DNA of 62,833 nt, counting the filler, from Folioceros fuciformis (taxonomy: Eukaryota): assembly GCA_049999805.1 (NCBI GenBank). It is 5 parts of 4 records of this genome, joined end to end, with 100 filler letters (N's around TTAATTAATTAA, not from the genome) between each part and the next. Parts side by side here need not be neighbours in the genome. Positions count along the whole stretch, not along the records: positions 39,504 to 52,116 come from JBNGIO010005754.1; 4 more parts are not named here. One strand, written 5' to 3'. A program made the translations under genes and the position numbers. The notes beneath the pieces are model-generated. The model was not told where the DNA came from. It made no database searches and saw only the letters and a list, made by a program, of their open reading frames with translations. Of this stretch, positions 1-62,833 are shown one piece after another; position 1 is the stretch's first letter; the number at the start of each line of letters is the position of its first letter.

Positions 1-810
1 GGGTGGACAAGAGAGGATGTGAATTGATGTCTGTGTCCGGGATTGCTGCATCTACTAGGGGGAAAATTTGGAGCAGACGGTCTGCCCTTCATGACAAAAG
101 CCAAGGTTTCGGATTGGCGCAACTAAGAAGGAAGTCCCAAGGAAAGCAATGTTCTACTTTCCTATCATCCCTCGTCTACGGTGTCTATTTGCGTGCTCCA
201 TAAATGCATGTAAGCTTACATGGTGGAAATAGAATAAGAGCACTGATGGTAGCACGAGAATCTTGGCAGATACTCCGGCTTGGCAGGCCCTCGACGCTGT
301 GGATGGGTTTGGCTTGGAAGACCGGAATATTAGGCTTGGCATTTCTAGTGATGGGTTCAATCCAGGAGGTAATTGTTCATCTTTTTACTCTATCTAGCCC
401 GTCTTCCTTTTGATTCACAATCTTCCTCCATGGTTGACAACAAAGAAGCAGCATGTCCTCATGCCTATCATAATCCCAGGCCCCAAATAGGTGAGGAATA
501 TAGATGTCTTTTTATAGCCTTTGGTGCAAGAGCTGGCACAATTGTGTGTAGGTGTTATGGCAACAAATCACTCCAAGGCGGTGTCATATCCCACTCATTG
601 CTTTCGTCTACGAGCGGCCCTTGTGCATGCCACATGTGACTACCCTGGGCTTGAGGCACTATTCAGCTTGGAAGTGAGAGGATACGGTTGTTGTGTCTAC
701 TGCGAACCTCAGTTGGAAGCACGTTGGTCGGAAGCTTTAGAAAAGGTTCTGTGTGATGGATACCGTAGATGGTGCCTGTGGCCACATGATGACTGTAGAC
801 AAGCGTAGGT
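1..810 (+). mobile_element. CACTA/En-Spm transposase (Transposase_21/TnpD-like) remnant, pseudogenised, truncated by window start
   Basis: Manual translation across stops gives ...PRKAMFYFPIIPRLRCLF..., DTPAWQALD..FGLEDRNIRLGISSDGFNPGG, HNLPPWLTTKK..IIPGPK*VRNIDVFL*PLVQEL and FRLRAALVHATCDYPGL..GYGCCVYC. These are the ordered motifs of CACTA transposases. Confidence 0.8.
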
Positions 811-1899
811 ATGAAGACTTCTCTCGAAATAATCAAACAACAAGACTTAGTAGTTTTTTCTTTTTCTTTTTTCTATTTTGAATGAAAGAGTGATTGAATA
901 CGGCCTGGGCGATTCCTTTTATACCCAAGAGTCTCCTTGGCTCATGGCAGTTCAATCTCCGGCATGGTTTTGGGTTAACCAATAACAAGTCCTCGGGTCT
1001 TGACAATTGCGAGAGGCCGGGTTCGAAGTTCCTTAGACAGTGGCGGAATTGTTTGGTTACAATAGCTCGTTCTCGGCTCATGACCTATGAGGATGGACTA
1101 GGCAGGAATCTCCTTGGCTCTTGGTGGGTTGGAATAACCAAGAGCCTGTACAAAGGGGAGGGGAGCGTATTCCACCACGGTTGTGTGTTTAGGTGAGGTG
1201 GTGGCTTGCACCCCTACGATGGCTAAAAAGTACGCCAACTTGGCCAAAGCAAAGCCAACAACCCTAGTGGCGGATTCGATGTGGCCGAGAAGTGAAGGAA
1301 CTACCAGTCACGGAGTGCATCTAGAAGAGAGTGTCAGCAGAACATCATGGCTAGGAGCAACCTTGGCGTTAGTGGACCAGCCAGAAAGAAGGAAGCGGAG
1401 TAAGGGCCGAGCGGAGACAGTAAGCGGCGTGGCGTCAGGTCAGTGTGAAGCGTGGAATAGAATCCCCACACGAAAGGAAGAGCAGGAGATGCAGGGGACG
1501 TCACGGAGAGAGGGAGTGAGCGGCAAGGGAAGGAAGACGAGCAGCCAGGGGAAATTAGGTCTAGAGCAGGCATGTGATGGTAGCTCAAGCGGAGACAATG
1601 ATTTCTACCACCTCGTGGCCCAACATGGACCACTAGAAGATAAAAGAGGGTGGTTTGGTGCAGGAGCTGGGACTTGGCTTTATGGAGAAGAAGTGGTGTC
1701 ACAACAGTCCTGTTCTAGTGCAGGAGTGTGCCCGTTTTCTGAGGAACATGGGACCTGAAGAAACTCTAAGGCAGAGGCCCTAGAGTTGGAGCCTGGACTT
1801 GTTTCAAGAGGCTTATGGGCGAGAGAAGGCAGAGCAGGGAGGGGCAGTAATCGATCTACAAAGGAAAAGGCCTTTAAAAGCTGTAGTAGCTGCGCTCAT

Positions 1900-3236
1900 G
1901 AGGCCTGGAGAAGCAAGGACTAATCGTGTTTAGGTGATGCGACAGCTAAATTCAGGGCAGTTGGTGGGGCTGGCCAATGGGTCTTATGCTTCCTACAGAG
2001 TAAAAAGTTAGACCACATTGCTGAACATTGCCTGGTGTTTCTCCATCAGGTAGTCAACAGGGCGCGAGTGGATTGGACCCAGATCATTTTTGAGCGGGCC
2101 TGTGAGGAGAGAGCCAATTTGCTATCCACTTCAACCCATCCCTCCTTCATCTTGACATTTTTATTCACCCTTTCACACACACTAAGTGTCTGACAGAGTT
2201 AGAGGTAGTGTCCTCCCTCCACAATTGGAAGCCAGTCCGAGAGGTCACGGTGGAAGAAGGTGAACATAAGGAAGTCTTGGGGGAGGACTCTAGCAGTTGG
2301 GAACCCGACTCCCCTGGGGATTCTAAGGAAGGGGTCGTGGCGACCAGGAAGAGGAAGGGCTGAGCATTTGGAAGAAGGGTGGCGAAGAGAGGGAAGAGCC
2401 TAGCAACGGAGCAAGCAGTAGCAACCCCGCCTCGAGTCACCACGTCTCGGGGTGCCGCCGGAGCGCAAGAGGAGCGAGGAGGAAAACAGGCTGACCTCTA
2501 TCCCGGATAGAAAAATGAAGCGCCAAGTCTTAACGAGTCAGTGATTGGGGCTGGAGGGCCAACGGGGACAGAAGAGGCTGTCGAGGAGTGGAAGAATATT
2601 TTCGAGATCACTCCTTTGAGCGTCCCAGCAAGAGTGGAGGCCAGAAGCGTGGCCCACGTGAAGGAGTGGTTGTGGAAAATGATGGATGTAGGGGCCACAT
2701 TGATCTGGAATTTACACGGACTAACTACTGCCATGGCTCAGACGCAGGCGGACCTCCTCAACCAGGCTGCCATGGCACTCACATGGCTCAGCATGCAGGG
2801 GCAACAAGAGCATCTGCTAAGGGTTCGGTTGGTAGAGGTGGAAGGCAAAAGCAAAGTCGCCGAGGAACACAAGCAGGCGAGTGAGGAATTACTAGGTAAA
2901 ATGCAGGGAGAGTTGGAGGTGATGGCGAAGCTGCAGGGAGAGTTGGAGGTCATGGCGAAGTAACAGGAAGCCTTGGTGAATCCGGAGAAGACAGCCCATG
3001 CCACCATCAAAGAGCTTCAAAATGAGATATCCATGACCTAGGAGCCAGTGGCAACATTGGAGAGATTTAAAAAGCTAGCCGAGAGGTATAAGAGAGAGTG
3101 GGATGAGGCTAAGGCTAGGGTTAAGAGTGAGGCGGTGAGGTCAAAGAAGGGGAGAGTTTCTGCTACAGCCGTGGCCGAAGCCACCACTGTGGTGGAATCG
3201 AACACAGTTTGCGGAGCTGGGCATCGGAGTAGCTGA
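1900..3236 (+). other. Degenerate ORF with coiled-coil C-terminus, probably a retroelement accessory ORF
   Basis: Broken frame ...LHQVVNRARVDWTQIIFERACEE... followed by coiled-coil ORFs 2541-2963 and 3048-3236. It has internal stops and no splice structure, and lies in TE context. The family assignment is only a resemblance. Confidence 0.3.
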
Positions 3237-4155
3237 GTAACCGTGGCGAAAGGAGGAACGGAAGTAGAGAGCCAGCCATCAATAAGACTAATACATATGA
3301 GCACGCAACTCCCTTGCAATGCAGAAGGCAGCCACCCCAGGACTGTCCACGGGAGGAGTGGGTAAGCACTTGTCCAGTAGAGTGCCCATTGTGCTGCGAC
3401 GTAGGGATGAGGATGTCCATGTTCTTGCTTCCAATTGTATGGTGAGTGGGTGCTCACTCTGAATGTGTATGTAGTGGTTGGAACACGAGGCGACAGGAAT
3501 TGCTGGCTACAATTTTTAACAACCACAGGCTGTTACCACTGGTTCTTGCGAATGGGTGCTGGAGCATACTCTTCACAGGTGAGCTTGTAGGAGATGATTA
3601 AAGGGGAGGTACGGGCTTGGGTGGAAGACCACACGGTGTGGTTGTCCAATGATGAAGAACTAAGGAGAAGCCCTAGGCAAATGGAAAGGGCTGTGGACAG
3701 TGGGAGTGAGGTAGAGCTATTGTGGGAAGATCTTCCGAATCAGCGGCGGGGCCGAACGGCCAGAGGGTTTCTTGGAGGTCGAGACGACCACAACGGAGAC
3801 GGGCACGGTAGTCTAGGGGACACTAGGTCAGATTTTTATTATAGTATAACAATTCATAAAGTCTAAACCAGGTAGTGTTGACTGTAGAAACGTGCTAGGA
3901 ACCTTTAATTATTTTTTAAGACTCTGAAAGGCTGCTGCACTAATAGTGCTCCAAGGCCGGCTATATAAGGGACGGGGTTGCATCCCTCTCGGTAGACAAT
4001 TCTAGGTGTGAACTTCTGTGTGTTGAATTTGTGTGCTGTGGGTTGGATACATCCGATCGATGGTGGCGTGATTCGGCATGTTGTCCTCTTGTCACAAGAG
4101 GACCAAGAAGATCCTTGGGGTGGTTGAGAGCTGCGTGACTAGCTCCACGACTAGT

Positions 4156-4784
4156 GTGGCTAGTGGAAGGGGTGCTCTGCTCCTGTGAGGAAGAGAAATT
4201 TCTACAGAAGGTCAGGGTGGGAACACGAGTTTTGTGAAACCCTTGGAAAGCCGAGAGAGAACGCGACTTTCATGAAACTCTTGAGAAGCCGTCCGGCTGT
4301 GATTTTTCCCTTCCTCACTCAGCTGTCGAACCATACCATGTTTAATCTCTTTAAGGGGACTATATGTCCCAAGGAGGGGAGTGTGTGGCCTAGGAGGGGT
4401 CTTTGTGGCCCAAGGAGGGGACTGTGTGTCCTAAGAAGAGGCCTGTGTGGCCTAGGAGAGGTCTATGTGGCCCAAGGAGGGGGCTGTGTGTCCCAAGGAG
4501 AGGCTTGTGTGGCCTAGGAGGGGTCTGTGTGGCCCAAGGAGGGGACTATGTGTCATAAGGAGAGGCCTATGTGGCCTAGGAGGGGACTGTGTGTCCCAAG
4601 GGCTGGGGTGGCTAGTGGAGAAGGGTGCTATGGGCCGGGAGGAAGGGGAATTTTTGCAGAAGGTCAGGGTGGGAACACTAGTTTCGCGAAACCCCTGGAA
4701 AGCCGAGAGGGAGCGCGAGTTTCGCGAAACTCTTGTGAGCCACCTAGTTGTAATTTCTCCCTTCCTCACGCCGCTATCTAACCA
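4156..4784. repeat. ~21-bp minisatellite (GGCCCAAGGAGGGGACTGTGT-like, ~4352-4605) bracketed by a diverged ~175-bp direct duplication (4156-4332 / 4608-4784)
   Basis: Both flanks read GTGGCTAGTGGA...AGAAGGTCAGGGTGGGAACAC...GGAAAGCCGAG...CCCTTCCTCAC. The 7-aa periodicity (RRGLCGP) in the ORF track reflects the 21-bp unit. Confidence 0.8.
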
Positions 4785-5111
4785 AACCTAGTTCAATCTC
4801 CGTGAGAAGTCTGTGTGGCTTAAGGAGGAGAATTGAGTGAAGATTTAGTGCAGGTGACGTATGAGTGTTTGGAATTGTGAAGCGCTGAGGAAGATTGATG
4901 ACAAATTGAGTGGAGATTTGATGTGTGAGAAGTGAAAATAGTTGAGATTGAGAAGTGTTGAGAAAGATTGTTGATAGATTGAGTGGTGAATTAGTGAGAA
5001 TCAGAGATGCAGNNNNNNNNNNNNNNNNNNNNNNNNNNNNNNNNNNNNNNNNNNNNNNNNNNNNNNNNNNNNNNNNNNNNNNNNNNNNNNNNNNNNNNNN
5101 NNNNNNNNNNN

Positions 5112-5541
5112 NGCGCCGCGATGCAGCTGCCCTAATCTGCATCTACCAATGAGATCTAGTTGTAGAATGACGAAAGAATGGGTGTGCATGAAACTCAACC
5201 TGCTCATGCTGTAGCTCCCTCACAAGCGCAGCCAGAAACCCCGTGTCCTCCAGGCGCCGCGACACGTGCGTGCGCCGGACGGGTGTGTCCACCGTGGTGG
5301 CTGAATCCACTACCAAGATTGCGAAACTCCCTGCATTGGCAGAGTTAGGGACGAAGGTGGTAAGCTCAAGTATGGTGGTGGAGTACGTCTAAATAGGAAC
5401 TGAAAGTGGATAGTCTAGAAGTCATAAATTTGGAACAACTTGACACAAACCATTCCCTTGGGATCGAATCCTAGGACTATAACGACATAAAGGGTGAATG
5501 TGGGCCTCATTGTGTTCTCGGACATAGAATTTCACTCCACA
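5112..5541 (+). mobile_element. 3' end of a large LTR (family shared with 42339-43798 and 47531-49097)
   Basis: The block TTGACAC..TCCCTTGGGATCGAATC..ACTA.AACGACA.A.AGGG..TGTGG.CC..CTCCACA recurs at ~43695-43798 and ~48996-49097, and each copy ends in CCACA. Confidence 0.6.
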
Positions 5542-6669
5542 GTCGTGAAGCACCATCAATGCTCCTCGTGCCATACCTGTACCACCAATGGACACCTATT
5601 ACACTGTACATAGGGTAGAATACAGTCTGTTTTGGAGATTGCGCATCCGTCCTTGCATTGCCCTTGTCCACGTATGCAAGGTGCCGCATGTCAGAAATCC
5701 CGGTTTTGGGCTATTGTCGGAAACCGTTGATCCAACGTCGGTACTGGACCCAGTGGTGGGACAAAATAGGCTCCGTTCCTATCGAGTCAAGACAGGACCC
5801 GTCTCGTTCCGTTCGATAGAAGGGGAACTAGGGAGGTATATAATGTACGGGGAACGATATGCCAAATCGTCAATGCAAAATTGAGCACGATATTTAATAC
5901 ATGCATATCACAATCCCATGTCGCAAAACCCCCATCATAAATCTAATGATTTTGTCAAAGCTATGTCTTAAATACTATCATAAATGGCCTCAAAATGTAG
6001 TAGTGAAGGCATATCGATTGTTGCTATACACTATACAATGGTTTTGTTTCTCAATGAGTCACTATTATAAACAAAGTTTGTTGTAGTAGACAAGGTCTTA
6101 CATTTTAGGTTTCCTCCATGTAAGAGAGGCCATGTAAAAAGATGCGTTGTTAGGTTTTTCAACACCTCCTAAACAGGTGACATCCTCATGTTTTCTTGTA
6201 TTGATTTTCCTAGGCTTAGTGTACAAGAGAAGTTAGCACTGACTCTTTTGTCCTCCTTTGTGGGATGTGAGCGTAGCTCATGGTATCAGTGACTACAGAA
6301 GAGTGAGAACTAGACATCCGGTGTATGAAGTAGGTAAGTTCTATATGTGCACCTAATGTCCAAGTACAGACAAGCCTTCTATCAATGCTGTTGTACTAGA
6401 GTTTCTCTTTTTCAAGCATTCTCCTCATTTGACAAAGTCACCCATACTAATATGGATTTATATCCTATAAATTGGGAATGTTCCACTAACTTGACCGACC
6501 CCTCTGTTCCAAACTCTCATCCATTGAGCATTGCACTTGCTGGGTGTTAAGGAATGCTAGTAGTAAGGCTGGTATGGGCAGCCCATCACCTGCACTTCTC
6601 AACAATTTTGATGCACCCATAGTAGTGGACCGACCATGAATCCAACTAGAGTTTTGCTTCAAGGGATTT

Positions 6670-7175
6670 CCGAAGGGGACTTTTTGCTGCCAAGTTTCAT
6701 CAAATCGGAATTTTAGTACCGAAGGGGACTTTTTGCTGCCAAGTTTCATCAAATCGGAATTTTAGTACCGAAGGGGACTTTTTGCTGCCAAGTTTCATCA
6801 AATCGGAATTTNNNNNNNNNNNNNNNNNNNNNNNNNNNNNNNNNNNNNNNNNNNNNNNNNNNNNNNNNNNNNNNNNNNNNNNNNNNNNNNNNNNNNNNNN
6901 NNNNNNNNNNNATCGGAATTTCGGTACCGAAGGGGACTTCTTGCTGCCAAGTTTCATCAAATCGGAATTTCGGTACCGAAGGGGACTTCTTGCTGCCAAG
7001 TTTCATCAAATCGGAATTTCGGTACCGAAGGGGACTTCTTGCTGCCAAGTTTCATCAAATCGGAATTTCGGTACCGAAGGGGACTTCTTGCTGCCAAGTT
7101 TCATCGAATCGGAACGTCGGTACCGAAGAGGACTTATTGTTGCCAAGTTTCATCAAATCGGAATTTCGGTGCCGA
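6670..7175. repeat. 49-bp tandem repeat array spanning an assembly gap
   Basis: The unit CCGAAGGGGACTTCTTGCTGCCAAGTTTCATCAAATCGGAATTTCGGTA repeats head-to-tail on both sides of the N gap, with no unique spacers. Confidence 0.95.
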
Positions 7176-7562
7176 TGAAACCGAGATCGGATTATGTGTA
7201 GGTGATAAACTGTCATGAGAAGACGACTCGTTAGATTGAATGTAAAACTGATGTAACTGTGCCTTAATTTACAATTAATCGAATTCGGACAGGCGACCAA
7301 AAATTGGAGTCAAAGCGGGAAACCGGGTTAGTCAGTCTGGGCATAACGAGGCAAGCATTCGGTAGTATACAACCGGAGTCCTCAGAAAACGAATGAAGGT
7401 GGACTGTCCAGCACTGCGACCGCGTCCAATCACAAGCCCACATCCTATCATCACAACCACTGGACTTGGTAGCTCCGATTTGGACGGCGGTCACCCAGCC
7501 AGAAGTACAGCGACTTCTTTTATAAAGGATTTCTCCGCATTTTGGCGTCGGAAGCCGTGTTA

Positions 7563-10500
7563 CTACTTTGAAGAACCAGGGGTAGTTTGCTTGTCCGGCG
7601 TGATCTGATGAGGCACAGGCACGGTATCTACAGGGACGTAAGCATAGCCTTTGGGAAGTCTCAAATTTTGCATCGAAGCCTCGATTGGGGTCATAAGCTT
7701 TTCTCTGTGCAATGGTTCCTGCTACAATCATCCGTTTGACTGAGTTCAGTATCCACATTCCACAAAAACCTTGAAGTGTAACGCCTCAAACCCTTGAAGA
7801 GAGTAGGTGGGATCGACTGAACTGACCTTCGGCCTTTTATGCTTCCTACGGTCTTCCGGCTGGCTTGTGCGAGAGGAAGATTGAACCACTTTGTCGTTGG
7901 CAACTCTTAACATAGTAGAAGGAAGGGAGCCGTCTGCGGAGCATCATTGTAGTAATGTTATTTTCATGCTGAGCTTGTGCTCAGCTGACATTTCATGTTA
8001 GTCTATTAGGAAAACAAGATCCCCCTCACGCTCGATCACCTGTCCATGGCTTCTCATCAGCTCCTTTATGGGCCTTATTAGGAGGACCATGTGCTGAATA
8101 TCCGTCAGGAAGAAGCTGCTCAGACAGTCCTTGGATGCTGTCAGGAAGAGTCGCAACACGTAGCTGATGGATACCAATATCCTTCGAAGTATGCAGGAGA
8201 TCTCGCTGCCAAGCAACATTAAAAGTCCTTCAGATTTGCAAGCTCACAGCAAACTTCTGTCTTCGCACTCCAGGAGGAAGCGTGCAGGGTTTCTCTTCAC
8301 TCACCTTCACTTTCTCCCGTCGTACAATGCGCTCACAAATCAGGCGCACTTTTTCAAAATCTACCTGCACTTGAAACATTTTGTAACCTCGTCAAGAAAG
8401 ACACAAGTACAAAGAAAATGCTTTGTGAAACACAAGTTCTCGGCATTGCAGAGCCACTGATGGCACAACTTACCCGTATCTGTTTCAGTACTTGCAGTTC
8501 ATCAGAGCCTCCCCTCTGCTTTAATTCAGCCTGCTCATTAAAAATGACTTGTTTAGGAGATATTCAAAATGCAACTAGAGAGATCACAGAGCTCTTAGAG
8601 AGTATTAGAAGGGGAAGTTGCATGTTGGTTCAATTGTTATTTCTTTCGCAAATTCTAGTCTTGAAAACCGCTGCTACCTTGGCTCTCTGCTGAGGGCTGT
8701 GGCGCTCGCAGTAAGCCCTGTATTGAACTCGGCCACCAGAGCTAGATTTAACATTCATGTACAGGCCATAATCCCGGGCACAGGATGGGTGGAAAGCACC
8801 ATGACAATGCCCAAAGTTACACTGCAGGTGAAGTTGACAGATACAGTTCAATCACACGCATTTGTTCAGCAAAACATGTCAGCGCACAGATATCCTGTCA
8901 CAGGCTTGATGACTAGATAAGCTTATGGCTCTTAGCAGAGAGTGTAGCGACTTAGACATATTTAACTATGATAAACGGCAAAGACTATCTCCTTGGACCT
9001 CTGCTTTCACTGTGGCACATACATCATCCCTGGACCCCTTCTTTGACTGACACCAACAACAGAGATTTACCTCCAGGTAATCAAATGTACTGCCAAAAGT
9101 TTGCAAGAGTAGCCAGTGGACCAACTTTTGCCAGTTCAACGGGCAGGGCAATAAGACATCTGAGAAACTAGAGACTCTGTCTCACCTCACATGTTCGCTT
9201 TTGGTATATTACATTTCAACCCAGACGCAAAGTACATACCGTCAGGCAAGCACCCTGCTGACGGCGGCAAATGCTACACAGCAAACCATATGGATCAAGT
9301 AACACAGTTTCCTGCACGCAATCCAAGAAGCTCTTCAAATTTAAGAAGCACACAAACGCAAACCACCTCATGGGACTGACCAGAGGCAATGTCCTATCGT
9401 ACGAAGTATGAGCTCGTGAGTCCGGAGGTAGACTATTTGAATCCTTAAGCAGGTTGTTTTCTCAGAATATAGATGACTAACTTGCACTTAAATCCTAAAG
9501 ATGAGGTTATGTCACTTACCAAGCCTTCAATGGGCGCAGCCTGATCTTTTCCAGCCGTTGTCTCTGGCAACCACTGTTCAGGACATCGAGTTACTTGACA
9601 AGATCAAACAAGACAAAAATGCAAATTGAACTAGTAAGAAAGTAAGCCGCTAGAGCCCAAGACGTCCACCTCTCAAGTAATGCATCGAAAATTGCTCTAC
9701 CTGTGCACAGAAAACATGTACCCATCGACCATCACTTGTGCGCTTGAATGCTCCTGTTCGGGCAGGACATACTGCACACAGGACACCTGGACCCAGCTTC
9801 CCGGTGTTGTCCATCACCGGCTTCATATTGTGGAATGAGCGCTGCATTTCACTACATGGCTGACACAACCATGCGCCCAAAGGAACTCTACCTACACCAT
9901 AACATTCCTGATGCACCACAACCTGCCAGAATTTTCCAGCAAACAGACAAGAGTGAGCTTGGAAAGCCTTTCATTCTGCAATGTGTACGAATCCAGAGGA
10001 AAGGTGAACACCTTGCAGCGTTCACAGCACACAAGCTTGTTCGCACGAAGTTCACCAATTCCACAAATGTTGCATAAAGGAGTTTCATCTTCGAAACATC
10101 CTGTGTTCTCCCTATACAATCCAGACTTGCCGACTTTTGCAACTGATAATTTTGATGTTGTTCCCTTCACATGTAACCCTGAACGAGAAGAGCTAGCTGG
10201 ACGGCCAGCTGAAAGAACAAGCTTTGGAGGTCTTGGGACAGGGGGCTTTGTTGCTCGAGAAAGATTAAGGGCTCCACCACTAACAGCAGCAGGCATAAGG
10301 CTTTGGCCAAAATTTGGCTCCAGGCCAACATCAGAGGCTTGGGTCATAGGCTCCTCATGCAAGGATACCCCAGGGGTATCACGCCTCATATAACTGACTC
10401 GAGGAGAAGCAGCAGCAGCAGCTGTTGCTGCAGCTAAAACTGCCTGCGCTTCCTTGTCTCGCTTCTCTTTCCTCCCTTGTTTCTTGGCTTCTTTAGCTTG

Positions 10501-13500
10501 CGCTTGGAAATGCTTCACTAAGGCTAGTTCCTGCAAATGCTTTTGTTCAGTTTGTCGCTCATCTGGTAGAATGTGAAGCAGTCTTGAGATAAGTGTATCT
10601 GATCATAACAGTCCCACACATCATAAGTTTTGCAGCCAACACGATAAGAACAATGAAACTAAATTTCCTTCATGTACATTGTCATCCAGGAATGTGAACG
10701 TACTGCAACGGGCATGGTTTGAGTATGCACAATCAACCAACTTGTCTTGTAAGAGTAAAATTTCTGCAACAATTTCATCTTCAGGAGCTAAATCCAATAC
10801 ACCCATTTGTTTTGCTTGTTTCAACTGTTTCCACTGAGCATTCCATGAATTCATGTCACCGTCATCGGGTTGAGTGTCAATCAAAATGCCATTCTCTGGT
10901 CTTGTCTGAAGACCATCTACGGAATCCTCAGGTGACAGGACCCCCAACACATCACATTTCTGTGCCAATACACATTCCTCTGCGTGAGACAAGAGCATTA
11001 TGATCAGAGAATTGGGGCAGGGTATTAACTAAGCACGACTGATCTTAAAATGAAAACATTTCAACCAGAACTTGCTCCTCACCCGTTGCTCCTTGGTTCT
11101 CATCTTTTCTGCCAATATCATGGCTTCTCTGAAAATTCTCAAGCTTCTTCAGCAAAAAAGGATGAGGACATGATTGTGACACTTCCTCTGCGCACCTGAG
11201 GGGCAACAAATTGGGGCATCTCAGTTGCCAACAAACAAGACGAGAAATAAAACAACCACATTGACCTAAACAAACCTAACTTGTAGTGACTTCGTGTTGA
11301 CAGTGATATGATGTGAACTTACTCAGATTTCAAATCATAACTTGAACCAGAATCCAAATTCTGCAAACACGTCTGAGCTTGTTTTTCCTCTTGTGGACTC
11401 CCACCTCTATCTGACCCAACATCTTGCTGACATCGCACAACACGGCCTGTTGCATCACTCACAATTTTGAAACGAAGGCGGGGCTGATCAATGTGAGGTC
11501 GATTCTCAAAACGCTTCCTAGAGACAGAAATGGCTGATGTCTCATTGCTGTTCTCTATGCCACACCCGACCACTATGCCATCTTTTGAGCAAGATTTAGA
11601 AACTGGCTCGGAAATGCCAGAATGCACATCGGAACTACCCTGTGGAACAGAGACTGCCGGTCTTAACAGTGCAGTTTCCTGTGCAGAGTCAGCCTTGGCA
11701 CCAGTGGCTTCAAACATTTCAGCCTCAACACCTGATGTATCCACCTGCAATCTTGTCACCGACATGCCAACAATACCAGAAGAGTTTCTACTTCGGCCCA
11801 TATCCAGATCATTCCCCTCGAAAACGTGCCCACCATTCTCAGTTTCCAGAAAATCCCCCTCCGCTCTTTCTTCAGACCCTACAGTCTTGTCACTGTCGGA
11901 TGACCTTTCCGGCACCACAAACTCAGACATTGAGGTCTGGTCTTCCTCTCCAGTCCCTGCCATGTGAAGGTTTTTGCCTTGAGATTCATTAAGTGATGCC
12001 CTTCTCTCCTGAAGCAAAAAAGAAAAGCTCAAACCCCAGCTTCAATACAAACAGAAAGCAACTTAAGACAATATAGGGACATTGCAAGATTCTCGAATTC
12101 ACATTCTGTGCATGCGAAATCAAGTACGTACAGCTTACAGACCTGCACAGTGGCTTGACTTGTACTTGCATCACCTCGCAGCCCCCGCTGCCTACGTTCC
12201 TCATCAAGTGACAAATCATACACATCGTCACCCGAATCCGCTATTCCTATCACTGCTGCCGGTTCAGAAGTAGGTTCATCTAGCAAACAAGCCTTAGAAT
12301 TGGAACATCTCTGAGGATCCTTGGAGCTGACATCTACTTCTCCGCCAGGGATGTCAACAATTCCTGCTGCATCTGCCTGATATTCCAACAAACAGCCGTC
12401 CTGGAACCCAGAGGGCACAGAATCAATGGAGAGCTTCTCCATTCCATTAACAGAATTATCTGTCTCATCAATGTCCGCCTGCTTACTAGTATGACATAGT
12501 TCCTTGGTCAAAGCAACCTTCCCAGAGGAGCTGCTATCATGGTTAGGATCTGCCTGCTCAGCAACCCTCTCCACCCGAAGTAACTCTGGAGCAAGAACCT
12601 TCTGCTCCTTTTCATCAACAGCTCTGGCAACCAGCAGTTTCGAAATGCTCTTGCCAGCAGCCGGTGGAGAATCTGCCGCAGCATCACAAGCTTCAGAGTA
12701 GCCCTTGTTTGCTGTTGCTAAGTGGACATCTCTGTTTAACCTGCAAATCTCCTCCTCATGAACTACACCAGGCACAGGCAGTGGTAAATCCTTTGCCTCC
12801 ACACCTTCAGGCTGGCCCTCAAGAAGACCGTCACCAAGTTCATTACTCTCACCACCTGAGGGATTTGTCCTTCCGCCTCTTGCTGATGAATGCTTTAGGC
12901 AAAAAGCTCGCAAGTCCACCTGTCAAGCGTAAAAGGTGTCAGCTGAGAAGTCAACAGTAGTAAGAGGAGATTCAGCAGTCACCTTACTGGACTAAGCTAG
13001 CCATGAAACTGAATCATATAGCCTGCCTGCGATCCCACGTTATCAGTCAATAGGGGCAGGTCCTATTGACTGATTCAGCCATCCACACGAGCAGTCATTT
13101 CAGTACTTACATCCTCACTGTCTTCTCTACTAGAGACTTCCATGCGAAATCTAGCATCCCTTGCACAGAGAGGATGGAACGCAGTGGCACAAAAACCTGG
13201 GCACAGAAAGAGTGGCAAACAGATTAGATGAGATTGTCTAGTTGGCAATTCTAATCTGTTTGAGTGGACTGCACGGGATCAACACAACAAGACAGCCTTT
13301 GCGGCATCTACATATTGACACACGAATGGCAGAAATTAGACAGCATGATCTGATAGGCATAGATGGGTGGCAAGGGATGAAGACAACAAGGCTTGTCTTT
13401 TGGCATTAACCACGCTCATCATAGACAGATATCCAGGGAACTGGCACAAGCTGGCCACACCAACAATAGGCTTAGAGGAAAGCAGTTTAGAGGATGGAGA

Positions 13501-15196
13501 ACGGAAGAACAAGCCATAGTCAGTTCACAAGGTGCATTACTGCCTTGCACACCTCCTATAGGGGACATACAACAGCTTACATCCCTTCCACCCCTAAGTT
13601 CCACCAGGGCTGTTGCCAGTCCTTTCATCACATTGGAAGCCAAATCAAGCCTCATGCCAGGGGGCATCGTTGTACCTCTATCACTCGCAAGAAACGCAAG
13701 TACACAGCCAGACAAGAAGGTCGCTCACAAACCCAAAGAACTACACAACATATTCAGTCAATGCCTAGGCCCGCTCTGGGCATAGCTAGACCACACTACA
13801 GCTAGACGAGCCCCCTTCTTGATTAAATACAAGCTAGAAAGCCGACAGCTTCAAAATTCAATCAGAGTCTCCAACTATTCGGCATGATTTCCGTGAGCTG
13901 CCCGTAAAAATCATTGCGGCAACAAGGATTTTTACCATGGCTGCACTGGATACAAGCCCCATGCTTCTCCTTGCAGATAGCGCAAAGCAGCTTCCAACGC
14001 TCTTCTCTGACACCTTCGACATTCTTTATGGGCTCCATTGCCTCCATGCTTTGGATGTAGGTCTCCGGCACCCACTGGCAGCAGAACAAGTGCGCGAACC
14101 TGGGCTTCCCTGAACCTCTGGTGCTACCATTTGAGTCTGCTTCGGCGACTGGCTTGAGAGCACCCCCCCTCACAGGACAGAGAACGCAATCTGGCGGACT
14201 CGTCTGGACACTAGGAACGTCAGCATGCCATGCATCCGTGGCACTGGACTTTCTGTGGGAGACAGCCCTACGGGGGTGCTTGTTTTTGAAACTACACCAA
14301 GTGCAAATCCACTCGCCCTCTGGCACCACACGGATGCCATAGCAATCTTGGTGCGCGGCAACATCACATGAATCACAGAAGAGAATCTGATTCGCATGGT
14401 CACTATCCCCGCCATAACACACATGACAGAGCTCGTCGTCGTCATTTTCCGGGGGGGAAATCACGGTGGTCATCACCTTGGCGTCCGCCGAGCTCGACAC
14501 CTTTCTCTTCTTGCTCACGGGGCTGGCAGCAAGAATCTTCCTCTTAACCCGAGTGACGGACTGCTGGGCCAGCGCTTCCGAGGCCCTGTCCGCTTCCGCG
14601 CCATCCTCCCTCGCCCAGCTCTCCGCATAGTGGCCACCCAGCTGCGGGACTGCCAAACACGGGTCCCGCAAATGACCTTGGGGAGTCAAGCCCAGGTACG
14701 TAGGAGGCCGCAGGAGCCTCACATCCTGTAGGGTCACTGGCCGAAAGTAGTCCTCCATGTGTAGCCAGAAGATCCGCTCCCCGGTGGAAGAATCCTTGTC
14801 CCCGAAAACCTTCTGCTTGCTCCCGTCGCGGCCCCTGACCTGCGTCTTCTTGCCCCTGCTCCTCCTCTTGCCCTCGGCCCCGAGAGTCCCCTCCACCGGG
14901 GAAACGAACCCACCTGCACCCCCGCCATCCTCGTACTCCCCAACCACACCCCTGTCGGAAACCACCTCCAGCAGCTGGGAGTAAAGATCCCCCTGCCCAC
15001 CGACTACATCCCGATCCCAATCCCGATCCAAATCGTGCTCCTGCTCCGGATCCGGATCCTGATCCCGCTCCTGCTCATGATACCTGGCCAATTCCACGTA
15101 CTCGTCCCTGTCCACCCTCAGCCGCAGCTTCAGCTTCTGCGACTGCTGGGTCTGCGAGCCCTCTGCCACGGCCTCCTCTGTCTCGTTCAACGTCAT
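7563..15196 (-). CDS. PHD-finger chromatin protein with two PHD-Zn knuckle-PHD (PZP) modules, BRPF/Jade/Nto1-like; 16 exons
   Basis: Phase-consistent GT-AG exons: 15196-13936, 13196-13111, 12919-12143, 12008-11323, 11195-11083, 10979-10704, 10598-10012, 9922-9701, 9573-9520, 9311-9240, 8821-8678, 8530-8474, 8364-8305, 8205-8040, 7933-7827, 7718-7563. First module motifs: CHVC..NQILFCDSCDVAAHQDCYG..WICTWC, CVLCP..GGALK, HLFC..WVPE, CAIC..GACIQC..FHPLCA..FCLKH. A second module runs CNIC..CERC..VHQECYG to YCERH. The C-terminal LMT..EASMQNLRLPKGYAYVP matches the plant family as I recall it (Arabidopsis At1g77800-like). Confidence 0.9.
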
Positions 15197-16860
15197 CTCC
15201 TCTTACTCCGAGGAGTACCCGCGGGCCACAGGCCGGGCCACTGCAACTGTTGCCACTCACACACGGTGGCCAAGCCCTCCTTCACCATCCTAATCTGCCC
15301 TCCTCCCAGCCGTGCTATGGGACTGAACCGGCCGTGTCCAGGCACGCCGTCCCTCACATCTCATGCTCCTTCCCAGGGTTTGCTGATTGCTGCATACATG
15401 TGGGGCATGCGATTCCATGGCGGCAAACAACGAGAAACCCCGGCCGTGACACCTGCTTGCAACGGCCTCACCCAACGCTTCTTGCAAGCTCAGCTTAAGC
15501 CATGGCCGCCTCGCCGCCACCAAACCCTTGCCCAGCAAACCCTCGTCAGCTGCCCTTCCTGCTCCTTCTTCTGCTTCCGTTCTTGGGGTTTGGCAAATTA
15601 GGGCAGAAAGGTGGTGAGCAGGCCAGGAAAAAGTTGCCCTTGTAACTTCTTCGCCGTTTCCGCCGCCCGCTCCCCGATTTGAATGTTTGAAATTCGTTTC
15701 ACCGCGGCTCTCCACCAAAAAGGAATCGGGAGCCGCCCTCGTTTCGTCTTCCAAAACTCGGTACTCTCTCCCAACCATTGGCTTTATCTAGACTTTATCG
15801 CTACACCGATATGTTTATGCGACACGCACTCAAACGTCACAGCTCCCGCTCGGCCTTTAGTCCACTCACTACGTACGTATGCTAGGTGGAGCTGTACGAT
15901 ACTGCTGTACATACATGAAACATGACCTTGCCAGTGATTGTCCCACTCAGAGCTCGTGACGCCAGAGCTCGTGTGTCGGTTGTGCTTCACAACCGAACCC
16001 GCACTACACTCTGCTCTCGCTGTGTACCAGAGCAACTACCAATCTGTCATTGCCAGGCATTGTGCTGGCACTGTCCGTACGTGGGTTCTGGTAGGTGCGT
16101 CACACAATCGGGTGGCGTGGTGAGCTCCACCCCGCGTTACCACTGCTCCGGCTTTCGACACCTGTAGGGGCATCGCTCTTACTCCCGCCCCGTATCACCA
16201 TCGTTCTTCCTCCCGCTCCGTATCACAACGCTCGGCTCGAAGAACCACGAAGGGGCTTTAACTCATCATCTGCCAAGAACTCGAATGACAGAATTCAGTA
16301 TCAGAAAGCACAGCACTTGGAAACCCTTAACCCAAACCATACACGGCGGCAAAACGTGATCAGAAACCAGCCGAGCGGGTCATAAACAGAAATGGTACCT
16401 CCTCATGTCGTCCAACAACATGTCACAAAGACGAAGTTATAACAACAGAAGAGAGCACATGACTGCAAGACATGAACTGAATTCCCAGGTCTCCACAAAC
16501 AGTGCCATATTGTACGGGTGTAGCATACAGATCGAGGAATTCTTATCATCACACTGGAGACCAGACAGAAGTGACAAGAATGGGAAACGAGCAACGCACA
16601 CGAGATCACAGAAAGAATCAAAAGACCACAGACCAGTGTCCACACGACTCACACGTCTTCGACCAAGCGCTCAGATTGGGATATCAAATTTCTTCCATGC
16701 CGCAGCGTTCAGCACGAGGAATTTTTATCATCACCGCACTCAACACAGGCTATAGCAACATTGTCCACCAGGACGGCAAGCACACGAACCAAAAACTCCG
16801 CCACAACTAAAACCTAAACCTGAACAGGTCCAGCAGAAATGTCCCAACCTACCTCCGTGG

Positions 16861-17313
16861 CTAAGACGCTGCCGGACCGACAAGGACTCCTTGCGCGCTT
16901 CCCTCCTTCGGTGCGGCCGCATCAGAACTGTTACTGTCTGACGCGTCTCCTCTCCGGATTTTGATCTTGTATCTTGTCTCAAACTCCACAAGCTCCTTCC
17001 TCTTCTTCTCCAGAGCTTCGGCTAGTTTGCCGATCACCTCTTGCAACCCGTCCTTATTGTTCTGGACGGCGGGAATAACCTCTTCAACAGTTCTCTCCAC
17101 CAACACTCCGCCGATCATCCGAAAGCACTTCCTTTTCGCGTCCAGGGGCTTAATCGCGTTGATGACAAGCGTGTGCTCATTCAGCTCCAGCTCCATTTCA
17201 GAAATCTTCGCATACAGCTGGTTGAGCTCGGAGCGCAGAAGATTCCACTTCCCCACCACCGCCTGCTCATTCACTGCCTCCACATGGGACCTCTCGTCCC
17301 CGCCTTCCGCCAT
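16861..17313 (-). CDS. PFD2: Prefoldin subunit 2 (intronless, 150 aa)
   Basis: ELNQLYAKISEMELELNEHTLVINAIKPLDAKRKCFRMIGGVLVERTVEEVIPAV, plus the C-terminal KEGSAQGVLV typical of prefoldin 2. Confidence 0.95.
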   Translation of the reverse strand: MAEGGDERSHVEAVNEQAVVGKWNLLRSELNQLYAKISEMELELNEHTLVINAIKPLDAKRKCFRMIGGVLVERTVEEVIPAVQNNKDGLQEVIGKLAEALEKKRKELVEFETRYKIKIRRGDASDSNSSDAAAPKEGSAQGVLVGPAAS

Positions 17314-18239
17314 GCTCTAATGCGATAGACCCTCGACTACTACTACTATCCAACCCCTATGGCCTTTCCCTCCTCAGCGGCAGGGCGCGTACAAATTTCG
17401 TCCTTCAAGGATGAAATTTTTAAGAATGGTACGTGGTAATTGGGAAATGCATGGAATATGAGTACGATCAAGTATAGAATACCAATGCAGTCACGTTGGC
17501 TTTCACCAATACGGTCAAGTAGGAAATCCCAATACAGTCACGGCGGTGTACAGTCCAAATTTTGGGTGTAACACATATGCCCCCTTCGGTCCTAGGGCAT
17601 CCTTTAGGTGTCCCGATTCGGACAAATTCTCACATGTTCGGATCCGTTTCTTACTCAAAGTCATTGATTTCCTTTTTTTTTTTTTGTTATGGTTAGGGTT
17701 TGTGGTTCAGCATCTATCCTCCACATACAAGGTTCATAGTGGACCTCGTTGTTCAACATTCACCATTCTTGTCTTGTGTACACACATCTCTCTCGCCTCC
17801 ATGCACACCCCTAACTAGCCTCTTGTGTGCAAAACTATTTCACAGCCCATGGCATGGCAAGCTCGTCACATGTGCAGGGCTCCTCCTCGTCCTCCTTCCT
17901 TATGTCTTACTCCTAACTTATCACCCTTCGACACGAGATGCCCACGACGAACTGTGTTCAATATCGAGGAATACCGCACGGAGATGTCCCTCACCACTCA
18001 TTTTCCTATATTTTCACCCTGCCGGCCATTTACAATGCTATGTGTATAGTTGAAGGGGATGGTTTTGTCCATCTCCACAGCACACTGCTCTGAGGGTTTG
18101 AGGGATTTAGTTCAAGGGGATGCCCATTTGTTTATTTCCGTGTATCGCCACATAAGTGACTCCAAGTGGATCTCTACTACACCACATCCTCCTCACATGT
18201 GTCCTACTTTGAGATGTGCTTCTCAGCCAAAGAGAAGAG

Positions 18240-20393
18240 GAGAGTATCATCTGCGAATGCAGAGACCCTTAGCTGCGTTCCATCTAGGTTCGGAATACCC
18301 GCCACTGCTGGGTCTTGCTTGACTGCTCTGAGAAAGAAGTCAGACGATAATAAATAAGAATGGAGCAAGGGGGCAACCTTGACGTACCGACCGAGAGATA
18401 CTAAAGCGCTGCATAAAAGACCCATTAACAGCCACCGTGGCTCTTGCGTCTTCACACAAAATGGCTATCCATCTATAGAAATTGTTCCCAAACCCGAAGC
18501 TATGCAGACACCGCCATAGGAAATGCCACTCAACAGAATCATAAGCCTTGTAAAGGTCAAGGGAAATGAAAACGGCGGCTTTCTTCTGTACCTGAGTGTT
18601 GTACTTAGCTTCCCTCAGGAGTAGTAGGTTGTCCAGAATGCATCTATTTGCATCTATCTCACTGCTCTTTCTCAATCCAATCATCAAGAAAGGGTGTAAT
18701 TCGGTTGGCTAGTACCTTAGCAATCACCTTGTACATGGTAGTAACCAAGGTAATCGGGCGCTAATTGGAGATTGATAAGCTGACGTCTTGCTTAGGGAGC
18801 AGGGAGATAACCCCCATATTGAACCAACTCCCCATCCTACCTTCTTCCCAAAACATACTAACCGCTTCCATGAATAACGGTTGCATAAATTCCCACCCCC
18901 ACAGCAGGAACTCGGGAGGGATACCATCATGTCCCTGGAATTTATCCCTCGGCATCCCCTTCAAGGCCTGGAACACCTCGTCAGCTGTTATCGGCTTATC
19001 TAAAGCCTTGCGCTAGTCGTCAAACACTTTGGCCGAAAGCGCACCATATGAAGAAGACCAAAGCCATTCCCACCTTGCCACCTTCCCAACACTGGAAAAA
19101 ATGCCAACAAAAAAAAGGGTAATAAGAGTTTTTAAACCTTCGAGCGATTCTTGCACCATGCCTCACACGTCTGGGAGGGCAGGAATGCGCGTCCGATGCT
19201 GGTTAGGGGCCACCTTATTAAAGAAGAATTTAGAGGGGCCATTCCCCTCCCTCACCCACTTGACTTTGGCTCGCTTGAACCACCCTCTGGCCCTGTCTTC
19301 CTGCAACTTGGCCAAAGTGCACTACACCTCCGTTTTCCTAGCCTCTTCCGCACTTGTGAAATCCTGGTCCTCACAGCTCCTCTGTAACCAGCATAGTTCC
19401 TCCCTCAAAAAACATTCTTGCTGGCGTTGTTCTCGCGCACGTTGAACCCCTAGCCTCCTCAAATACCTAGTCGCCTCATTGTTAACACACATCAATTTGA
19501 CCACCGCATTTTCTTCCCCCTGTTCAACTCCCTGCCAGATGTTTTTAATATCTTCAAAGACACCTTTTTCCTTCAATAAGGATGTGTTCATCCTAAAATT
19601 TTGCATATGCCTCTTTGGGCACTCACCTTCCGGAGCAAGCCTCAAGTGCAAGCTAATAGAGTAGTGGTCGAATAGAATTGTACCAGCGAAAATACTGTAC
19701 GACTATATGAAGGCAAACCACCCTGAAGGTAAATAAAACTTGTCCAACTTGCGCGCTCCCAAATTCGCTTGTTGTAGATTGGACCAGCTGAACATCAAGG
19801 ACTGTGGTTGGCGATGGGCCGGGAGGGCCACCCAAGGATCCTGCACAGCCAGGACCATGTCTCTCAACTCTTGCCAAGATGAAGGCACTGCCCGTAAATC
19901 TACTGGGCTATTCCCTCGAATGTCCTCACGGCGTTCAACAAAATTGAAGTCGCCAGCCAGAATCCATGGGATCTGCTCATCAAGCTCATCCCGCAGCCTA
20001 CACCANNNNNNNNNNNNNNNNNNNNNNNNNNNNNNNNNNNNNNNNNNNNNNNNNNNNNNNNNNNNNNNNNNNNNNNNNNNNNNNNNNNNNNNNNNNNNNN
20101 NNNNNGGACTATAATGGACACGCCACCGTAGGTCGCTGAAACTCATTGAGAAGACCACTCTCCATCGCTTGGATACTTGCTCTAGCTGCTGCCCATTCTG
20201 TTCGACTAGGAAGAAAGATCTTCACTCTCTAGATTTGCTCCAGAGACAATTTGTGCTCTTGCAAGAGCACAACATCCCAAGTGACTTCCTCTTCTAGAAG
20301 ATTCTTTAGTCTTCTACACTTCGACGCTGTCTTCGACCACCCCCCAAACCCCTAACATTCCAGGAAATGATCCACAGGTAAGACCCCCTCTCA
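18240..20393 (-). pseudogene. LINE ORF2: APE-type endonuclease plus reverse transcriptase, fragmented
   Basis: Endonuclease motifs SWNVRG, VVLLQEHKL, WILAGDFN and RKLDKFY. RT motifs GHDGIPPEF, GVISLLPK, ISLDLYKAYDSVEW, SRSVRQGCPLAPFLF and SAFADDT. Multiple stops and frameshifts. Confidence 0.9.
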
Positions 20394-21036
20394 TAGTTCT
20401 TGAAAGTGTCAATACCCATTTAGCGAGATTCTTAATAGGAGCGGGCTTGGGCATCCTAGCCCCAGACACTGACCTGGGCCGCGCTAGATTATCCTTTGTT
20501 TTGAGCTCAAGGGACAATCTTTGAAGCCTTACAAACTTGCGAACAACGGGAGCAATCCTCCTGTCCTGGCCAACTAAAAGCCCCTCGACTTCACCCAATG
20601 CCATGTATGGACTCCATATCCTGTCTTTTGCCGAAGTCACCCAATGCCATGTATGGACTCCATATCCTGTCTTTTGCCGAAGGCTCGTCCAAGGACCACC
20701 TCCACTCTGGGGAAAGTTGCATATTGGGTCCAAAACCTTGTTTTAGCCGTATGTCGGCAAAAAGTTGACCATCCTTCTGGTCTATACCACTGAAGAATTC
20801 CACTGAAGAATTCCACCTCCTTTCCTTCCTTACCAACCGGAACCCCTCCGGCTGATAAGAATTCAAATATCCTTTCCTGTCCTATCAGTGTAATGATAAG
20901 GGGTAACTGCTCCCCCCGCCTCCTGTCATAACCAGTAAAGAATAAAGGTCCAAAACCTTTCTCGTAACCATTAGGTTAATCTCAAATTGTATGCCTTCTC
21001 AAATTGTATGCCTTTCCTCCTTGTTGTACCTTCCGC

Positions 21037-21530
21037 CTCAGCAAACAAGATACCTCCTGCACTCAGCAAACAAGATACCTCCTGCACTCAGCAAACAAGA
21101 TACCTCCTGCACTCAGCAAACAAGATACCTCCTGCACTCAGCAAACAAGATACCTCCTGCACTCAGCAAACAAGATACCTCCTGCACTCAGCAAACAAGA
21201 TACCTCCTGCACTCAGCAAACAAGATACCTCCTNNNNNNNNNNNNNNNNNNNNNNNNNNNNNNNNNNNNNNNNNNNNTTAATTAATTAANNNNNNNNNNN
21301 NNNNNNNNNNNNNNNNNNNNNNNNNNNNNNNNNCAGCAAACAAGATACCTCCTGCACTCAGCAAACAAGATACCTCCTGCACTCAGCAAACAAGATACCT
21401 CCTGCACTCAGCAAACAAGATACCTCCTGCACTCAGCAAACAAGATACCTCCTGCACTCAGCAAACAAGATACCTCCTGCACTCAGCAAACAAGATACCT
21501 CCTGCACTCAGCAAACAAGATACCTCCTGC
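21037..21530. repeat. 25-bp tandem repeat spanning a gap
   Basis: The perfect unit CAGCAAACAAGATACCTCCTGCACT occurs about 8 times on each side of the gap. Confidence 0.95.
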
Positions 21531-24500
21531 CCTAGAGGAGGATGCTCATCCCGTGCCTCCTCTAAGGGCAGGAAGAGGATGCTCATCCCGAGGATGCTCA
21601 TCCCGAGGATGCTCATCCCGTGCCTCCTTAACCTGCAACCTGCATCGAGGCCTTTTCCAAGGAATTTAACGGGACCTGCATCGAGGCCTTTTCCAAGGAA
21701 TTTAACGGGGATTTTTCAAGGAATTTAACGGGGATTTTCCAAGGAATTTAACGGGGAGTTACTGCCTTCATCCCCGGAGAAGAAGGCTTGTACTTCATGC
21801 CAGACAATATCGGTATCGGTATCCTCATCGTCCTCAGCACAAGGAGAGGAGAACAAGTCCTCCTCGGTATCCTCATCGTCCTCAGCACAAGGAGAGGAGA
21901 ACAAGTCCTCCTCGGAAACATACACCGCGTTATCTCTTTAGCCCGTTTTGTGGGGCTGGCACAATCCACCAAGGCTTTTCTGAGACACGCCGAACGTGTT
22001 CCCTCCATTCCAGACCCCGTTTCCACTCCATATCTGTGCCGTTTCCACTCCATATCTGTGTTGACCGCACACTGCCATAGGGACCTTCCCACGGAACCTA
22101 TTTCCACCCTTGGGCACTTCCCATGCGTTGACCGACTTTATTCAGCGCCTTCCTTCCTTTAGCCAAGGCAATCTGATCCTGGCGTTTAAGTCCTGCTGCC
22201 AGATCTTTCGAAACACGAGTCCTCTTCCCAGATCTTTCGAAACACGAGTCCTCTTCCCAACCGCCACCTCCATGCTCCTCTGTTTGTCTGTGGTCAAGTC
22301 AGATGTAGCCACTGTGTTCCAGGCAATGGACTTTCCAGCCAATATTACGCCTGACTCCACTGTTTCAGTAGGGCCGAGGCCCCCTCCAAGCCCGGGGGAC
22401 TGATGGCCTGGGGCAGACAGGTTGTGAAGTGCTGGGTCTCCCCGCGGAGACACAAGAGACTGAGTCCCATGAATCACTTTGGAAGGCTCCTTTCCCTCTA
22501 CTTCACCGACTGCTTGAGAGGGAAGGGCAAATCTTGACCCTTGATTCGAGCCCGCAGTAGCCATCCCATCACAGAACATCTGAGGACGTGGAACCGGCAG
22601 TTCAACAAGACCCATGCTGGCTCCTGGATTAGTCCCCGAGAGCGCGTTGAGTGTTCCCTCCAACTTCGAAGCCAGGGGCGTCCTTGTCAACTCAACGACC
22701 CGAAGAACATCAAACTGCCCGCTCTCCTCCACAGCAGCCGCCAGTTGCTCATAAGCAAGGTCTTCCATTGGACGACCCACCTTGGCTGCCTCAAGCCCGA
22801 AATCAGGAGCAGTTTTCTTGCCAGCGGCAGGGAGGTAAGCCAATGATCTCGCCTTCCCACCCTGTGAGTCCCCAGCTTGGCGGACTCCACCGTTGGAAAC
22901 TACCTTCTCGCCCGTTTCCCCTTGATCTGCCCATCCCCACTCAGCCGCGTATTTCGCCCACCTTTTGTCATCCTCCTTAGCGTCAGCGTCTGCCTTAGGG
23001 CTTGCTAGACGTCTCTCGCGATGCATGTCAGAAGGCAGCCTGTAGACCTCCTCCCCAGCCCGAAACTCGTCCAAGGGTGTGAAAGACCCGATTGCACTCT
23101 CGCCTTTAGAGGATCCAGAGCCTCCTCCTGGCCTCGGGGACTGTCGGCACGCTGGATCTCCAGCCCAATGGCGTCGTTCTCCATAAACACCTCGTCCTTC
23201 CTCACCTTAGGACGAGCATGCAACACTTCCCCCCACCTCGAATCCCCCGCGATTGGAATGCTCCGACATTCTCAAATACGGGGATTGTTGTTGTCAGTTG
23301 TCCCTGGAGTAAAAGACTCCTGTTGCACCCCTGGCACGTTCCCCAAGCTACCCCGTTCTTCCTCCGTGTTAGGATCCCTCTCAAGCGGCGCCAACGCCAT
23401 TACTTCCTCCTCCCCACCGAGTTGCCAGGATGGGCAACGGGAACCCATCACCAGGGGGCCAGTAAGCTAAGACTTCCCATCCTGAGCCGAGACGTTCTCC
23501 TGGGAGAGAAGTCCCGGCCTGTTCCTCGCATCCGGAGACGCCCTTTTGCCCGTGGTTTGAGCGTTCCACCTCTTTGCAGTTAGATCATCCCGAAAGCCTT
23601 CAGTTTGCCTGCCCCATCACCTCGGGACCTGCCATGAGCACATCTGCTGAATCCTCCTCCTGACCGATCACAACAACTTTCCCAGGAGCTGACACAGAAG
23701 GTGTCTTATGGCAGGAAGCGGGCACCCAAGTTTCCAAGTTGGCTTTGCTCTCTTGGACAGACACTGCCTGGTCACTTCCATCCCTGAGAACCGGCTGCGC
23801 GCCCACCTCCCCCAAGTCCAGTTGACGCCATCCTCCCACACCACATGGCCGCCTCAACAGATCCTCTCTACCTTCAACAGCCACCACAAGAGCCTCGTGT
23901 TCACGCAACATGTGGGTGCTGCCAGCCATCGGGGGCACCACCGACACTGCTTCGTCCGGGCAGGGTGGGAATCCAAACCTCGCTACCACGAGATCAGAAT
24001 GGTGAGTCGTCACGACCTGGGATAAGAAATCTTCTTGAGACCAGAAACCCGACTTGGATTGCACACCCGGTGACGCCCGACTACCTCTTGCCTGAGCGGT
24101 CCATCCCTTGGCTGTTGAATCACCCCAGCCACCTACAGACTTCCTGCCCTTCTCCTCATGACCCGCCTTTAGCTCATCTGCCGAATTCTCCTCCAGACGA
24201 TCCACGACCGTTCCCCCATGAGCTGACCCAGAAGGTGCCTTATGGTAGGGAGCGAGCACCAAGACGGCTGCTCCCGCTTCGCCATCTTGGACAAACTCCG
24301 CCTGAGGACTTCCGCCACTGAGAGCCGGTTCCACACCCACCTCTCCCCGGGCTGACTGAATACAGCCATCCATACCACTCGATCGCCTCGCAAGGACAGC
24401 TCTATCTTCGACAGCCACCATGTGTAGCTAAGCAGCACCAGGAGTCTTGTCCCTCAACTCCCCAACCCCCTCGTGGGCCTGCCCAACCGGAGACTGAAGG

Positions 24501-25929
24501 GCCCTCCTTGAGGATTCCAAGTCCTTGAGTCCTGCACCTAGGCACTGGGGTTGTGCAAGGAGAGACTTCAGGAGCTGACTGTTGCCTGAAATTGTCCTCG
24601 GCGATGCAGAGGGGATGCTCTGGAGCAATCCTGTAAGCACGCAGCCTGGATCGCAAGGAGCCAGCTCACTAAGCGGCCCATCATGCATGTTGCCTGCGAG
24701 TCTTTGCTGAGTAACGTTGTCGCACTGCCTGGGTCTGGCACCTGTCCCCAACTAGTGATCGTGAACAGCCTCTACTCTGGACCACGGGGGAACTTCCACC
24801 TGCCCTTGCTGATCCAAGTTTTCGTGAGGACCCGTGACCCACCTGGGCTGATCCAAGCTTCCTGTGCCTGTGCTTGTCTCCGACGATGCTGAGGGGAGGT
24901 TCTGGATCAATCCTGTAAGCCCGTGACCTGGATCACGAGGAATCAACTCGCCTACCGCCCAACACTTGTGTTACCTACATGTCTCTGCTGAGCGGTTGAG
25001 TCACACTGCCCCGATCTTGCCCCTATCACCAACCTGTGGTCTTGGGTAGCATCGTCTCTTAACTTCGAGGGAGCTTCCACCTGCTCTTGCAACTCCAGGC
25101 TATCTTGTGGACCCGAGACACTCTTGGACTCGCCAAACACCCTGAGCTGCACGACACTTCCACTTCCTGAAAGGGTTCTCCCCCATCAGGCCTATGGGGT
25201 CCTTTCTGGTCTAAGGCCGAGGATTGAAGCCGATTCAAGAGCTGTCCTTCCCCTTCCGCCGTACCACCTCGTTACATGTCACACCCATCGATGCCTCCAT
25301 ACTCCAGAATAAACCGGTTGTTTCCTCCTTCAGGAGTTTCTTTCCCTGAAGAAGGATGTGTGACGCCGCTAGGTGATTTAGCTCTCAACACACCAGTCAC
25401 CCCACCCAGGATGTGATGAGATAAGAACTGCCCAGGGGGGAGGACAACCGGTTTAGGGCCAGGCTCCCACTGCTCCTCTTGAGAAGAGGCACACCCCAGT
25501 TCCTCTTGCTCATCTCCCTGTTGAGAAGCAACCCGCTCCTTGCCTTCCTCGTTAAGAGGAGTATGCCAACTGTTTACCCCAACACTAGCCTTGGAGCTCG
25601 TCCCACCTTGATCTGAAAGCTCCCCTGGCTGTCCTGACTAATCACTCTGGTCACGTCCTTGCAGCAGGAAGAGTCACCAGTAACAAGGTCCTTGCAGGCG
25701 AAGGAAGTTCTGTCTAGCACCTTACGCAACCAAAGTTCACCTAATAGCTTGCCCGCCCATTCCTTTTGTATTGCACCCTCTGAGTGGATGTGAGGCACAG
25801 CCCGTCAGACTCAACACCTGAAAGGCGGTGCACCGAGAGTTGAGCAGAAAGGACATCCTTCTTTGTGGGGTCATGCTCCCGCTGTTCCCCCTAGTAAGAA
25901 CCGCGATCCCGACCCTCCTGCTTCTCGCC

Positions 25930-27598
25930 CTATTGAGCACACATCCGTTCCTTGCCCTCCTCGTCACCTGCAAGTTGAATCCCACGTAACAACTTGTCAA
26001 AAGTCCCACTTGCATCTTGGCTTTCTTTAGGAGGGTTGTTGAGCGTGTTTGTTGGTGCCAACCCTGCTCTCTTGGTACCCTCGTCTTTATCGAGATCCAC
26101 CTCCATAGGCTCAGCGCCGTCTGCTACCATGTCTTCTTCCCATCTGAGCTCCCATGTGCCTGGCAATTTTATAGAGATCGGGGCCGTGAGTAAGCCCAGA
26201 AAACCAAGATGAGCCTTGAAGACCACCCTGGATGCCAGTGTCACCCTGCCTTTGCCAAACTTCGCGTCTTTGATGTAAGACAACACCAATCTATGACACA
26301 CCATATTGTGCCTAGCCCCTTGAAGAAACATTATCCAGGTTTGTTCGTCTAACCCCAGCCCTGCCTGCAACATGACCCGCGTTCTCCGCTTAACGGTATC
26401 CCAGAAGGCAGGAAGTTGATGCCCCATCGCGGCCCCGAGCTGGAGGGAGCGCATAGGCAGGGTTCTGAGATCTCCCACCTTCGGCAGCCAATAGTAGAAA
26501 TCTTTACCCACCTTCTTCCTCATAAGAACACAGATTTTGATGTGCGTGCTGGTTGCATCTGCACTTCCCGAAAAAAAATCTTTCTGGAGTCGGCTTGCCC
26601 ACTGCTGCGTTCCGGAGTTGGGCCTCCAAGCTTTCTTGAGCACTCCTTGAAAGCCCGGCAGTGGGCCTGGATGAGCCTTCTCCGATTTGTCCTCTCCATT
26701 GCTAACTCTAGCTCGGAGGGGGCAAGAATGCTTAAGGTGACTTTTCAAGCCGCAAACACCGTACCTGACGAGTAGATCCGGGTAGTCGAATAGCTGCGTA
26801 AAACATCTATCTGGGTCCTCCGGATCGCGAACGATGACTCCTTCAGGCAAGTCCAGGAGGCTATCCACCCTAACACCAAACTGAGGGGGCCTGTCACTGT
26901 CAAAAAAATGCAAATCCACCTTGGGCACCTCCACCACTCGGCCTATAGTCCTCAAGATCTTGCGTATCATCGGAATGAGTTGCATAGGTAGGGCAGGAAG
27001 CCCCACCCAGAGAAACTGCCGCTTGATTTTCGACTGCATAATTGTGTTCCCTGGGGACTAGGCCTCCACCAGCACCAGGATGGAGCCTCGAAACGGCAGC
27101 GTTGTGTGTAAGATTGCCTACGCTCCCACTACCTCATCACACTTAATCTGAAAGGAGTCATCGGCCTTCAGGAACACATGCTGGAGGGCACCTCGATACT
27201 TGAGTCGCCCAAGTCTCCAACTCCTCCACGAAGAGGGGGCCACCAGACTGCAACCGCCCCACAACAGAGCTGGCAGCCAGTTTGTCTTCCTCCTGTTGAA
27301 AGTACCTCGCCTCAGTGAGAACATCAGCCAGAGGGCCTAGTTGGAGGCTTGGGCCCTCTTTTGCCGAAAGTGAGGCAACTGTTGGAGAAGCGTCCACCTG
27401 TGCCTGCTTGTGAGTATAATCCGCCTCAGTCGTCCATACCTGAGCATCTGTCTCAACTTCAGCTTTTGTCCGGCTAGCGTCAGATGGATTAGGATCTTTC
27501 CCCACCGCGCTTAGCCTCCTCGTATTCTGTTTACCAGAACACATGCCGACCATGGCCGCCCATGTGCCACCTGTTGAGCCCCCCCGTGGGAGGCTCAT
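25930..27598 (-). pseudogene. LINE ORF1-like (DUF4283-type region plus degenerate zinc knuckle)
   Basis: VVGRLQSGGP..ELETW, QFLWVGLPALPMQL..ILRTIGRVV and FDYPDLLVRYGVCGLKSHLKHSCP (decayed CX2CX4HX4C). The frame is broken near 27040-27160. Confidence 0.7.
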
Positions 27599-28345
27599 CG
27601 CCTCTATTGGGGCCTCAAGCTAGGCCCTTGGCAGCACCACCTTCATTGCCGTCCGCACGGACGGAGGACCTCCTAGTGCACCGTAAGCTTCGTATTTGCT
27701 GGCAACATTTCTCTACTAGATCAAGGAGACTGGACATGCTTTCAGGATCATTGCTGTGTAAACGGCATTACAGGCAACTGCATTGCAACTTTGTAGGATT
27801 GGCAATGGTGGCACAAGGAAGCAAAATAAGACCATCCAGGCTGCTGAACAACCCGAAAGCCACTCACTAGTAGGCCTGAATCCTTAGACATCACAAAAAT
27901 CCTGAGGGCTTGTTCTATGCATCAAGTGAGTTTTATGAAGCACCTGAAGCAGAAAGTTTGTATTGGTAGTTTCGCAAGAGAAACCAGATGAGGTTGGTTC
28001 CTCAGGAAAGGCAGAATCCAGGTTTTCAAGTGGTCGCGCACTCGATTGAATGGGGTGCATGGTAGCTGTATAAATGAACCCAATTGCTGTTGTAAGTGTG
28101 TCGACGTGAACGTTGTGGACTAGACCCTTAACCCAAAATCGTAAACCACCCCTAACGATTCACACCCCGGCGGTGTGAATGGGTGGATCTCTAGAACCCT
28201 ACTAAATCCTAAACCCTACGAACCCCGCGATGTTTCCTATGTGTGTAATGTAACTTAAAAAACATTGTGTGGCATTGTGATTTTTTATGATGAGGGTGCA
28301 TATCCCTAAAAAAACATAGGGATGTTCGGTATCGATCTGCAAGTG

Positions 28346-29305
28346 TGGAATACCGATATGGACAGGGTTCTTTCACAGAAATTTTAGGGCGGCGGTATAT
28401 TGTGCAAATAGTTTGGACATAACATTTGTGCCCGCTTCGGTGTCCCGATCGGGACACCTACTTTGTTTTATCCCTCACATCCCAATCTGTCTCCTCCACT
28501 CACACTCATTCCTTTTTTTAGTTAGTTAGGGTTAGGGCCGCATCCACGGTTCAAATCCTTCATTCGGATGTTCATCGCCTCCATGCACACCCCTAAACCC
28601 ACCTCTCCCTTCCCATTCAGAGTGTATCCCCACATCATGATGAGGCGCCCTCTGGAACACCTGGGAGTTCCAAAATCGGGAGCACCTGGGAGTTCCAAAA
28701 TCGGGAGCGGGAGCTCCCAATTGCGGATCAGAGCCGGGAGCTCTCAATTGCGGATCAGAGCCGGGAGCTCTCAATTGCGGATAAGAGCCGGGAGCTCTCA
28801 ATTGCGGACTAGAGTGGGAGCTCTCAATTGCGGACTAGAGTGGGAGCTCCCGATTGTCTCGAAATGATGTGCCACTTGGAACAACCGTAAACGAATCTTA
28901 ACACACTCTGTCCAATTGGGACGATTCTTTAAAGACACTATGTATGAAGCGAAATGAAGAAAAATGCTATGTTGGTCCACGAGGTTAGAGGTATTTAAAA
29001 AAAATTGCTATATGGTGTATACGTAAGGTTGGATGACGTGGCAAGGTAGAGTAGAGGAACATTGCTTACATGCCATGGAATATTTGCATATAAATATGTA
29101 TTCTAAAAAAAACATGAGTCTTAGTCCTACCCGCATCGGTATTCCATATACATGCCCGTTTCAGTGATGAGAAAAAAAAGTCCCTCTACGGTGTGGAGGT
29201 ACGTCCTGTGACGTGGCTATATAGAGTACGGGATCTGTGTAGGTTCTACCGTATATGAAATACGTATAGCAGAAAAAAGCTTGACCTGTCCGAATCGGTA
29301 TTCCA
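28346..29305. mobile_element. Putative non-autonomous DNA transposon with subterminal inverted repeats; true ends not identified
   Basis: TGGAATACCGATATGGACAGG (28346-28366) is the near-perfect reverse complement of CCTGTCCGAATCGGTATTCCA (29285-29305), with a variant at 29126-29146. The motifs GGTGTCCCGAT and CTCCATGCACACCCCTAA are shared with ~17590-17815. Confidence 0.45.
28650..28855. repeat. ~24-27-bp minisatellite
   Basis: GGGAGCTCTCAATTGCGGATCAGAGCC units and shorter variants in tandem. Confidence 0.85.
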
Positions 29306-29863
29306 TAGAAATGTAACAAGGTACCATGCGTTTTTTTTGGAGGTACGTTCCTTTCCCACAAAGAACGATGGGTACAAACAGAAGCCCTTCGTGACAAGGA
29401 GACTGTGCGGTCCTTTCTCAAGGGGCCGGCCCCCTGCCCCTGTGATCGATCAACCAGGCACTGTTATCAGGCTTGCATCTCATTCCTGGATGCCCGAAAT
29501 AGATTCAGGCTGAAATTTGGGGTTGATCTTCACCGTCCACCGCAACAATGAGAAACAGCAAAGCACATCAAAACCTGCACAACAACAATTTGTGATGACA
29601 GGTGGGCCGTCTTCATTTGCTCAGCTTGTCAAGGTCATGCTTGAGGAGGAGCCACGTGTGACCACAGTACATGAACAGCATTGCAAGGAGGGGCAGAGCA
29701 GGGAACAGAGGAACAGAGACGTGGTGTGTAGCAGGATGGTATTCCGATTTCCTGTCTCGGTTCGCGTGTGGACTGATCTGGGAGGAAGCTGATTGGATTG
29801 TGACAGCCCGAATTCCATCCGCAGAGGCGAGAAGGAGCGAGGGAGCAGCACTAGGGCGGGGGC

Positions 29864-30656
29864 ATGTCTGGAGCAAGCACCTCCGGGATCGATGAGGAGC
29901 AGCCGCTGGAGTACGCGGCTCTCAAGTCCGCGCCCGCTGTTGGCCCCCGCAAGGTGACTGCGGGGAGAGCGTGCCGCGCCTTCACATCTGCTGTGTTGCT
30001 CGTGGTTATTGCATTGCTTCTGGGAGGTATCGTGTTCCTGCTCTGGCCTACGTCCCCGGATGTGGAGGTGACTAGCATCAAACTGGACGGCATCGACATC
30101 AAGAAGGATAACGATAGCTCGTCCATCATCCCGTCCTTCTCCCTGAACGTGTCCCTCAAGCTACTACTTCAGATCACCAACGCTAACCTCTTCGGCCTCC
30201 GGTACAACCACATCTTGGTGCACATCTTGTACAGAGGGGATGAGGTCGGGCAGGTGGAGTCCGCCGGAGGCTCCGTGCCTGGGAAGACTGTGAGCAACGT
30301 AACTGCCACGCTGGATCTCCAGGGCAAGGAGATTTTGGATAACGTTGGAGACCTCTGGGATGACGTCTCCAACAACTCTGTCCCCTTCCGAACCATCACA
30401 GAGTTCTCCGGCACTGTGGATCTCCTTTTATTTCACCCTACCGTGCGGGTATAAATCCTCTTTTGGCAAAGGCCCAAGGGACGTCGTCCCTTGGTCTTTT
30501 GCGTTGCTTGTCAGAAGTTGTTCAAACAACATTCTTTGACCAGAAATGCTGACTGTTCTCAATAATCGTCTGCTGCAGGTGAACTCAACTTGTGACCTGG
30601 TTGTTGATCCTGAAGAGAAGGTCATCCTCAGCCAGGAGTGTGACCTTGATTTCTGA
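29864..30656 (+). CDS. LEA_2 / NDR1-HIN1-like single-pass membrane protein, 2 exons
   Basis: Exon 1 is 29864-30448, the GT-AG intron 30449-30578, and exon 2 30579-30656 (VNSTCDLVVDPEEKVILSQECDLDF*). There is a TM segment AVLLVVIALLLGGIVFLLWP followed by P.VEV, ITNANLFGLRY and YRGDEVG. Confidence 0.9.
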
Positions 30657-31294
30657 GCATCCCCTGTACCTTTCTTCATGTATGAGACATGGCTAGAATT
30701 TCCTAGCCTTCCTCCCAATAGACGGAGCCCAACCAGCTCTTTACCATCTTTTCACCCTCTTGTAATCCGACTTTGTGCAATATACAGGTTATGCAGTACT
30801 TGTATTGGATGCCAAAGCCCCAAAAATCAAACTTGTGATGTCGGTCCGTCACAGGGAGGTTTCTAAAACCTAGATGCTGCCTTTTGCTCGGGTTCGTCAG
30901 GCATCAGGGCGTCCTTGCCTTGGACGGAAGCTCGTTTGTGAGATGGAAGAAAGATCAATTCTGAGATTGAAGCAAGATCAATCGTGAGATTGACGTCAGA
31001 TCATGTGTTAGCTTGAATTCAGGCATTGGTAGCTGAACTCACGTGCTCTAAGACGGAGTTCGCCTCATCGATGCAGTCCAACTCATTTGCGCCCAACTAT
31101 CGGAAGACTCATGTGGAGGACCTTGTATGGTTGAAAACACGAATGCACTTCGAAAGCCCCTCGCATTGTGGATGAACATTTCTAGGTGAAACAAGGTCAT
31201 CCTTCAAGCCCGGTTGGGTTTGACATGTCAGGAAGCCGCTTGTCAGGACACTCTGCTTCGGCTGTCAGCGAGGAACGGGATTTTGTTGGATCGA

Positions 31295-33850
31295 ATGGCG
31301 TCGCAGATGAATTTCTTCGTGGGGGCCTCAGACAAACAGTCTGCCATCCATCCTATGCGCAATCTGTTGGCAGCAAAGTCGAGCTCGATACCAGTGAAAT
31401 GTGGCTGTGTGGTCCGGAACAGTCTACCATGGAACGTAGCAATTATAGCGCAGGATTTGAGGCCAGCAGCAAAAAGCATGACGCACAAGGAGCGGCAGGA
31501 GCTCTTATGGCAGCAGTTCTTCTTGAATCCCTTGGATTGGTGGGATAACAGGGTTGACAAGCAAAGCCCCCGGCATCCCGACTTCAGGCACAAGACCTCC
31601 GAGGAGCCCCTGTGGCTCAACAGCCCTCGCAAGCCGGCTTGGGTGGATTCTGAGCTGGCCAGGTGGGATGTCGAGATGAGGGGGCTTCCAGCATTGGATG
31701 CAGGAAACGTTGATGACGGAAATGCTGTGGAGAAGTCTCTAATTAAGCGTTGCGAGGAGGCGGAGCTGGGTGAAGCTGTGAAAGCGTTGAACCTTTTGGT
31801 GCAGCGGGGATATAGTATCAGCCACAGTGTCTTCTATCGAATCCTCAAGAGATGCGTGGTAGAACGGGATCTGGGTTGTGGTAGGCTAATTCATGCTCTT
31901 GTCCAAACAGGTGGGTATGGCTCTAACGCATTCGTGGCCAACCACATCATCGGCATGTACGCTTCTCATGGAGAGTTGGAGGATGCTGTGCAGGTCTTCA
32001 GGAATGTGATTGCACCCAGTGCACACATGTGGTCCTCTATTATTCTAGCGCATGTCCGACTTGGACAGCCGGCACAGGGTATACAGCTCTATCAGCAGAT
32101 GAAGGAAGCAGGCGTGAAGGCAGATAACCGTGTATTTGTTTCAGCTCTCAAGGCGTGTGCGTTGGCAGGGGACCTAGTTTCTGGCAAGCAGGTGCACGTT
32201 GATATTCCAGAGGGTGCTGAGCAGGAAGATGTTTTTTTGGCTACCAGCTTGGTGAGCATGTATGCTAAATGCGGAAGCTTAGTGGAAGCTCGCAAAGTGT
32301 TTGACGGTCTACGGAGGAAAAATGTGGTGACATGGAATGCCATGATCACTGGGTATTCTCAGCAGGGCCTGGGCCGAGAAGCCTTAGCTCTGTATGAAAT
32401 CATGCAGCATGAGGGCATGACTCCAGCTGATCATGTCACGTTTGTGTGCCTTCTTCAAGCATGTGCCAGTGCCGGGGCATTGCAGCTGGGTAAGCAGGTT
32501 CATTTGCAGATTCGTGCCAGAGGTCTCGAAGGTGACGGGCGAATCGGCAACTGTTTGGTTGACATGTATGCCAAATGCGGGAGGTTAGATGATGCTCGAG
32601 TAGTATTTGACAATTTGCTGACAAAAGATGTGGTGTCGTGGAATGCGATGATAGCAGGATACGTGCAGCAGGGTCTTGGTCACTATGCTCTGACTCTCTA
32701 TGCTTCCATGCGTGAGGAGGGCATAAGTGTTGCCAGTCTCGTGACATTCTCGTGCCTTTTACAAGCATGCGCCGATGTGGGGGCGCTGCAGCAGGGGAAA
32801 CAGCTCCATTCGGAGATTCGGGAAAGGGGCCTTGAAGGTGATGTGTTCATTAGCAGCTGCCTGGTGGACATGTACTCAAAATGCGGCACTCTGGAAGATG
32901 CTCGCGAAGTATTTGACAGTTTCCCTACAAGAGATGTTGTGACCTGGACAGCCCTGCTGAACGGTTATGCAGAGCACGGCGATGGCCTCAAGGCAATCCA
33001 TTGTTTCGAAGAGATGCTTAAGCAAGGTATCAAGCCCAATGACACCACTTTCCTTTGTCTTTTGGTAGCCTGCAGTCACGCAGGCCTGGTACAAGAAGGC
33101 CAGAAGTATTTCAACAAGATGATCGAGAACCATGGCATTAGACCCAACGCTTATCACTACAGCTGCATGGTTGATCTTCTCGCCCGGTCAGGCCAACTGG
33201 ACGAGGCAGAACACATGCTGCGGACGTCAGCGTTTGTGAATAATGTGGTGGGCTGGAAAGCTTTGCTGAGTGCCTGCAAAAGCCACGGTGATGCAGAGCG
33301 CGGAAAGCGATGCTTTGACTATCTTGTACAACTGGACCCCGAAGACGCAAGCGCATACGTGCTGCTGGGTAACATCTGTGCCAATGCCGGCAGGTGGAAT
33401 GATGTGAGCAGGATAGAGAGCCTGAGAAAGTCAGTAGGTGCTTGGAAGAAGGCTGGGAAGGCTTGCATTGAAGTTAGAAACGAGGTGCACGAGTTCACAG
33501 TAGGAGAAGACAGGTCTGACATCTCATCCAAGCTGAGGAGCGTGAACACAAGGCTGAAGGAGGAAGGGGGCCACCTGCCACGCACAGAGCTAGTGTTGAA
33601 GGCGGTCTCTGAACAGGAGAAGGAGGATGCCTTGTGTGGCCACGCAGAGAAGCTAGCCTTGGCTTATGGTCTGCTGAACACTCCAGATGGTGAAACTTTG
33701 CTAGTCACCAAGAACCTTCGCATGTGTGAGGATTGCCACAGTAGCACCAAGATCATGTCTCGGCTTGAATGTCGAGAGATCATTGTGCGAGATGCACACC
33801 GAGTGCATCGGTTCCTGGATGGGTCTTGTTCGTGTGGGGATAGGCATTGA
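31295..33850 (+). CDS. PLS-class PPR protein with E1-E2 and a variant DYW (DYW:KP / DRH-type) domain, plus an N-terminal OSB-type PDF motif; candidate organellar RNA-editing factor
   Basis: Uninterrupted ORF with the first in-frame ATG at 31295; an upstream exon via the AG at ~31185 is not excluded. Architecture: (P)LS-PLS-PLS-PLS-P2L2S2-E1-E2, then KKAGKACIEV, HAEKLA, NLRMCEDCH and CSCGDRH*. Confidence 0.93.
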   Translation: MASQMNFFVGASDKQSAIHPMRNLLAAKSSSIPVKCGCVVRNSLPWNVAIIAQDLRPAAKSMTHKERQELLWQQFFLNPLDWWDNRVDKQSPRHPDFRHKTSEEPLWLNSPRKPAWVDSELARWDVEMRGLPALDAGNVDDGNAVEKSLIKRCEEAELGEAVKALNLLVQRGYSISHSVFYRILKRCVVERDLGCGRLIHALVQTGGYGSNAFVANHIIGMYASHGELEDAVQVFRNVIAPSAHMWSSIILAHVRLGQPAQGIQLYQQMKEAGVKADNRVFVSALKACALAGDLVSGKQVHVDIPEGAEQEDVFLATSLVSMYAKCGSLVEARKVFDGLRRKNVVTWNAMITGYSQQGLGREALALYEIMQHEGMTPADHVTFVCLLQACASAGALQLGKQVHLQIRARGLEGDGRIGNCLVDMYAKCGRLDDARVVFDNLLTKDVVSWNAMIAGYVQQGLGHYALTLYASMREEGISVASLVTFSCLLQACADVGALQQGKQLHSEIRERGLEGDVFISSCLVDMYSKCGTLEDAREVFDSFPTRDVVTWTALLNGYAEHGDGLKAIHCFEEMLKQGIKPNDTTFLCLLVACSHAGLVQEGQKYFNKMIENHGIRPNAYHYSCMVDLLARSGQLDEAEHMLRTSAFVNNVVGWKALLSACKSHGDAERGKRCFDYLVQLDPEDASAYVLLGNICANAGRWNDVSRIESLRKSVGAWKKAGKACIEVRNEVHEFTVGEDRSDISSKLRSVNTRLKEEGGHLPRTELVLKAVSEQEKEDALCGHAEKLALAYGLLNTPDGETLLVTKNLRMCEDCHSSTKIMSRLECREIIVRDAHRVHRFLDGSCSCGDRH

Positions 33851-34697
33851 TCTTACGCGTAGCATGACATGCAATCAGGTCTAGTGGTACAGTACATATC
33901 TCCGGTTGCCGGGATGTGTCTCGGTACTCTGTGTCGCTGGTGACGCTGTGGACAAATCAACAAACACATGCGGACGGGCCTGGCCGGTAACTAGTTACCC
34001 TTTGGGATGTGCTGAAGACGACAAGAGAGAAGCTGTTCTTGTCCACACCTTTTCTGAGTGTTGTGTGGGCCTACGAATTTTGGAATCAGAGCTGGCAACG
34101 CGCTTAACATCTAGGTGATAACTGAGGCAGCTTAACATCTCCCTCTGGACGTCTAGTCGTTTCCCGAGAACTTCCTGTGGGGCCCATAGCCACCTGCTGC
34201 ATCGCTACAAGTTGGCTCTCACCGCCCGCTACAATTTGCGTTTGTGCCGGGCAAGGATTGCGAGGTGTCGAGGGAACATAGCGTGAAGGTGCGCCACCGC
34301 CCTGCGTGTTCTTGTTTCGTGCCGCCACCAACTCCATCCCGCGTCTATCCCATGTCTATTTCTTCTTGTTTGTGCTACAGCAATGTTGCCTTCGTAGTAG
34401 CTTGATTGCAGCTCGCGAGACTTGCGCCCAACTGTGCCCTTGGATTTTCACGCCTTTTTTTCCAGCTGCTTCAGGTTTTCGTTGTGTTGCGGTCTTGTAG
34501 CTGTGTGTGAGAATCTGCTTTGTGTATGTGCGCCGTGGGAGATGTTTGCATTTGTGATGATGTCGATACATGTCGACCCTCGAAGGTTTTAAGCCATGGT
34601 TAGCTCATGGCTGCTTTGGATCTGGCAGATTGGAGTGGATTTCTGACTTTAGCTTCCTCGAGGGAGTGTAGCAAGTGGTGTTTAAGTGGTTTTCAAA

Positions 34698-35304
34698 ATG
34701 TCGGACGGCAAGTATGCTCAAGGTTATCCTCCTCAGGCGTATCCGCCCCCGCCCTATGGCTACCCCCCTCAAGGTGAGTTTCGTCTTCTTTGCAGCGGCC
34801 GGCGAGGTCGGGGCTGTGCGGTCACTCTGTCTTGAACTCTCAAGGCCGAGGGGCTGAATTTTCTTGCGACTGCCTGTCAGGTTACCCGCAACAGCAGCCT
34901 TACTACCAGCAGGCACCTCCTGTGCAGCCTCCTCCGCAGTATTACCAGCAGCAACAACAGCAGCCACAACGCGGTGGAGGGTTTCTCGAGGGATGGTATG
35001 TAGTACTTCTTGAATCCTGTCCATTCTGCTTGTAACGTACAGTTCTTTTCCTTTGTTAGGTCTGCCGTTGTTTGCGGTAACGTCTTTTCGTTTATCGTCT
35101 TCTGTGCAGCCTGGCAGCTCTTTGTTGTTGCTGTGTGTTGGATTGCCTCTTTTGAGGGTTTAAAGGGATTTTTGCATCAGTGGAGGAGGTTCAATTCCTT
35201 GGGCCTAATGCCCCGATTGTTTTGTGTACAGTTTGGCCGCACTTTGTTGCTGCTGTTTATTGGATGAATGTTGTTGCGATCCGACTATTATTCTGGATAG
35301 TTAA
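34698..35304 (+). CDS. CYSTM (Pro/Gln/Tyr-rich, Cys-rich transmembrane tail) protein with two candidate alternative terminal exons
   Basis: Exon 1 is 34698-34773 (MSDGKYAQGYPPQAYPPPPYGYPPQ) and exon 2 is 34881-34995 (..RGGGFLEG). Terminal exon A is 35110-35155 (CLAALCCCCVLDCLF*) and terminal exon B is 35232-35304 (CLAALCCCCLLDECCCDPTIILDS*). All junctions are GT-AG and phase-compatible. Confidence 0.88.
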
Positions 35305-37179
35305 ATCTGAAGGAAGAACTCAATTCGAATGAACGTGAACGATAATATATCGTCTGTACGGGGTGTGGCGTGGGGATCGTTGCTTGGGACAGAATGGGAT
35401 ACATCGCGCGTCAGTACGATGCACCAGTGCCACTTGTAAATGTCTCCTGCACAGGAGAGAATATGCCAGGTAGCGATCTGATGGATGTATAAGACTGTGA
35501 AATTGGGAATCTGCAGGAACAATGCCTCGACTATTTTTGTAAAATGTTTTAGAATATAAAGAAATGGATGCAGTTACATTTCGTATTTCTGCCACCAATA
35601 CTGCTGGATTCCGCGGCCTTGACTGCATTTGACCTTGAACTGCGGAGGCACACTTGCTGTGACAGTTTCGCCTGCAGAACTGTGAACTGCGACGCACAAA
35701 ACTTACAACGTTGGCCTGTAGAGTTGCTACAACTAGCATCTATAGCGCTGTGACAACTGCCATGCACAAATGCTTGCAACGTTGAGAAGAGTCCTAGCTA
35801 CCGTGACAGAACTCTGGAGACGTGAAAAGAAACACTAGGGAGTCATGTCCACATTCATCTGTTAACCTTTCCTTCATAGAAATCCGGTGTGACAATGTGC
35901 CCGGCTGTTCTGTGTTGCTCCAGTACGAAACAAAAATTAGAGATGAATGCTGTCAGTTGCAACCCTTTCAAAACGCTGCGTTTTGAAGCGCTTGCAACTA
36001 CAGCTGAACCAAGGAAGATACTCACTGCTTGGGGGAATCAGCAAACGTAACTGAAGCAGCTGCAAAAGAAGAAGATAAGGAAACAAATAAGGGAAACCGG
36101 TAAACTGAACACTGGCTGGCCCGCCGGAAAGAGAACAGAAAGGCACGATTGAAAAGCTTCTCCCAACAGTGTGATGAAATCATTGTTGCGAAGAGCTCCC
36201 ACAGCCCTATCAACCACACGGTGCACACGGCTACTGGACAGCTGGATTGGACGTGTGTGCACCATCTTGTTGCAGATCTGGCTGGCAGTGCCAGCTGCTC
36301 GGCTGTGTGTGCCTCCGTTACGTGCATTTTGGAAGCTGAATAATTGCGTCTGCCAAAGCTCGCAATGTTCGCTGGCGTTGGGGCCCTCTGCCTTGCAATG
36401 ACTTCCATCCCCTGTACAGAGAAACCTTGGAAAGCGCAAATCCGGAACTACAGTTCTTGCGGTCTGTTACTTCCCTTCCAGCCTCAGCATCCTCAGAAAT
36501 CCTACAGTTCTTGCGGTCTGTTACTTACCTTCCAGCCTCATAGCGAGACCGGTGAGCAGGTCTTGCAAGATGCCCCTCATACCCATGCTGCGGGATGAGC
36601 GGGATGCATCAGAGCTCACCCAAGCTGCACCAGGATGGAAGGAAAAATCGTTATGCACAGCACTTCTCCAATGCGCCCTGGCACCCTGCTAGCCAAGGGC
36701 CACCAAATTTGCTTTGAGGTGTCTTTAAATCAATCTTGTCTCTGACAAATCTCGTTTCCTCGTCAGCTTGACGGAGACACGAGACTGTCACCAAGATCCA
36801 TGAGGACGAGAACCGCTTGTCAGGTACGTACAGGTATGTCTGTTCAGGTTGCATTCCAGTTATCAAGATGTGTCCGCGGGGAGAAACAGTACGACTAGAA
36901 ATGTGACAGCTGAGGAAGATCGAGAAAGTCAGAAATACCGGGGAATGCTGCCAATCACAGCTTCGCACTGTCAAGCGGGTTTCCCGTTCAGGAAAGAAAC
37001 GATACGCGTCTCAAGCAGAGAGTGAACTGGTGCGTGGATTCACTAGCCTAAAAATGGACTCCCGTGATAGGCCTGGAGCATCGTGGTGCACAGTACAGTA
37101 CATGTACTCGTCGTTTCAGAGGGACTGCTGGTTTTTACACTGCCGCTCGATGCGTAACGGTTCTTGTAACGGACACCTG

Positions 37180-39201
37180 TTAGACATCCACAATCGCGAA
37201 GGCGCGCGAAACGGAAGTACAGATCGTGCGTGCGAGGGAAGAATGTGGTGAGGAATGGAATGCGATTGTGAGCCCAGGAATGGCTGGGAGGACAGGTCCT
37301 CGGGCGGCCCCAGGCGGGGGTGCGCCCTCGTACGAAGAATGGTCTACCCGCAGAGTCTCCCAGTCCTTGATATGGCACCTCTCCAGAGCCCGCTGCAGGC
37401 GAGGAAGACGAGTGGTGGGCCAGGCGCCGTCGGGCGTGACGACGACGGCGCCAGCGAAGGTCTGCCCGGTGCGCTGCGCGGCGCCTACGGAGTGGGAGAG
37501 CATCCACGACAGGTCGGGGGCTGCCTCCACGATGCTCCAGAACTCGCGCGTCATTACCCCGTTGTCCAGGAAGGAGAAGTGGAAGGTGCCAGGCTGCTCG
37601 GCCCGGCGCACTGTGTAGTGTCGTCTCCGCCAGGGCGACTCGCCGTGGCTCCCAGACACTCGGAACACGGGGTCGTACCAGATGCGCCCGTCCGAGGCCC
37701 GGTAGAACGTCTGCACCTGGGACCGGAACTGGCTGGCGATGGGGAACATGTTGCCGGCGATCTTCCAGCTCCAGCCCAGCTCCAGCCAACCAGGAGGGCC
37801 TCCGCGAGCGCGTGGCTCATGGGGTGGCTCCGGAACCCGGGAATGGGGTCCACGGCCAGGTGCATCGGAGCCTGCGCGTTCAGGTCCAGGCACTTGTGGC
37901 GCTCCAGGAGGCAGAGGCTGAGTGCCTCGAGGGACGCGTTCTCGTGCTGGACGATGCAGCGGTACGTGCCGAACTAGTCCGTGGGGTCGCATGCCTGCAT
38001 GGAGCGGAGAGCCCGCCGGGCCTCGGGGTCCGCCAGGCAGGCGGCCAGCTTCGGGAGGCAGTTGCTCGTTGCGCAGAGCAGGAAGCCGGGGCCGCGGGCT
38101 TGGAGTTTCTGGAGGGATGGGACCGGCGTCACGTAGCTGTCGACCAGCAGCTGGAGGGCTGTCAGGATGTTGTTGCTGCTCTTCCGGTGCCAGATCTCGG
38201 TTGCCTTCCGCATCTTACTGCGCGCCTCTTGCTTCCTGTTCCAGTGGAAGAGCTCGAGGTTGAGGGGTGCCGGGAGCGGGATGTGGGGGGGGGGGCGACC
38301 GGCACCTCGCCCAGTCGGGACGGCAGGGAGGGGTGGCAGTCGAATGCGGCCAGCGTCGGATGTGGGATGTTGCAAGAGCGAGGTGCGTTGCGGTCAATGC
38401 GTCCTCCACTTGTACGGTGACTACCATGTCGGCTTCATGTAAGCTCGCTGCCCGGGCGAGTCCCAGCAGGCTTGGAATTCCCAAGTGGCCAAAATTCATT
38501 CCCATGGTCAGAGTTTTGATTAGTTCTAGCGTCTGTCTGGCAGGAGGAAACGTGCCTGCAACTGCCTCAAGGAAGGATGAGGAGACGACAGAGTTTGAAC
38601 GTAACCAAACGAATCATTCAAGATGTGAGTACGCGAGCATAAGGAAGGAGGAGACTGGAAGAATCGACTCGATCAGGCGGAAACGGGGAAGAGTCAAGTA
38701 TATGAACTCATATCTGACAAGGTCAGACGCTTCCAACACTATCATCTCCAATCCCGTATCGGCCCGCCCTAATTTGCGAGCCCTCTGCTCCATCACATCC
38801 CTCCAGGATGCGCTTCCCCAGGGGCTCGTCTTCCTACTTCCGACCACAGCGAGCACCCTGGCCTTCGCCCCGGCCAAGAATTCTGGTTCTCCAGAGGGCT
38901 GCGGGGATGATACAGGAGCTTCCGTGGGACAATCAACTCTTTCAAGTTGTAATTCGGGAACAAGGGGCAGACTGGCGAATACGGGCTTCCTCAGCCCTCC
39001 GAATGCTCTCGACGTTGTCAAGCGCTGGACTTGATCGTCATTGCGGCGACTGCCATTCCTCGACTTGGACGACGTTCTTCGCAGGCTTCCGATCATAGCC
39101 AGCCTGGCACAGCCCTTGCGTCCCAGCCGTCGCATACAACTTCCTGCTGGATGCGTCAACATCAGGCCTGAAGCGGGGGCATTCCCCGCTAGCATCTCCA
39201 T
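37180..39201 (-). pseudogene. VDR: Violaxanthin de-epoxidase-related (VDR-like) gene, disrupted
   Basis: N-terminal RVLAVVG..SPWGSASWRDVM, central ACLADP..ACDPTD*FGTYRCI..LSLCLLERHKCL, and lipocalin-like WYDPVF..WRRRHY.VRR..PGTFHFSFLDNGV..EFW..DLSW..GAA..GQ.FAGAVVVTPDG. In-frame TAG at 37974-37976 and frameshifts near 38360, 38290-38250 and 37785. Start codon uncertain. Confidence 0.75.
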
Positions 39202-39549
39202 CTCCTCACACCAGTACTCGTGCAGCCAGATCTCGCACCTCCAACCCAGTCCTTTGGGGCTGCGATTAAGATATGAAGGAGGAGGAGCTGGGATAGCCTC
39301 ACAGAGTCGTTTCTCCTTCCCCAGCAGTTCGTCTGGAATTCCTGTCAGGGTGCCTGTACCTGAGCATCTTCTCATCCTGACCACCTCCTCCACGCAGTAG
39401 CTCNNNNNNNNNNNNNNNNNNNNNNNNNNNNNNNNNNNNNNNNNNNNTTAATTAATTAANNNNNNNNNNNNNNNNNNNNNNNNNNNNNNNNNNNNNNNNN
39501 NNNAGGTATATAACAATGTAACTTAAGAAATATTTAATAACTCTAACAG

Positions 39550-42338
39550 TTTGTGGACCTATGCCCACTGTATCGTTAGGGGGTGCATCCTATTTTGTCA
39601 CTTTCATTGATGACTTCTCATGCAAGGTGTGGGTTTATACTTTGAGGAAAAAGGATGATGTTCTGACAGTGTTTCAGAAATTTGTCACCCTTGTGGAGAA
39701 TCAGTCTGGCCTCCGGCTGAAGTGTCTGAGGACCGAAAATGAGGAAGAGTATGTCTCGAAGGCTTTCCAGTCATTCTCTGATTCCAAGGGAATCAAGAGA
39801 GAATTGACTGCGCCATACACTCCTCCCCAAAATGGTGTGGCTGAACGAATGAACAGGACCATCCAGGAGAGGATGCGTAGTTTATTGTCAAACTCTGGAT
39901 TGCCTAACGGATTTTGGGTGGAAGCAGTGGTTACTGCAGTGCATCTTATTATCAGATCTCCTAATAGGGCTGTGGATGAACAGGTTCCAGAGGAGATGTG
40001 GTCTGGAAAGAAGCCGTCATACAAGCATCTACGAGTGTTTGGCTACGAGGCATACTACCATGTTCCTAAGGAGTTTCGGGACAAGTCGGAACCCAAGTCC
40101 AAGAAATGTATTTTTCTTGGCTATGGTGAATCTGGTGAGATGGGATACCGTCTGTAGGATCCAGAGGCCAAGAGGATGATTCGCCTCAATGACGTGTCCT
40201 TCAATGAGACCAAGATGCTCAAGAAGCCTACTCCAACTGTGGAGGTGCGACAAGTGGTCTTCCAAGAAGATGGACTTGACCATCATGCGCAGGTTGAACG
40301 TCGTGATGTGCAGGAACAAGTTCCTCCACTTGTACAAGAGGAGAGAGTGCAACCAGCTCCGGTCGAGGCGCCAATGCTTCATAGGTCAGGAAGGATCTCA
40401 CGTCCTCGTGACATGTATGTTACATCTCTTGATTATGTCATGCTGACGGATTGTGGGGAGCCCTCTTGTTATCAAGAGGCCATGTCAGTGATTGACAAGG
40501 ACAAGTGGGAGAAGGCGATGCAGTCATAGATGGATTCCCTCCATAAGAACCAAACTTGGGAGTTGGTTCAGTTGCCTAGGGGCAAGAAGGCGTTGCCATG
40601 CAAATGGGTGTATAAGATGAAGGACATACCCCATTATGGCAAACCCAAGTACAAGGCACGATTGGTTGCGAAGGGTTTTAAGCAATTGCAAGGTATTGAC
40701 TTTGACTCTCACCAGTTGTCAAAATGACCACCTTGCGATGTGTTCTTGGTCTGGTTGCGAGGCTGGACATGGAACTTGTCCAGATGGATGTGAAGTCGGC
40801 ACTTTTGCATGGTGATCTCCAGGAAGAGGTATACATGAAGCAACCAAAGGGTTTCATTGAGAAGGGCAAAGAGAATCTAGTGTGCAGGCTAAAGAAGAGC
40901 CTTTATGGTTTGAAGCAGGCACCCAGGGAGTGGTATTTCAAGTTCCACTCATTTATGCTTTCTCAAGGCTACAAGTGTAGCGATGAGGATCATTGCCTCT
41001 ATACGAAGCAAGCTAAGGATAGAACCTTGCTCATTCTGGTCCTTTATGTGGATGATATGCTAATTGCTGGGACTAACAGTGATGAGATTTCAGTGTTGAA
41101 GTCAAAGTTGAATGCTCGCTTTGACATGATAGACTTGGGAGAGGCAAGCCATATTTTTGGCATGCGTATTCGTCGACACAGACAGAAGCATTTGCTTTAC
41201 TTGTCTCAGACTGACTACATTAACAAGGTGCTTCAACGTTTCAATATAGAGAAGGGGAAGGTATTGAGTACTCCGTTGCCTCCATATGTGAAACTTTCGA
41301 GCAAAGATTGCCCAAGCTCCACGGAGGACAAAGCTGAAATGGAGAAAGTTCCATACTCATCACCTGTGGGGAGTTTGATGTATGCAATGATTGCTACGCG
41401 TTCTGACATTACGTTTGCACTGGGAGTGGTTAGCAGGTTTATGTCAAACCCTGGCAGGAAGCATTGGGAGGCAATGAAAGGAGTTATGAGGTACTTGAAT
41501 GGTACAAAAGCTTTGTGCATATGTTTTGGTAGTGAAGATGCATCTGTTGTGGGATATACGGATGCTGATTATGCATGGCATATGGACAAAAGGAGGTCCA
41601 CATCCGATTATGTCTTCATGTGCACTGAAGGGGCAATCTCATGGCGATCGCGTTTGCAATCGTGCATAACGCTATCTACCACAGAGGCCAAGTATGTTGC
41701 AGCGACTGAGGCATGCAAGGAAGCCTTGTGGCTTGCTCGTTTAGTGGGAGATTTGGGGATCAAGGTTGATCTGCCAGTGTTGCATTGTGATAGCTAGAGT
41801 GCTATCCAATTGGCAAAGAATCCAGTGTTTCATGTGAAGACCAAACATGTGGAAGTGAAGTATCACTTCATTCGAGAGGTGTTGGAAGATTATAGGGTAC
41901 AACTTGTCAAAATTCACACCAGTCAGAACCTTTTAGATGTTCTTACCAAGGGGCTCTCTACGGAGCAATTCGCACAAGCTCGGACACTCATGGGCATTAG
42001 GTAGACCACTCTCCTATAAAGGTAAATTGGCCTTTAAGTGGGAGGTTGTAGGGTTATTAAAGCCCAATGTGCTTAGACTAATGTGTTTAGTCTAAGATTA
42101 GTGTCTAGTTAAGTATCATTAGTTTAGTTTAGCTTAAGCTAATCTACAGGAAGCTTCTTATGCAGCTTCCTGTGGGCTTCTCGTGAAGCTTCCTAGGAAG
42201 CTCTTCTAGAGGGTATAAATACCCCCTTGAGCTCCCTTGTATTGTGAGACTCAATGTAAGAGTGTGACCTCTCTTTCTCCTCTCCTTCTTGCCTTCTGCT
42301 CTCCTCTCCTTCACCATGCTCCTCTAGCCATCCTTTCA
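39550..42338 (+). mobile_element. Ty1/Copia retrotransposon family A, 3' half (integrase, RT, RNase H, PPT, 3' LTR), degenerate
   Basis: [59 protein letters not shown] and TKHVEVKYHFIRE. A purine tract AAGTGGGAGGT precedes the LTR start TGTAGGG at 42047. Confidence 0.92.
42047..42338 (+). repeat. 3' LTR of Copia family A
   Basis: TG...CA ends and an internal TATAAATA; aligns along its length with 55738-56031. Confidence 0.85.
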
Positions 42339-43798
42339 AGGCGGGCCTCGGCAGGATCCGGGCTGGATCCAAGTGCCCAGGGAGGCGGCGCTGGATCTGG
42401 GCAGGCGGCCTGAATGGCGGCTAGGCCAGCAGCACGGACACCCGGCTGCAGGCAGGGAGGGCGTCGAGATCTAGGTAGCCATGGCTAGCTGGCTAGGATT
42501 GCGAGGGGGGCTGGCTCCCTGGCTAGATCCAAGGGGGTAGGCAGGTGCCCCATCAGCGCAGGCAGCCAGCGGGCTAGCCAGAAGCAGGCTGGCAGGGGGT
42601 TGGCTGGCGAAGCAGAAGGAGAAGGGCGACTTGCCTGACACGTCCATGCTGCCCTCGCGCCTTCACATTGCAAAAGACGACTCTCATATTGATCGGGACA
42701 GACAAGTTGCAGGTCACTACCTCCAGGTGGCGGGGGCTGGAGGTTCCCATGTTGCTCTGCCTGTGGAATCAGATAGTGAGAAGAACGGCAGGGTTTTGAC
42801 GTCGGTGCGTATTCCTCTTGAGTGGGGTGGTTATGGCCAGCTCTTTGTCCAAGAGATCACAGGTGCTGGGAGACTTGTCAAAGCTGCTTGGTTTGGTTGG
42901 CAAGGAAACCCCAACCTGCAGGACGGGGCCCAATGGGAGAAACTGTGCAGGAACTAGGTTATTCCATGATGGGTTTTCTTACAGTGATGGCATTGGTAGA
43001 GCTGGTTTTTGGGAGCCCATAGTTGGAAAAGATGGGAACGAGAAGGCTGTCCCTTCAGGCATGCACATGCGCTCTGATTTCAATGATGAGCCCCTTGTAG
43101 CGGCGGTTTGCAAAGGCTCATGGGATCGAGAGCATAGCGATAAGGGTTGCAATTGCAAAGGTCAAGTGGGCAGTCTCCATCGCTGAATAAGAAGTTCTCA
43201 CCGAAACATTTCCGCCGGGACTGAGCCCATAGTTGGAAAAGATGGGAACGGGAAGGCTGTCCCTTCAGGCATGCATATGCGCGCTGATTTCAATGATGTG
43301 CCCCTTGTAGCGGTGGTTTGCGAAGGCTCATGGGATCAAGAACATAGCAATAAGGGTTGCAACTGCAAAGGTCAAGTGGGCAGTCTCCATCGCTGAATAA
43401 GAAGTTCTCACCAAAACATTTCCGCCGGGACTAGAAGCGAAGACAGGGGAAGTCAGTGGAGTGAAGTGTGAGCTGCTGGGGTGTAGAAGTGTGAGCTGAA
43501 GTGAAGAGGTGAGTGACTGAAGTGAAGTGATGGGCTGAAGTGGAGACATGAAGGGCTGAAGACTGAAGTGCTGGAGTGTGGAATTATTGGGCTAAGCTGA
43601 GGATAGGCTAAGGATTCTGACCTTTTTGCTGGAGTACGGTCAAGGTTAGGAACCGGCTGATAGATATGGTGAGAGTACGAAATTGCAGGTACCCTTGACA
43701 CTAGTTCACTCCCTTGGGAGCGAATCATAAGACTGCAACGACAATAAGGGGAAGTGTGGCCCCTTTGGTGGTTCTTGGGTGTAAGAAATCACTCCACA
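42339..43798 (+). mobile_element. Right part of a large LTR, containing a 210-bp tandem duplication (43013-43432)
   Basis: Ends ACTCCACA with the shared 3' block. GGCTAGGCCAGCAGCACGGACACCCGGC (~42419-42446) matches the reverse complement of ~60165-60192. Confidence 0.65.
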
Positions 43799-46700
43799 GT
43801 AAGGCTTTTCTGACCATTGGGATCTAGGAGGTCGATTTCTAGTGGAGCATCTCAAGGCTCCCACTGGCTGCAAGTTGTCTCTTGGTTGACGAGGTTGTGA
43901 GGGGACAAGATGATTAGGTTGAGGTTCGACAGGCTAGTCAGCAACAAAGTCATCAATAAAATCTTCAGCTATGTTTCCCCTCTCAAGGTCACTATCTATA
44001 TCACTATCTGAGGTATGGCCTTGATTAATTAGCTGATTGACTTGGGGACCAGCTGGGAATGGTTGGCCTAATGGAAGTTGCTGACCTGCTGGAAATGGTG
44101 CTCCCACTACAGCTAGAGCTCGTGCTAATAGGGTATCATCCTCCTCGTCCTCCATAATATCTTCAAGATCATCCTCCAAGGGAAACTCCTCAAGGGAGGT
44201 GAGAGTCTCATGAGGTAAGGAATTTGTAACCTTAGGTTGAAGGGCTCTCTTCTCATTAAAAATGACTGATCTTGCATGAAACACCTTGTGCTTGAGGGGA
44301 TCATACAGCTTGTAGCCGTGAATCCCATATGTATAGCCAATGAAGATGCATGGTGTAGTCTTGGAGTACAATTTCTGCGTAACTGCTGAGGTACATGTGC
44401 ATATGCAGGGCTACCAAATATGCAATGAAGAAACATCCGGCTTCCTATTGTGCCCAGCCTCAAAGGGTGTTACCTTAGCAAGTGTAGCAGTAGGGAGGAT
44501 GTTCTGTAGGCAGGCTGTTGTAGCAATAGTTTCGGCCCAAAATTTAGGGTTTAGAGGTAATCCTGCTTGATGAAGCATGCTTAGGGCTGATTCTTGCAGC
44601 GATCTATGCTTACGCTTTGCTCTCCCATTCATCTCTGAATTATAGGGGATTGTCAATTGACGAGTGATTCCCCTCTGTCTGTAGAAATCTTCAAACTCAT
44701 TGGAAAGGTATTCGCCACCATTATCCAAGCGAAGAGACTTCAACAACTTGCCAGTATGACGCTCTGCATAGGCCAAGTAATCCTGAAAAGTCTGGAAAAC
44801 CTCACTCTCTGCCTTCAGGATATACAGAACTGTAAAATGTGAATAGTCATCCATATAGACTAAAAAATATCTGCCACCTTCTATGGAGGGTATTGACATA
44901 GGACCACAAACATCTGAGTGAATAAGAGACAATAGCTCAGTTTTGCCCTTTCCACTACCGAAATGTTGTTTCCTTTGTTTTCCATGGATGCAGGCTTCAC
45001 AAATTTTTTTTGGAATATGCTTAATAGATTCCATACCACTTACCAGCTGTTCCTTCACTATCCTGGTCATGATTGCAGTTCCTAGATGCCCTAAACGGCA
45101 ATGCCATGTGAAGGCTGAAGATGAATTAGGATTCAACGAGGAAACTGCATAATTATGAGCTGCAGGTATACTATCATTCTCACACAACAATGGAGTTATA
45201 TTCAATTTATATAGGTCATTATGTGCAAGTCCTATAGCAACTGGAATTTGCATATTTGATTTCCTATAAATATAACATGCCTCATCTTTTAGCATAGTTC
45301 TGTAGAGCTTAGTTCTGCCTAAGCACATGCTGCTAACAAAGGTTTTTGGCTATAGCAGGAAGGGTGTTTATCAAATTGAGAATGCTACCATCTGCCATTT
45401 GCATAGATACTGTGCCAGATCCAACAATGTCCGTGGATGTGTCATTGCCAAGGTAAACTTTTCTTCCAAGTGGAGATGACACATAGTCTTGAAAGACTAA
45501 TTTTTCTAAACACATATGATTTGATGCCCCACTGTCCTAGAACCAACTGTATCTATCTACAGCTGAGGATGTTAAACAAACAACAAGCATACCGGGGGTT
45601 GAGCTCCTTACTACGTTAGCCTCAATTTTTAGTTTGCCATTATCCTCATCAAATTTCCTGCAATTCTTAGCCCAATGTCCAGGTTTTTTGCAATAATTGC
45701 ATGTACCTCGTTTTCTCGTTGACTGATTCGAACTAGTACTGTGATTTGAATCAGGCCTCTTACCCCTACTAGCACTGAATCTACCTCCTCGACCACGTCC
45801 AGGTGTGAAGTTGCCTCTAGGTGAGAAGCCTTGGTCAGCATACATAGCTCTTGACGTTGATCTAGAGCCTGAAGAACCTGCTGACTTCTTCATTTGTTCA
45901 TATTGTTGGAGTGCAGCTATTACACGCTGGACAGAGAGATTAGAGGATTATGCTACCCTAGCCGAGGTAGGGGTAAGAGTTATGGATTGCTGTAGTCCGG
46001 TGTTGAATTGAGTATAGCTAGGAGGTAATGAAGCAAGTAATGTAATAGAAGCCTTATGCTCCGTTAATGTAGTCCCTACTGCTATAAGATTAGCTCGAAG
46101 TTTTCTGAATTTGTTTAGGTGATTTTCTATAGAGTCATCTTCTCGCATTTTCAGGCCATGAAGAGCCTGTTCGGCTGTGACCTTCGACATCATATCCGTG
46201 CATTGATATATGTCAGATAGTAATTCAATAGCTTCTTTAGAAGTCTTGCATAACCTGATATGATTTATCATGTCGGATGTAAGGCCAGATACCACCACTT
46301 GCAATGCTTACATATCTTTGGTTTCCCATTCATATATATCTTTTTGTGTATCCTTATTTATAGTTCCTCCTGGTGTAGGAGGTCTATTACTTCCAACTAC
46401 TGGTTTCAGTTTTGAACCATCTGCAATTTTCCATTAAATGGAATTCTTTTTTGATACAATTAATCCTAAAATACCATATATCAAACTCTCCCGTCAAATC
46501 GGTCTTTCTCTTTTAATAAATGTATAGAAGACATCTTGAGAGAATCGATATGTGCTTCTGAGCTAGCTATTCAAGCTGCTCATTTCTACGTAAAAAATTT
46601 AAATTTAATTTTTCTGAGTCCTTATTTATAAATGGAGGCTTCATAATAGGTGTCTGATGTTTTATTGATAAAATTGTTTGAATAATTAAAGCAGTTCTTC

Positions 46701-47508
46701 TATCATCTGCTGCATTATTCCTGGAATTTTGGATTGTAATTGATCTTTGAATATCAGAAACTAAACACTATAACTTATCGATTTTAGTGTTAATACCAAG
46801 AATTTCAGAATTGACTTGATTAAAGAATCTAAAATAATCTAATTCTTTCTTAATACTTGTAGGTTTAATATTTATTTGTGATGAAGCTTGCCTCCCTATC
46901 TTCTCATTATGCTCAAAAACTCCTGAGTTTAAAAACTGCCTCCTAGAAGACCTAGTAAGTCTTAAATGTTCTAATTTGTCATTAATACAATGAATAACAA
47001 TAGGAGGTTTAGAGATTAAATAACCATCTGGCTGGCAAGTTCTACAAGCATTAAACCTTTTTCTAGGCATTCTTGCTGTCTATCTTAATTCTACATATGA
47101 TTTTGTATTCAAGAAACCCATAGAATTTTCTATGTTTACATGGTTTCTTTAATAAAATGAGTCTAAAATTTAAAGAACTTTATATCTATTTTTCTAGACA
47201 TTAGATTCTAAAAAGTTTTAGACGGGATTAAAGAGAATAAAATTCTCTATTCAACCCTATAAGATCTACATGGCTCTAATACCATGTTTGAGTTTAAAAT
47301 ATCATCTTAGGCGGAAATATAAGAACCTAAACTTAAACTTGAAAGAAAATAATAATAAAATATTGAGTACAAAATTGTTTTTATGTTGTTGTTTGCCAAA
47401 TGTGGTACCCCTAGATATCTTACTTATTAATTAAACTATTAATTAAATTTATGGCATAGTAACTAATATTCTATAATTAGGGTTTATTAAGATAACCCTA
47501 TTTTAACA
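43799..47508 (-). mobile_element. Ty1/Copia retrotransposon B, 5' half (LTR ~47508-47285, PBS, gag, zinc knuckle, protease, integrase), cut off before RT
   Basis: Gag LKMREDDSIENHL..LLASLPPSY, zinc knuckle CNYCKKPGHWAKNC, and integrase WHCRLGH..CEAC, IHSDVCGP, LRLDNGGEY. Coding homology stops abruptly at 43799 (..SQWSEKPY). Confidence 0.88.
47271..47284 (-). promoter_or_regulatory. Primer-binding site complementary to initiator tRNA-Met (Copia B)
   Basis: The minus strand reads ...AAACA|TGGTATTAGAGCCA, one mismatch from canonical TGGTATCAGAGCCA, directly after the LTR-terminal CA. Confidence 0.85.
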
Positions 47509-47530
47509 CAAACACGATGTATAAGACACA

Positions 47531-49097
47531 TGTGGACGCCTCGAAAAGCAGCAAAGTAAAGATCAGCATTCCGACTTGCAGGCCTGGTGATGACCGCTAC
47601 CGGATGGGGAGATCCAAGCAAGCGAGTGCACGCAGTGTACCTGGGTGGAGGTGTCGAGATTGCGTTGCTCCACGACAGTGATCTGAGGGGCGAATCGGGA
47701 GGAAGACCCTCACCGAGTGGAAGCTCGCTTCCCTACTACCCCGAATATCTTTTGTTGTGAGAGTTGACGAGAACGTGAGGGGACGAATCCGCTGGTTGCG
47801 GAGTGGAGCGGGTTACCGTGTCCCTTATCCCCTAACGCCTCGTCAGCTGTTCTAAAGCTTGAGAAGAAGAAGGAGCGAGTGAAAGAGAAGGAGGTCAATC
47901 GAGGAGTAAGACGAGAACGAGAGGAGAAAGAAGTGTGGGAGCTGTGGCAAAAAGAAAGGGTTGTCGCAAGCTATCGGAGTCTGGGTNNNNNNNNNNNNNN
48001 NNNNNNNNNNNNNNNNNNNNNNNNNNNNNNNNNNNNNNNNNNNNNNNNNNNNNNNNNNNNNNNNNNNNNNNNNNNNNNNNNNNNNNCTGGCTAAGGAACC
48101 GTCGCGGCAGTGCACCGTGGAGGGGTTCCTGATTGCTTGTACAAGTGGCTGGAATACTGTGACCAGATTGTGAGTGAACTATGGGTGAGATTTGGACTGA
48201 GTGGGTTTTGTGTCTGGCGAGTAAGTAAGTATGCATGTATGTGTGCGGGAATCGGAGGGACATACGAAGGACGCTAGTGAGGGCGCTGTGACGAGAGGAG
48301 TAGGAGTTGCTGTATGTGATAGAGGCTGAGTAGTTTGTGAATGGTAAGAGGTCAAGAAACGTGCGAGTGAGTGACTGGCCTTGGCAAATGCCTGTCTGAG
48401 AAGTCGTGCATTGCGAACGTGCGAGTGAGTGACTGGCCTTGGCAAATGCCTATCTGAGAAGTCGTGCATTGCGCTGAGTGTGTGTTGTTTGGAGTTAAGA
48501 GCGGAAACCAGTGCAATCATAGTTGGGCCTAATCGGGGCCATAGAAGGGTGTGATCCGCAGGATAGTTTCTTGGATGCGAAGGCCGTGGGTGGAGAGTGA
48601 ATAGCAGTGAGTAGAGTAGGCAACAAGAGGCGCGTAACTGGTTAGGGGTAGCGTAAACCCCGAAAATACTGTTTAGGCTCTGCAGGTAACTTGGGTTAGA
48701 GATAGAAAGAGACTAAGAGTGGGACCCACCGAGGTAGTGGAGACCATCACCGTTGTGGAGTAGCGATCGAGGTAGTCGAGGGCTGAGGTAGCAGAAGCAC
48801 CTCCGGGGTAATTGGGAAGTCGGTAGTTGAAGAGACCCCCTTCCCCGGTAGTTGAGTACGTCCGTAAGGTAGTTCAGAGCCGTGGTAGCTAAGTTGCAAT
48901 GGAGGTAGTAGTAGTTGATCAATAGGAAGAGGAGCGGCAAGTAGGTAAAGCCTGAACTTAGGTAGTAACTGACTTTTAGAAGAAACCTGTGTTATTTGAC
49001 ACAAATCATTCCCTTGGGATCGAATCCCATGGCTACAACGACATAGAGGGCTTGTGTGGACCTCGCGGTACCCCTAGGTACAATATTTTCCCCCACA
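47531..49097 (+). mobile_element. Large LTR (solo LTR, or two ends joined across a gap)
   Basis: Starts TGTGGAC and ends CCCCACA, with the shared 3' block at ~48996-49097. There is a gap at 47987-48086 and no matching TSD was seen. Confidence 0.55.
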
Positions 49098-49282
49098 AGC
49101 GCCACAATGAAAAGGATGCGGGCCGGCCAGCATCCTTCTGGTGACAAGGAACAGATGCCACATGCCTGTTTGGCATAGGGGCTACATTTTTTTTTTATTT
49201 AGGTGCCGGATTAGAGTACTGCAACATTTCAAACACATTTATCCCAACACTAAACAATGAAGCCTTACACTCTAATCCTACC

Positions 49283-49879
49283 CTAGTCAAGATGAGCGTT
49301 TGCTGCAACCTCAGAGTCCAATACTACAGCCATATTTTGCAATAGCACTTCGTCCGTGGCAACAAAGTTGTCCACTTCTTCTACAGCTTTGTGCTCAAGT
49401 CTTGAATCTTCACCGTCCTCCTGGTCCGCTGTTGGTGCTTCCCATACCCTCTCCAATGTTTGCTATCTTGGGTCCAAGACCTCATTTGTTTTCCTGCCTC
49501 TCCTCTTCGACGTCAAGGAAACCACTTGCGCTTGGGTTGAGTCCTTCTCGCTGATACAAACCTCCTTGGCCCAGAACTGGGATGGCTCTCTATTATGAGG
49601 GTCGAACGTCAGCTCTTAATCTGCATCTAGAAGCACCTCATACCAGTGGATACGCTTGCCTTTAATGGCTACACAGTTGCGCCCCGATAGCAATGCCGCC
49701 AGCAATGTAGTCCCGCTGCCTGAACAAGCATCAACAATCCACTCTCCCTCTCTACTGAAGCTACAAAGCAACCTGTCCATCAGCCCTAGTGGTCACTGAT
49801 TTGGGCATACAACCCTCTTGTCATGGGAGAGGTAAACATGTTTCTTCACCACTGTATCATGCACAATGATGGACCTCAT
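49283..49879 (-). pseudogene. C-terminal half of a beta-class N4-cytosine/N6-adenine DNA methyltransferase (N6_N4_Mtase-like) with acidic tail
   Basis: One reading frame: ..KRVVCPNQ*PLGLMDRLLCSFSREGEWIVDACSGSGTTLLAALLSGRNCVAIK.., matching the consensus HPxQKPxxLxxxLIxxxSxxGxxVLDxFxGSGTTxxAAxxxGRxxIGxE. It has three internal stops and a final TAG at 49283-49285. Confidence 0.75.
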
Positions 49880-50329
49880 GTTAGAGCATAAGCTTAATAG
49901 CGCTTAGGGTTAGGGTTATGTTATGTTAGATAGGGTTATATATCCAAAGGTCACTTAGTGAAGGGTTGCTTAGTATATAAGACTGTAGAGGAAAAAAACT
50001 TTCAGGACTCCCATTTGTGAGCTCTCGAACTTTGGGGACCAGGGTGGTCTATGGAGGCGGTTGTTGTGGAGACGGTGATGAAGGTTAGGAAAAGGCGAAA
50101 TGAAGGGGAGCGTGCTCGGAGGCTGAGCTTGTATTTGTTCTTGGAAAATAAACGGAGGCAAGGGCGGAGGTAAAATTTGTTGACGTGCAGGGCAAGAGTT
50201 GGTGATTGCCGAAGAAGGTGGTGACGGATGGCAGCCCCTGACGCTAAGGTGGATTGAGCCATAACGGCGGAAGATGGGATCTGAGGTTTGGCAGGATTGC
50301 GTTTTTTTTTGGAAGCCGGGAGTGGTTGG

Positions 50330-50832
50330 ACGGATGATTTTGACTTTGGTGGAGACGATGCGATGATAACAAAGATGGAAAGAGAGCCTTCTCGGAGCTT
50401 GATGATGAGGACGAAGAGATATACCCCGCGAGAAAGATCTACGGTGGTTCACCTGGTGCAGCCCCTGATCATGCTACCACCATGATCCTTAATCTGCGAG
50501 CCAGCCTTGCTGATCGAGAATCTGCAATCAAGTCTTTGCAGGGAACTCTCGATTCCACAACAGCAAACCTTGAGCGGTGGCATGCAGCCTTTCACGATGA
50601 ACCTTTCATGTCGGCTGGTTCTGCCCCAGAACCTGAAGCGGTTGTGCAGGAATTGCAGCGCCTTAGCAACTCTGAACGCCAGATGAAAGAACAGGTGTTG
50701 CTCAGTAAACGGAGAGAGGGTGCTATGATTGTTAAGCTAGCATCAAAGGAGCAAGAACTAAATGAAGTGAAGGCCTCCACCAATGACCTGAAGCAGATGG
50801 TGAAGCCTCCCATGTTGCAGGCAGCACGGCGA
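50330..50832 (+). pseudogene. FIP37: Intronless, 3'-truncated fragment of FIP37/WTAP (m6A writer-complex adaptor)
   Basis: DDFDFGGD (frameshift) GKRAFSELDDEDEE..HATTMILNLRASL..ERWHAAFHDEPFMSAGSAPEP..SERQMKEQ..KRREGA..KEQELNEVK..DLKQMVKPPMLQAARR. Homology stops before the conserved LLLDPA. Confidence 0.8.
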
Positions 50833-52216
50833 CCCCAGAATGCGGCCAGCGACGGCTCCCCGAACTCGGGAGGGCTTGGTGGCGGGGGCACCGCGCACAG
50901 CAGCATTTTGTCCTGACGGCGGAAGGGCCCCATCAGGCCTCTTCTTGAAGCGGGGGTAGAAGGCCCTTTCTTTGCGGTTTTCTGGAGATGGAGGAGAGGC
51001 TTCTTCCAGGAAGGTTCTGGTAGCCCGTTCTTGTAGGCAACGCAAGCGAGGAGGAGTATGGTACACAGCTGCTAGGCCTGCGCGATGCAGGGGAGCTGGG
51101 ATTGGTCAGGGAGCCGCGGATGCGCATTCCATGCTGCAAGGCTACTGCGGCGTACGAGGCTGTAGATTAGTTGATTGATTGCTCTTGGGATCGTGATGGA
51201 GGAGGATGGGAAGGAGAGCGTGGCTCCTCCCGCGAGAGAATGGGTTGGGAAAAACAGGTACAAGGAAGGGGGCCTAACTGTCATCCTGTGCCTGGCGGCG
51301 TGGTCGGTTCTCTCTGGAAGTGCGGGGATTGCAGTCAGATGGTCCGTGGGGATGTATCGCTTCAGCGACAGGCCGGTCGATCACAGGATGGATGCCCTAT
51401 CCTCGTTGCTGATGAATAAGGTGGATGACCGGCGGGAGGTAGCCGGACTCGCTCGCTGGGAGCTGGCGGCAAGAGCTGAGGTCGTGCGGTGGGTTTGGGA
51501 CAAGTACTTCAAGGATCCACACATCAGGATCAGCCGGTTTTGGCAGGAGTGCTTTGATGCTGAGTTTGAGGGGTCTGAGAAGCCGAATCCCCGGATCTTG
51601 ACTGCCGAAGCGGACCCAGCTTCTAAATTACCGCTCTGGCATCAGTGACGCCCATTCGTTCCTGGCGTTTCGACACAGTCTCAATGGAGACCGATGAGCT
51701 TACAGAGGGCAGCACGATTTGAAAATTTGCATTTTGTGTAGACGAAACCGTAGACTGACTATGAGAATCTGACACAGCGTCTTTCCCTGACGCTGACGCA
51801 GTCATGGCTCGGCGGAAGAGGACTCAAGTTGCTTGCAGGAAAAGTCAGACGACGACACGGCGGGTGGCCAGTGTGATAGGCTGGCACTTGCTTTCAGCAT
51901 TTTGACCAGGTGCCACAGAAACAGGAGAACGAAGAAAAGATAGGTACGTTGTTCAGTCTTCCATAGGCCAGCCACCACAGAACAAGTATGCCTCGGTAGC
52001 ATGAAACAGGATGCAGACAAGCTGGATGCCGGCGGCGGGACCCAGGGGGTGGACGAATTTGGGACGCAATCGATTCCGAGCCCTGCGCCCTCACCCTTCG
52101 GGAACTCCATAAAAGANNNNNNNNNNNNNNNNNNNNNNNNNNNNNNNNNNNNNNNNNNNNTTAATTAATTAANNNNNNNNNNNNNNNNNNNNNNNNNNNN
52201 NNNNNNNNNNNNNNNN

Positions 52217-55200
52217 AGAGCTGGGACACCTTTCGTACAGCTCTGAGTAATTCCGCTCCTGCCAGTGGTCTTACCATTGTAAATGTAGAAGGTAGCCAGT
52301 TAACAGAGGAGGTGAACAGGAAGAATATGGAACCTTCGAAAGGTTCCAATGCCCTCATGGTCAGAGGAAGGTCCACTTCAAAGGGGAAGTACAAGGAGCG
52401 AAGTTCTTCCCGTAGTAAATCTCGTAGTTGTAACAATGCTGAGTGTTACCATTGTCACAAGAAGGGTCAAATCAGAAGGGACTGCGAGAAGTTCAAGAAG
52501 GACAAAAGAAAGGAGAAGAAGCAAAGCGACAACAAAGCAAGTCCGAGTACCAAGCCTAACGAGGTGAATTCTGTTGACGATAGAGATGTTCTTATCTCTT
52601 CTTCCTTCGATTCTGCACAATTGACAGCCGTGGAGAGTCACTTATTCTCTAATTGGATAATTGACTCTGGAGCATCTTTCCATGTTACTTCGCATAGGGA
52701 GTGGTTTAGCACGTATGATGCTACTAGGAAAGAATGTGTACGGCTGGGAAATAACTACGCATGCGAGATTGCAGGTGTTGGTGATGTGTAGTTGAAGTTC
52801 GACAACGAATCTTCCTTCGTACTGAAGGATGTTAGGCATGTTCCCAAGTTGGCTAAGAGCATGATTAGTGCAGGGCAGTTGGATGATGCTGGCTACCACT
52901 GTTGGTTTGGAGATCGTTCTTGGAAGATCTCCAAAGGTTCTCTTGTGTAAGCTCGTGGATCGAAATGTGGCACTTTGTACTCACTTCAGGTAACCACTAT
53001 CAAGGATCATGTGATTTGTGTAACGGAACAGCCAAGTGTTTCCTTGTGGCATAGTCGGTTAGGACATATGTCTCAAAAAGGAATGAAGATACTATCTCGT
53101 TTTGGTTACGTCCCTGTTTTTGACTTCTCCGATTTCTCCGTGTGTGAGCACTGTCTGTATGGGAAATAGACGAAGTCACCACATGGAGCAAGAGGTAAAC
53201 ACAAAAGTAAACCTCTTGAGTTGGTTCACAGTGACGTTTGTGGACCTATGCCCACTGTATCGTTAGGCGGTGCATCCTATTTTGTCACTTTCATAGATGA
53301 TTTCTCACGCAAGGTGTGGGTTTATCCTTTGAGGAAAAAGGATGACATTCTAACAGTGTTTCAGAAGTTCGTCACCCTTGTGGAGAATCAGTCTGGCCTG
53401 CGACTGAAAGTCTAAGGACAGACAATGGGGGAGAGTATGTTTCGAAGGCTTTCTAGTCATTCTGTGATTCCAAGGGAATCAGGAGAGAATTGACTGCCCC
53501 GTACACTCCTCCCCAGAATGGTGTGGCTGAACGGATGAACAGGACCATCCAGAAGACGATGCGTAGTTTGTTGTCAAACTCTGGATTGCCTAACGGATTT
53601 TGGGCAAAAGCAGTGGCTACTGCTGTGCATCTTATTAACAGATCTCCCAATAGGGCTATGGATGAACAGGTTCCAGAGGAGATGTGGTCTGAAAAGAAGC
53701 CGTCATACAAGCATCTACAAGTGTTTGGTTGCGAGGCATACTACCATGTTCCGAAGGAGTTTCGGGACAAGTTGGCACCCAAGTCCAAGAAATGTATTTT
53801 TCATGGCTATGGTGAAACTGGTGAGATGGGATACCGTCTATGGGATCCAGAAGCCAAGAGGATGGTTCGCAGCAGTGACGTGTTCTTCAATGAGACCAAG
53901 ATGCACAAGAAGCCTACTCCAACTATGGAAGTGCGACGCGTGGTCTTTCAAGAAGATGGACTAGACCGTCCCGTGCAGGTTGAACGTCATGCTGTGCAGG
54001 AACAAGTTCCTTCACTTGTAGAAAAGGAGAGAGAGCAACCAGCTCCAGTCGAAGCGCCAATGCTTTGTAGGTCAAGAAGGATCTCACGTCCTCCTAACAG
54101 GTATGTTGCATCTCTTGATTATGTCATGCTGGGGGATTGTGGGGAGCCCTCTTGTTACCAAGAGGCCATGTCAGTGACTGACAAGGACAAGTGGGAGAAA
54201 GTGATGCAGTTGCAGATGGATTCGCTCCACAAGAACCAAACTTGGGAGTTGGTTTGCTTGCCTAAGGGCAAAAAGGCGTTGCCCTGCAAATGGGTGTATA
54301 AGATGAAGGACATATCCATTATGGTAAACCCAAGTACAAGGCACGATTGGTTGCGAAGGGTTTTAAGCAACAGCAAGGTATTGACTTTGATGAGATTTTC
54401 TCACCAGTTGTCAAAATGACCACCTTGCGATGTGTTCTTGGTCTGGTTGCGCGGCACGACATGGAACTCATCTAGATGGATGTGAAGTCGGCATTTCTGC
54501 ATGATGATCTCCAGGAAGAGGTATACATGTAGCAACCAGAGGGTTTTATTGAGAAGGGCAAAGAGAGTCTGGTGTGCAGGTTAAAGAGAGCCTTCATGGT
54601 TTGAAACAGGCACCCAGGGAGTGGTATTTCAAGTTCCACTCATTTATGCTTTCTCAAGGCTACAAGTGTTGCGATGAGGATCATTGCCTCTATACGAAGC
54701 AAGCTAAGGATGGAAGCTTGCTCATTCTGGTCCTCTATGTGGATGATATGCTAATTGCTGGGACTAACAGTGATGAGATTTCAACATTGAAGTCAAAGTT
54801 GAATGGTCGCTTTGACATGACAGACTTGGGAGAGGCAAACCATATTCTTGGCATGCGTATTCGTCGAGATAGACAGAAGCGTTTGCTGTACTTGTCTCAG
54901 ACTGAATACATTAACAAGGTGCTTCAACGTTTCCATATGGAGAAGGGGAAGGTATTAAGTACTCCGTTGCCTTCATATGTGAAACTGTCGAGCAAGGATT
55001 GCCCAAGCTCTGCGGAGGACAAAGCTAAAATGGAGAAGCTTCCATACTCATCAGCTGTAGGGAGTTTGATGTATGCAATGATTGCTACACGTCCTTACAT
55101 TGCCTTTGCAGTGGGAGTGGTTAGCAGGGTTATGTCAAACCTTGGCAGGAAGCATGGGGAGGCAGTGAAAGGAGTTATGAGATACTTGAATGGTATGAAA

Positions 55201-56031
55201 GCTCTGTGCTTATGTTTTGGTAGTGAAGATGCATCTATAGAGGGATATACGGATGCTGATTATGCAGGAGATATGGACAAAAGGAGGTCCACATCAGGTT
55301 ACGTCTTCATGTGCACAGGAGGGGCAGTCTCATGGCGATCTCGTTTGCAATCATGCATAACGCTATCTACCACAGAGGCCGAGTATGTTGCAGCGACTGA
55401 AGCATGCAAGGAAGCCATGTGGCTTGCTCATCTAATGGGCGATTTAGGGTTCAAGGTTGAGCTGCCAGTGTTGCATTGTGATAGCCAGAGTGCTATTCAA
55501 TTGGCAAAGAATCCAGTGTTTCATGCGAAGACCAAACATGTGGAAGTGAAGTATCACTTCATTCGAAAGGTGTTGGAAGACAAGAGAGTACAACTTGTCA
55601 AAGTTCACACCAGTCAAAACCCTGTAGATGTTCTCACCAAGGGGCTCTCTTCGGAGCAATTCGCACAAGCTTGGACACTCATGGGCATGAGGTAGACCAC
55701 TCTCCTATCAAGGTAAATTGGCTTTTAAGGGGGCGGTTGTAGGGTTATTAATGCCCAATGTGCCTAGACTAATGTGTTTAGTCTAAGATTAGTGTCTAGT
55801 TAAGTATCATTAGTTTAGATTAGCTTAAGCTAATCTTTAGGAAGCTTCTTGTGCAGCTTCCTGTGGGCTTCTTGTGAAGCTTCCTAGGGAGCTCTTCTAG
55901 AGGGTATAAATACCCCCTTGAGCTCCCTTGTATGTGTGACTCTATTGTGAGAGTGTGACCTCTCTTTCTCCTCTCCTCCTTGCCTCCTCTTCTCCTCTCC
56001 TTCACCATGTAGCTCCTAGAGCGTTCCTTCA
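52217..56031 (+). mobile_element. Ty1/Copia family A, second copy (gag end to 3' LTR 55738-56031), degenerate
   Basis: CYHCHKKGQIRRDC, WIIDSGASFH, LWHSRLGH, VHSDVCGP, LYVDDML and RNase H motifs. Colinear with and visibly highly similar to 39550-42338. Confidence 0.93.
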
Positions 56032-57420
56032 CAAACAGGAGCATCTGGTCAGACAGATAATCTTGTTTGCAAACCTAGAGAAAGCTAAGAAACCACCTGG
56101 CCAGACCCATCAGTTGCGGGCTCGCCATGTCGCGAACCAACCATCCATTAGCCTCCTTCTTCGTGCTTGGTTTGAGCAGTCCTTCAGCGTCTCCCGTACT
56201 CCCCCCATTTCCTCAGGGACTCCAGCACCAATCCTCCCTCTTCTCGCTGGTCACGACCATACACCCTCCTTCCTGTTGAAAGTATATTTAAATACTTAGG
56301 GCAACTCGTATTAGGGCACCCAGTAACATATTAAGTGGGGGATAATAACTGCTATAACTGTCTCTCATGTTTGACATATATAGCGCGCAAGCCGCACGCC
56401 AAAATGTACCCGCTATTTTGCATTCTTGCTTCCGCAGAGTCCTTCTCCCTTCCACTATTCTGCGGGCCAGTTGCCATTTGGCATTGCTCACGCGCCACAC
56501 GTTTGGTTTCTCAAGTTCGCTGATGGCGCAGCAACAGGCGAGCGACAATCCGGCAAGAACATCCTGAAATTATCCATGATCAATCCTGTCTCTGTTATGT
56601 GTTCTGGGATCAAGAATTCGCGCTATTGATTGCGCCTGTAATTGAACCTATTCTGATGCGAGAAGAGGCCCTTGAATCTGCTGGTTCTTGAGTGGACTGG
56701 ACGTTTCAGAATGTGGAGAGCAGCGAGATCGCTGCTACTGTTGATGCGTACTTGGTGATCATGGAGCAATCATGTCGTTGGTGGTTTGCTAAGCAACGTC
56801 AAGGGAGGAGGTCTGTGTTGAGATGTCACCCCCGCCATGCTCAAAGGAGGTTAAAACANNNNNNNNNNNNNNNNNNNNNNNNNNNNNNNNNNNNNNNNNN
56901 NNNNNNNNNNNNNNNNNNNNNNNNNNNNNNNNNNNNNNNNNNNNNNNNNNNNNNNNNNGCATTGTTTTCATGTTCAGCCTGTAGGCAGTCATTTTCACCG
57001 GAATCGTCAGTGCCCTCACAAAAGTACTTTCCCGGTTCAGCATAAAGCCCCAAGGAAAGCCCAGCAGTCTAATTTAGCTCTATTGCATCAGGAGGTTCAA
57101 GCTCTTACCAAACTTGTTTTAGGTCAGGAAATAGCCTTGATCAGTAGATCCTGTCATGTTTTTGCAGCTTTAGTCACAATAAAATCACAGTTAGAGTTCC
57201 TTTGTGCAAAACTTACACTCAAAGATGTTCTCAATCACGACGTTGAAGAATGTGTTCATGTCAATGCCAAGTCAACCAAACCAGTGGCATCAGAACATAC
57301 TCCTCTCGCTGGCATTTGTAATTGTTGTCTAGAGTGTCTTGAATCTGTCTCCTGTCCAGTCGTTGCACCAACTACTGGTGCAAGTCAGAACCCCTCCTCT
57401 TGAATCCTTATCAGTCCGAG

Positions 57421-59990
57421 ATGGGTGACGAAGATGAAGTTGATCTTGCCAGCACGGAACAGGAGAGGCAAGACATACTGAGATCGGATAGAGAAGAGGG
57501 AAGAAGAGACAGGGAAGAAAAGGATCGACTCCCAACAGTAAAGGTTGATTTCAAGGAGAAAGATCGCCTTACCAGCGGTGCTAACTATGATGTCTGGGTG
57601 ATGCGTATGCGTGGTTTCTTGCGAGAGGCTGGCTTGTGGGGACATGTCACTGGAGATGTTTTTCGACCAGTTGATGATGTCCTCAGCCTCCGGAGAATCA
57701 AATCTGCAACACCTGAACAACGACGCTGGGATCAACTAGATGAGAGAGCACAAGGCATCATTCGCATAGGTTTGAGTGAACAAATGGCCTTGAGCGTGAT
57801 AGACGCCAAGACATCTAAGGAAATGTGGGATCACCTGGCCATGGTCTATCATGCCAAGGATATGATGACCAGAATGGCAGCCCAAACTAAATTTCATTCA
57901 CTCAAAATGCGGGAAGGAGAACCTATTGATCAGTTCGTAACACAGTTCCGAAATGCAAGACTTAAACTAAAGCAGACTGGTGCACGAATAAATGAACAGG
58001 ATGCCTGTGTAAGGTTTTTGTCGGCCTTACCTCCAAGCTACTCACACTTCGCGTCCAGTCAGAATGCTGTGCTACGTATGGCTAGACAGTTGGCGTAGTA
58101 GCAAACATTGATGAAGAACAGGTGCCAGCATTGGAGTTCAACGAACTCGTTGGAGCATTACTCCAAGAGGAGATGACAAGGCAGTCATCCAAGCCATTCA
58201 GAAGCCAGGCTCTCTTCACAGACAGACCTAAGGGTGCAAGGAGACCTGGACCGCCACAAGGCAACAAGATTGCTGGTAAAGGCAAGTGGACAAACCCGAG
58301 TGGACTAGGAGAGTCATCGGGAAACAAGAAAAGAGTGGGAAACTGTAATTGGTGTGGGCTTTCCAACCATTGGGAGAGGGACTGCAGAAAAAAGAAAAAC
58401 AATGAGCCGAGACGTGTTCCACTACCTGAGGCACATGTAGCTGCCAAGAAGGAGAAGACATCGCCGTCGGTACTCATGGTTTGTTCATCTCCGAGCCTGA
58501 CCTCTGTCATGGAAGTAGCTGAGAGCAGCACTGATGAGAAGCCGACCAAGAAGTTTCGCCACGTTCACCAAGTACTAACAGTGTGCTTGGATGCCGTCAA
58601 CTCATGTGAGGGAACTTGGTATGTGGACTCTGGTGCCACTACCCATATTTGCTGTGATAGGTCTGTGTTTACAACCTATGTCAAGAATAGAACCCCACAA
58701 ACAGTGTTGTTAGGTGATTGGAAATACATGGAGTAGGAGAGGTTAACTTACGTTTAAAAAATGGTGCCATCCTCACGCTTAGGAATGTTCTCCATGTCCC
58801 CACCATAACAAAAAACTTGCTATCAGTGCATCAACTTACTACAGATAATCGCAGTGAAGTTATTTTTAAGAAGTCTATGTGCTTAATCAAGCAAGCAGGG
58901 AAAACTGTTGCAGTAGGCAGTTTATCGCACGATCTGTTTCTGTTAGATGCACACAGTATATCAGCTCCTTCAGCACAAGTTGCAGGTGTCAGCACATCTT
59001 TACCAGACACTGGGGTAACACAGATCTGGCATATGAGATTGGGGCACCCAAATCCTACTAAGTTAAGTGCAATGGAGAAGTCAGACGTGTATTTTGATGG
59101 TGTACCAAAGAATCTGAGCAGGTTGACTTTTTGTGAGGCCTGCACATTTGCAAAACATCACGTCAAATCTTTCCCTAAAGGTGGTGGCACAAGAGCAACT
59201 GGTTTGTTGCAGTTAGTTCATGCAGATATATGTGGCCCAGTGTCAAAGGATTCTTTTGGCGGGGGCCAGTATTTTCTAACATTTGTAGATGACTACAGTA
59301 GGTATGTGCATGTCTATGTGTTGAAGCACAAAAGCGAAGCATTCGAGTGTTTCAAACATTACCAGGCTTTGGTAGAGCGGCAGCTTGGTGTCAAGATTCG
59401 GTGCCTTCGAACTGACAATGGAGGGGAATTCGATTCAAATGCATTCAATGATTACTGCAACAGTCTTGGAATAGCCCCAGTATACTGTCCCATATAGTTC
59501 CTCACAGAATGGTGTGGCTGAGAGGTGGAACCGAACTAGACAAGACATCACAAGAGCGTTGTTAAAGCAAGCCAAGTTACCGCTAGCCTACTGGGGCGAG
59601 GCGATCACAACAGCAGCTTACCTGCACAACAGGTTGCCATCCAGTTCTGTGCAGGGACGAACGCCATATGAGTTGTGGTGCGGCAGAAAACCTACAGTGC
59701 AACACTTGAGGGCATTTGGCTCTCCAGCCTATGCTCATGTTCCCAAGAAGAAGAGGGAGCATGCCAAGTTGTCAGATCGAGCTGTGAGACGAGTTTTTAT
59801 CGGATATACAGATGGTATTAAGGCTTATAAACTCTTTGATCCTGCAACTCGACAAGTTGAGTATGCCCATAGCGTGATCTTTAATGAGGCTGCACTCTTG
59901 GAGAAGCAAGCTACAGCTGCTGTTGGCGAGAGTGAGACTTCGAATCCCATGCCTGAAACTTCCCCTGCCCAAGAGGATGATATAGTAAAT
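57421..59990 (+). mobile_element. Ty1/Copia retrotransposon C, gag-protease-integrase portion, truncated by a gap
   Basis: NYDVW..LWGHVTG..TSKEMWDHL..LKMREGE..LSALPPSY, CNWCGLSNHWERDC, WYVDSGATTH, WHMRLGH, VHADICGP and LRTDNGGEF. Contains a stop and frameshifts. Confidence 0.9.
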
Positions 59991-60090
59991 NNNNNNNNNN
60001 NNNNNNNNNNNNNNNNNNNNNNNNNNNNNNNNNNTTAATTAATTAANNNNNNNNNNNNNNNNNNNNNNNNNNNNNNNNNNNNNNNNNNNN

Positions 60091-61228
60091 GACGCCGTGC
60101 CTACTAGGTCACCCACCCGCCAGCTACCAGGTTGCCTGCAGCCAGGCTAGGCTGCCTCCCCGTAGCCGGGTGTCCGTGCTGCTTGCCTAGCCCTTGCAAG
60201 CACTCCTCTGCAACCCCTGCTCTCCGTAGCCAGGCCGCCGCTGGCCCGGCCCTCCTCTAGGCACCGGCCTGGCTTAGATCCACCCCGGCCTCCCGCCTGC
60301 CAAGCCTGACCACATCCCGAATCCGGCTACCGCTACCAATCTGGTTCGGCACCCTCCCACTTGGATGTCGACTCGCCAGCCGCTTGGCTGCATAGCTCTG
60401 GCACTACCACAACCCGCCGAAGTGCCCTGCCCCTGACCGCGATCCAGCCCGCTTTCCTCGCCTACAGCTTGGCCGACTGGCCAGAGGCCACTAGCCGACC
60501 TCTAGCCTCCAGATCCAACCAGGCAGCCAACCTGCTCGACTTGGCTGCCCGCTGGATTCAACCGCTGGTCGGGGCTGCCGCTTGCAGCAGCTGCTTGCCT
60601 GCATCTGGCTGGTCTGCTGCTGCAGCCGGCCAGCCTGGATCCAAGCAGCCTAGCCCACCGACTACCTAGTCTGCCAGTTTGGATCCGTCGCCAAGCCGCC
60701 CCGCTGATCCACCTAGGACTGTCTGTCGATCTGGCCTCCTGGCCGGCTAGATCTGCCAGCCTACTACCGGCCGCTTGCCCAGAGGCTGCAACCTGGGGCC
60801 GCAACCTGGCTCCTGCCTTCTGAATCCGGCCAGATCTAGGCCACCGCCCTGATCCCGCCGGTCTGCTAATTTGGCCACCTATGCTCTGGTGATCCCTATC
60901 CACCCGATGCACCAGGGCAGCGTCCCGACACCTCCATCTCTGTCCCCAACTTCCACCATCAACAGCCAGAGGACCCCCAGCTCGCTTTCCACGACGTCCC
61001 AGGTTCCTATTCCTCCGTTACCTTACCCCGAGGAACCAGAGCCCGTGTCCTATCTCCACACAACCTACCTACCCTATCGACTCACCATCAATCTAGCTAC
61101 TATTCTAACCTAACCTTCCAACTTCTCCTCTACAACACTCACTCACAAATCCAAAAAAAAAGGAAAATAATCCAAAAAAAGGAAAACCTATCATTTCCCA
61201 GGGGTCTGTTCAGCATGTGGAGTCCACA
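60091..61228 (-). mobile_element. 5' part of a large GC-rich LTR inserted into Copia D reverse transcriptase
   Basis: The minus strand starts TGTGGAC exactly where RT homology ends (..VHWAAV|), and it shares a 28-bp motif with 42339-43798. Confidence 0.6.
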
Positions 61229-62833
61229 CCGCAGCCCAATGAACACGTCCCGGCTGCTTCAAGAATTGTGAAACCATACTAACAGAATAGCTGATATCTG
61301 GGCGAGTCCAATTAGAGAGAAATATCAAACAACCCACTGCCTCAGCATAAGGTACAGCTGCCATCTCAGCAGCATCGGCGCTAGTGAAATCCTCAGCTGA
61401 TAACTTAACCCCCACTGCTAAGGGAGTGGATACAGGACGCGCATCTTGAAGATGAAAGCGATGCAAAATCTCCTTCAAATACTTAGTTTGATGCAAGGTA
61501 ATACAACCAGCTAACCTGTCTCTCAAGATTTGGATGCCCAAACAGAATTACAAGTCTCCTTGATCTGTCATTTCAAACTCACGGCGGAGCATATCCTTAA
61601 CAGTTGCAAGCTGTTCCAAACTAGTGCTTAGCAAAACACAATCATCCACATAAAGTGCAAGGATCACAAACTGAGAACCAGCCGAGAGAAAGAAAACATT
61701 GCTATCAGCAGGAGACTGTAGGAAGCCAAGTTGCTTAAGATACTTCATAATCCTCTTGTACCAAGCCCGGGGAGACTGCTTCAAACCATAGATTGTCTTG
61801 AGTAACTTACATACCTTCTTAGGATGTTGTTTGTCCACAAATCCTTCAGGCTGATCCATGTATAATGTCTCCTCTAACTCACCATGCAGGAAAGCCGTAC
61901 ACACATCCATCTGTTGCACCTCCAAGTTAAGTTTAGCAGCTAAAGCCATCAAAATACGAATAGAGGGAGGCTTGACCACAGGAGAAAAGGTATCGCCGTA
62001 GTCAATCCCGGGAATTTGACTAAATCCCCTAGCTACTAGCCGAGACTTGTAACGTGCAATAGAACCATCTGCATTCAACTTGGTCTTGAATACCCACTTG
62101 CAACTTATAGGTTTCCTTCCAGCAAGCAAATCAGCCAACTCCCAAGTGTGGTTTTTGATCAAGGAGTTGTACTCATCAGCAATGGAAACCTTCCACTTCT
62201 CACCATCAGGGCCATGAAGTGCTTCTGAATAAGATTGAGGATCTGGACGAACCTCTGGAACCTTCAAATCAACATGATGTGCTTGGGGACGCCGAAAATC
62301 AATAGATTGGTATGGAGGTTCCAACCATTGAGAGGGAGGTCGCCGCTCACGAGAAGGATACCTAGGCTCAGCAGCTAAAGGAGTAGGCTTCTTAGCAGTT
62401 GGAGCTGCATCAACTACAGGATCATCCTGATTATCAAAAACACCATCACCAGAAGCGTCAGAAACACCTTCACTAGGAGAATCTACACCCAAATCAACAA
62501 GTCCAGGCACGTCATGTCCATCATCAAGAGGAGCAATATCTAACAAAGGTAATTCGATACCCTCTTCACCATCTGACCCTGGATACTCAGCAGGTGGTAC
62601 ATAAGAAATATCATCCTGTTGCTCAGCATTAGAAGAACTAGAAGGAGAACCATCTGTTTCAGCTGAAGCATTAGCTACCCCCATTGAATCCAACTGATCA
62701 GTAACAAGACTAGTCCTAGGTGTACTTGGCTCCACAAAAACAACACTCCGTGCCAACACAACTTCATGGGTAAGAGAATCAAACAGCCTATATGCCTTGG
62801 AAGTCTCTGAATATCCCAAAAATATATATGGCT
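61229..62833 (-). mobile_element. Ty1/Copia retrotransposon D, integrase C-terminus and reverse transcriptase; runs off the window end
   Basis: GYSETSKAYRLF, CKWVFKTK..RYKSRLVARGFSQIPGIDYGDTFSPV, QMDVCTAFLHG, YGLKQSPRAW and LYVDD. Confidence 0.92.

Follow-up and report, generated by a model that had tools for sequence, protein, structure and literature searches.

The gene at positions 31295..33850 (+) of the window, a 62,833-nucleotide stretch of DNA from the hornwort Folioceros fuciformis, raises the question of why a PPR protein with the makings of an editing factor carries the PDF motif of plant organellar ssDNA-binding (OSB) proteins. PLS-class PPR editing factors are usually laid out as a presequence, a PPR array, an E region and a DYW domain, in that order. 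A first-pass annotation had placed a PDF motif downstream of a putative transit peptide and ahead of the PPR array, in the same frame and uninterrupted by an intron, and this arrangement is borne out by the gene itself, which is a single uninterrupted ORF of 851 amino acids with no stop within it. Position 31295 is the first in-frame ATG downstream of an upstream stop; another ATG, at 31225, lies out of frame upstream of the ORF, within a leader that is covered by RNA contigs.

The N-terminal 60 residues of the predicted protein (31295..31474, +) form a presequence that is Ser/Ala-rich, contains seven K/R residues against two D/E residues, and is modelled by AlphaFold2 with a pLDDT below 50 at residues 1-58. 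From this composition we infer that it is a putative organelle transit peptide. The PDF domain follows at residues 65-128 (31487..31678, +), as delimited by an HMM envelope (E 1.8e-26) and by the AlphaFold2 model, and its core signature at residues 72-117 (31508..31645, +) is the peptide WQQFFLNPLDWWDNRVDKQSPRHPDFRHKTSEEPLWLNSPRKPAWV. The start at 31508 agrees with the one originally given for the motif; the end originally given, 31660, runs five codons past 31645, which is immaterial. A short flexible linker (residues 129-140; 31679..31714, +), whose pLDDT drops below 50 in two stretches (130-133 and 135-138), leads into a PLS-type PPR array at residues 141-650 (31715..33244, +), which comprises about 15 helix-pair motifs in the model and is recognized by Pfam as PPR_2 (1.1e-66) and PPR (2.6e-66). 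Residues 651-735 (33245..33499, +) hold the E1/E2 motifs and the first part of the DYW region; here, Pfam identifies an E_motif (PF20431) at residues 664-726 (5e-14) and the AlphaFold2 model has helices at 651-713, strands at 722-735 and two E-type pairs. A DYW-type deaminase domain (residues 736-851) and the stop codon complete the gene (33500..33850, +), with a match to DYW_deaminase (PF14432) at residues 759-849 (1.4e-34). The tandem PPR array, E1/E2 motifs and C-terminal DYW deaminase-like domain place the window protein in the PLS-class PPR-E-DYW group, and the best Foldseek match to the model of this region is 9kfx_A (E 2.6e-40), a synthetic PPR-DYW protein in complex with its target RNA.

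The earlier description of this protein as a PPR-DYW editing factor therefore stands with respect to its PPR-E-DYW architecture, which both Pfam and Foldseek support, but its C-terminal end is not that of a canonical DYW:PG protein. The HxE...CxxC zinc-site elements of a DYW domain are present as HAEKLA and CEDCH, the active-site triplet is HAE, with Ala where HSE has Ser, and the last residues are CSCGDRH, so that DRH replaces DYW. DYW:PG domains carry a Pro-Gly box, and the window protein has KKAGKACIEV at the site where this box would be expected. In the available text of PMC9478123, a DRH end and an HAE triplet distinguish the "DRH" variant of DYW:KP found in hornworts, and DYW:KP proteins are described as candidate U-to-C editors. 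An altered PG box and a conserved Lys88 also characterise the subgroup. Judged by its active-site triplet and terminus, the DYW domain of the window protein is this hornwort DRH variant of DYW:KP and not a canonical DYW:PG domain. As its deaminase domain has the DRH form of DYW:KP, we regard the window protein as a candidate U-to-C editor; detection of U-to-C editing requires proteinase K treatment, according to the accessible part of PMC11845758.

To place the N-terminal module, we compared residues 61-130 with a database of 1.84 billion representative sequences using phmmer. This search matched 671 proteins at E<=1e-3, 204 at E<=1e-10 and 17 at E<=1e-30, and included a match at E 1.0e-48 that is named "protein OSB3, chloroplastic/mitochondrial-like". 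The signature that defines the PDF motif in OSB proteins, W..(L/F)..NP..W.D.R..K.....PDF.HK.....LW......P.WV, spans ~50 residues and includes 13 positions (W8, P15, W18, D20, R22, K25, P31, D32, F33, L42, W43, P50 and W52) whose conservation reaches 90% or more in 564 non-PPR motifs and 94% or more in 82 PPR-attached motifs. The window motif keeps all 13 of these positions that are conserved in OSB-attached motifs. These matches and retained positions confirm, at the level of sequence, that the window contains a genuine OSB-type PDF, as had been proposed, and the resemblance of the peptide to OSB PDF motifs is highly significant. A six-frame regex scan found the signature only once in the window. 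The PDF motif is not represented in Pfam, none of whose models matches residues 1-140 of the window protein, and Pfam finds no SSB OB fold (PF00436) anywhere in it, residues 1-58 being predicted to be disordered. In the OSB-like non-PPR matches tested, this OB fold lies upstream of the PDF copies and scores above the curated cut-off in four of five proteins and below it in the other. The ssDNA binding of the AtOSBs is ascribed to their PDF domains, not to the OB fold, in the available text of PMC6963530 and PMC6451138. The PDF motif of the window has a net charge close to zero.

The PDF segment is retained in same-organism RNA contigs, none of which shows it spliced out. Three contigs of run X1 (31038-31598, 31570-32824 and 32797-33638) are colinear with the window, with zero mismatches, over a minimum stretch of 31038..33638 (+), and no X1 joint removes 31508-31645; these contigs report coverage of the segment, not the start of the transcript. 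We treat X1 as RNA because it contains GT..AG-spliced contigs for both neighbouring genes, which are absent from the same-organism DNA run X2, and because its intergenic bins are empty; the RNA nature of runs X4 and X6, from related species, was likewise deduced from spliced neighbouring genes. Non-GT..AG joints in X4 and X6 (for example, 31592>32250 and 31608>31935) were considered as introns and rejected. Their sides are 29-35 nt long with unknown letters between them, none occurs in X1 across the motif, and we attribute them to contigs of PPR paralogues. An assembly or gene-model artefact, in which an OSB fragment was misjoined to a PPR gene, could in principle mimic a fusion, and the window does contain assembly gaps, though none within 21334-39403. 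Such an origin is extremely improbable, given that X1 and X2 (29471-31598 and 31595-32450) both tile the fusion junction with zero mismatches, that contigs of two related organisms (31221-31964 and 31331-31671) also cross it, and that independent fusions are found in at least five other named species.

The combination of PDF and PPR recurs among seedless land plants and is not KP-specific. We observed both elements in 44 of 248 proteins fetched, namely the window protein and 43 further PDF+PPR proteins from Diphasiastrum, three ferns and Sphagnum, the fern fusions including transcriptome ORFs. Among the matches listed, all 41 named fusions are from seedless plants and none is from a seed plant; the profile search covered the best 120 of 900 matches, which makes its taxon counts lower bounds that favour multi-copy proteins, and a word-index search with the single motif returned one protein only. 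The 44 fusions contain one (11 proteins), two (25) or three (8) PDF copies, with two to three copies in many lycophyte proteins, and in each case the copies are N-terminal to the PPR array, mostly ~25 residues or less away from it. As E-only, DYW:PG and DYW:KP ends all occur among these 44 proteins, the fusion is found with DYW:KP but is not restricted to it; the other DYW-bearing fusions (5/5) have HSE and a DYW ending. Among 13 aligned PPR-attached motifs, which come from a hornwort-type protein, from ferns, and from one lycophyte and one moss, 14 columns are invariant. On a tree, PPR-attached and other PDFs are separated by 12 label changes compared to a shuffled mean of 78, a contrast that relatedness inflates, and an AU test did not reject one clade of PPR-attached PDFs (p 0.612), a result that is not proof of one clade. 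Our literature search, which covered article texts, found no description of a PDF-PPR fusion, and term look-up in the available portions of PMC13393729, PMC9459714, PMC13386178 and PMC3858439 gave no mention of it. Common as it is in ferns, one clubmoss and one peat moss, the fusion seems not to have been described.

The AlphaFold2 model of the PDF domain is a compact arrangement of a helix, two short strands and a second helix, with a pLDDT of 84-91 in the full-length protein and 90.1 when modelled alone. In these models, the PDF module folds on its own and is tied to the array by a linker of ~10 residues. Foldseek returned 0 matches to solved structures at E<=1e-3, VIA-align gave a best Z of 3.4, which is neither a fold assignment nor proof of a novel fold, the PDF profile matched no PDB sequence at E<=1, and the ESM Atlas search produced no usable match. 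In these searches, the predicted fold has no solved counterpart that would suggest a ligand.

From these data, we propose that the window protein is an organelle-targeted, PLS-class editor of the DRH DYW:KP type in which an acquired PDF would act as a single-stranded nucleic-acid clamp, a reading of both binding and editing effect to which we give a probability of about 0.55. One PDF copy of ~60 residues may have been acquired between the presequence and the first PPR motif. In known PPR-RNA structures, the N-terminus of the array faces the 5' side of the RNA, and the PDF should therefore sit just 5' of the sequence-specific footprint. There, a sequence-unspecific clamp on single-stranded nucleic acid could strengthen or prolong the contact with the target transcript, or with single-stranded DNA close by, and the PDF could serve as an in-cis editing helper in heavily editing lineages that are without MORF/RIP helpers. 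Against this clamp stand the near-neutral net charge of the window motif, the missing solved counterpart of its fold and the fact that ssDNA is the only documented PDF ligand. In the work of Zaegel et al. from 2006, OSB1 reportedly prefers ssDNA over RNA, a preference that would speak for a DNA tether and not for an RNA clamp.

A tether of this sort, in which the PDF keeps its OSB activity, anchors the editor to nucleoids or ssDNA and couples editing to transcription, had been suggested at the outset, alongside extra RNA binding and oligomerisation, and its substrates could be the ssDNA of non-template strands, R-loops, or replication or recombination intermediates. All signature residues are retained in the window motif, ssDNA is the sole ligand reported for PDF domains in the available text of PMC6963530 and PMC6451138, and the modelled flexible linker would let the PDF contact DNA at the same time as the PPR array grips nascent RNA. 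We nevertheless consider a DNA tether doubtful, as the consistently short distance between PDF and PPR array fits contact with the same RNA strand at least equally well and nothing in this analysis points specifically to DNA or nucleoid association. It is less likely still that the PDF is a protein-protein or oligomerisation module, which would recruit OSB or editosome partners or dimerise PPR proteins as an analogue of MORF/RIP. AtOSB2 is reported to be tetrameric (PMC6963530, in the part available), the accessible text of PMC13386178 regards MORF proteins as characteristic of seed plants, and the 41 named fusions among the matches listed are all from seedless plants, each of which would agree with such a module; we found, however, no report that assigns OSB oligomerisation to the PDF, and the conserved Trp/Phe/Arg/Lys signature appears typical of nucleic-acid contacts.

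The motif could also ride along without a function of its own, or belong to the import signal, as a relic of exon or retro-copy capture during PPR family expansion. According to PMC13386178, in the part available, duplication linked to retroposition enlarges the PPR families of hornworts and lycophytes, a process that would spread any ancestral N-terminus, and the PDF begins ~15-45 residues from the annotated N-terminus in several homologues. This origin is hard to reconcile with the 14 invariant columns among the 13 PPR-attached motifs, the conservation of the same positions in OSBs, the confidently predicted fold and the presence of two to three copies in many proteins, and we judge it quite improbable. 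A more far-reaching scenario extends the tether to an ancient PDF-PPR subfamily that would predate the split between hornworts, mosses, lycophytes and ferns, edit co-transcriptionally while docked on ssDNA or R-loops, and have been lost in seed plants with the rise of MORF/RIP; we offer it as speculation with slim odds.

A conserved extra module ahead of the PPR array is a component of the editing machinery that calls for an explanation, and PDF-PPR fusions occur in exactly those lineages that have massive C-to-U and U-to-C editing. The PDF has so far been regarded as an ssDNA binder confined to OSB proteins; the fusion shows it in a broader context and raises a testable question, namely whether the PDF binds RNA. 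To our knowledge, programmable U-to-C editing can be reached only through DYW:KP editors. An accessory domain that occurs naturally in a DYW:KP protein is a direct candidate for the existing bacterial and human-cell assays, and, if the ancient-subfamily scenario were true, added PDF modules could improve weak synthetic U-to-C editors.

The window protein shares the PDF module, with 13/13 positions kept, and a presumed organellar destination with OSB proteins, but these have an OB fold N-terminal to their PDF copies, whereas the window protein is without an OB fold and has a single PDF N-terminal to a PPR-E-DYW editing factor. It has the PLS array, E1/E2 motifs, HAE triplet and terminal DRH in common with the hornwort DRH-variant DYW:KP proteins in the available text of PMC9478123; no N-terminal PDF is mentioned for these proteins in the available text of that source or of PMC11845758, and designer KP proteins, such as the U-to-C editor KP1 derived from the DRH variant, begin directly with PPR motifs (PMC9478123, same portion). 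Like MORF/RIP proteins, the PDF may by analogy help PLS PPR editing factors to bind RNA more strongly, and the designer PLS-PPR-MORF9 complex 5iww is among the fold matches of the window protein; MORF/RIP proteins, however, are separate polypeptides of unrelated fold that bind the PPR array, while the PDF acts in cis as part of the editing factor's own chain. Maize PPR4 (with an N-terminal RRM), PPR-SMR proteins and OTP51 (LAGLIDADG) also join a PPR array to an extra nucleic-acid-related module, which in PPR4 is N-terminal, as the PDF is here (PMC9459714, in the part available), but they are P-class proteins of splicing or stability, whereas the window protein is a PLS-class editing factor with a PDF.

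The PDF-PPR-E-DYW protein is encoded by one uninterrupted ORF of 851 codons on the plus strand (31295..33850), with the closest in-frame stop in a reading-frame scan ~36 codons 5' of the ATG at 31295. Pfam identified numerous PPR motifs; residues 664-726 matched an E motif (5e-14) and residues 759-849 a DYW deaminase domain (1.4e-34), whereas no Pfam family matched within residues 1-140. The PDF signature peptide quoted in the first-pass annotation lies in this region (residues 72-117, nt 31508..31645), but the end assigned to it there, 31660, is five codons beyond the peptide. An AlphaFold2 model of the full-length protein, using an alignment of 38 fusion proteins as input, had a mean pLDDT of 85.1. 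Residues 1-58 are predicted to be disordered, consistent with a presequence, and are followed by the PDF region (residues 61-120, pLDDT 84-91), with a predicted helix (64-77), short strands (82-84 and 97-99) and a second helix (116-129). A disordered stretch (residues 130-138) separates this region from the PPR array, and C-terminal of residue 138 the model contains ~15 PPR helix pairs, two E-type pairs and then the DYW fold. The 64-residue PDF unit modelled on its own had a pLDDT of 90.1, and neither a sequence search nor a fold search found a solved relative of it. The best Foldseek match of the full model was 9kfx_A, a solved synthetic PPR-DYW-RNA complex (E 2.6e-40, 49% identity).

Contigs from X1, a sequencing run of the same organism, match the window with zero mismatches. 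We read X1 as RNA because both neighbouring genes are represented by GT..AG-spliced contigs (30447>30578; 34471>34626 and 34771>34879), joints that do not occur in the DNA run X2, and because its depth is zero or near zero in intergenic bins; an X2 contig (29471-31598) passes unspliced across the intron of the upstream gene. In the same run, contigs 31038-31598, 31570-32824 and 32797-33638, which as assembled contigs do not fix transcript ends, tile the leader, PDF segment and PPR array colinearly with the genome. The in-frame, intron-less fusion first proposed from the sequence is therefore borne out, and the PDF segment is retained in the RNA. An assembly or gene-model artefact would be a very improbable source of the fusion. 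In runs from two related organisms (X4 and X6), contigs at roughly 86-92% identity also cover the motif (31221-31594 plus 31565-31964, and 31331-31671), and the upstream neighbour is spliced as in X1.

This upstream neighbour (29864..30454, plus strand) encodes a LEA_2 protein (PF03168, 7.7e-09), whose GT..AG intron (30448-30577) is spliced out in X1, X4 and X6. The RNA-covered leader of the PPR gene (X1 contig beginning at 31038) contains an out-of-frame 107-codon ORF (31225..31548, plus strand) with its ATG 70 nt 5' of the main ATG at 31295; this may be an upstream ORF or one that overlaps the main frame, or it may indicate that transcription really begins further downstream. A contig beginning at 33697, within the DYW-coding end and on the same strand, represents a spliced transcript (33697..35886) with an X1 depth of about 357, compared to 10-16 for the PPR gene. 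It has introns at 34472-34625 and 34772-34878 and alternative joints after 34994, and its spliced ORF, which begins MSDGKYAQGYPPQ..., encodes a Pro/Gln/Tyr-rich product that we take to resemble small CYSTM-type proteins. Summed X2 contig depth was 44.8 over 31208-31641, compared to about 10 in the flanks, and three X2 contigs have an alternative base at 31546 (third codon position, synonymous, Asp84), which together hint at paralogues in this organism. In all four runs, summed contig depth over 32076..32943 climbed into the thousands and loose ends were numerous at 32318-32364 and 32561-32661, which shows that many paralogous PLS-PPR genes share the motif-boundary sequences of this interval at at least 85% identity.

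Using residues 61-130 as a phmmer query against 1.84 billion cluster representatives, we recovered 671 proteins at E<=1e-3, of which 204 reached E<=1e-10 and 17 reached E<=1e-30. Most of the best matches have multiple C-terminal PDF copies, and a protein named OSB3-like (P0005) matched at E 1.0e-48, in agreement with the OSB-type assignment of the first-pass annotation. When 646 motif instances (564 non-PPR, 82 PPR-attached) were aligned to an HMM built from the phmmer matches, 13 positions were at least 90% conserved in the non-PPR motifs (W8, P15, W18, D20, R22, K25, P31, D32, F33, L42, W43, P50 and W52). All 13 are kept in the window motif, and their conservation among the PPR-attached motifs is 94% or higher. 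Judged by sequence, the window motif is a PDF motif.

The DYW domain has HAEKLA as its active site and CEDCH as its zinc motif, and the protein terminates in CSCGDRH. The available text of PMC9478123 describes two hornwort DYW:KP variants, DRH and GRP, named by their final three residues, a conserved Ala in DYW:KP at the HSE site of DYW:PG, and U-to-C editing by this class demonstrated with designer proteins. Since the HAE active site and DRH end agree with this description, the window protein has the hallmarks of the DRH variant and is a candidate U-to-C editor; a DRH-type domain also fits the hornwort source of the window.

An N-terminal PDF followed by a PPR array was present in 12 of the best 150 phmmer matches. 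A profile of 13 PPR-attached motifs matched 900 proteins at E<=1e-3, and among the 120 of these listed at least 32 have PPR Pfam families, at least 4 of them with PF14432. PDF and PPR were combined in 44 of 248 proteins compared, window protein included, with one (11 proteins), two (25) or three (8) PDF copies lying N-terminal to the array, usually within about 25 residues; the exception in placement is P0172, with one extra internal copy. Thirty-eight fusions have an E-type tail or truncated C-terminus. Among the six DYW-bearing fusions, the window protein has HAE and DRH, and the other five have HSE and DYW. Sources of 41 of the 43 non-window fusions were Diphasiastrum complanatum (32), Adiantum capillus-veneris (4), Pteridium aquilinum (3, all of them transcriptome ORFs), and Ceratopteris richardii and Sphagnum compactum (1 each); these species counts are lower bounds, not a census. 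The fusion is widespread; among the matches listed, which include many seed-plant OSBs, none of the fusions came from a seed plant.

Across a FastTree phylogeny of these 646 motifs, the label PPR/other switches 12 times, compared to a mean of 78 (minimum 74) in 200 label shuffles, a contrast that relatedness inflates. The window motif belongs to a clade of 12 leaves (support 0.90) that also contains the database protein P0002, six PPR motifs from ferns and three short fragments, and lycophyte and Sphagnum motifs fall in an 83-leaf clade (68 PPR-attached, 15 other). In an AU test of a 103-motif subsample, with six fragment rows free, a single clade of 38 PPR-attached motifs, a group defined after the first tree, was not rejected (p 0.612), so one ancient fusion would be compatible with the data. 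Two JGI/IMG metagenome contig proteins (P0046 and P0249), in which neither an OB fold nor a PPR array was detected, consist of three divergent PDF-like repeats (variants PDFQHK and PDFVQE) and group in the tree close to PPR-type motifs of fern and hornwort origin.

In the accessible portions of PMC6963530 and PMC6451138, AtOSB ssDNA binding is credited to the PDF domains, not the OB fold. The PPR-attached PDF retains the whole signature of aromatic and basic residues, is predicted to fold independently, and is tethered directly N-terminal to the PPR array. As PPR arrays bind RNA with their N-terminus toward the 5' side of the footprint, the PDF would thereby be placed on that side. Because AtOSB PDFs bind ssDNA, and given the kept signature, predicted independent fold and position, we favor (probability about 0.55) a model in which the PDF acts in cis as a sequence-unspecific single-strand clamp, adding affinity or dwell time. 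A more doubtful proposal is that the PDF tethers the protein to ssDNA or the nucleoid, so that editing would be co-transcriptional; OSB1 reportedly prefers ssDNA over RNA, and the tether would gain weight if this preference holds. That the PDF is a protein-interaction module seems unlikely, and that it is a neutral passenger more unlikely still.

The accessible full-text literature that we searched, including a family survey of OSB proteins and a kingdom-wide one of domain fusions in editing factors, both from 2026, yielded no description of a PDF-PPR fusion, and an earlier mention is possible. As the 2026 OSB family survey, in its available text, demanded OB fold and PDF together (PMC13393729), PDF-PPR proteins would fall outside it. 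We regard the window protein as an editing factor of the PLS class that carries an accessory PDF module. It is chiefly of value as a concrete, testable handle on editing-factor action in MORF-less, hyper-editing plants, and the module is also a handle for improving U-to-C editors.

Among the matches outside the PPR family, PDF copies also occur in long seed-plant gene models beside unrelated domains (P0045 of Coptis chinensis, with a kinesin motor Pfam; P0034 of Striga hermonthica, named ICR2), which are probably merged gene models. A eukprot record labelled Ulvmu1 (P0203, 491 aa, E 7.9e-42) combines SSB (PF00436) and PDF under a chlorophyte-type label; the available text of PMC13393729 places the origin of OSB after the divergence of Chlamydomonas, from which OSB is absent, and the label could reflect contamination or an earlier OSB origin. 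In five matches tested, the SSB OB fold reached the Pfam cut-off in four and fell below it in one, and it lay upstream of the PDF copies in the three of typical OSB size. This layout equals the OSB architecture, an OB fold and then PDF copies, of the portions available of PMC6963530 and PMC13393729. The 9-13 tandem PDF copies of some non-PPR proteins (P0003 of Kingdonia uniflora, 1160 aa; P0004, P0007, P0009 and P0014) are far above the maximum of five, in Amborella, that the same 2026 survey gives in its available text.

Follow-up and report, generated by a model that had tools for sequence, protein, structure and literature searches.

A probable pseudogene fragment in Folioceros fuciformis points to a eukaryotic, ParB-linked family of predicted DNA amino-methyltransferases

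The minus-strand piece between nucleotides 49283 and 49903 is very probably a non-functional, single-copy pseudogene fragment, namely the last third of a gene from a eukaryotic beta-class N6_N4 amino-methyltransferase family. The fragment is dead and itself functionless. Its value lies in pointing to a family in which such a methyltransferase is linked to a ParB/Noc-like domain. From the fragment we infer a parent gene of this family in Folioceros fuciformis. The window, i.e. the whole analysed stretch of 62,833 nucleotides, consists of scaffolds that were artificially concatenated with N44-TTAATTAATTAA-N44 spacers, and the fragment lies on a contig piece of 4,030 bases (48087-52116). The features of the locus are as follows.

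49283..49903, minus strand: whole pseudogene frame, interrupted by three stops and closed by a terminal TAG (49283-49285); translation
49793..49795, minus strand: in-frame TGA, in place of the invariant K in QKP; translation, family alignment
49616..49618, minus strand: in-frame TAA, at a site where P0014 and the Ginkgo proteins have Q; translation, family alignment
49463..49465, minus strand: in-frame TAG, aligned with Q in P0014; translation, family alignment
49283..49462, minus strand: acidic C-terminal tail (a family feature), up to the terminal TAG; translation, family alignment
49520..49888, minus strand: homology stretch to the ParB-linked methyltransferase family, covering the pre-QKP region, motif I and the start of the tail; tblastn, blastp, family HMM
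49664..49804, minus strand: Pfam N6_N4_Mtase match, positions 163-209 of 221; profile search, alignments
48984..49097, no strand assigned: 3' flank, very high-copy short repeat at a depth of 4,400-5,600 compared with ~10, second copy at 5440-5508; DNA read depth, window self-comparison
49984..52116, no strand assigned: 5' flank, moderately repeated element at a summed depth of 45-560, reaching the scaffold end; DNA read depth

Direct translation of 49283-49903 (minus strand) yielded 207 codons and the peptide PNQ*PLGLMDRLLCSFSREGEWIVDACSGSGTTLLAALLSGRNCVAI that an earlier note on this DNA had quoted, with in-frame stops at codons 37, 96 and 147. The note had also described a run into an acidic tail without frameshift. 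Indeed, Ginkgo relatives align in frame to nt 49520 and the relative P0014 beyond the third stop. The proposal that each stop is one C-to-T change away from a sense codon is arithmetically correct. The TAA and TAG lie at Q sites of relatives, whereas the TGA lies on the invariant K of QKP, so that a route through CGA would take one more step.

The profile search proposed at the time was carried out with the peptide and gave the expected result. Pfam PF01555 (N6_N4_Mtase) matched the fragment with an E value of 8.8e-10 and 39.3 bits, above the curated gathering cut-off of 26.7, and fragment residues 34-80 corresponded to profile positions 163-209 of 221. This identifies the piece as a remnant of a beta-class amino-methyltransferase, as had been suspected. 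The matched segment (49664..49804, minus strand) contains a broken QKP motif (Q-stop-P) and the SAM-binding motif I (DACSGSGTT). In alignments with PDB chains, PNQ*P ... DACSGSGTT of the fragment faces HPTQKP ... DPFxGSGTT, with a stop in place of the K codon.

A profile built from 22 eukaryotic relatives scored the fragment at 87.6 bits over residues 7-86, starting from HMM position 190. Bacterial-type hits to the same profile mostly start near position 216 and mostly score ~45-78 bits; the margin of the fragment above them is modest (87.6 versus up to ~78 bits). In tblastn, the relatives P0004, P0010 and P0006 matched with E values of 1e-15 to 3e-15, and the Ginkgo proteins P0012 and P0153 extended the homology to nt 49520. 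The ten best BLASTP matches among the proteins retrieved were all eukaryotic-type family members, with identities of 41-50% over 54-75 residues and, for Ginkgo, 33% over 122 residues. P0004, P0008 and P0014, the relatives closest to it, are known from assembly contigs alone. Family motifs are recognizable in the fragment in partly degraded form (VVCPNQ*P, FSREGEW and the acidic tail, aligned with P0014 and Ginkgo). Only ~80-125 residues can be aligned, and placement within the family depends on these few. None of the well-supported clades in a tree computed from the C-terminal core (119 rows, 96 columns) held the fragment, and when the fragment was run against a word-indexed protein collection at near length, 377 candidates came up, none at E <= 1e-3. 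The earlier description of a prokaryotic-type enzyme thus stands as far as the beta-class PF01555 assignment is concerned, but the nearest relatives by BLASTP among the proteins retrieved belong to the eukaryotic ParB-linked family and not to bacterial enzymes.

An origin from a bacterial or phage contaminant, or from an assembly chimera, is highly improbable. PF01555 occurs mainly in prokaryotes, the contig that carries the piece is short (4 kb) and part of an artificially concatenated window, and bacterial multi-domain methylases top the raw HMMER list. The best per-domain matches, however, are eukaryotic proteins encoded on contigs of chromosome scale (plant, alga and animal). The piece is linked to the plant high-copy repeat that recurs at 5440-5508 by a read contig whose depth is that of single-copy plant DNA. 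The three in-frame stops also argue against a contaminant, as does a CpG depletion like that in the rest of the window (observed/expected 0.48 in the fragment versus 0.59 for the window). The earlier note had named a bacterial chimera as the case to check; read linkage and the eukaryotic-type best matches speak against it.

Only the SAM-binding C-terminal third of the gene and the acidic tail survive. The catalytic motif IV, (D/S)PP(Y/F), which lies N-terminal to motif I, is absent from the fragment, the scaffold and the window, in agreement with the earlier observation that the N-terminal catalytic half is missing. No [DSNT]PP[YFWH] motif with methyltransferase context was found in any frame of scaffold 39504-52116. 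When the whole window was searched by tblastn, using 13 family proteins plus 18 upstream ORFs as queries, matches were confined to 49520-49888 (all others at E >= 0.24), and no other family piece was detected. The D-[IVLF]-P-Y-G region that represents motif IV in the family is likewise missing from the window, and the ParB/Noc-like domain (18 upstream ORFs and the Ginkgo N-termini) had no match anywhere in it. Lacking motif IV, the fragment belongs to PF01555 by descent only and is not an enzyme. Decay is also seen after motif I: a K replaces the acidic residue that relatives carry after VA[VI], and a deletion of ~9 residues follows in the alignment.

All three stops could in principle be removed by U-to-C RNA editing (TGA, TAA and TAG to CGA, CAA and CAG), or the piece could be an exon of an expressed gene. 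U-to-C editing occurs in organelles of hornworts, ferns and lycophytes, and the window contains a PPR-DYW gene, on another scaffold. A living gene is nevertheless scarcely credible. The read depth is nuclear single-copy and not organellar, and pieces of nuclear genes lie nearby. The fragment also lacks the catalytic half, the conserved acidic residue that should follow motif I, and ~9 residues with it. A sequencing run that is possibly RNA (X3) covers only 50088-52116, outside the methyltransferase piece, and says nothing on its expression.

Copy number was assessed from DNA runs, where single-copy depth was judged at >= 90% likeness. Depth was ~9.8 across 49167-49706 compared with 8.7-15 in unique flank. 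A 715-nt read contig reproduced 49052-49766 without any difference and overlaps the plant repeat. These runs may share the sample with the assembly and do not count as independent support. Since the piece shows single-copy depth between two repeats, it is a lone pseudogene and not an amplified transposon. The suggestion that it is transposon-borne finds no support at this locus, where the piece is at single-copy depth with no transposase beside it. The "TE cluster" in which it had been placed is in part an assembly artefact of joined scaffolds. Repeats flank the fragment on both sides. The high-copy 3' flank repeat had no tRNA or Rfam match, which leaves the label "SINE" unsupported. The 5' flank element contains, on the plus strand, one piece resembling FIP37/WTAP and one resembling DUF1195, and it occupies the place of the gene's missing upstream part; a second copy of it in the window was not found. 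An LTR-like sequence had been reported to start at 49879. Instead, family homology extends to ~49888 and single-copy read contigs to 49960; loose ends and a depth typical of repeats set in at 49984-50016.

The manner in which the fragment arrived is a separate matter. It may be a 5'-truncated processed retrocopy of a family mRNA, a variant of the pseudogene reading in which the origin differs and the identity is the same; we consider this rather unlikely. The homologous stretch is intronless and only the 3' end of the coding region is kept. An A-run with AATAAA (49187-49200) lies 82 nt past the stop. One weak read joint, in a single contig, connects 49097 to 49983 as if the 885-nt piece had been inserted, and thereby hints at an insertion between two repeats. 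This joint, however, has a side of 21 nt, and the A-run lies ~90 nt inside the putative insertion and not at its end. A target-site duplication or flank repeat around the fragment was not found, and for matching positions this means none of >= 5 nt. The methyltransferase reading frames of five metagenomic loci (L001-L005) are likewise uninterrupted, so that the absence of introns says little about a retrocopy.

The family to which the pseudogene fragment very probably belongs has several members in plants and other eukaryotes, as the earlier note had anticipated. Proteins were recovered from Ginkgo biloba (Gb_37443 with four paralogues), Chara braunii (GBG75370.1, GBG66685.1 and GBG77312.1), the liverwort Riccia sorocarpa (KAL3699649.1 and KAL3685543.1) and the sea cucumber Holothuria leucospilota (KAJ8049666.1). 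The family motifs are V.(N/S)PYQKP, FS..G(D/E)W, CSGSG[ST] and the acidic tail. Motif IV reads D-[IVLF]-P-Y-G in 33 of the 41 family sequences that span it, and the D/SPPY that had been expected is thus not the usual form; of the Riccia proteins, KAL3685543.1 shows DVPYGF, and in KAL3699649.1 the region of motif IV is missing. Coding sequences appear to be under purifying selection: dS is saturated, and omega ranges from 0.01 to 0.31 in the 5 of 26 pairs with finite dS.

In intact relatives a ParB-like domain is either fused to the methyltransferase or encoded by an ORF just upstream, which is conserved and homologous to the Ginkgo N-terminus. A profile of this domain matched 13 of the 219 retrieved proteins, all 13 of which also carry a methyltransferase. 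Sequence searches alone were insufficient to classify it, and its fold is settled only by a structure model. Pfam returned sub-threshold matches to HTH_ParB (8.6e-4, one of ten members) and DUF6551 (0.009-0.03) only, and no match was obtained in PDB profile searches, PHROGs or NCBIfam. An AlphaFold model of the domain reached a pLDDT of 77.7. With this model, Foldseek found 13 matches in the PDB at E <= 1e-3 (best 6.8e-6), of which the listed ones are all ParB/Noc chains. The predicted structure thereby confirms the ParB fold of the upstream domain. Fungal DUF3723 was put forward as a relative by an Atlas feature search (score 0.95); Pfam gave no DUF3723 hit, and it stays a lead only.

Tblastn against phages matched DNA methylases, confined to the methylase part. 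In IMG/VR, the methyltransferase profile retrieved a single locus, distant at 28% identity, and the ParB-like profile retrieved none. Prokaryote genomes also yielded none with the ParB-like profile; the virus and prokaryote scans rest on two peptide patterns each, which makes these absences weak evidence. In one metagenomic subgroup, a DUF7869 gene adjoins the methyltransferase gene in 4 of 6 loci, a hint of transposon carriage. By its motif patterns the DUF7869 protein may resemble a DDE transposase. It had no match in PDB or NCBIfam, a literature search found no paper on it, and its model (pLDDT 30.7, 3 sequences) was unusable. Neither Pfam nor the PDB gave a match for ORF-A of loci L002 and L005.

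These data suggest the following origin. The ancestral gene would have resembled the intact relatives, with a ParB/Noc-like N-terminal domain, D-x-P-Y-G as its catalytic motif and, at the C-terminus, a conserved acidic tail. The plant copy would then have lost everything upstream of ~nt 49888, where a repeated element now stands from ~49984. It would have gained three stops, the two in the tail at Q sites of relatives and fitting C-to-T changes, and lost the conserved acidic residue after motif I with ~9 residues beyond. Truncation, stops and lost residues together imply that the fragment does nothing today. Judged by sequence, the parent family would consist of DNA amino-methyltransferases acting as 6mA or 4mC writers, and the ParB-like domain may direct or load them onto DNA. 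In a bolder reading, which we regard as speculative and rather unlikely, ParB and methyltransferase would form a mobile module with a patchy spread among eukaryotes (a charophyte, a liverwort, Ginkgo, this plant and a sea cucumber), and the fragment would be its fossil. In at least one lineage the module would travel with a DUF7869-type gene, maybe a transposase, and intact members would be active nuclear 6mA/4mC writers loaded by a ParB-like clamp. If true, this would be a eukaryotic DNA-methylation system so far undescribed.

The presence of 6mA and 4mC in eukaryotic DNA is disputed, largely because credible writer enzymes are scarce. To our knowledge, the accepted eukaryotic 4mC writers are two, DN4MT1 and N4CMT. 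The family described here couples a ParB/Noc-like domain to a bacterial-type DNA amino-methyltransferase with a non-canonical but conserved motif, its coding sequences are under apparent purifying selection, and it ranges through streptophytes, from Chara to Ginkgo, and includes one echinoderm. As a third, structurally different candidate writer family it would provide testable enzymes, and it is worth testing for its predicted activity. A literature search found no paper that describes the ParB-linked family; homologue surveys in the Marchantia work (Cell 2025, bioRxiv supplements) could bear on it.

The nearest known proteins are the uncharacterised "DNA methylase N-4/N-6 domain-containing" proteins of Ginkgo, Chara, Riccia and Holothuria. 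They rank high among the matches of the fragment, those of Ginkgo within the top ten, and share with it NPYQKP, FS..G[DE]W, CSGSG[ST] and the acidic tail. They are longer and mostly open, and many have the ParB-like domain and motif IV, whereas the fragment lacks both and has a frame interrupted by stops. Bacterial and phage PF01555 enzymes (CcrM, M.RsrI, TTHA0409, DpnA, M.MboIIA) have the fold and motif order in common with the family, and the Atlas model of P0156 aligns with bacterial PF01555 models at a TM of up to 0.82 by target. These enzymes carry (D/S)PPY, whereas the eukaryotic family has D-x-P-Y-G (33/41), the acidic tail and a divergent ParB-like partner, which has no sequence-detectable relative in the prokaryote or virus collections scanned.

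It is very unlikely that the fragment is a relic of a DN4MT1/N4CMT-type 4mC methyltransferase, from the same horizontally acquired lineage as the enzymes of Marchantia or bdelloid rotifers. Both are PF01555-type enzymes resident in eukaryotic genomes, and N4CMT chains are among the PDB matches. The content of the window is of land-plant type (PPR-DYW, DUF1195, LEA_2), and Marchantia DN4MT1a/b, the sperm 4mC methyltransferase, is described in the available preprint text as a land-plant enzyme of bacterial origin. N4CMT (PDB 8s9m, 8s9n), however, is a chromodomain fusion and not a ParB fusion, and it matches weakly. The fragment hit the rotifer chain (8s9m) at E 0.088, compared with about 1e-3 for the N6A enzyme M.RsrI, and the family profile ranked N4CMT (1e-8) below M.RsrI (8e-10) and the adenine enzyme CcrM (3e-13); no special kinship with the rotifer enzyme emerged. 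DN4MT1 has TSPPY and a prokaryote-like motif order, according to the same preprint text, and no additional N- or C-terminal domains (Rodriguez et al.), whereas the nearest relatives of the fragment have D-x-P-Y-G and the ParB-like domain; it is this description of DN4MT1, as partly available, that sets the two apart. Moreover, both recovered Riccia proteins fall into the ParB-linked family, unlike Marchantia DN4MT1 as described there.

ParB-associated methylases form a further point of comparison. In the excerpted text of Iyer et al. 2016 (PMC4738411), land plants have few N6A-MTases, and the eukaryotic N6A-MTase clades are FHA-fused (haptophytes) or of a chlorophyte-type Dam with a ParB-type HTH; the streptophyte/echinoderm ParB-linked family is not among the clades described in that text. 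The same text describes independent transfers of such methylases from prokaryotes or phages to eukaryotes, and phage ParB-Tls loci in which a ParB module is associated with an amino-methyltransferase.

Translation of the minus strand of 49283-49903 gave a frame of 207 codons that reproduced the peptide quoted in the earlier note, with three in-frame stops and a terminal TAG.

In-frame stops of the methyltransferase fragment, by translation
49793-49795, minus strand: TGA, codon 37
49616-49618, minus strand: TAA, codon 96
49463-49465, minus strand: TAG, codon 147

The frame was read through with X placed at the stops (peptide P0001). As predicted earlier, P0001 matched the Pfam profile N6_N4_Mtase (PF01555; E 8.8e-10, 39.3 bits, curated cut-off 26.7), with residues 34-80 on profile positions 163-209 of 221. 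The match is real and does not extend beyond SAM-binding motif I and the QKP element. NCBIfam methylase models scored far under their cut-offs. The best matches among solved structures were the beta-class enzymes 9c3u, 8urk and M.RsrI (E ~1e-3), and the rotifer 4mC enzyme N4CMT (8s9m) reached E 0.088. The catalytic half had been described as missing, and indeed neither a motif scan of the scaffold nor window-wide tblastn found a trace of it. [DSNT]PP[YFWH] did not occur in a methyltransferase context in any frame of scaffold 39504-52116. When 13 family proteins and 18 ORFs lying upstream of family genes were searched against the whole window, matches were confined to 49520-49888, with nothing better than E 0.24 elsewhere for these 31 queries. 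The fragment belongs to PF01555 by descent and is not an enzyme.

The window contains 852 N, some as 100-N gaps and others as paired 44-N runs flanking TTAATTAATTAA, a spacer with stops in six frames. We take the N44-TTAATTAATTAA-N44 units to be a device for stringing scaffolds together.

N44-TTAATTAATTAA-N44 spacers in the window
21234-21333: spacer
39404-39503: spacer
52117-52216: spacer
59991-60090: spacer

The window is therefore a chain of separate scaffolds, and adjacency across the spacers is not biological. The fragment lies on scaffold 39504-52116, in a contig piece of 4,030 bases (48087-52116). The transposable-element cluster in which it had been placed is partly artificial, as the copia elements past 52216 sit on another scaffold. 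Two copia-type elements on different scaffolds (39522-42318 and 53236-56009) share 92-96% identity across the integrase and reverse-transcriptase regions. The window (G+C 49.6%) is nuclear DNA of a land plant: besides many copia pieces it contains an 886-codon PPR-DYW ORF, LEA_2, DUF1195, prefoldin and PHD-finger exons.

Coding feature on a scaffold other than the fragment's
31190-33847, plus strand: intact PPR protein, 886 codons, including an E motif and a DYW deaminase domain

Decay of the fragment is visible in the alignment with its relatives. A lysine replaces the acidic residue that follows VA(V/I), and ~9 residues are lost just after it. Each of the three stops is, as noted earlier, one C-to-T change from a sense codon. 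TAA and TAG stand opposite Q of the relatives; TGA stands opposite an invariant K, for which a CGA intermediate would require an additional step. The CpG observed/expected ratio is 0.48 in the fragment versus 0.59 in the window, mildly in line with C-to-T decay.

Copy number was read from DNA runs of the same species label, three of them from one sample, perhaps that of the assembly. A 715-nt contig corresponded to 49052-49766 with zero differences. Depth was ~9.8 over 49167-49706 and 8.7-15 in the unique stretch 48357-48761, reached 4,400-5,600 in 48897-49166, and was 45-560 over 49977-52116, where many variant contigs and loose ends (49984, 50016) were found. The methyltransferase piece is a single-copy island with a very high-copy short repeat on one side and a moderately repeated element on the other. 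The LTR-like repeat had been said to start at 49879; it begins ~80-100 nt further on.

Features flanking the fragment
48984-49097, strand not given: very high-copy short repeat adjoining the fragment (depth 4,400-5,600 versus ~10)
49984-52116, plus strand: moderately repeated element (depth, loose ends)
50285-50913, plus strand: intronless FIP37/WTAP-like N-terminal piece, frameshift near 50344 (Pfam Wtap 29.6 bits, cut-off 35)
51175-51645, plus strand: DUF1195-like piece in the repeated element

A second copy of the short repeat lies elsewhere in the window (5440-5508, 84% identity), and neither tRNA nor Rfam searches recognised the repeat. A possibly-RNA run yielded contigs that follow parts of the 49984-52116 element at 90-97% and then diverge; the element looks like a repeat carrying gene fragments. 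No target-site duplication was found around the fragment, and an A-run lies 82 nt 3' of its stop. In one DNA-run contig 49097 was joined straight to 49983, skipping the 885 nt with the methyltransferase piece; this weak joint, with 21 letters on its shorter side, hints at insertion of the piece. In run X4, DNA of the same sample, 58 of 73 places differing from 48087-52116 were C>T (e.g. 51273, 51291, 51310, 51312), a pattern that bisulfite or enzymatic conversion of the library would produce; if so, the run could serve as a 5mC source over this region. The window feature itself is an ordinary dead pseudogene fragment. The earlier observation is confirmed, and its interpretation is supported in part.

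In a full HMMER search over 1.84 billion representatives, 340 proteins passed E <= 1e-3. Four of these reached E <= 1e-10 and no protein reached E <= 1e-30. Multi-domain bacterial methylases top the raw list because several domains sum. Scored domain by domain, the nearest relatives fall into a group of their own, marked by an acidic tail and the motifs V.(N/S)PYQKP, FS..G(D/E)W and CSGSG(S/T). The top ten BLASTP matches among the proteins fetched by then were all of this family type, with 41-50% identity over 54-75 residues and, for the Ginkgo relatives, 33% over 122 residues. Against a profile of 22 family proteins the fragment scored 87.6 bits, starting at position 190; bacterial-type proteins mostly scored ~45-78 bits and mostly started near position 216. 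A tree of the short core gave no supported placement of the fragment.

Family members by host
Ginkgo biloba: Gb_37443 and four paralogues, some clearly degenerate
Chara braunii: GBG75370.1, GBG66685.1, GBG77312.1
Riccia sorocarpa (liverwort): KAL3699649.1, KAL3685543.1
Holothuria leucospilota (sea cucumber): KAJ8049666.1

The Chara, Riccia and Holothuria proteins are encoded on contigs of 2-104 Mb, and many more members occur in further assemblies.

In 18 metagenomic loci a conserved same-strand ORF of 350-560 residues precedes the methyltransferase frame and shows homology to the N-terminal region of the Ginkgo models. A profile of this region matched 13 of 219 fetched proteins, including those of Ginkgo, Chara (GBG66685.1), Riccia (KAL3699649.1) and Holothuria, and all 13 also contain the methyltransferase. 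Sequence methods gave no family name for the upstream domain. Its AlphaFold model (nine sequences; mean pLDDT 77.7, pTM 0.69) had 13 Foldseek matches in the PDB at E <= 1e-3; among the matches listed, all were ParB or Noc CTPase-plus-HTH structures (best 6.8e-6, probability 1.00), with KorB, PadC and sulfiredoxin placed under these. On these matches the partner is a ParB/Srx-fold domain.

Motif IV is covered by 41 of 75 family sequences and reads D-[IVLF]-P-Y-G in 33 and SPPYG in one. The remainder have DLPRG (two, P0004 and P0014, among the closest relatives of the fragment), DIPHG (one, from Ginkgo) or otherwise degenerate forms (four). Among solved enzymes the family profile matched CcrM best (3e-13), then TTHA0409, M.RsrI, 8urk/9c3u, N4CMT (1e-8), DpnA and MboIIA, a ranking compatible with either adenine-N6 or cytosine-N4 as the target. 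Synonymous sites are saturated between copies; 5 of 26 pairs had finite dS, and their omega values of 0.01-0.31 indicate purifying selection. The acidic tail of P0156 and P0159-P0173 closes with a conserved (D/E)-(L/M)-N-x-(I/M/L)-L-x-D, a candidate docking peptide; at roughly the corresponding position the window copy reads DEVLLQNM.

That the family is transposon-borne, as the earlier note suggested, is hinted at by several paralogues per genome in Ginkgo, Chara and Riccia, some degenerate, and by a patchy host range with one animal. Units of ~3.0-3.6 kb, one 5'-truncated, share 65-87% nucleotide identity within one assembly series, although such diverged copies are perhaps orthologues of different species within one sample. 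In 4 of 6 loci of one metagenomic subgroup (G+C 47-50%) the methyltransferase is adjoined by a conserved convergent gene of at least 672 codons, which strongly matches DUF7869 (E 8.9e-50, L006).

Genes beside the methyltransferase in metagenomic loci
L001:1945-3081, minus strand: DUF7869 gene
L004:2994-3539, minus strand: DUF7869 gene
L005:4933-5028, minus strand: DUF7869 gene
L006:966-2981, minus strand: DUF7869 gene
L002:403-1779, plus strand: further conserved ORF upstream of the ParB-like ORF (35-38% identity)
L005:138-1235, plus strand: the same further ORF

The DUF7869 motifs CIDGMDQ, VQLDNTSRENKN and VGHTHDQIDQ seem to us reminiscent of DDE transposases. However, the unit contained nothing recognisable as a transposase, integrase or reverse transcriptase, the other subgroup has no DUF7869 gene in its flanks, the virus collections scanned gave nothing convincing, and by DNA-run depth the piece is single-copy in Folioceros fuciformis. 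The further ORF of L002 and L005 had no Pfam or PDB match.

The family merits a biochemical test. It looks like an undescribed eukaryotic variant of ParB-associated amino-methyltransferases, resembling the ParB-associated methylases of phages and bacteria. It differs from the eukaryotic clades in the accessible part of Iyer et al. 2016 (PMC4738411), which reports few such enzymes in land plants. N4CMT, according to its paper without eukaryotic homologues, differs in having a chromodomain of its own, and DN4MT1 of Marchantia, in the available description from the preprint, is set apart by TSPPY and by carrying no added domains.
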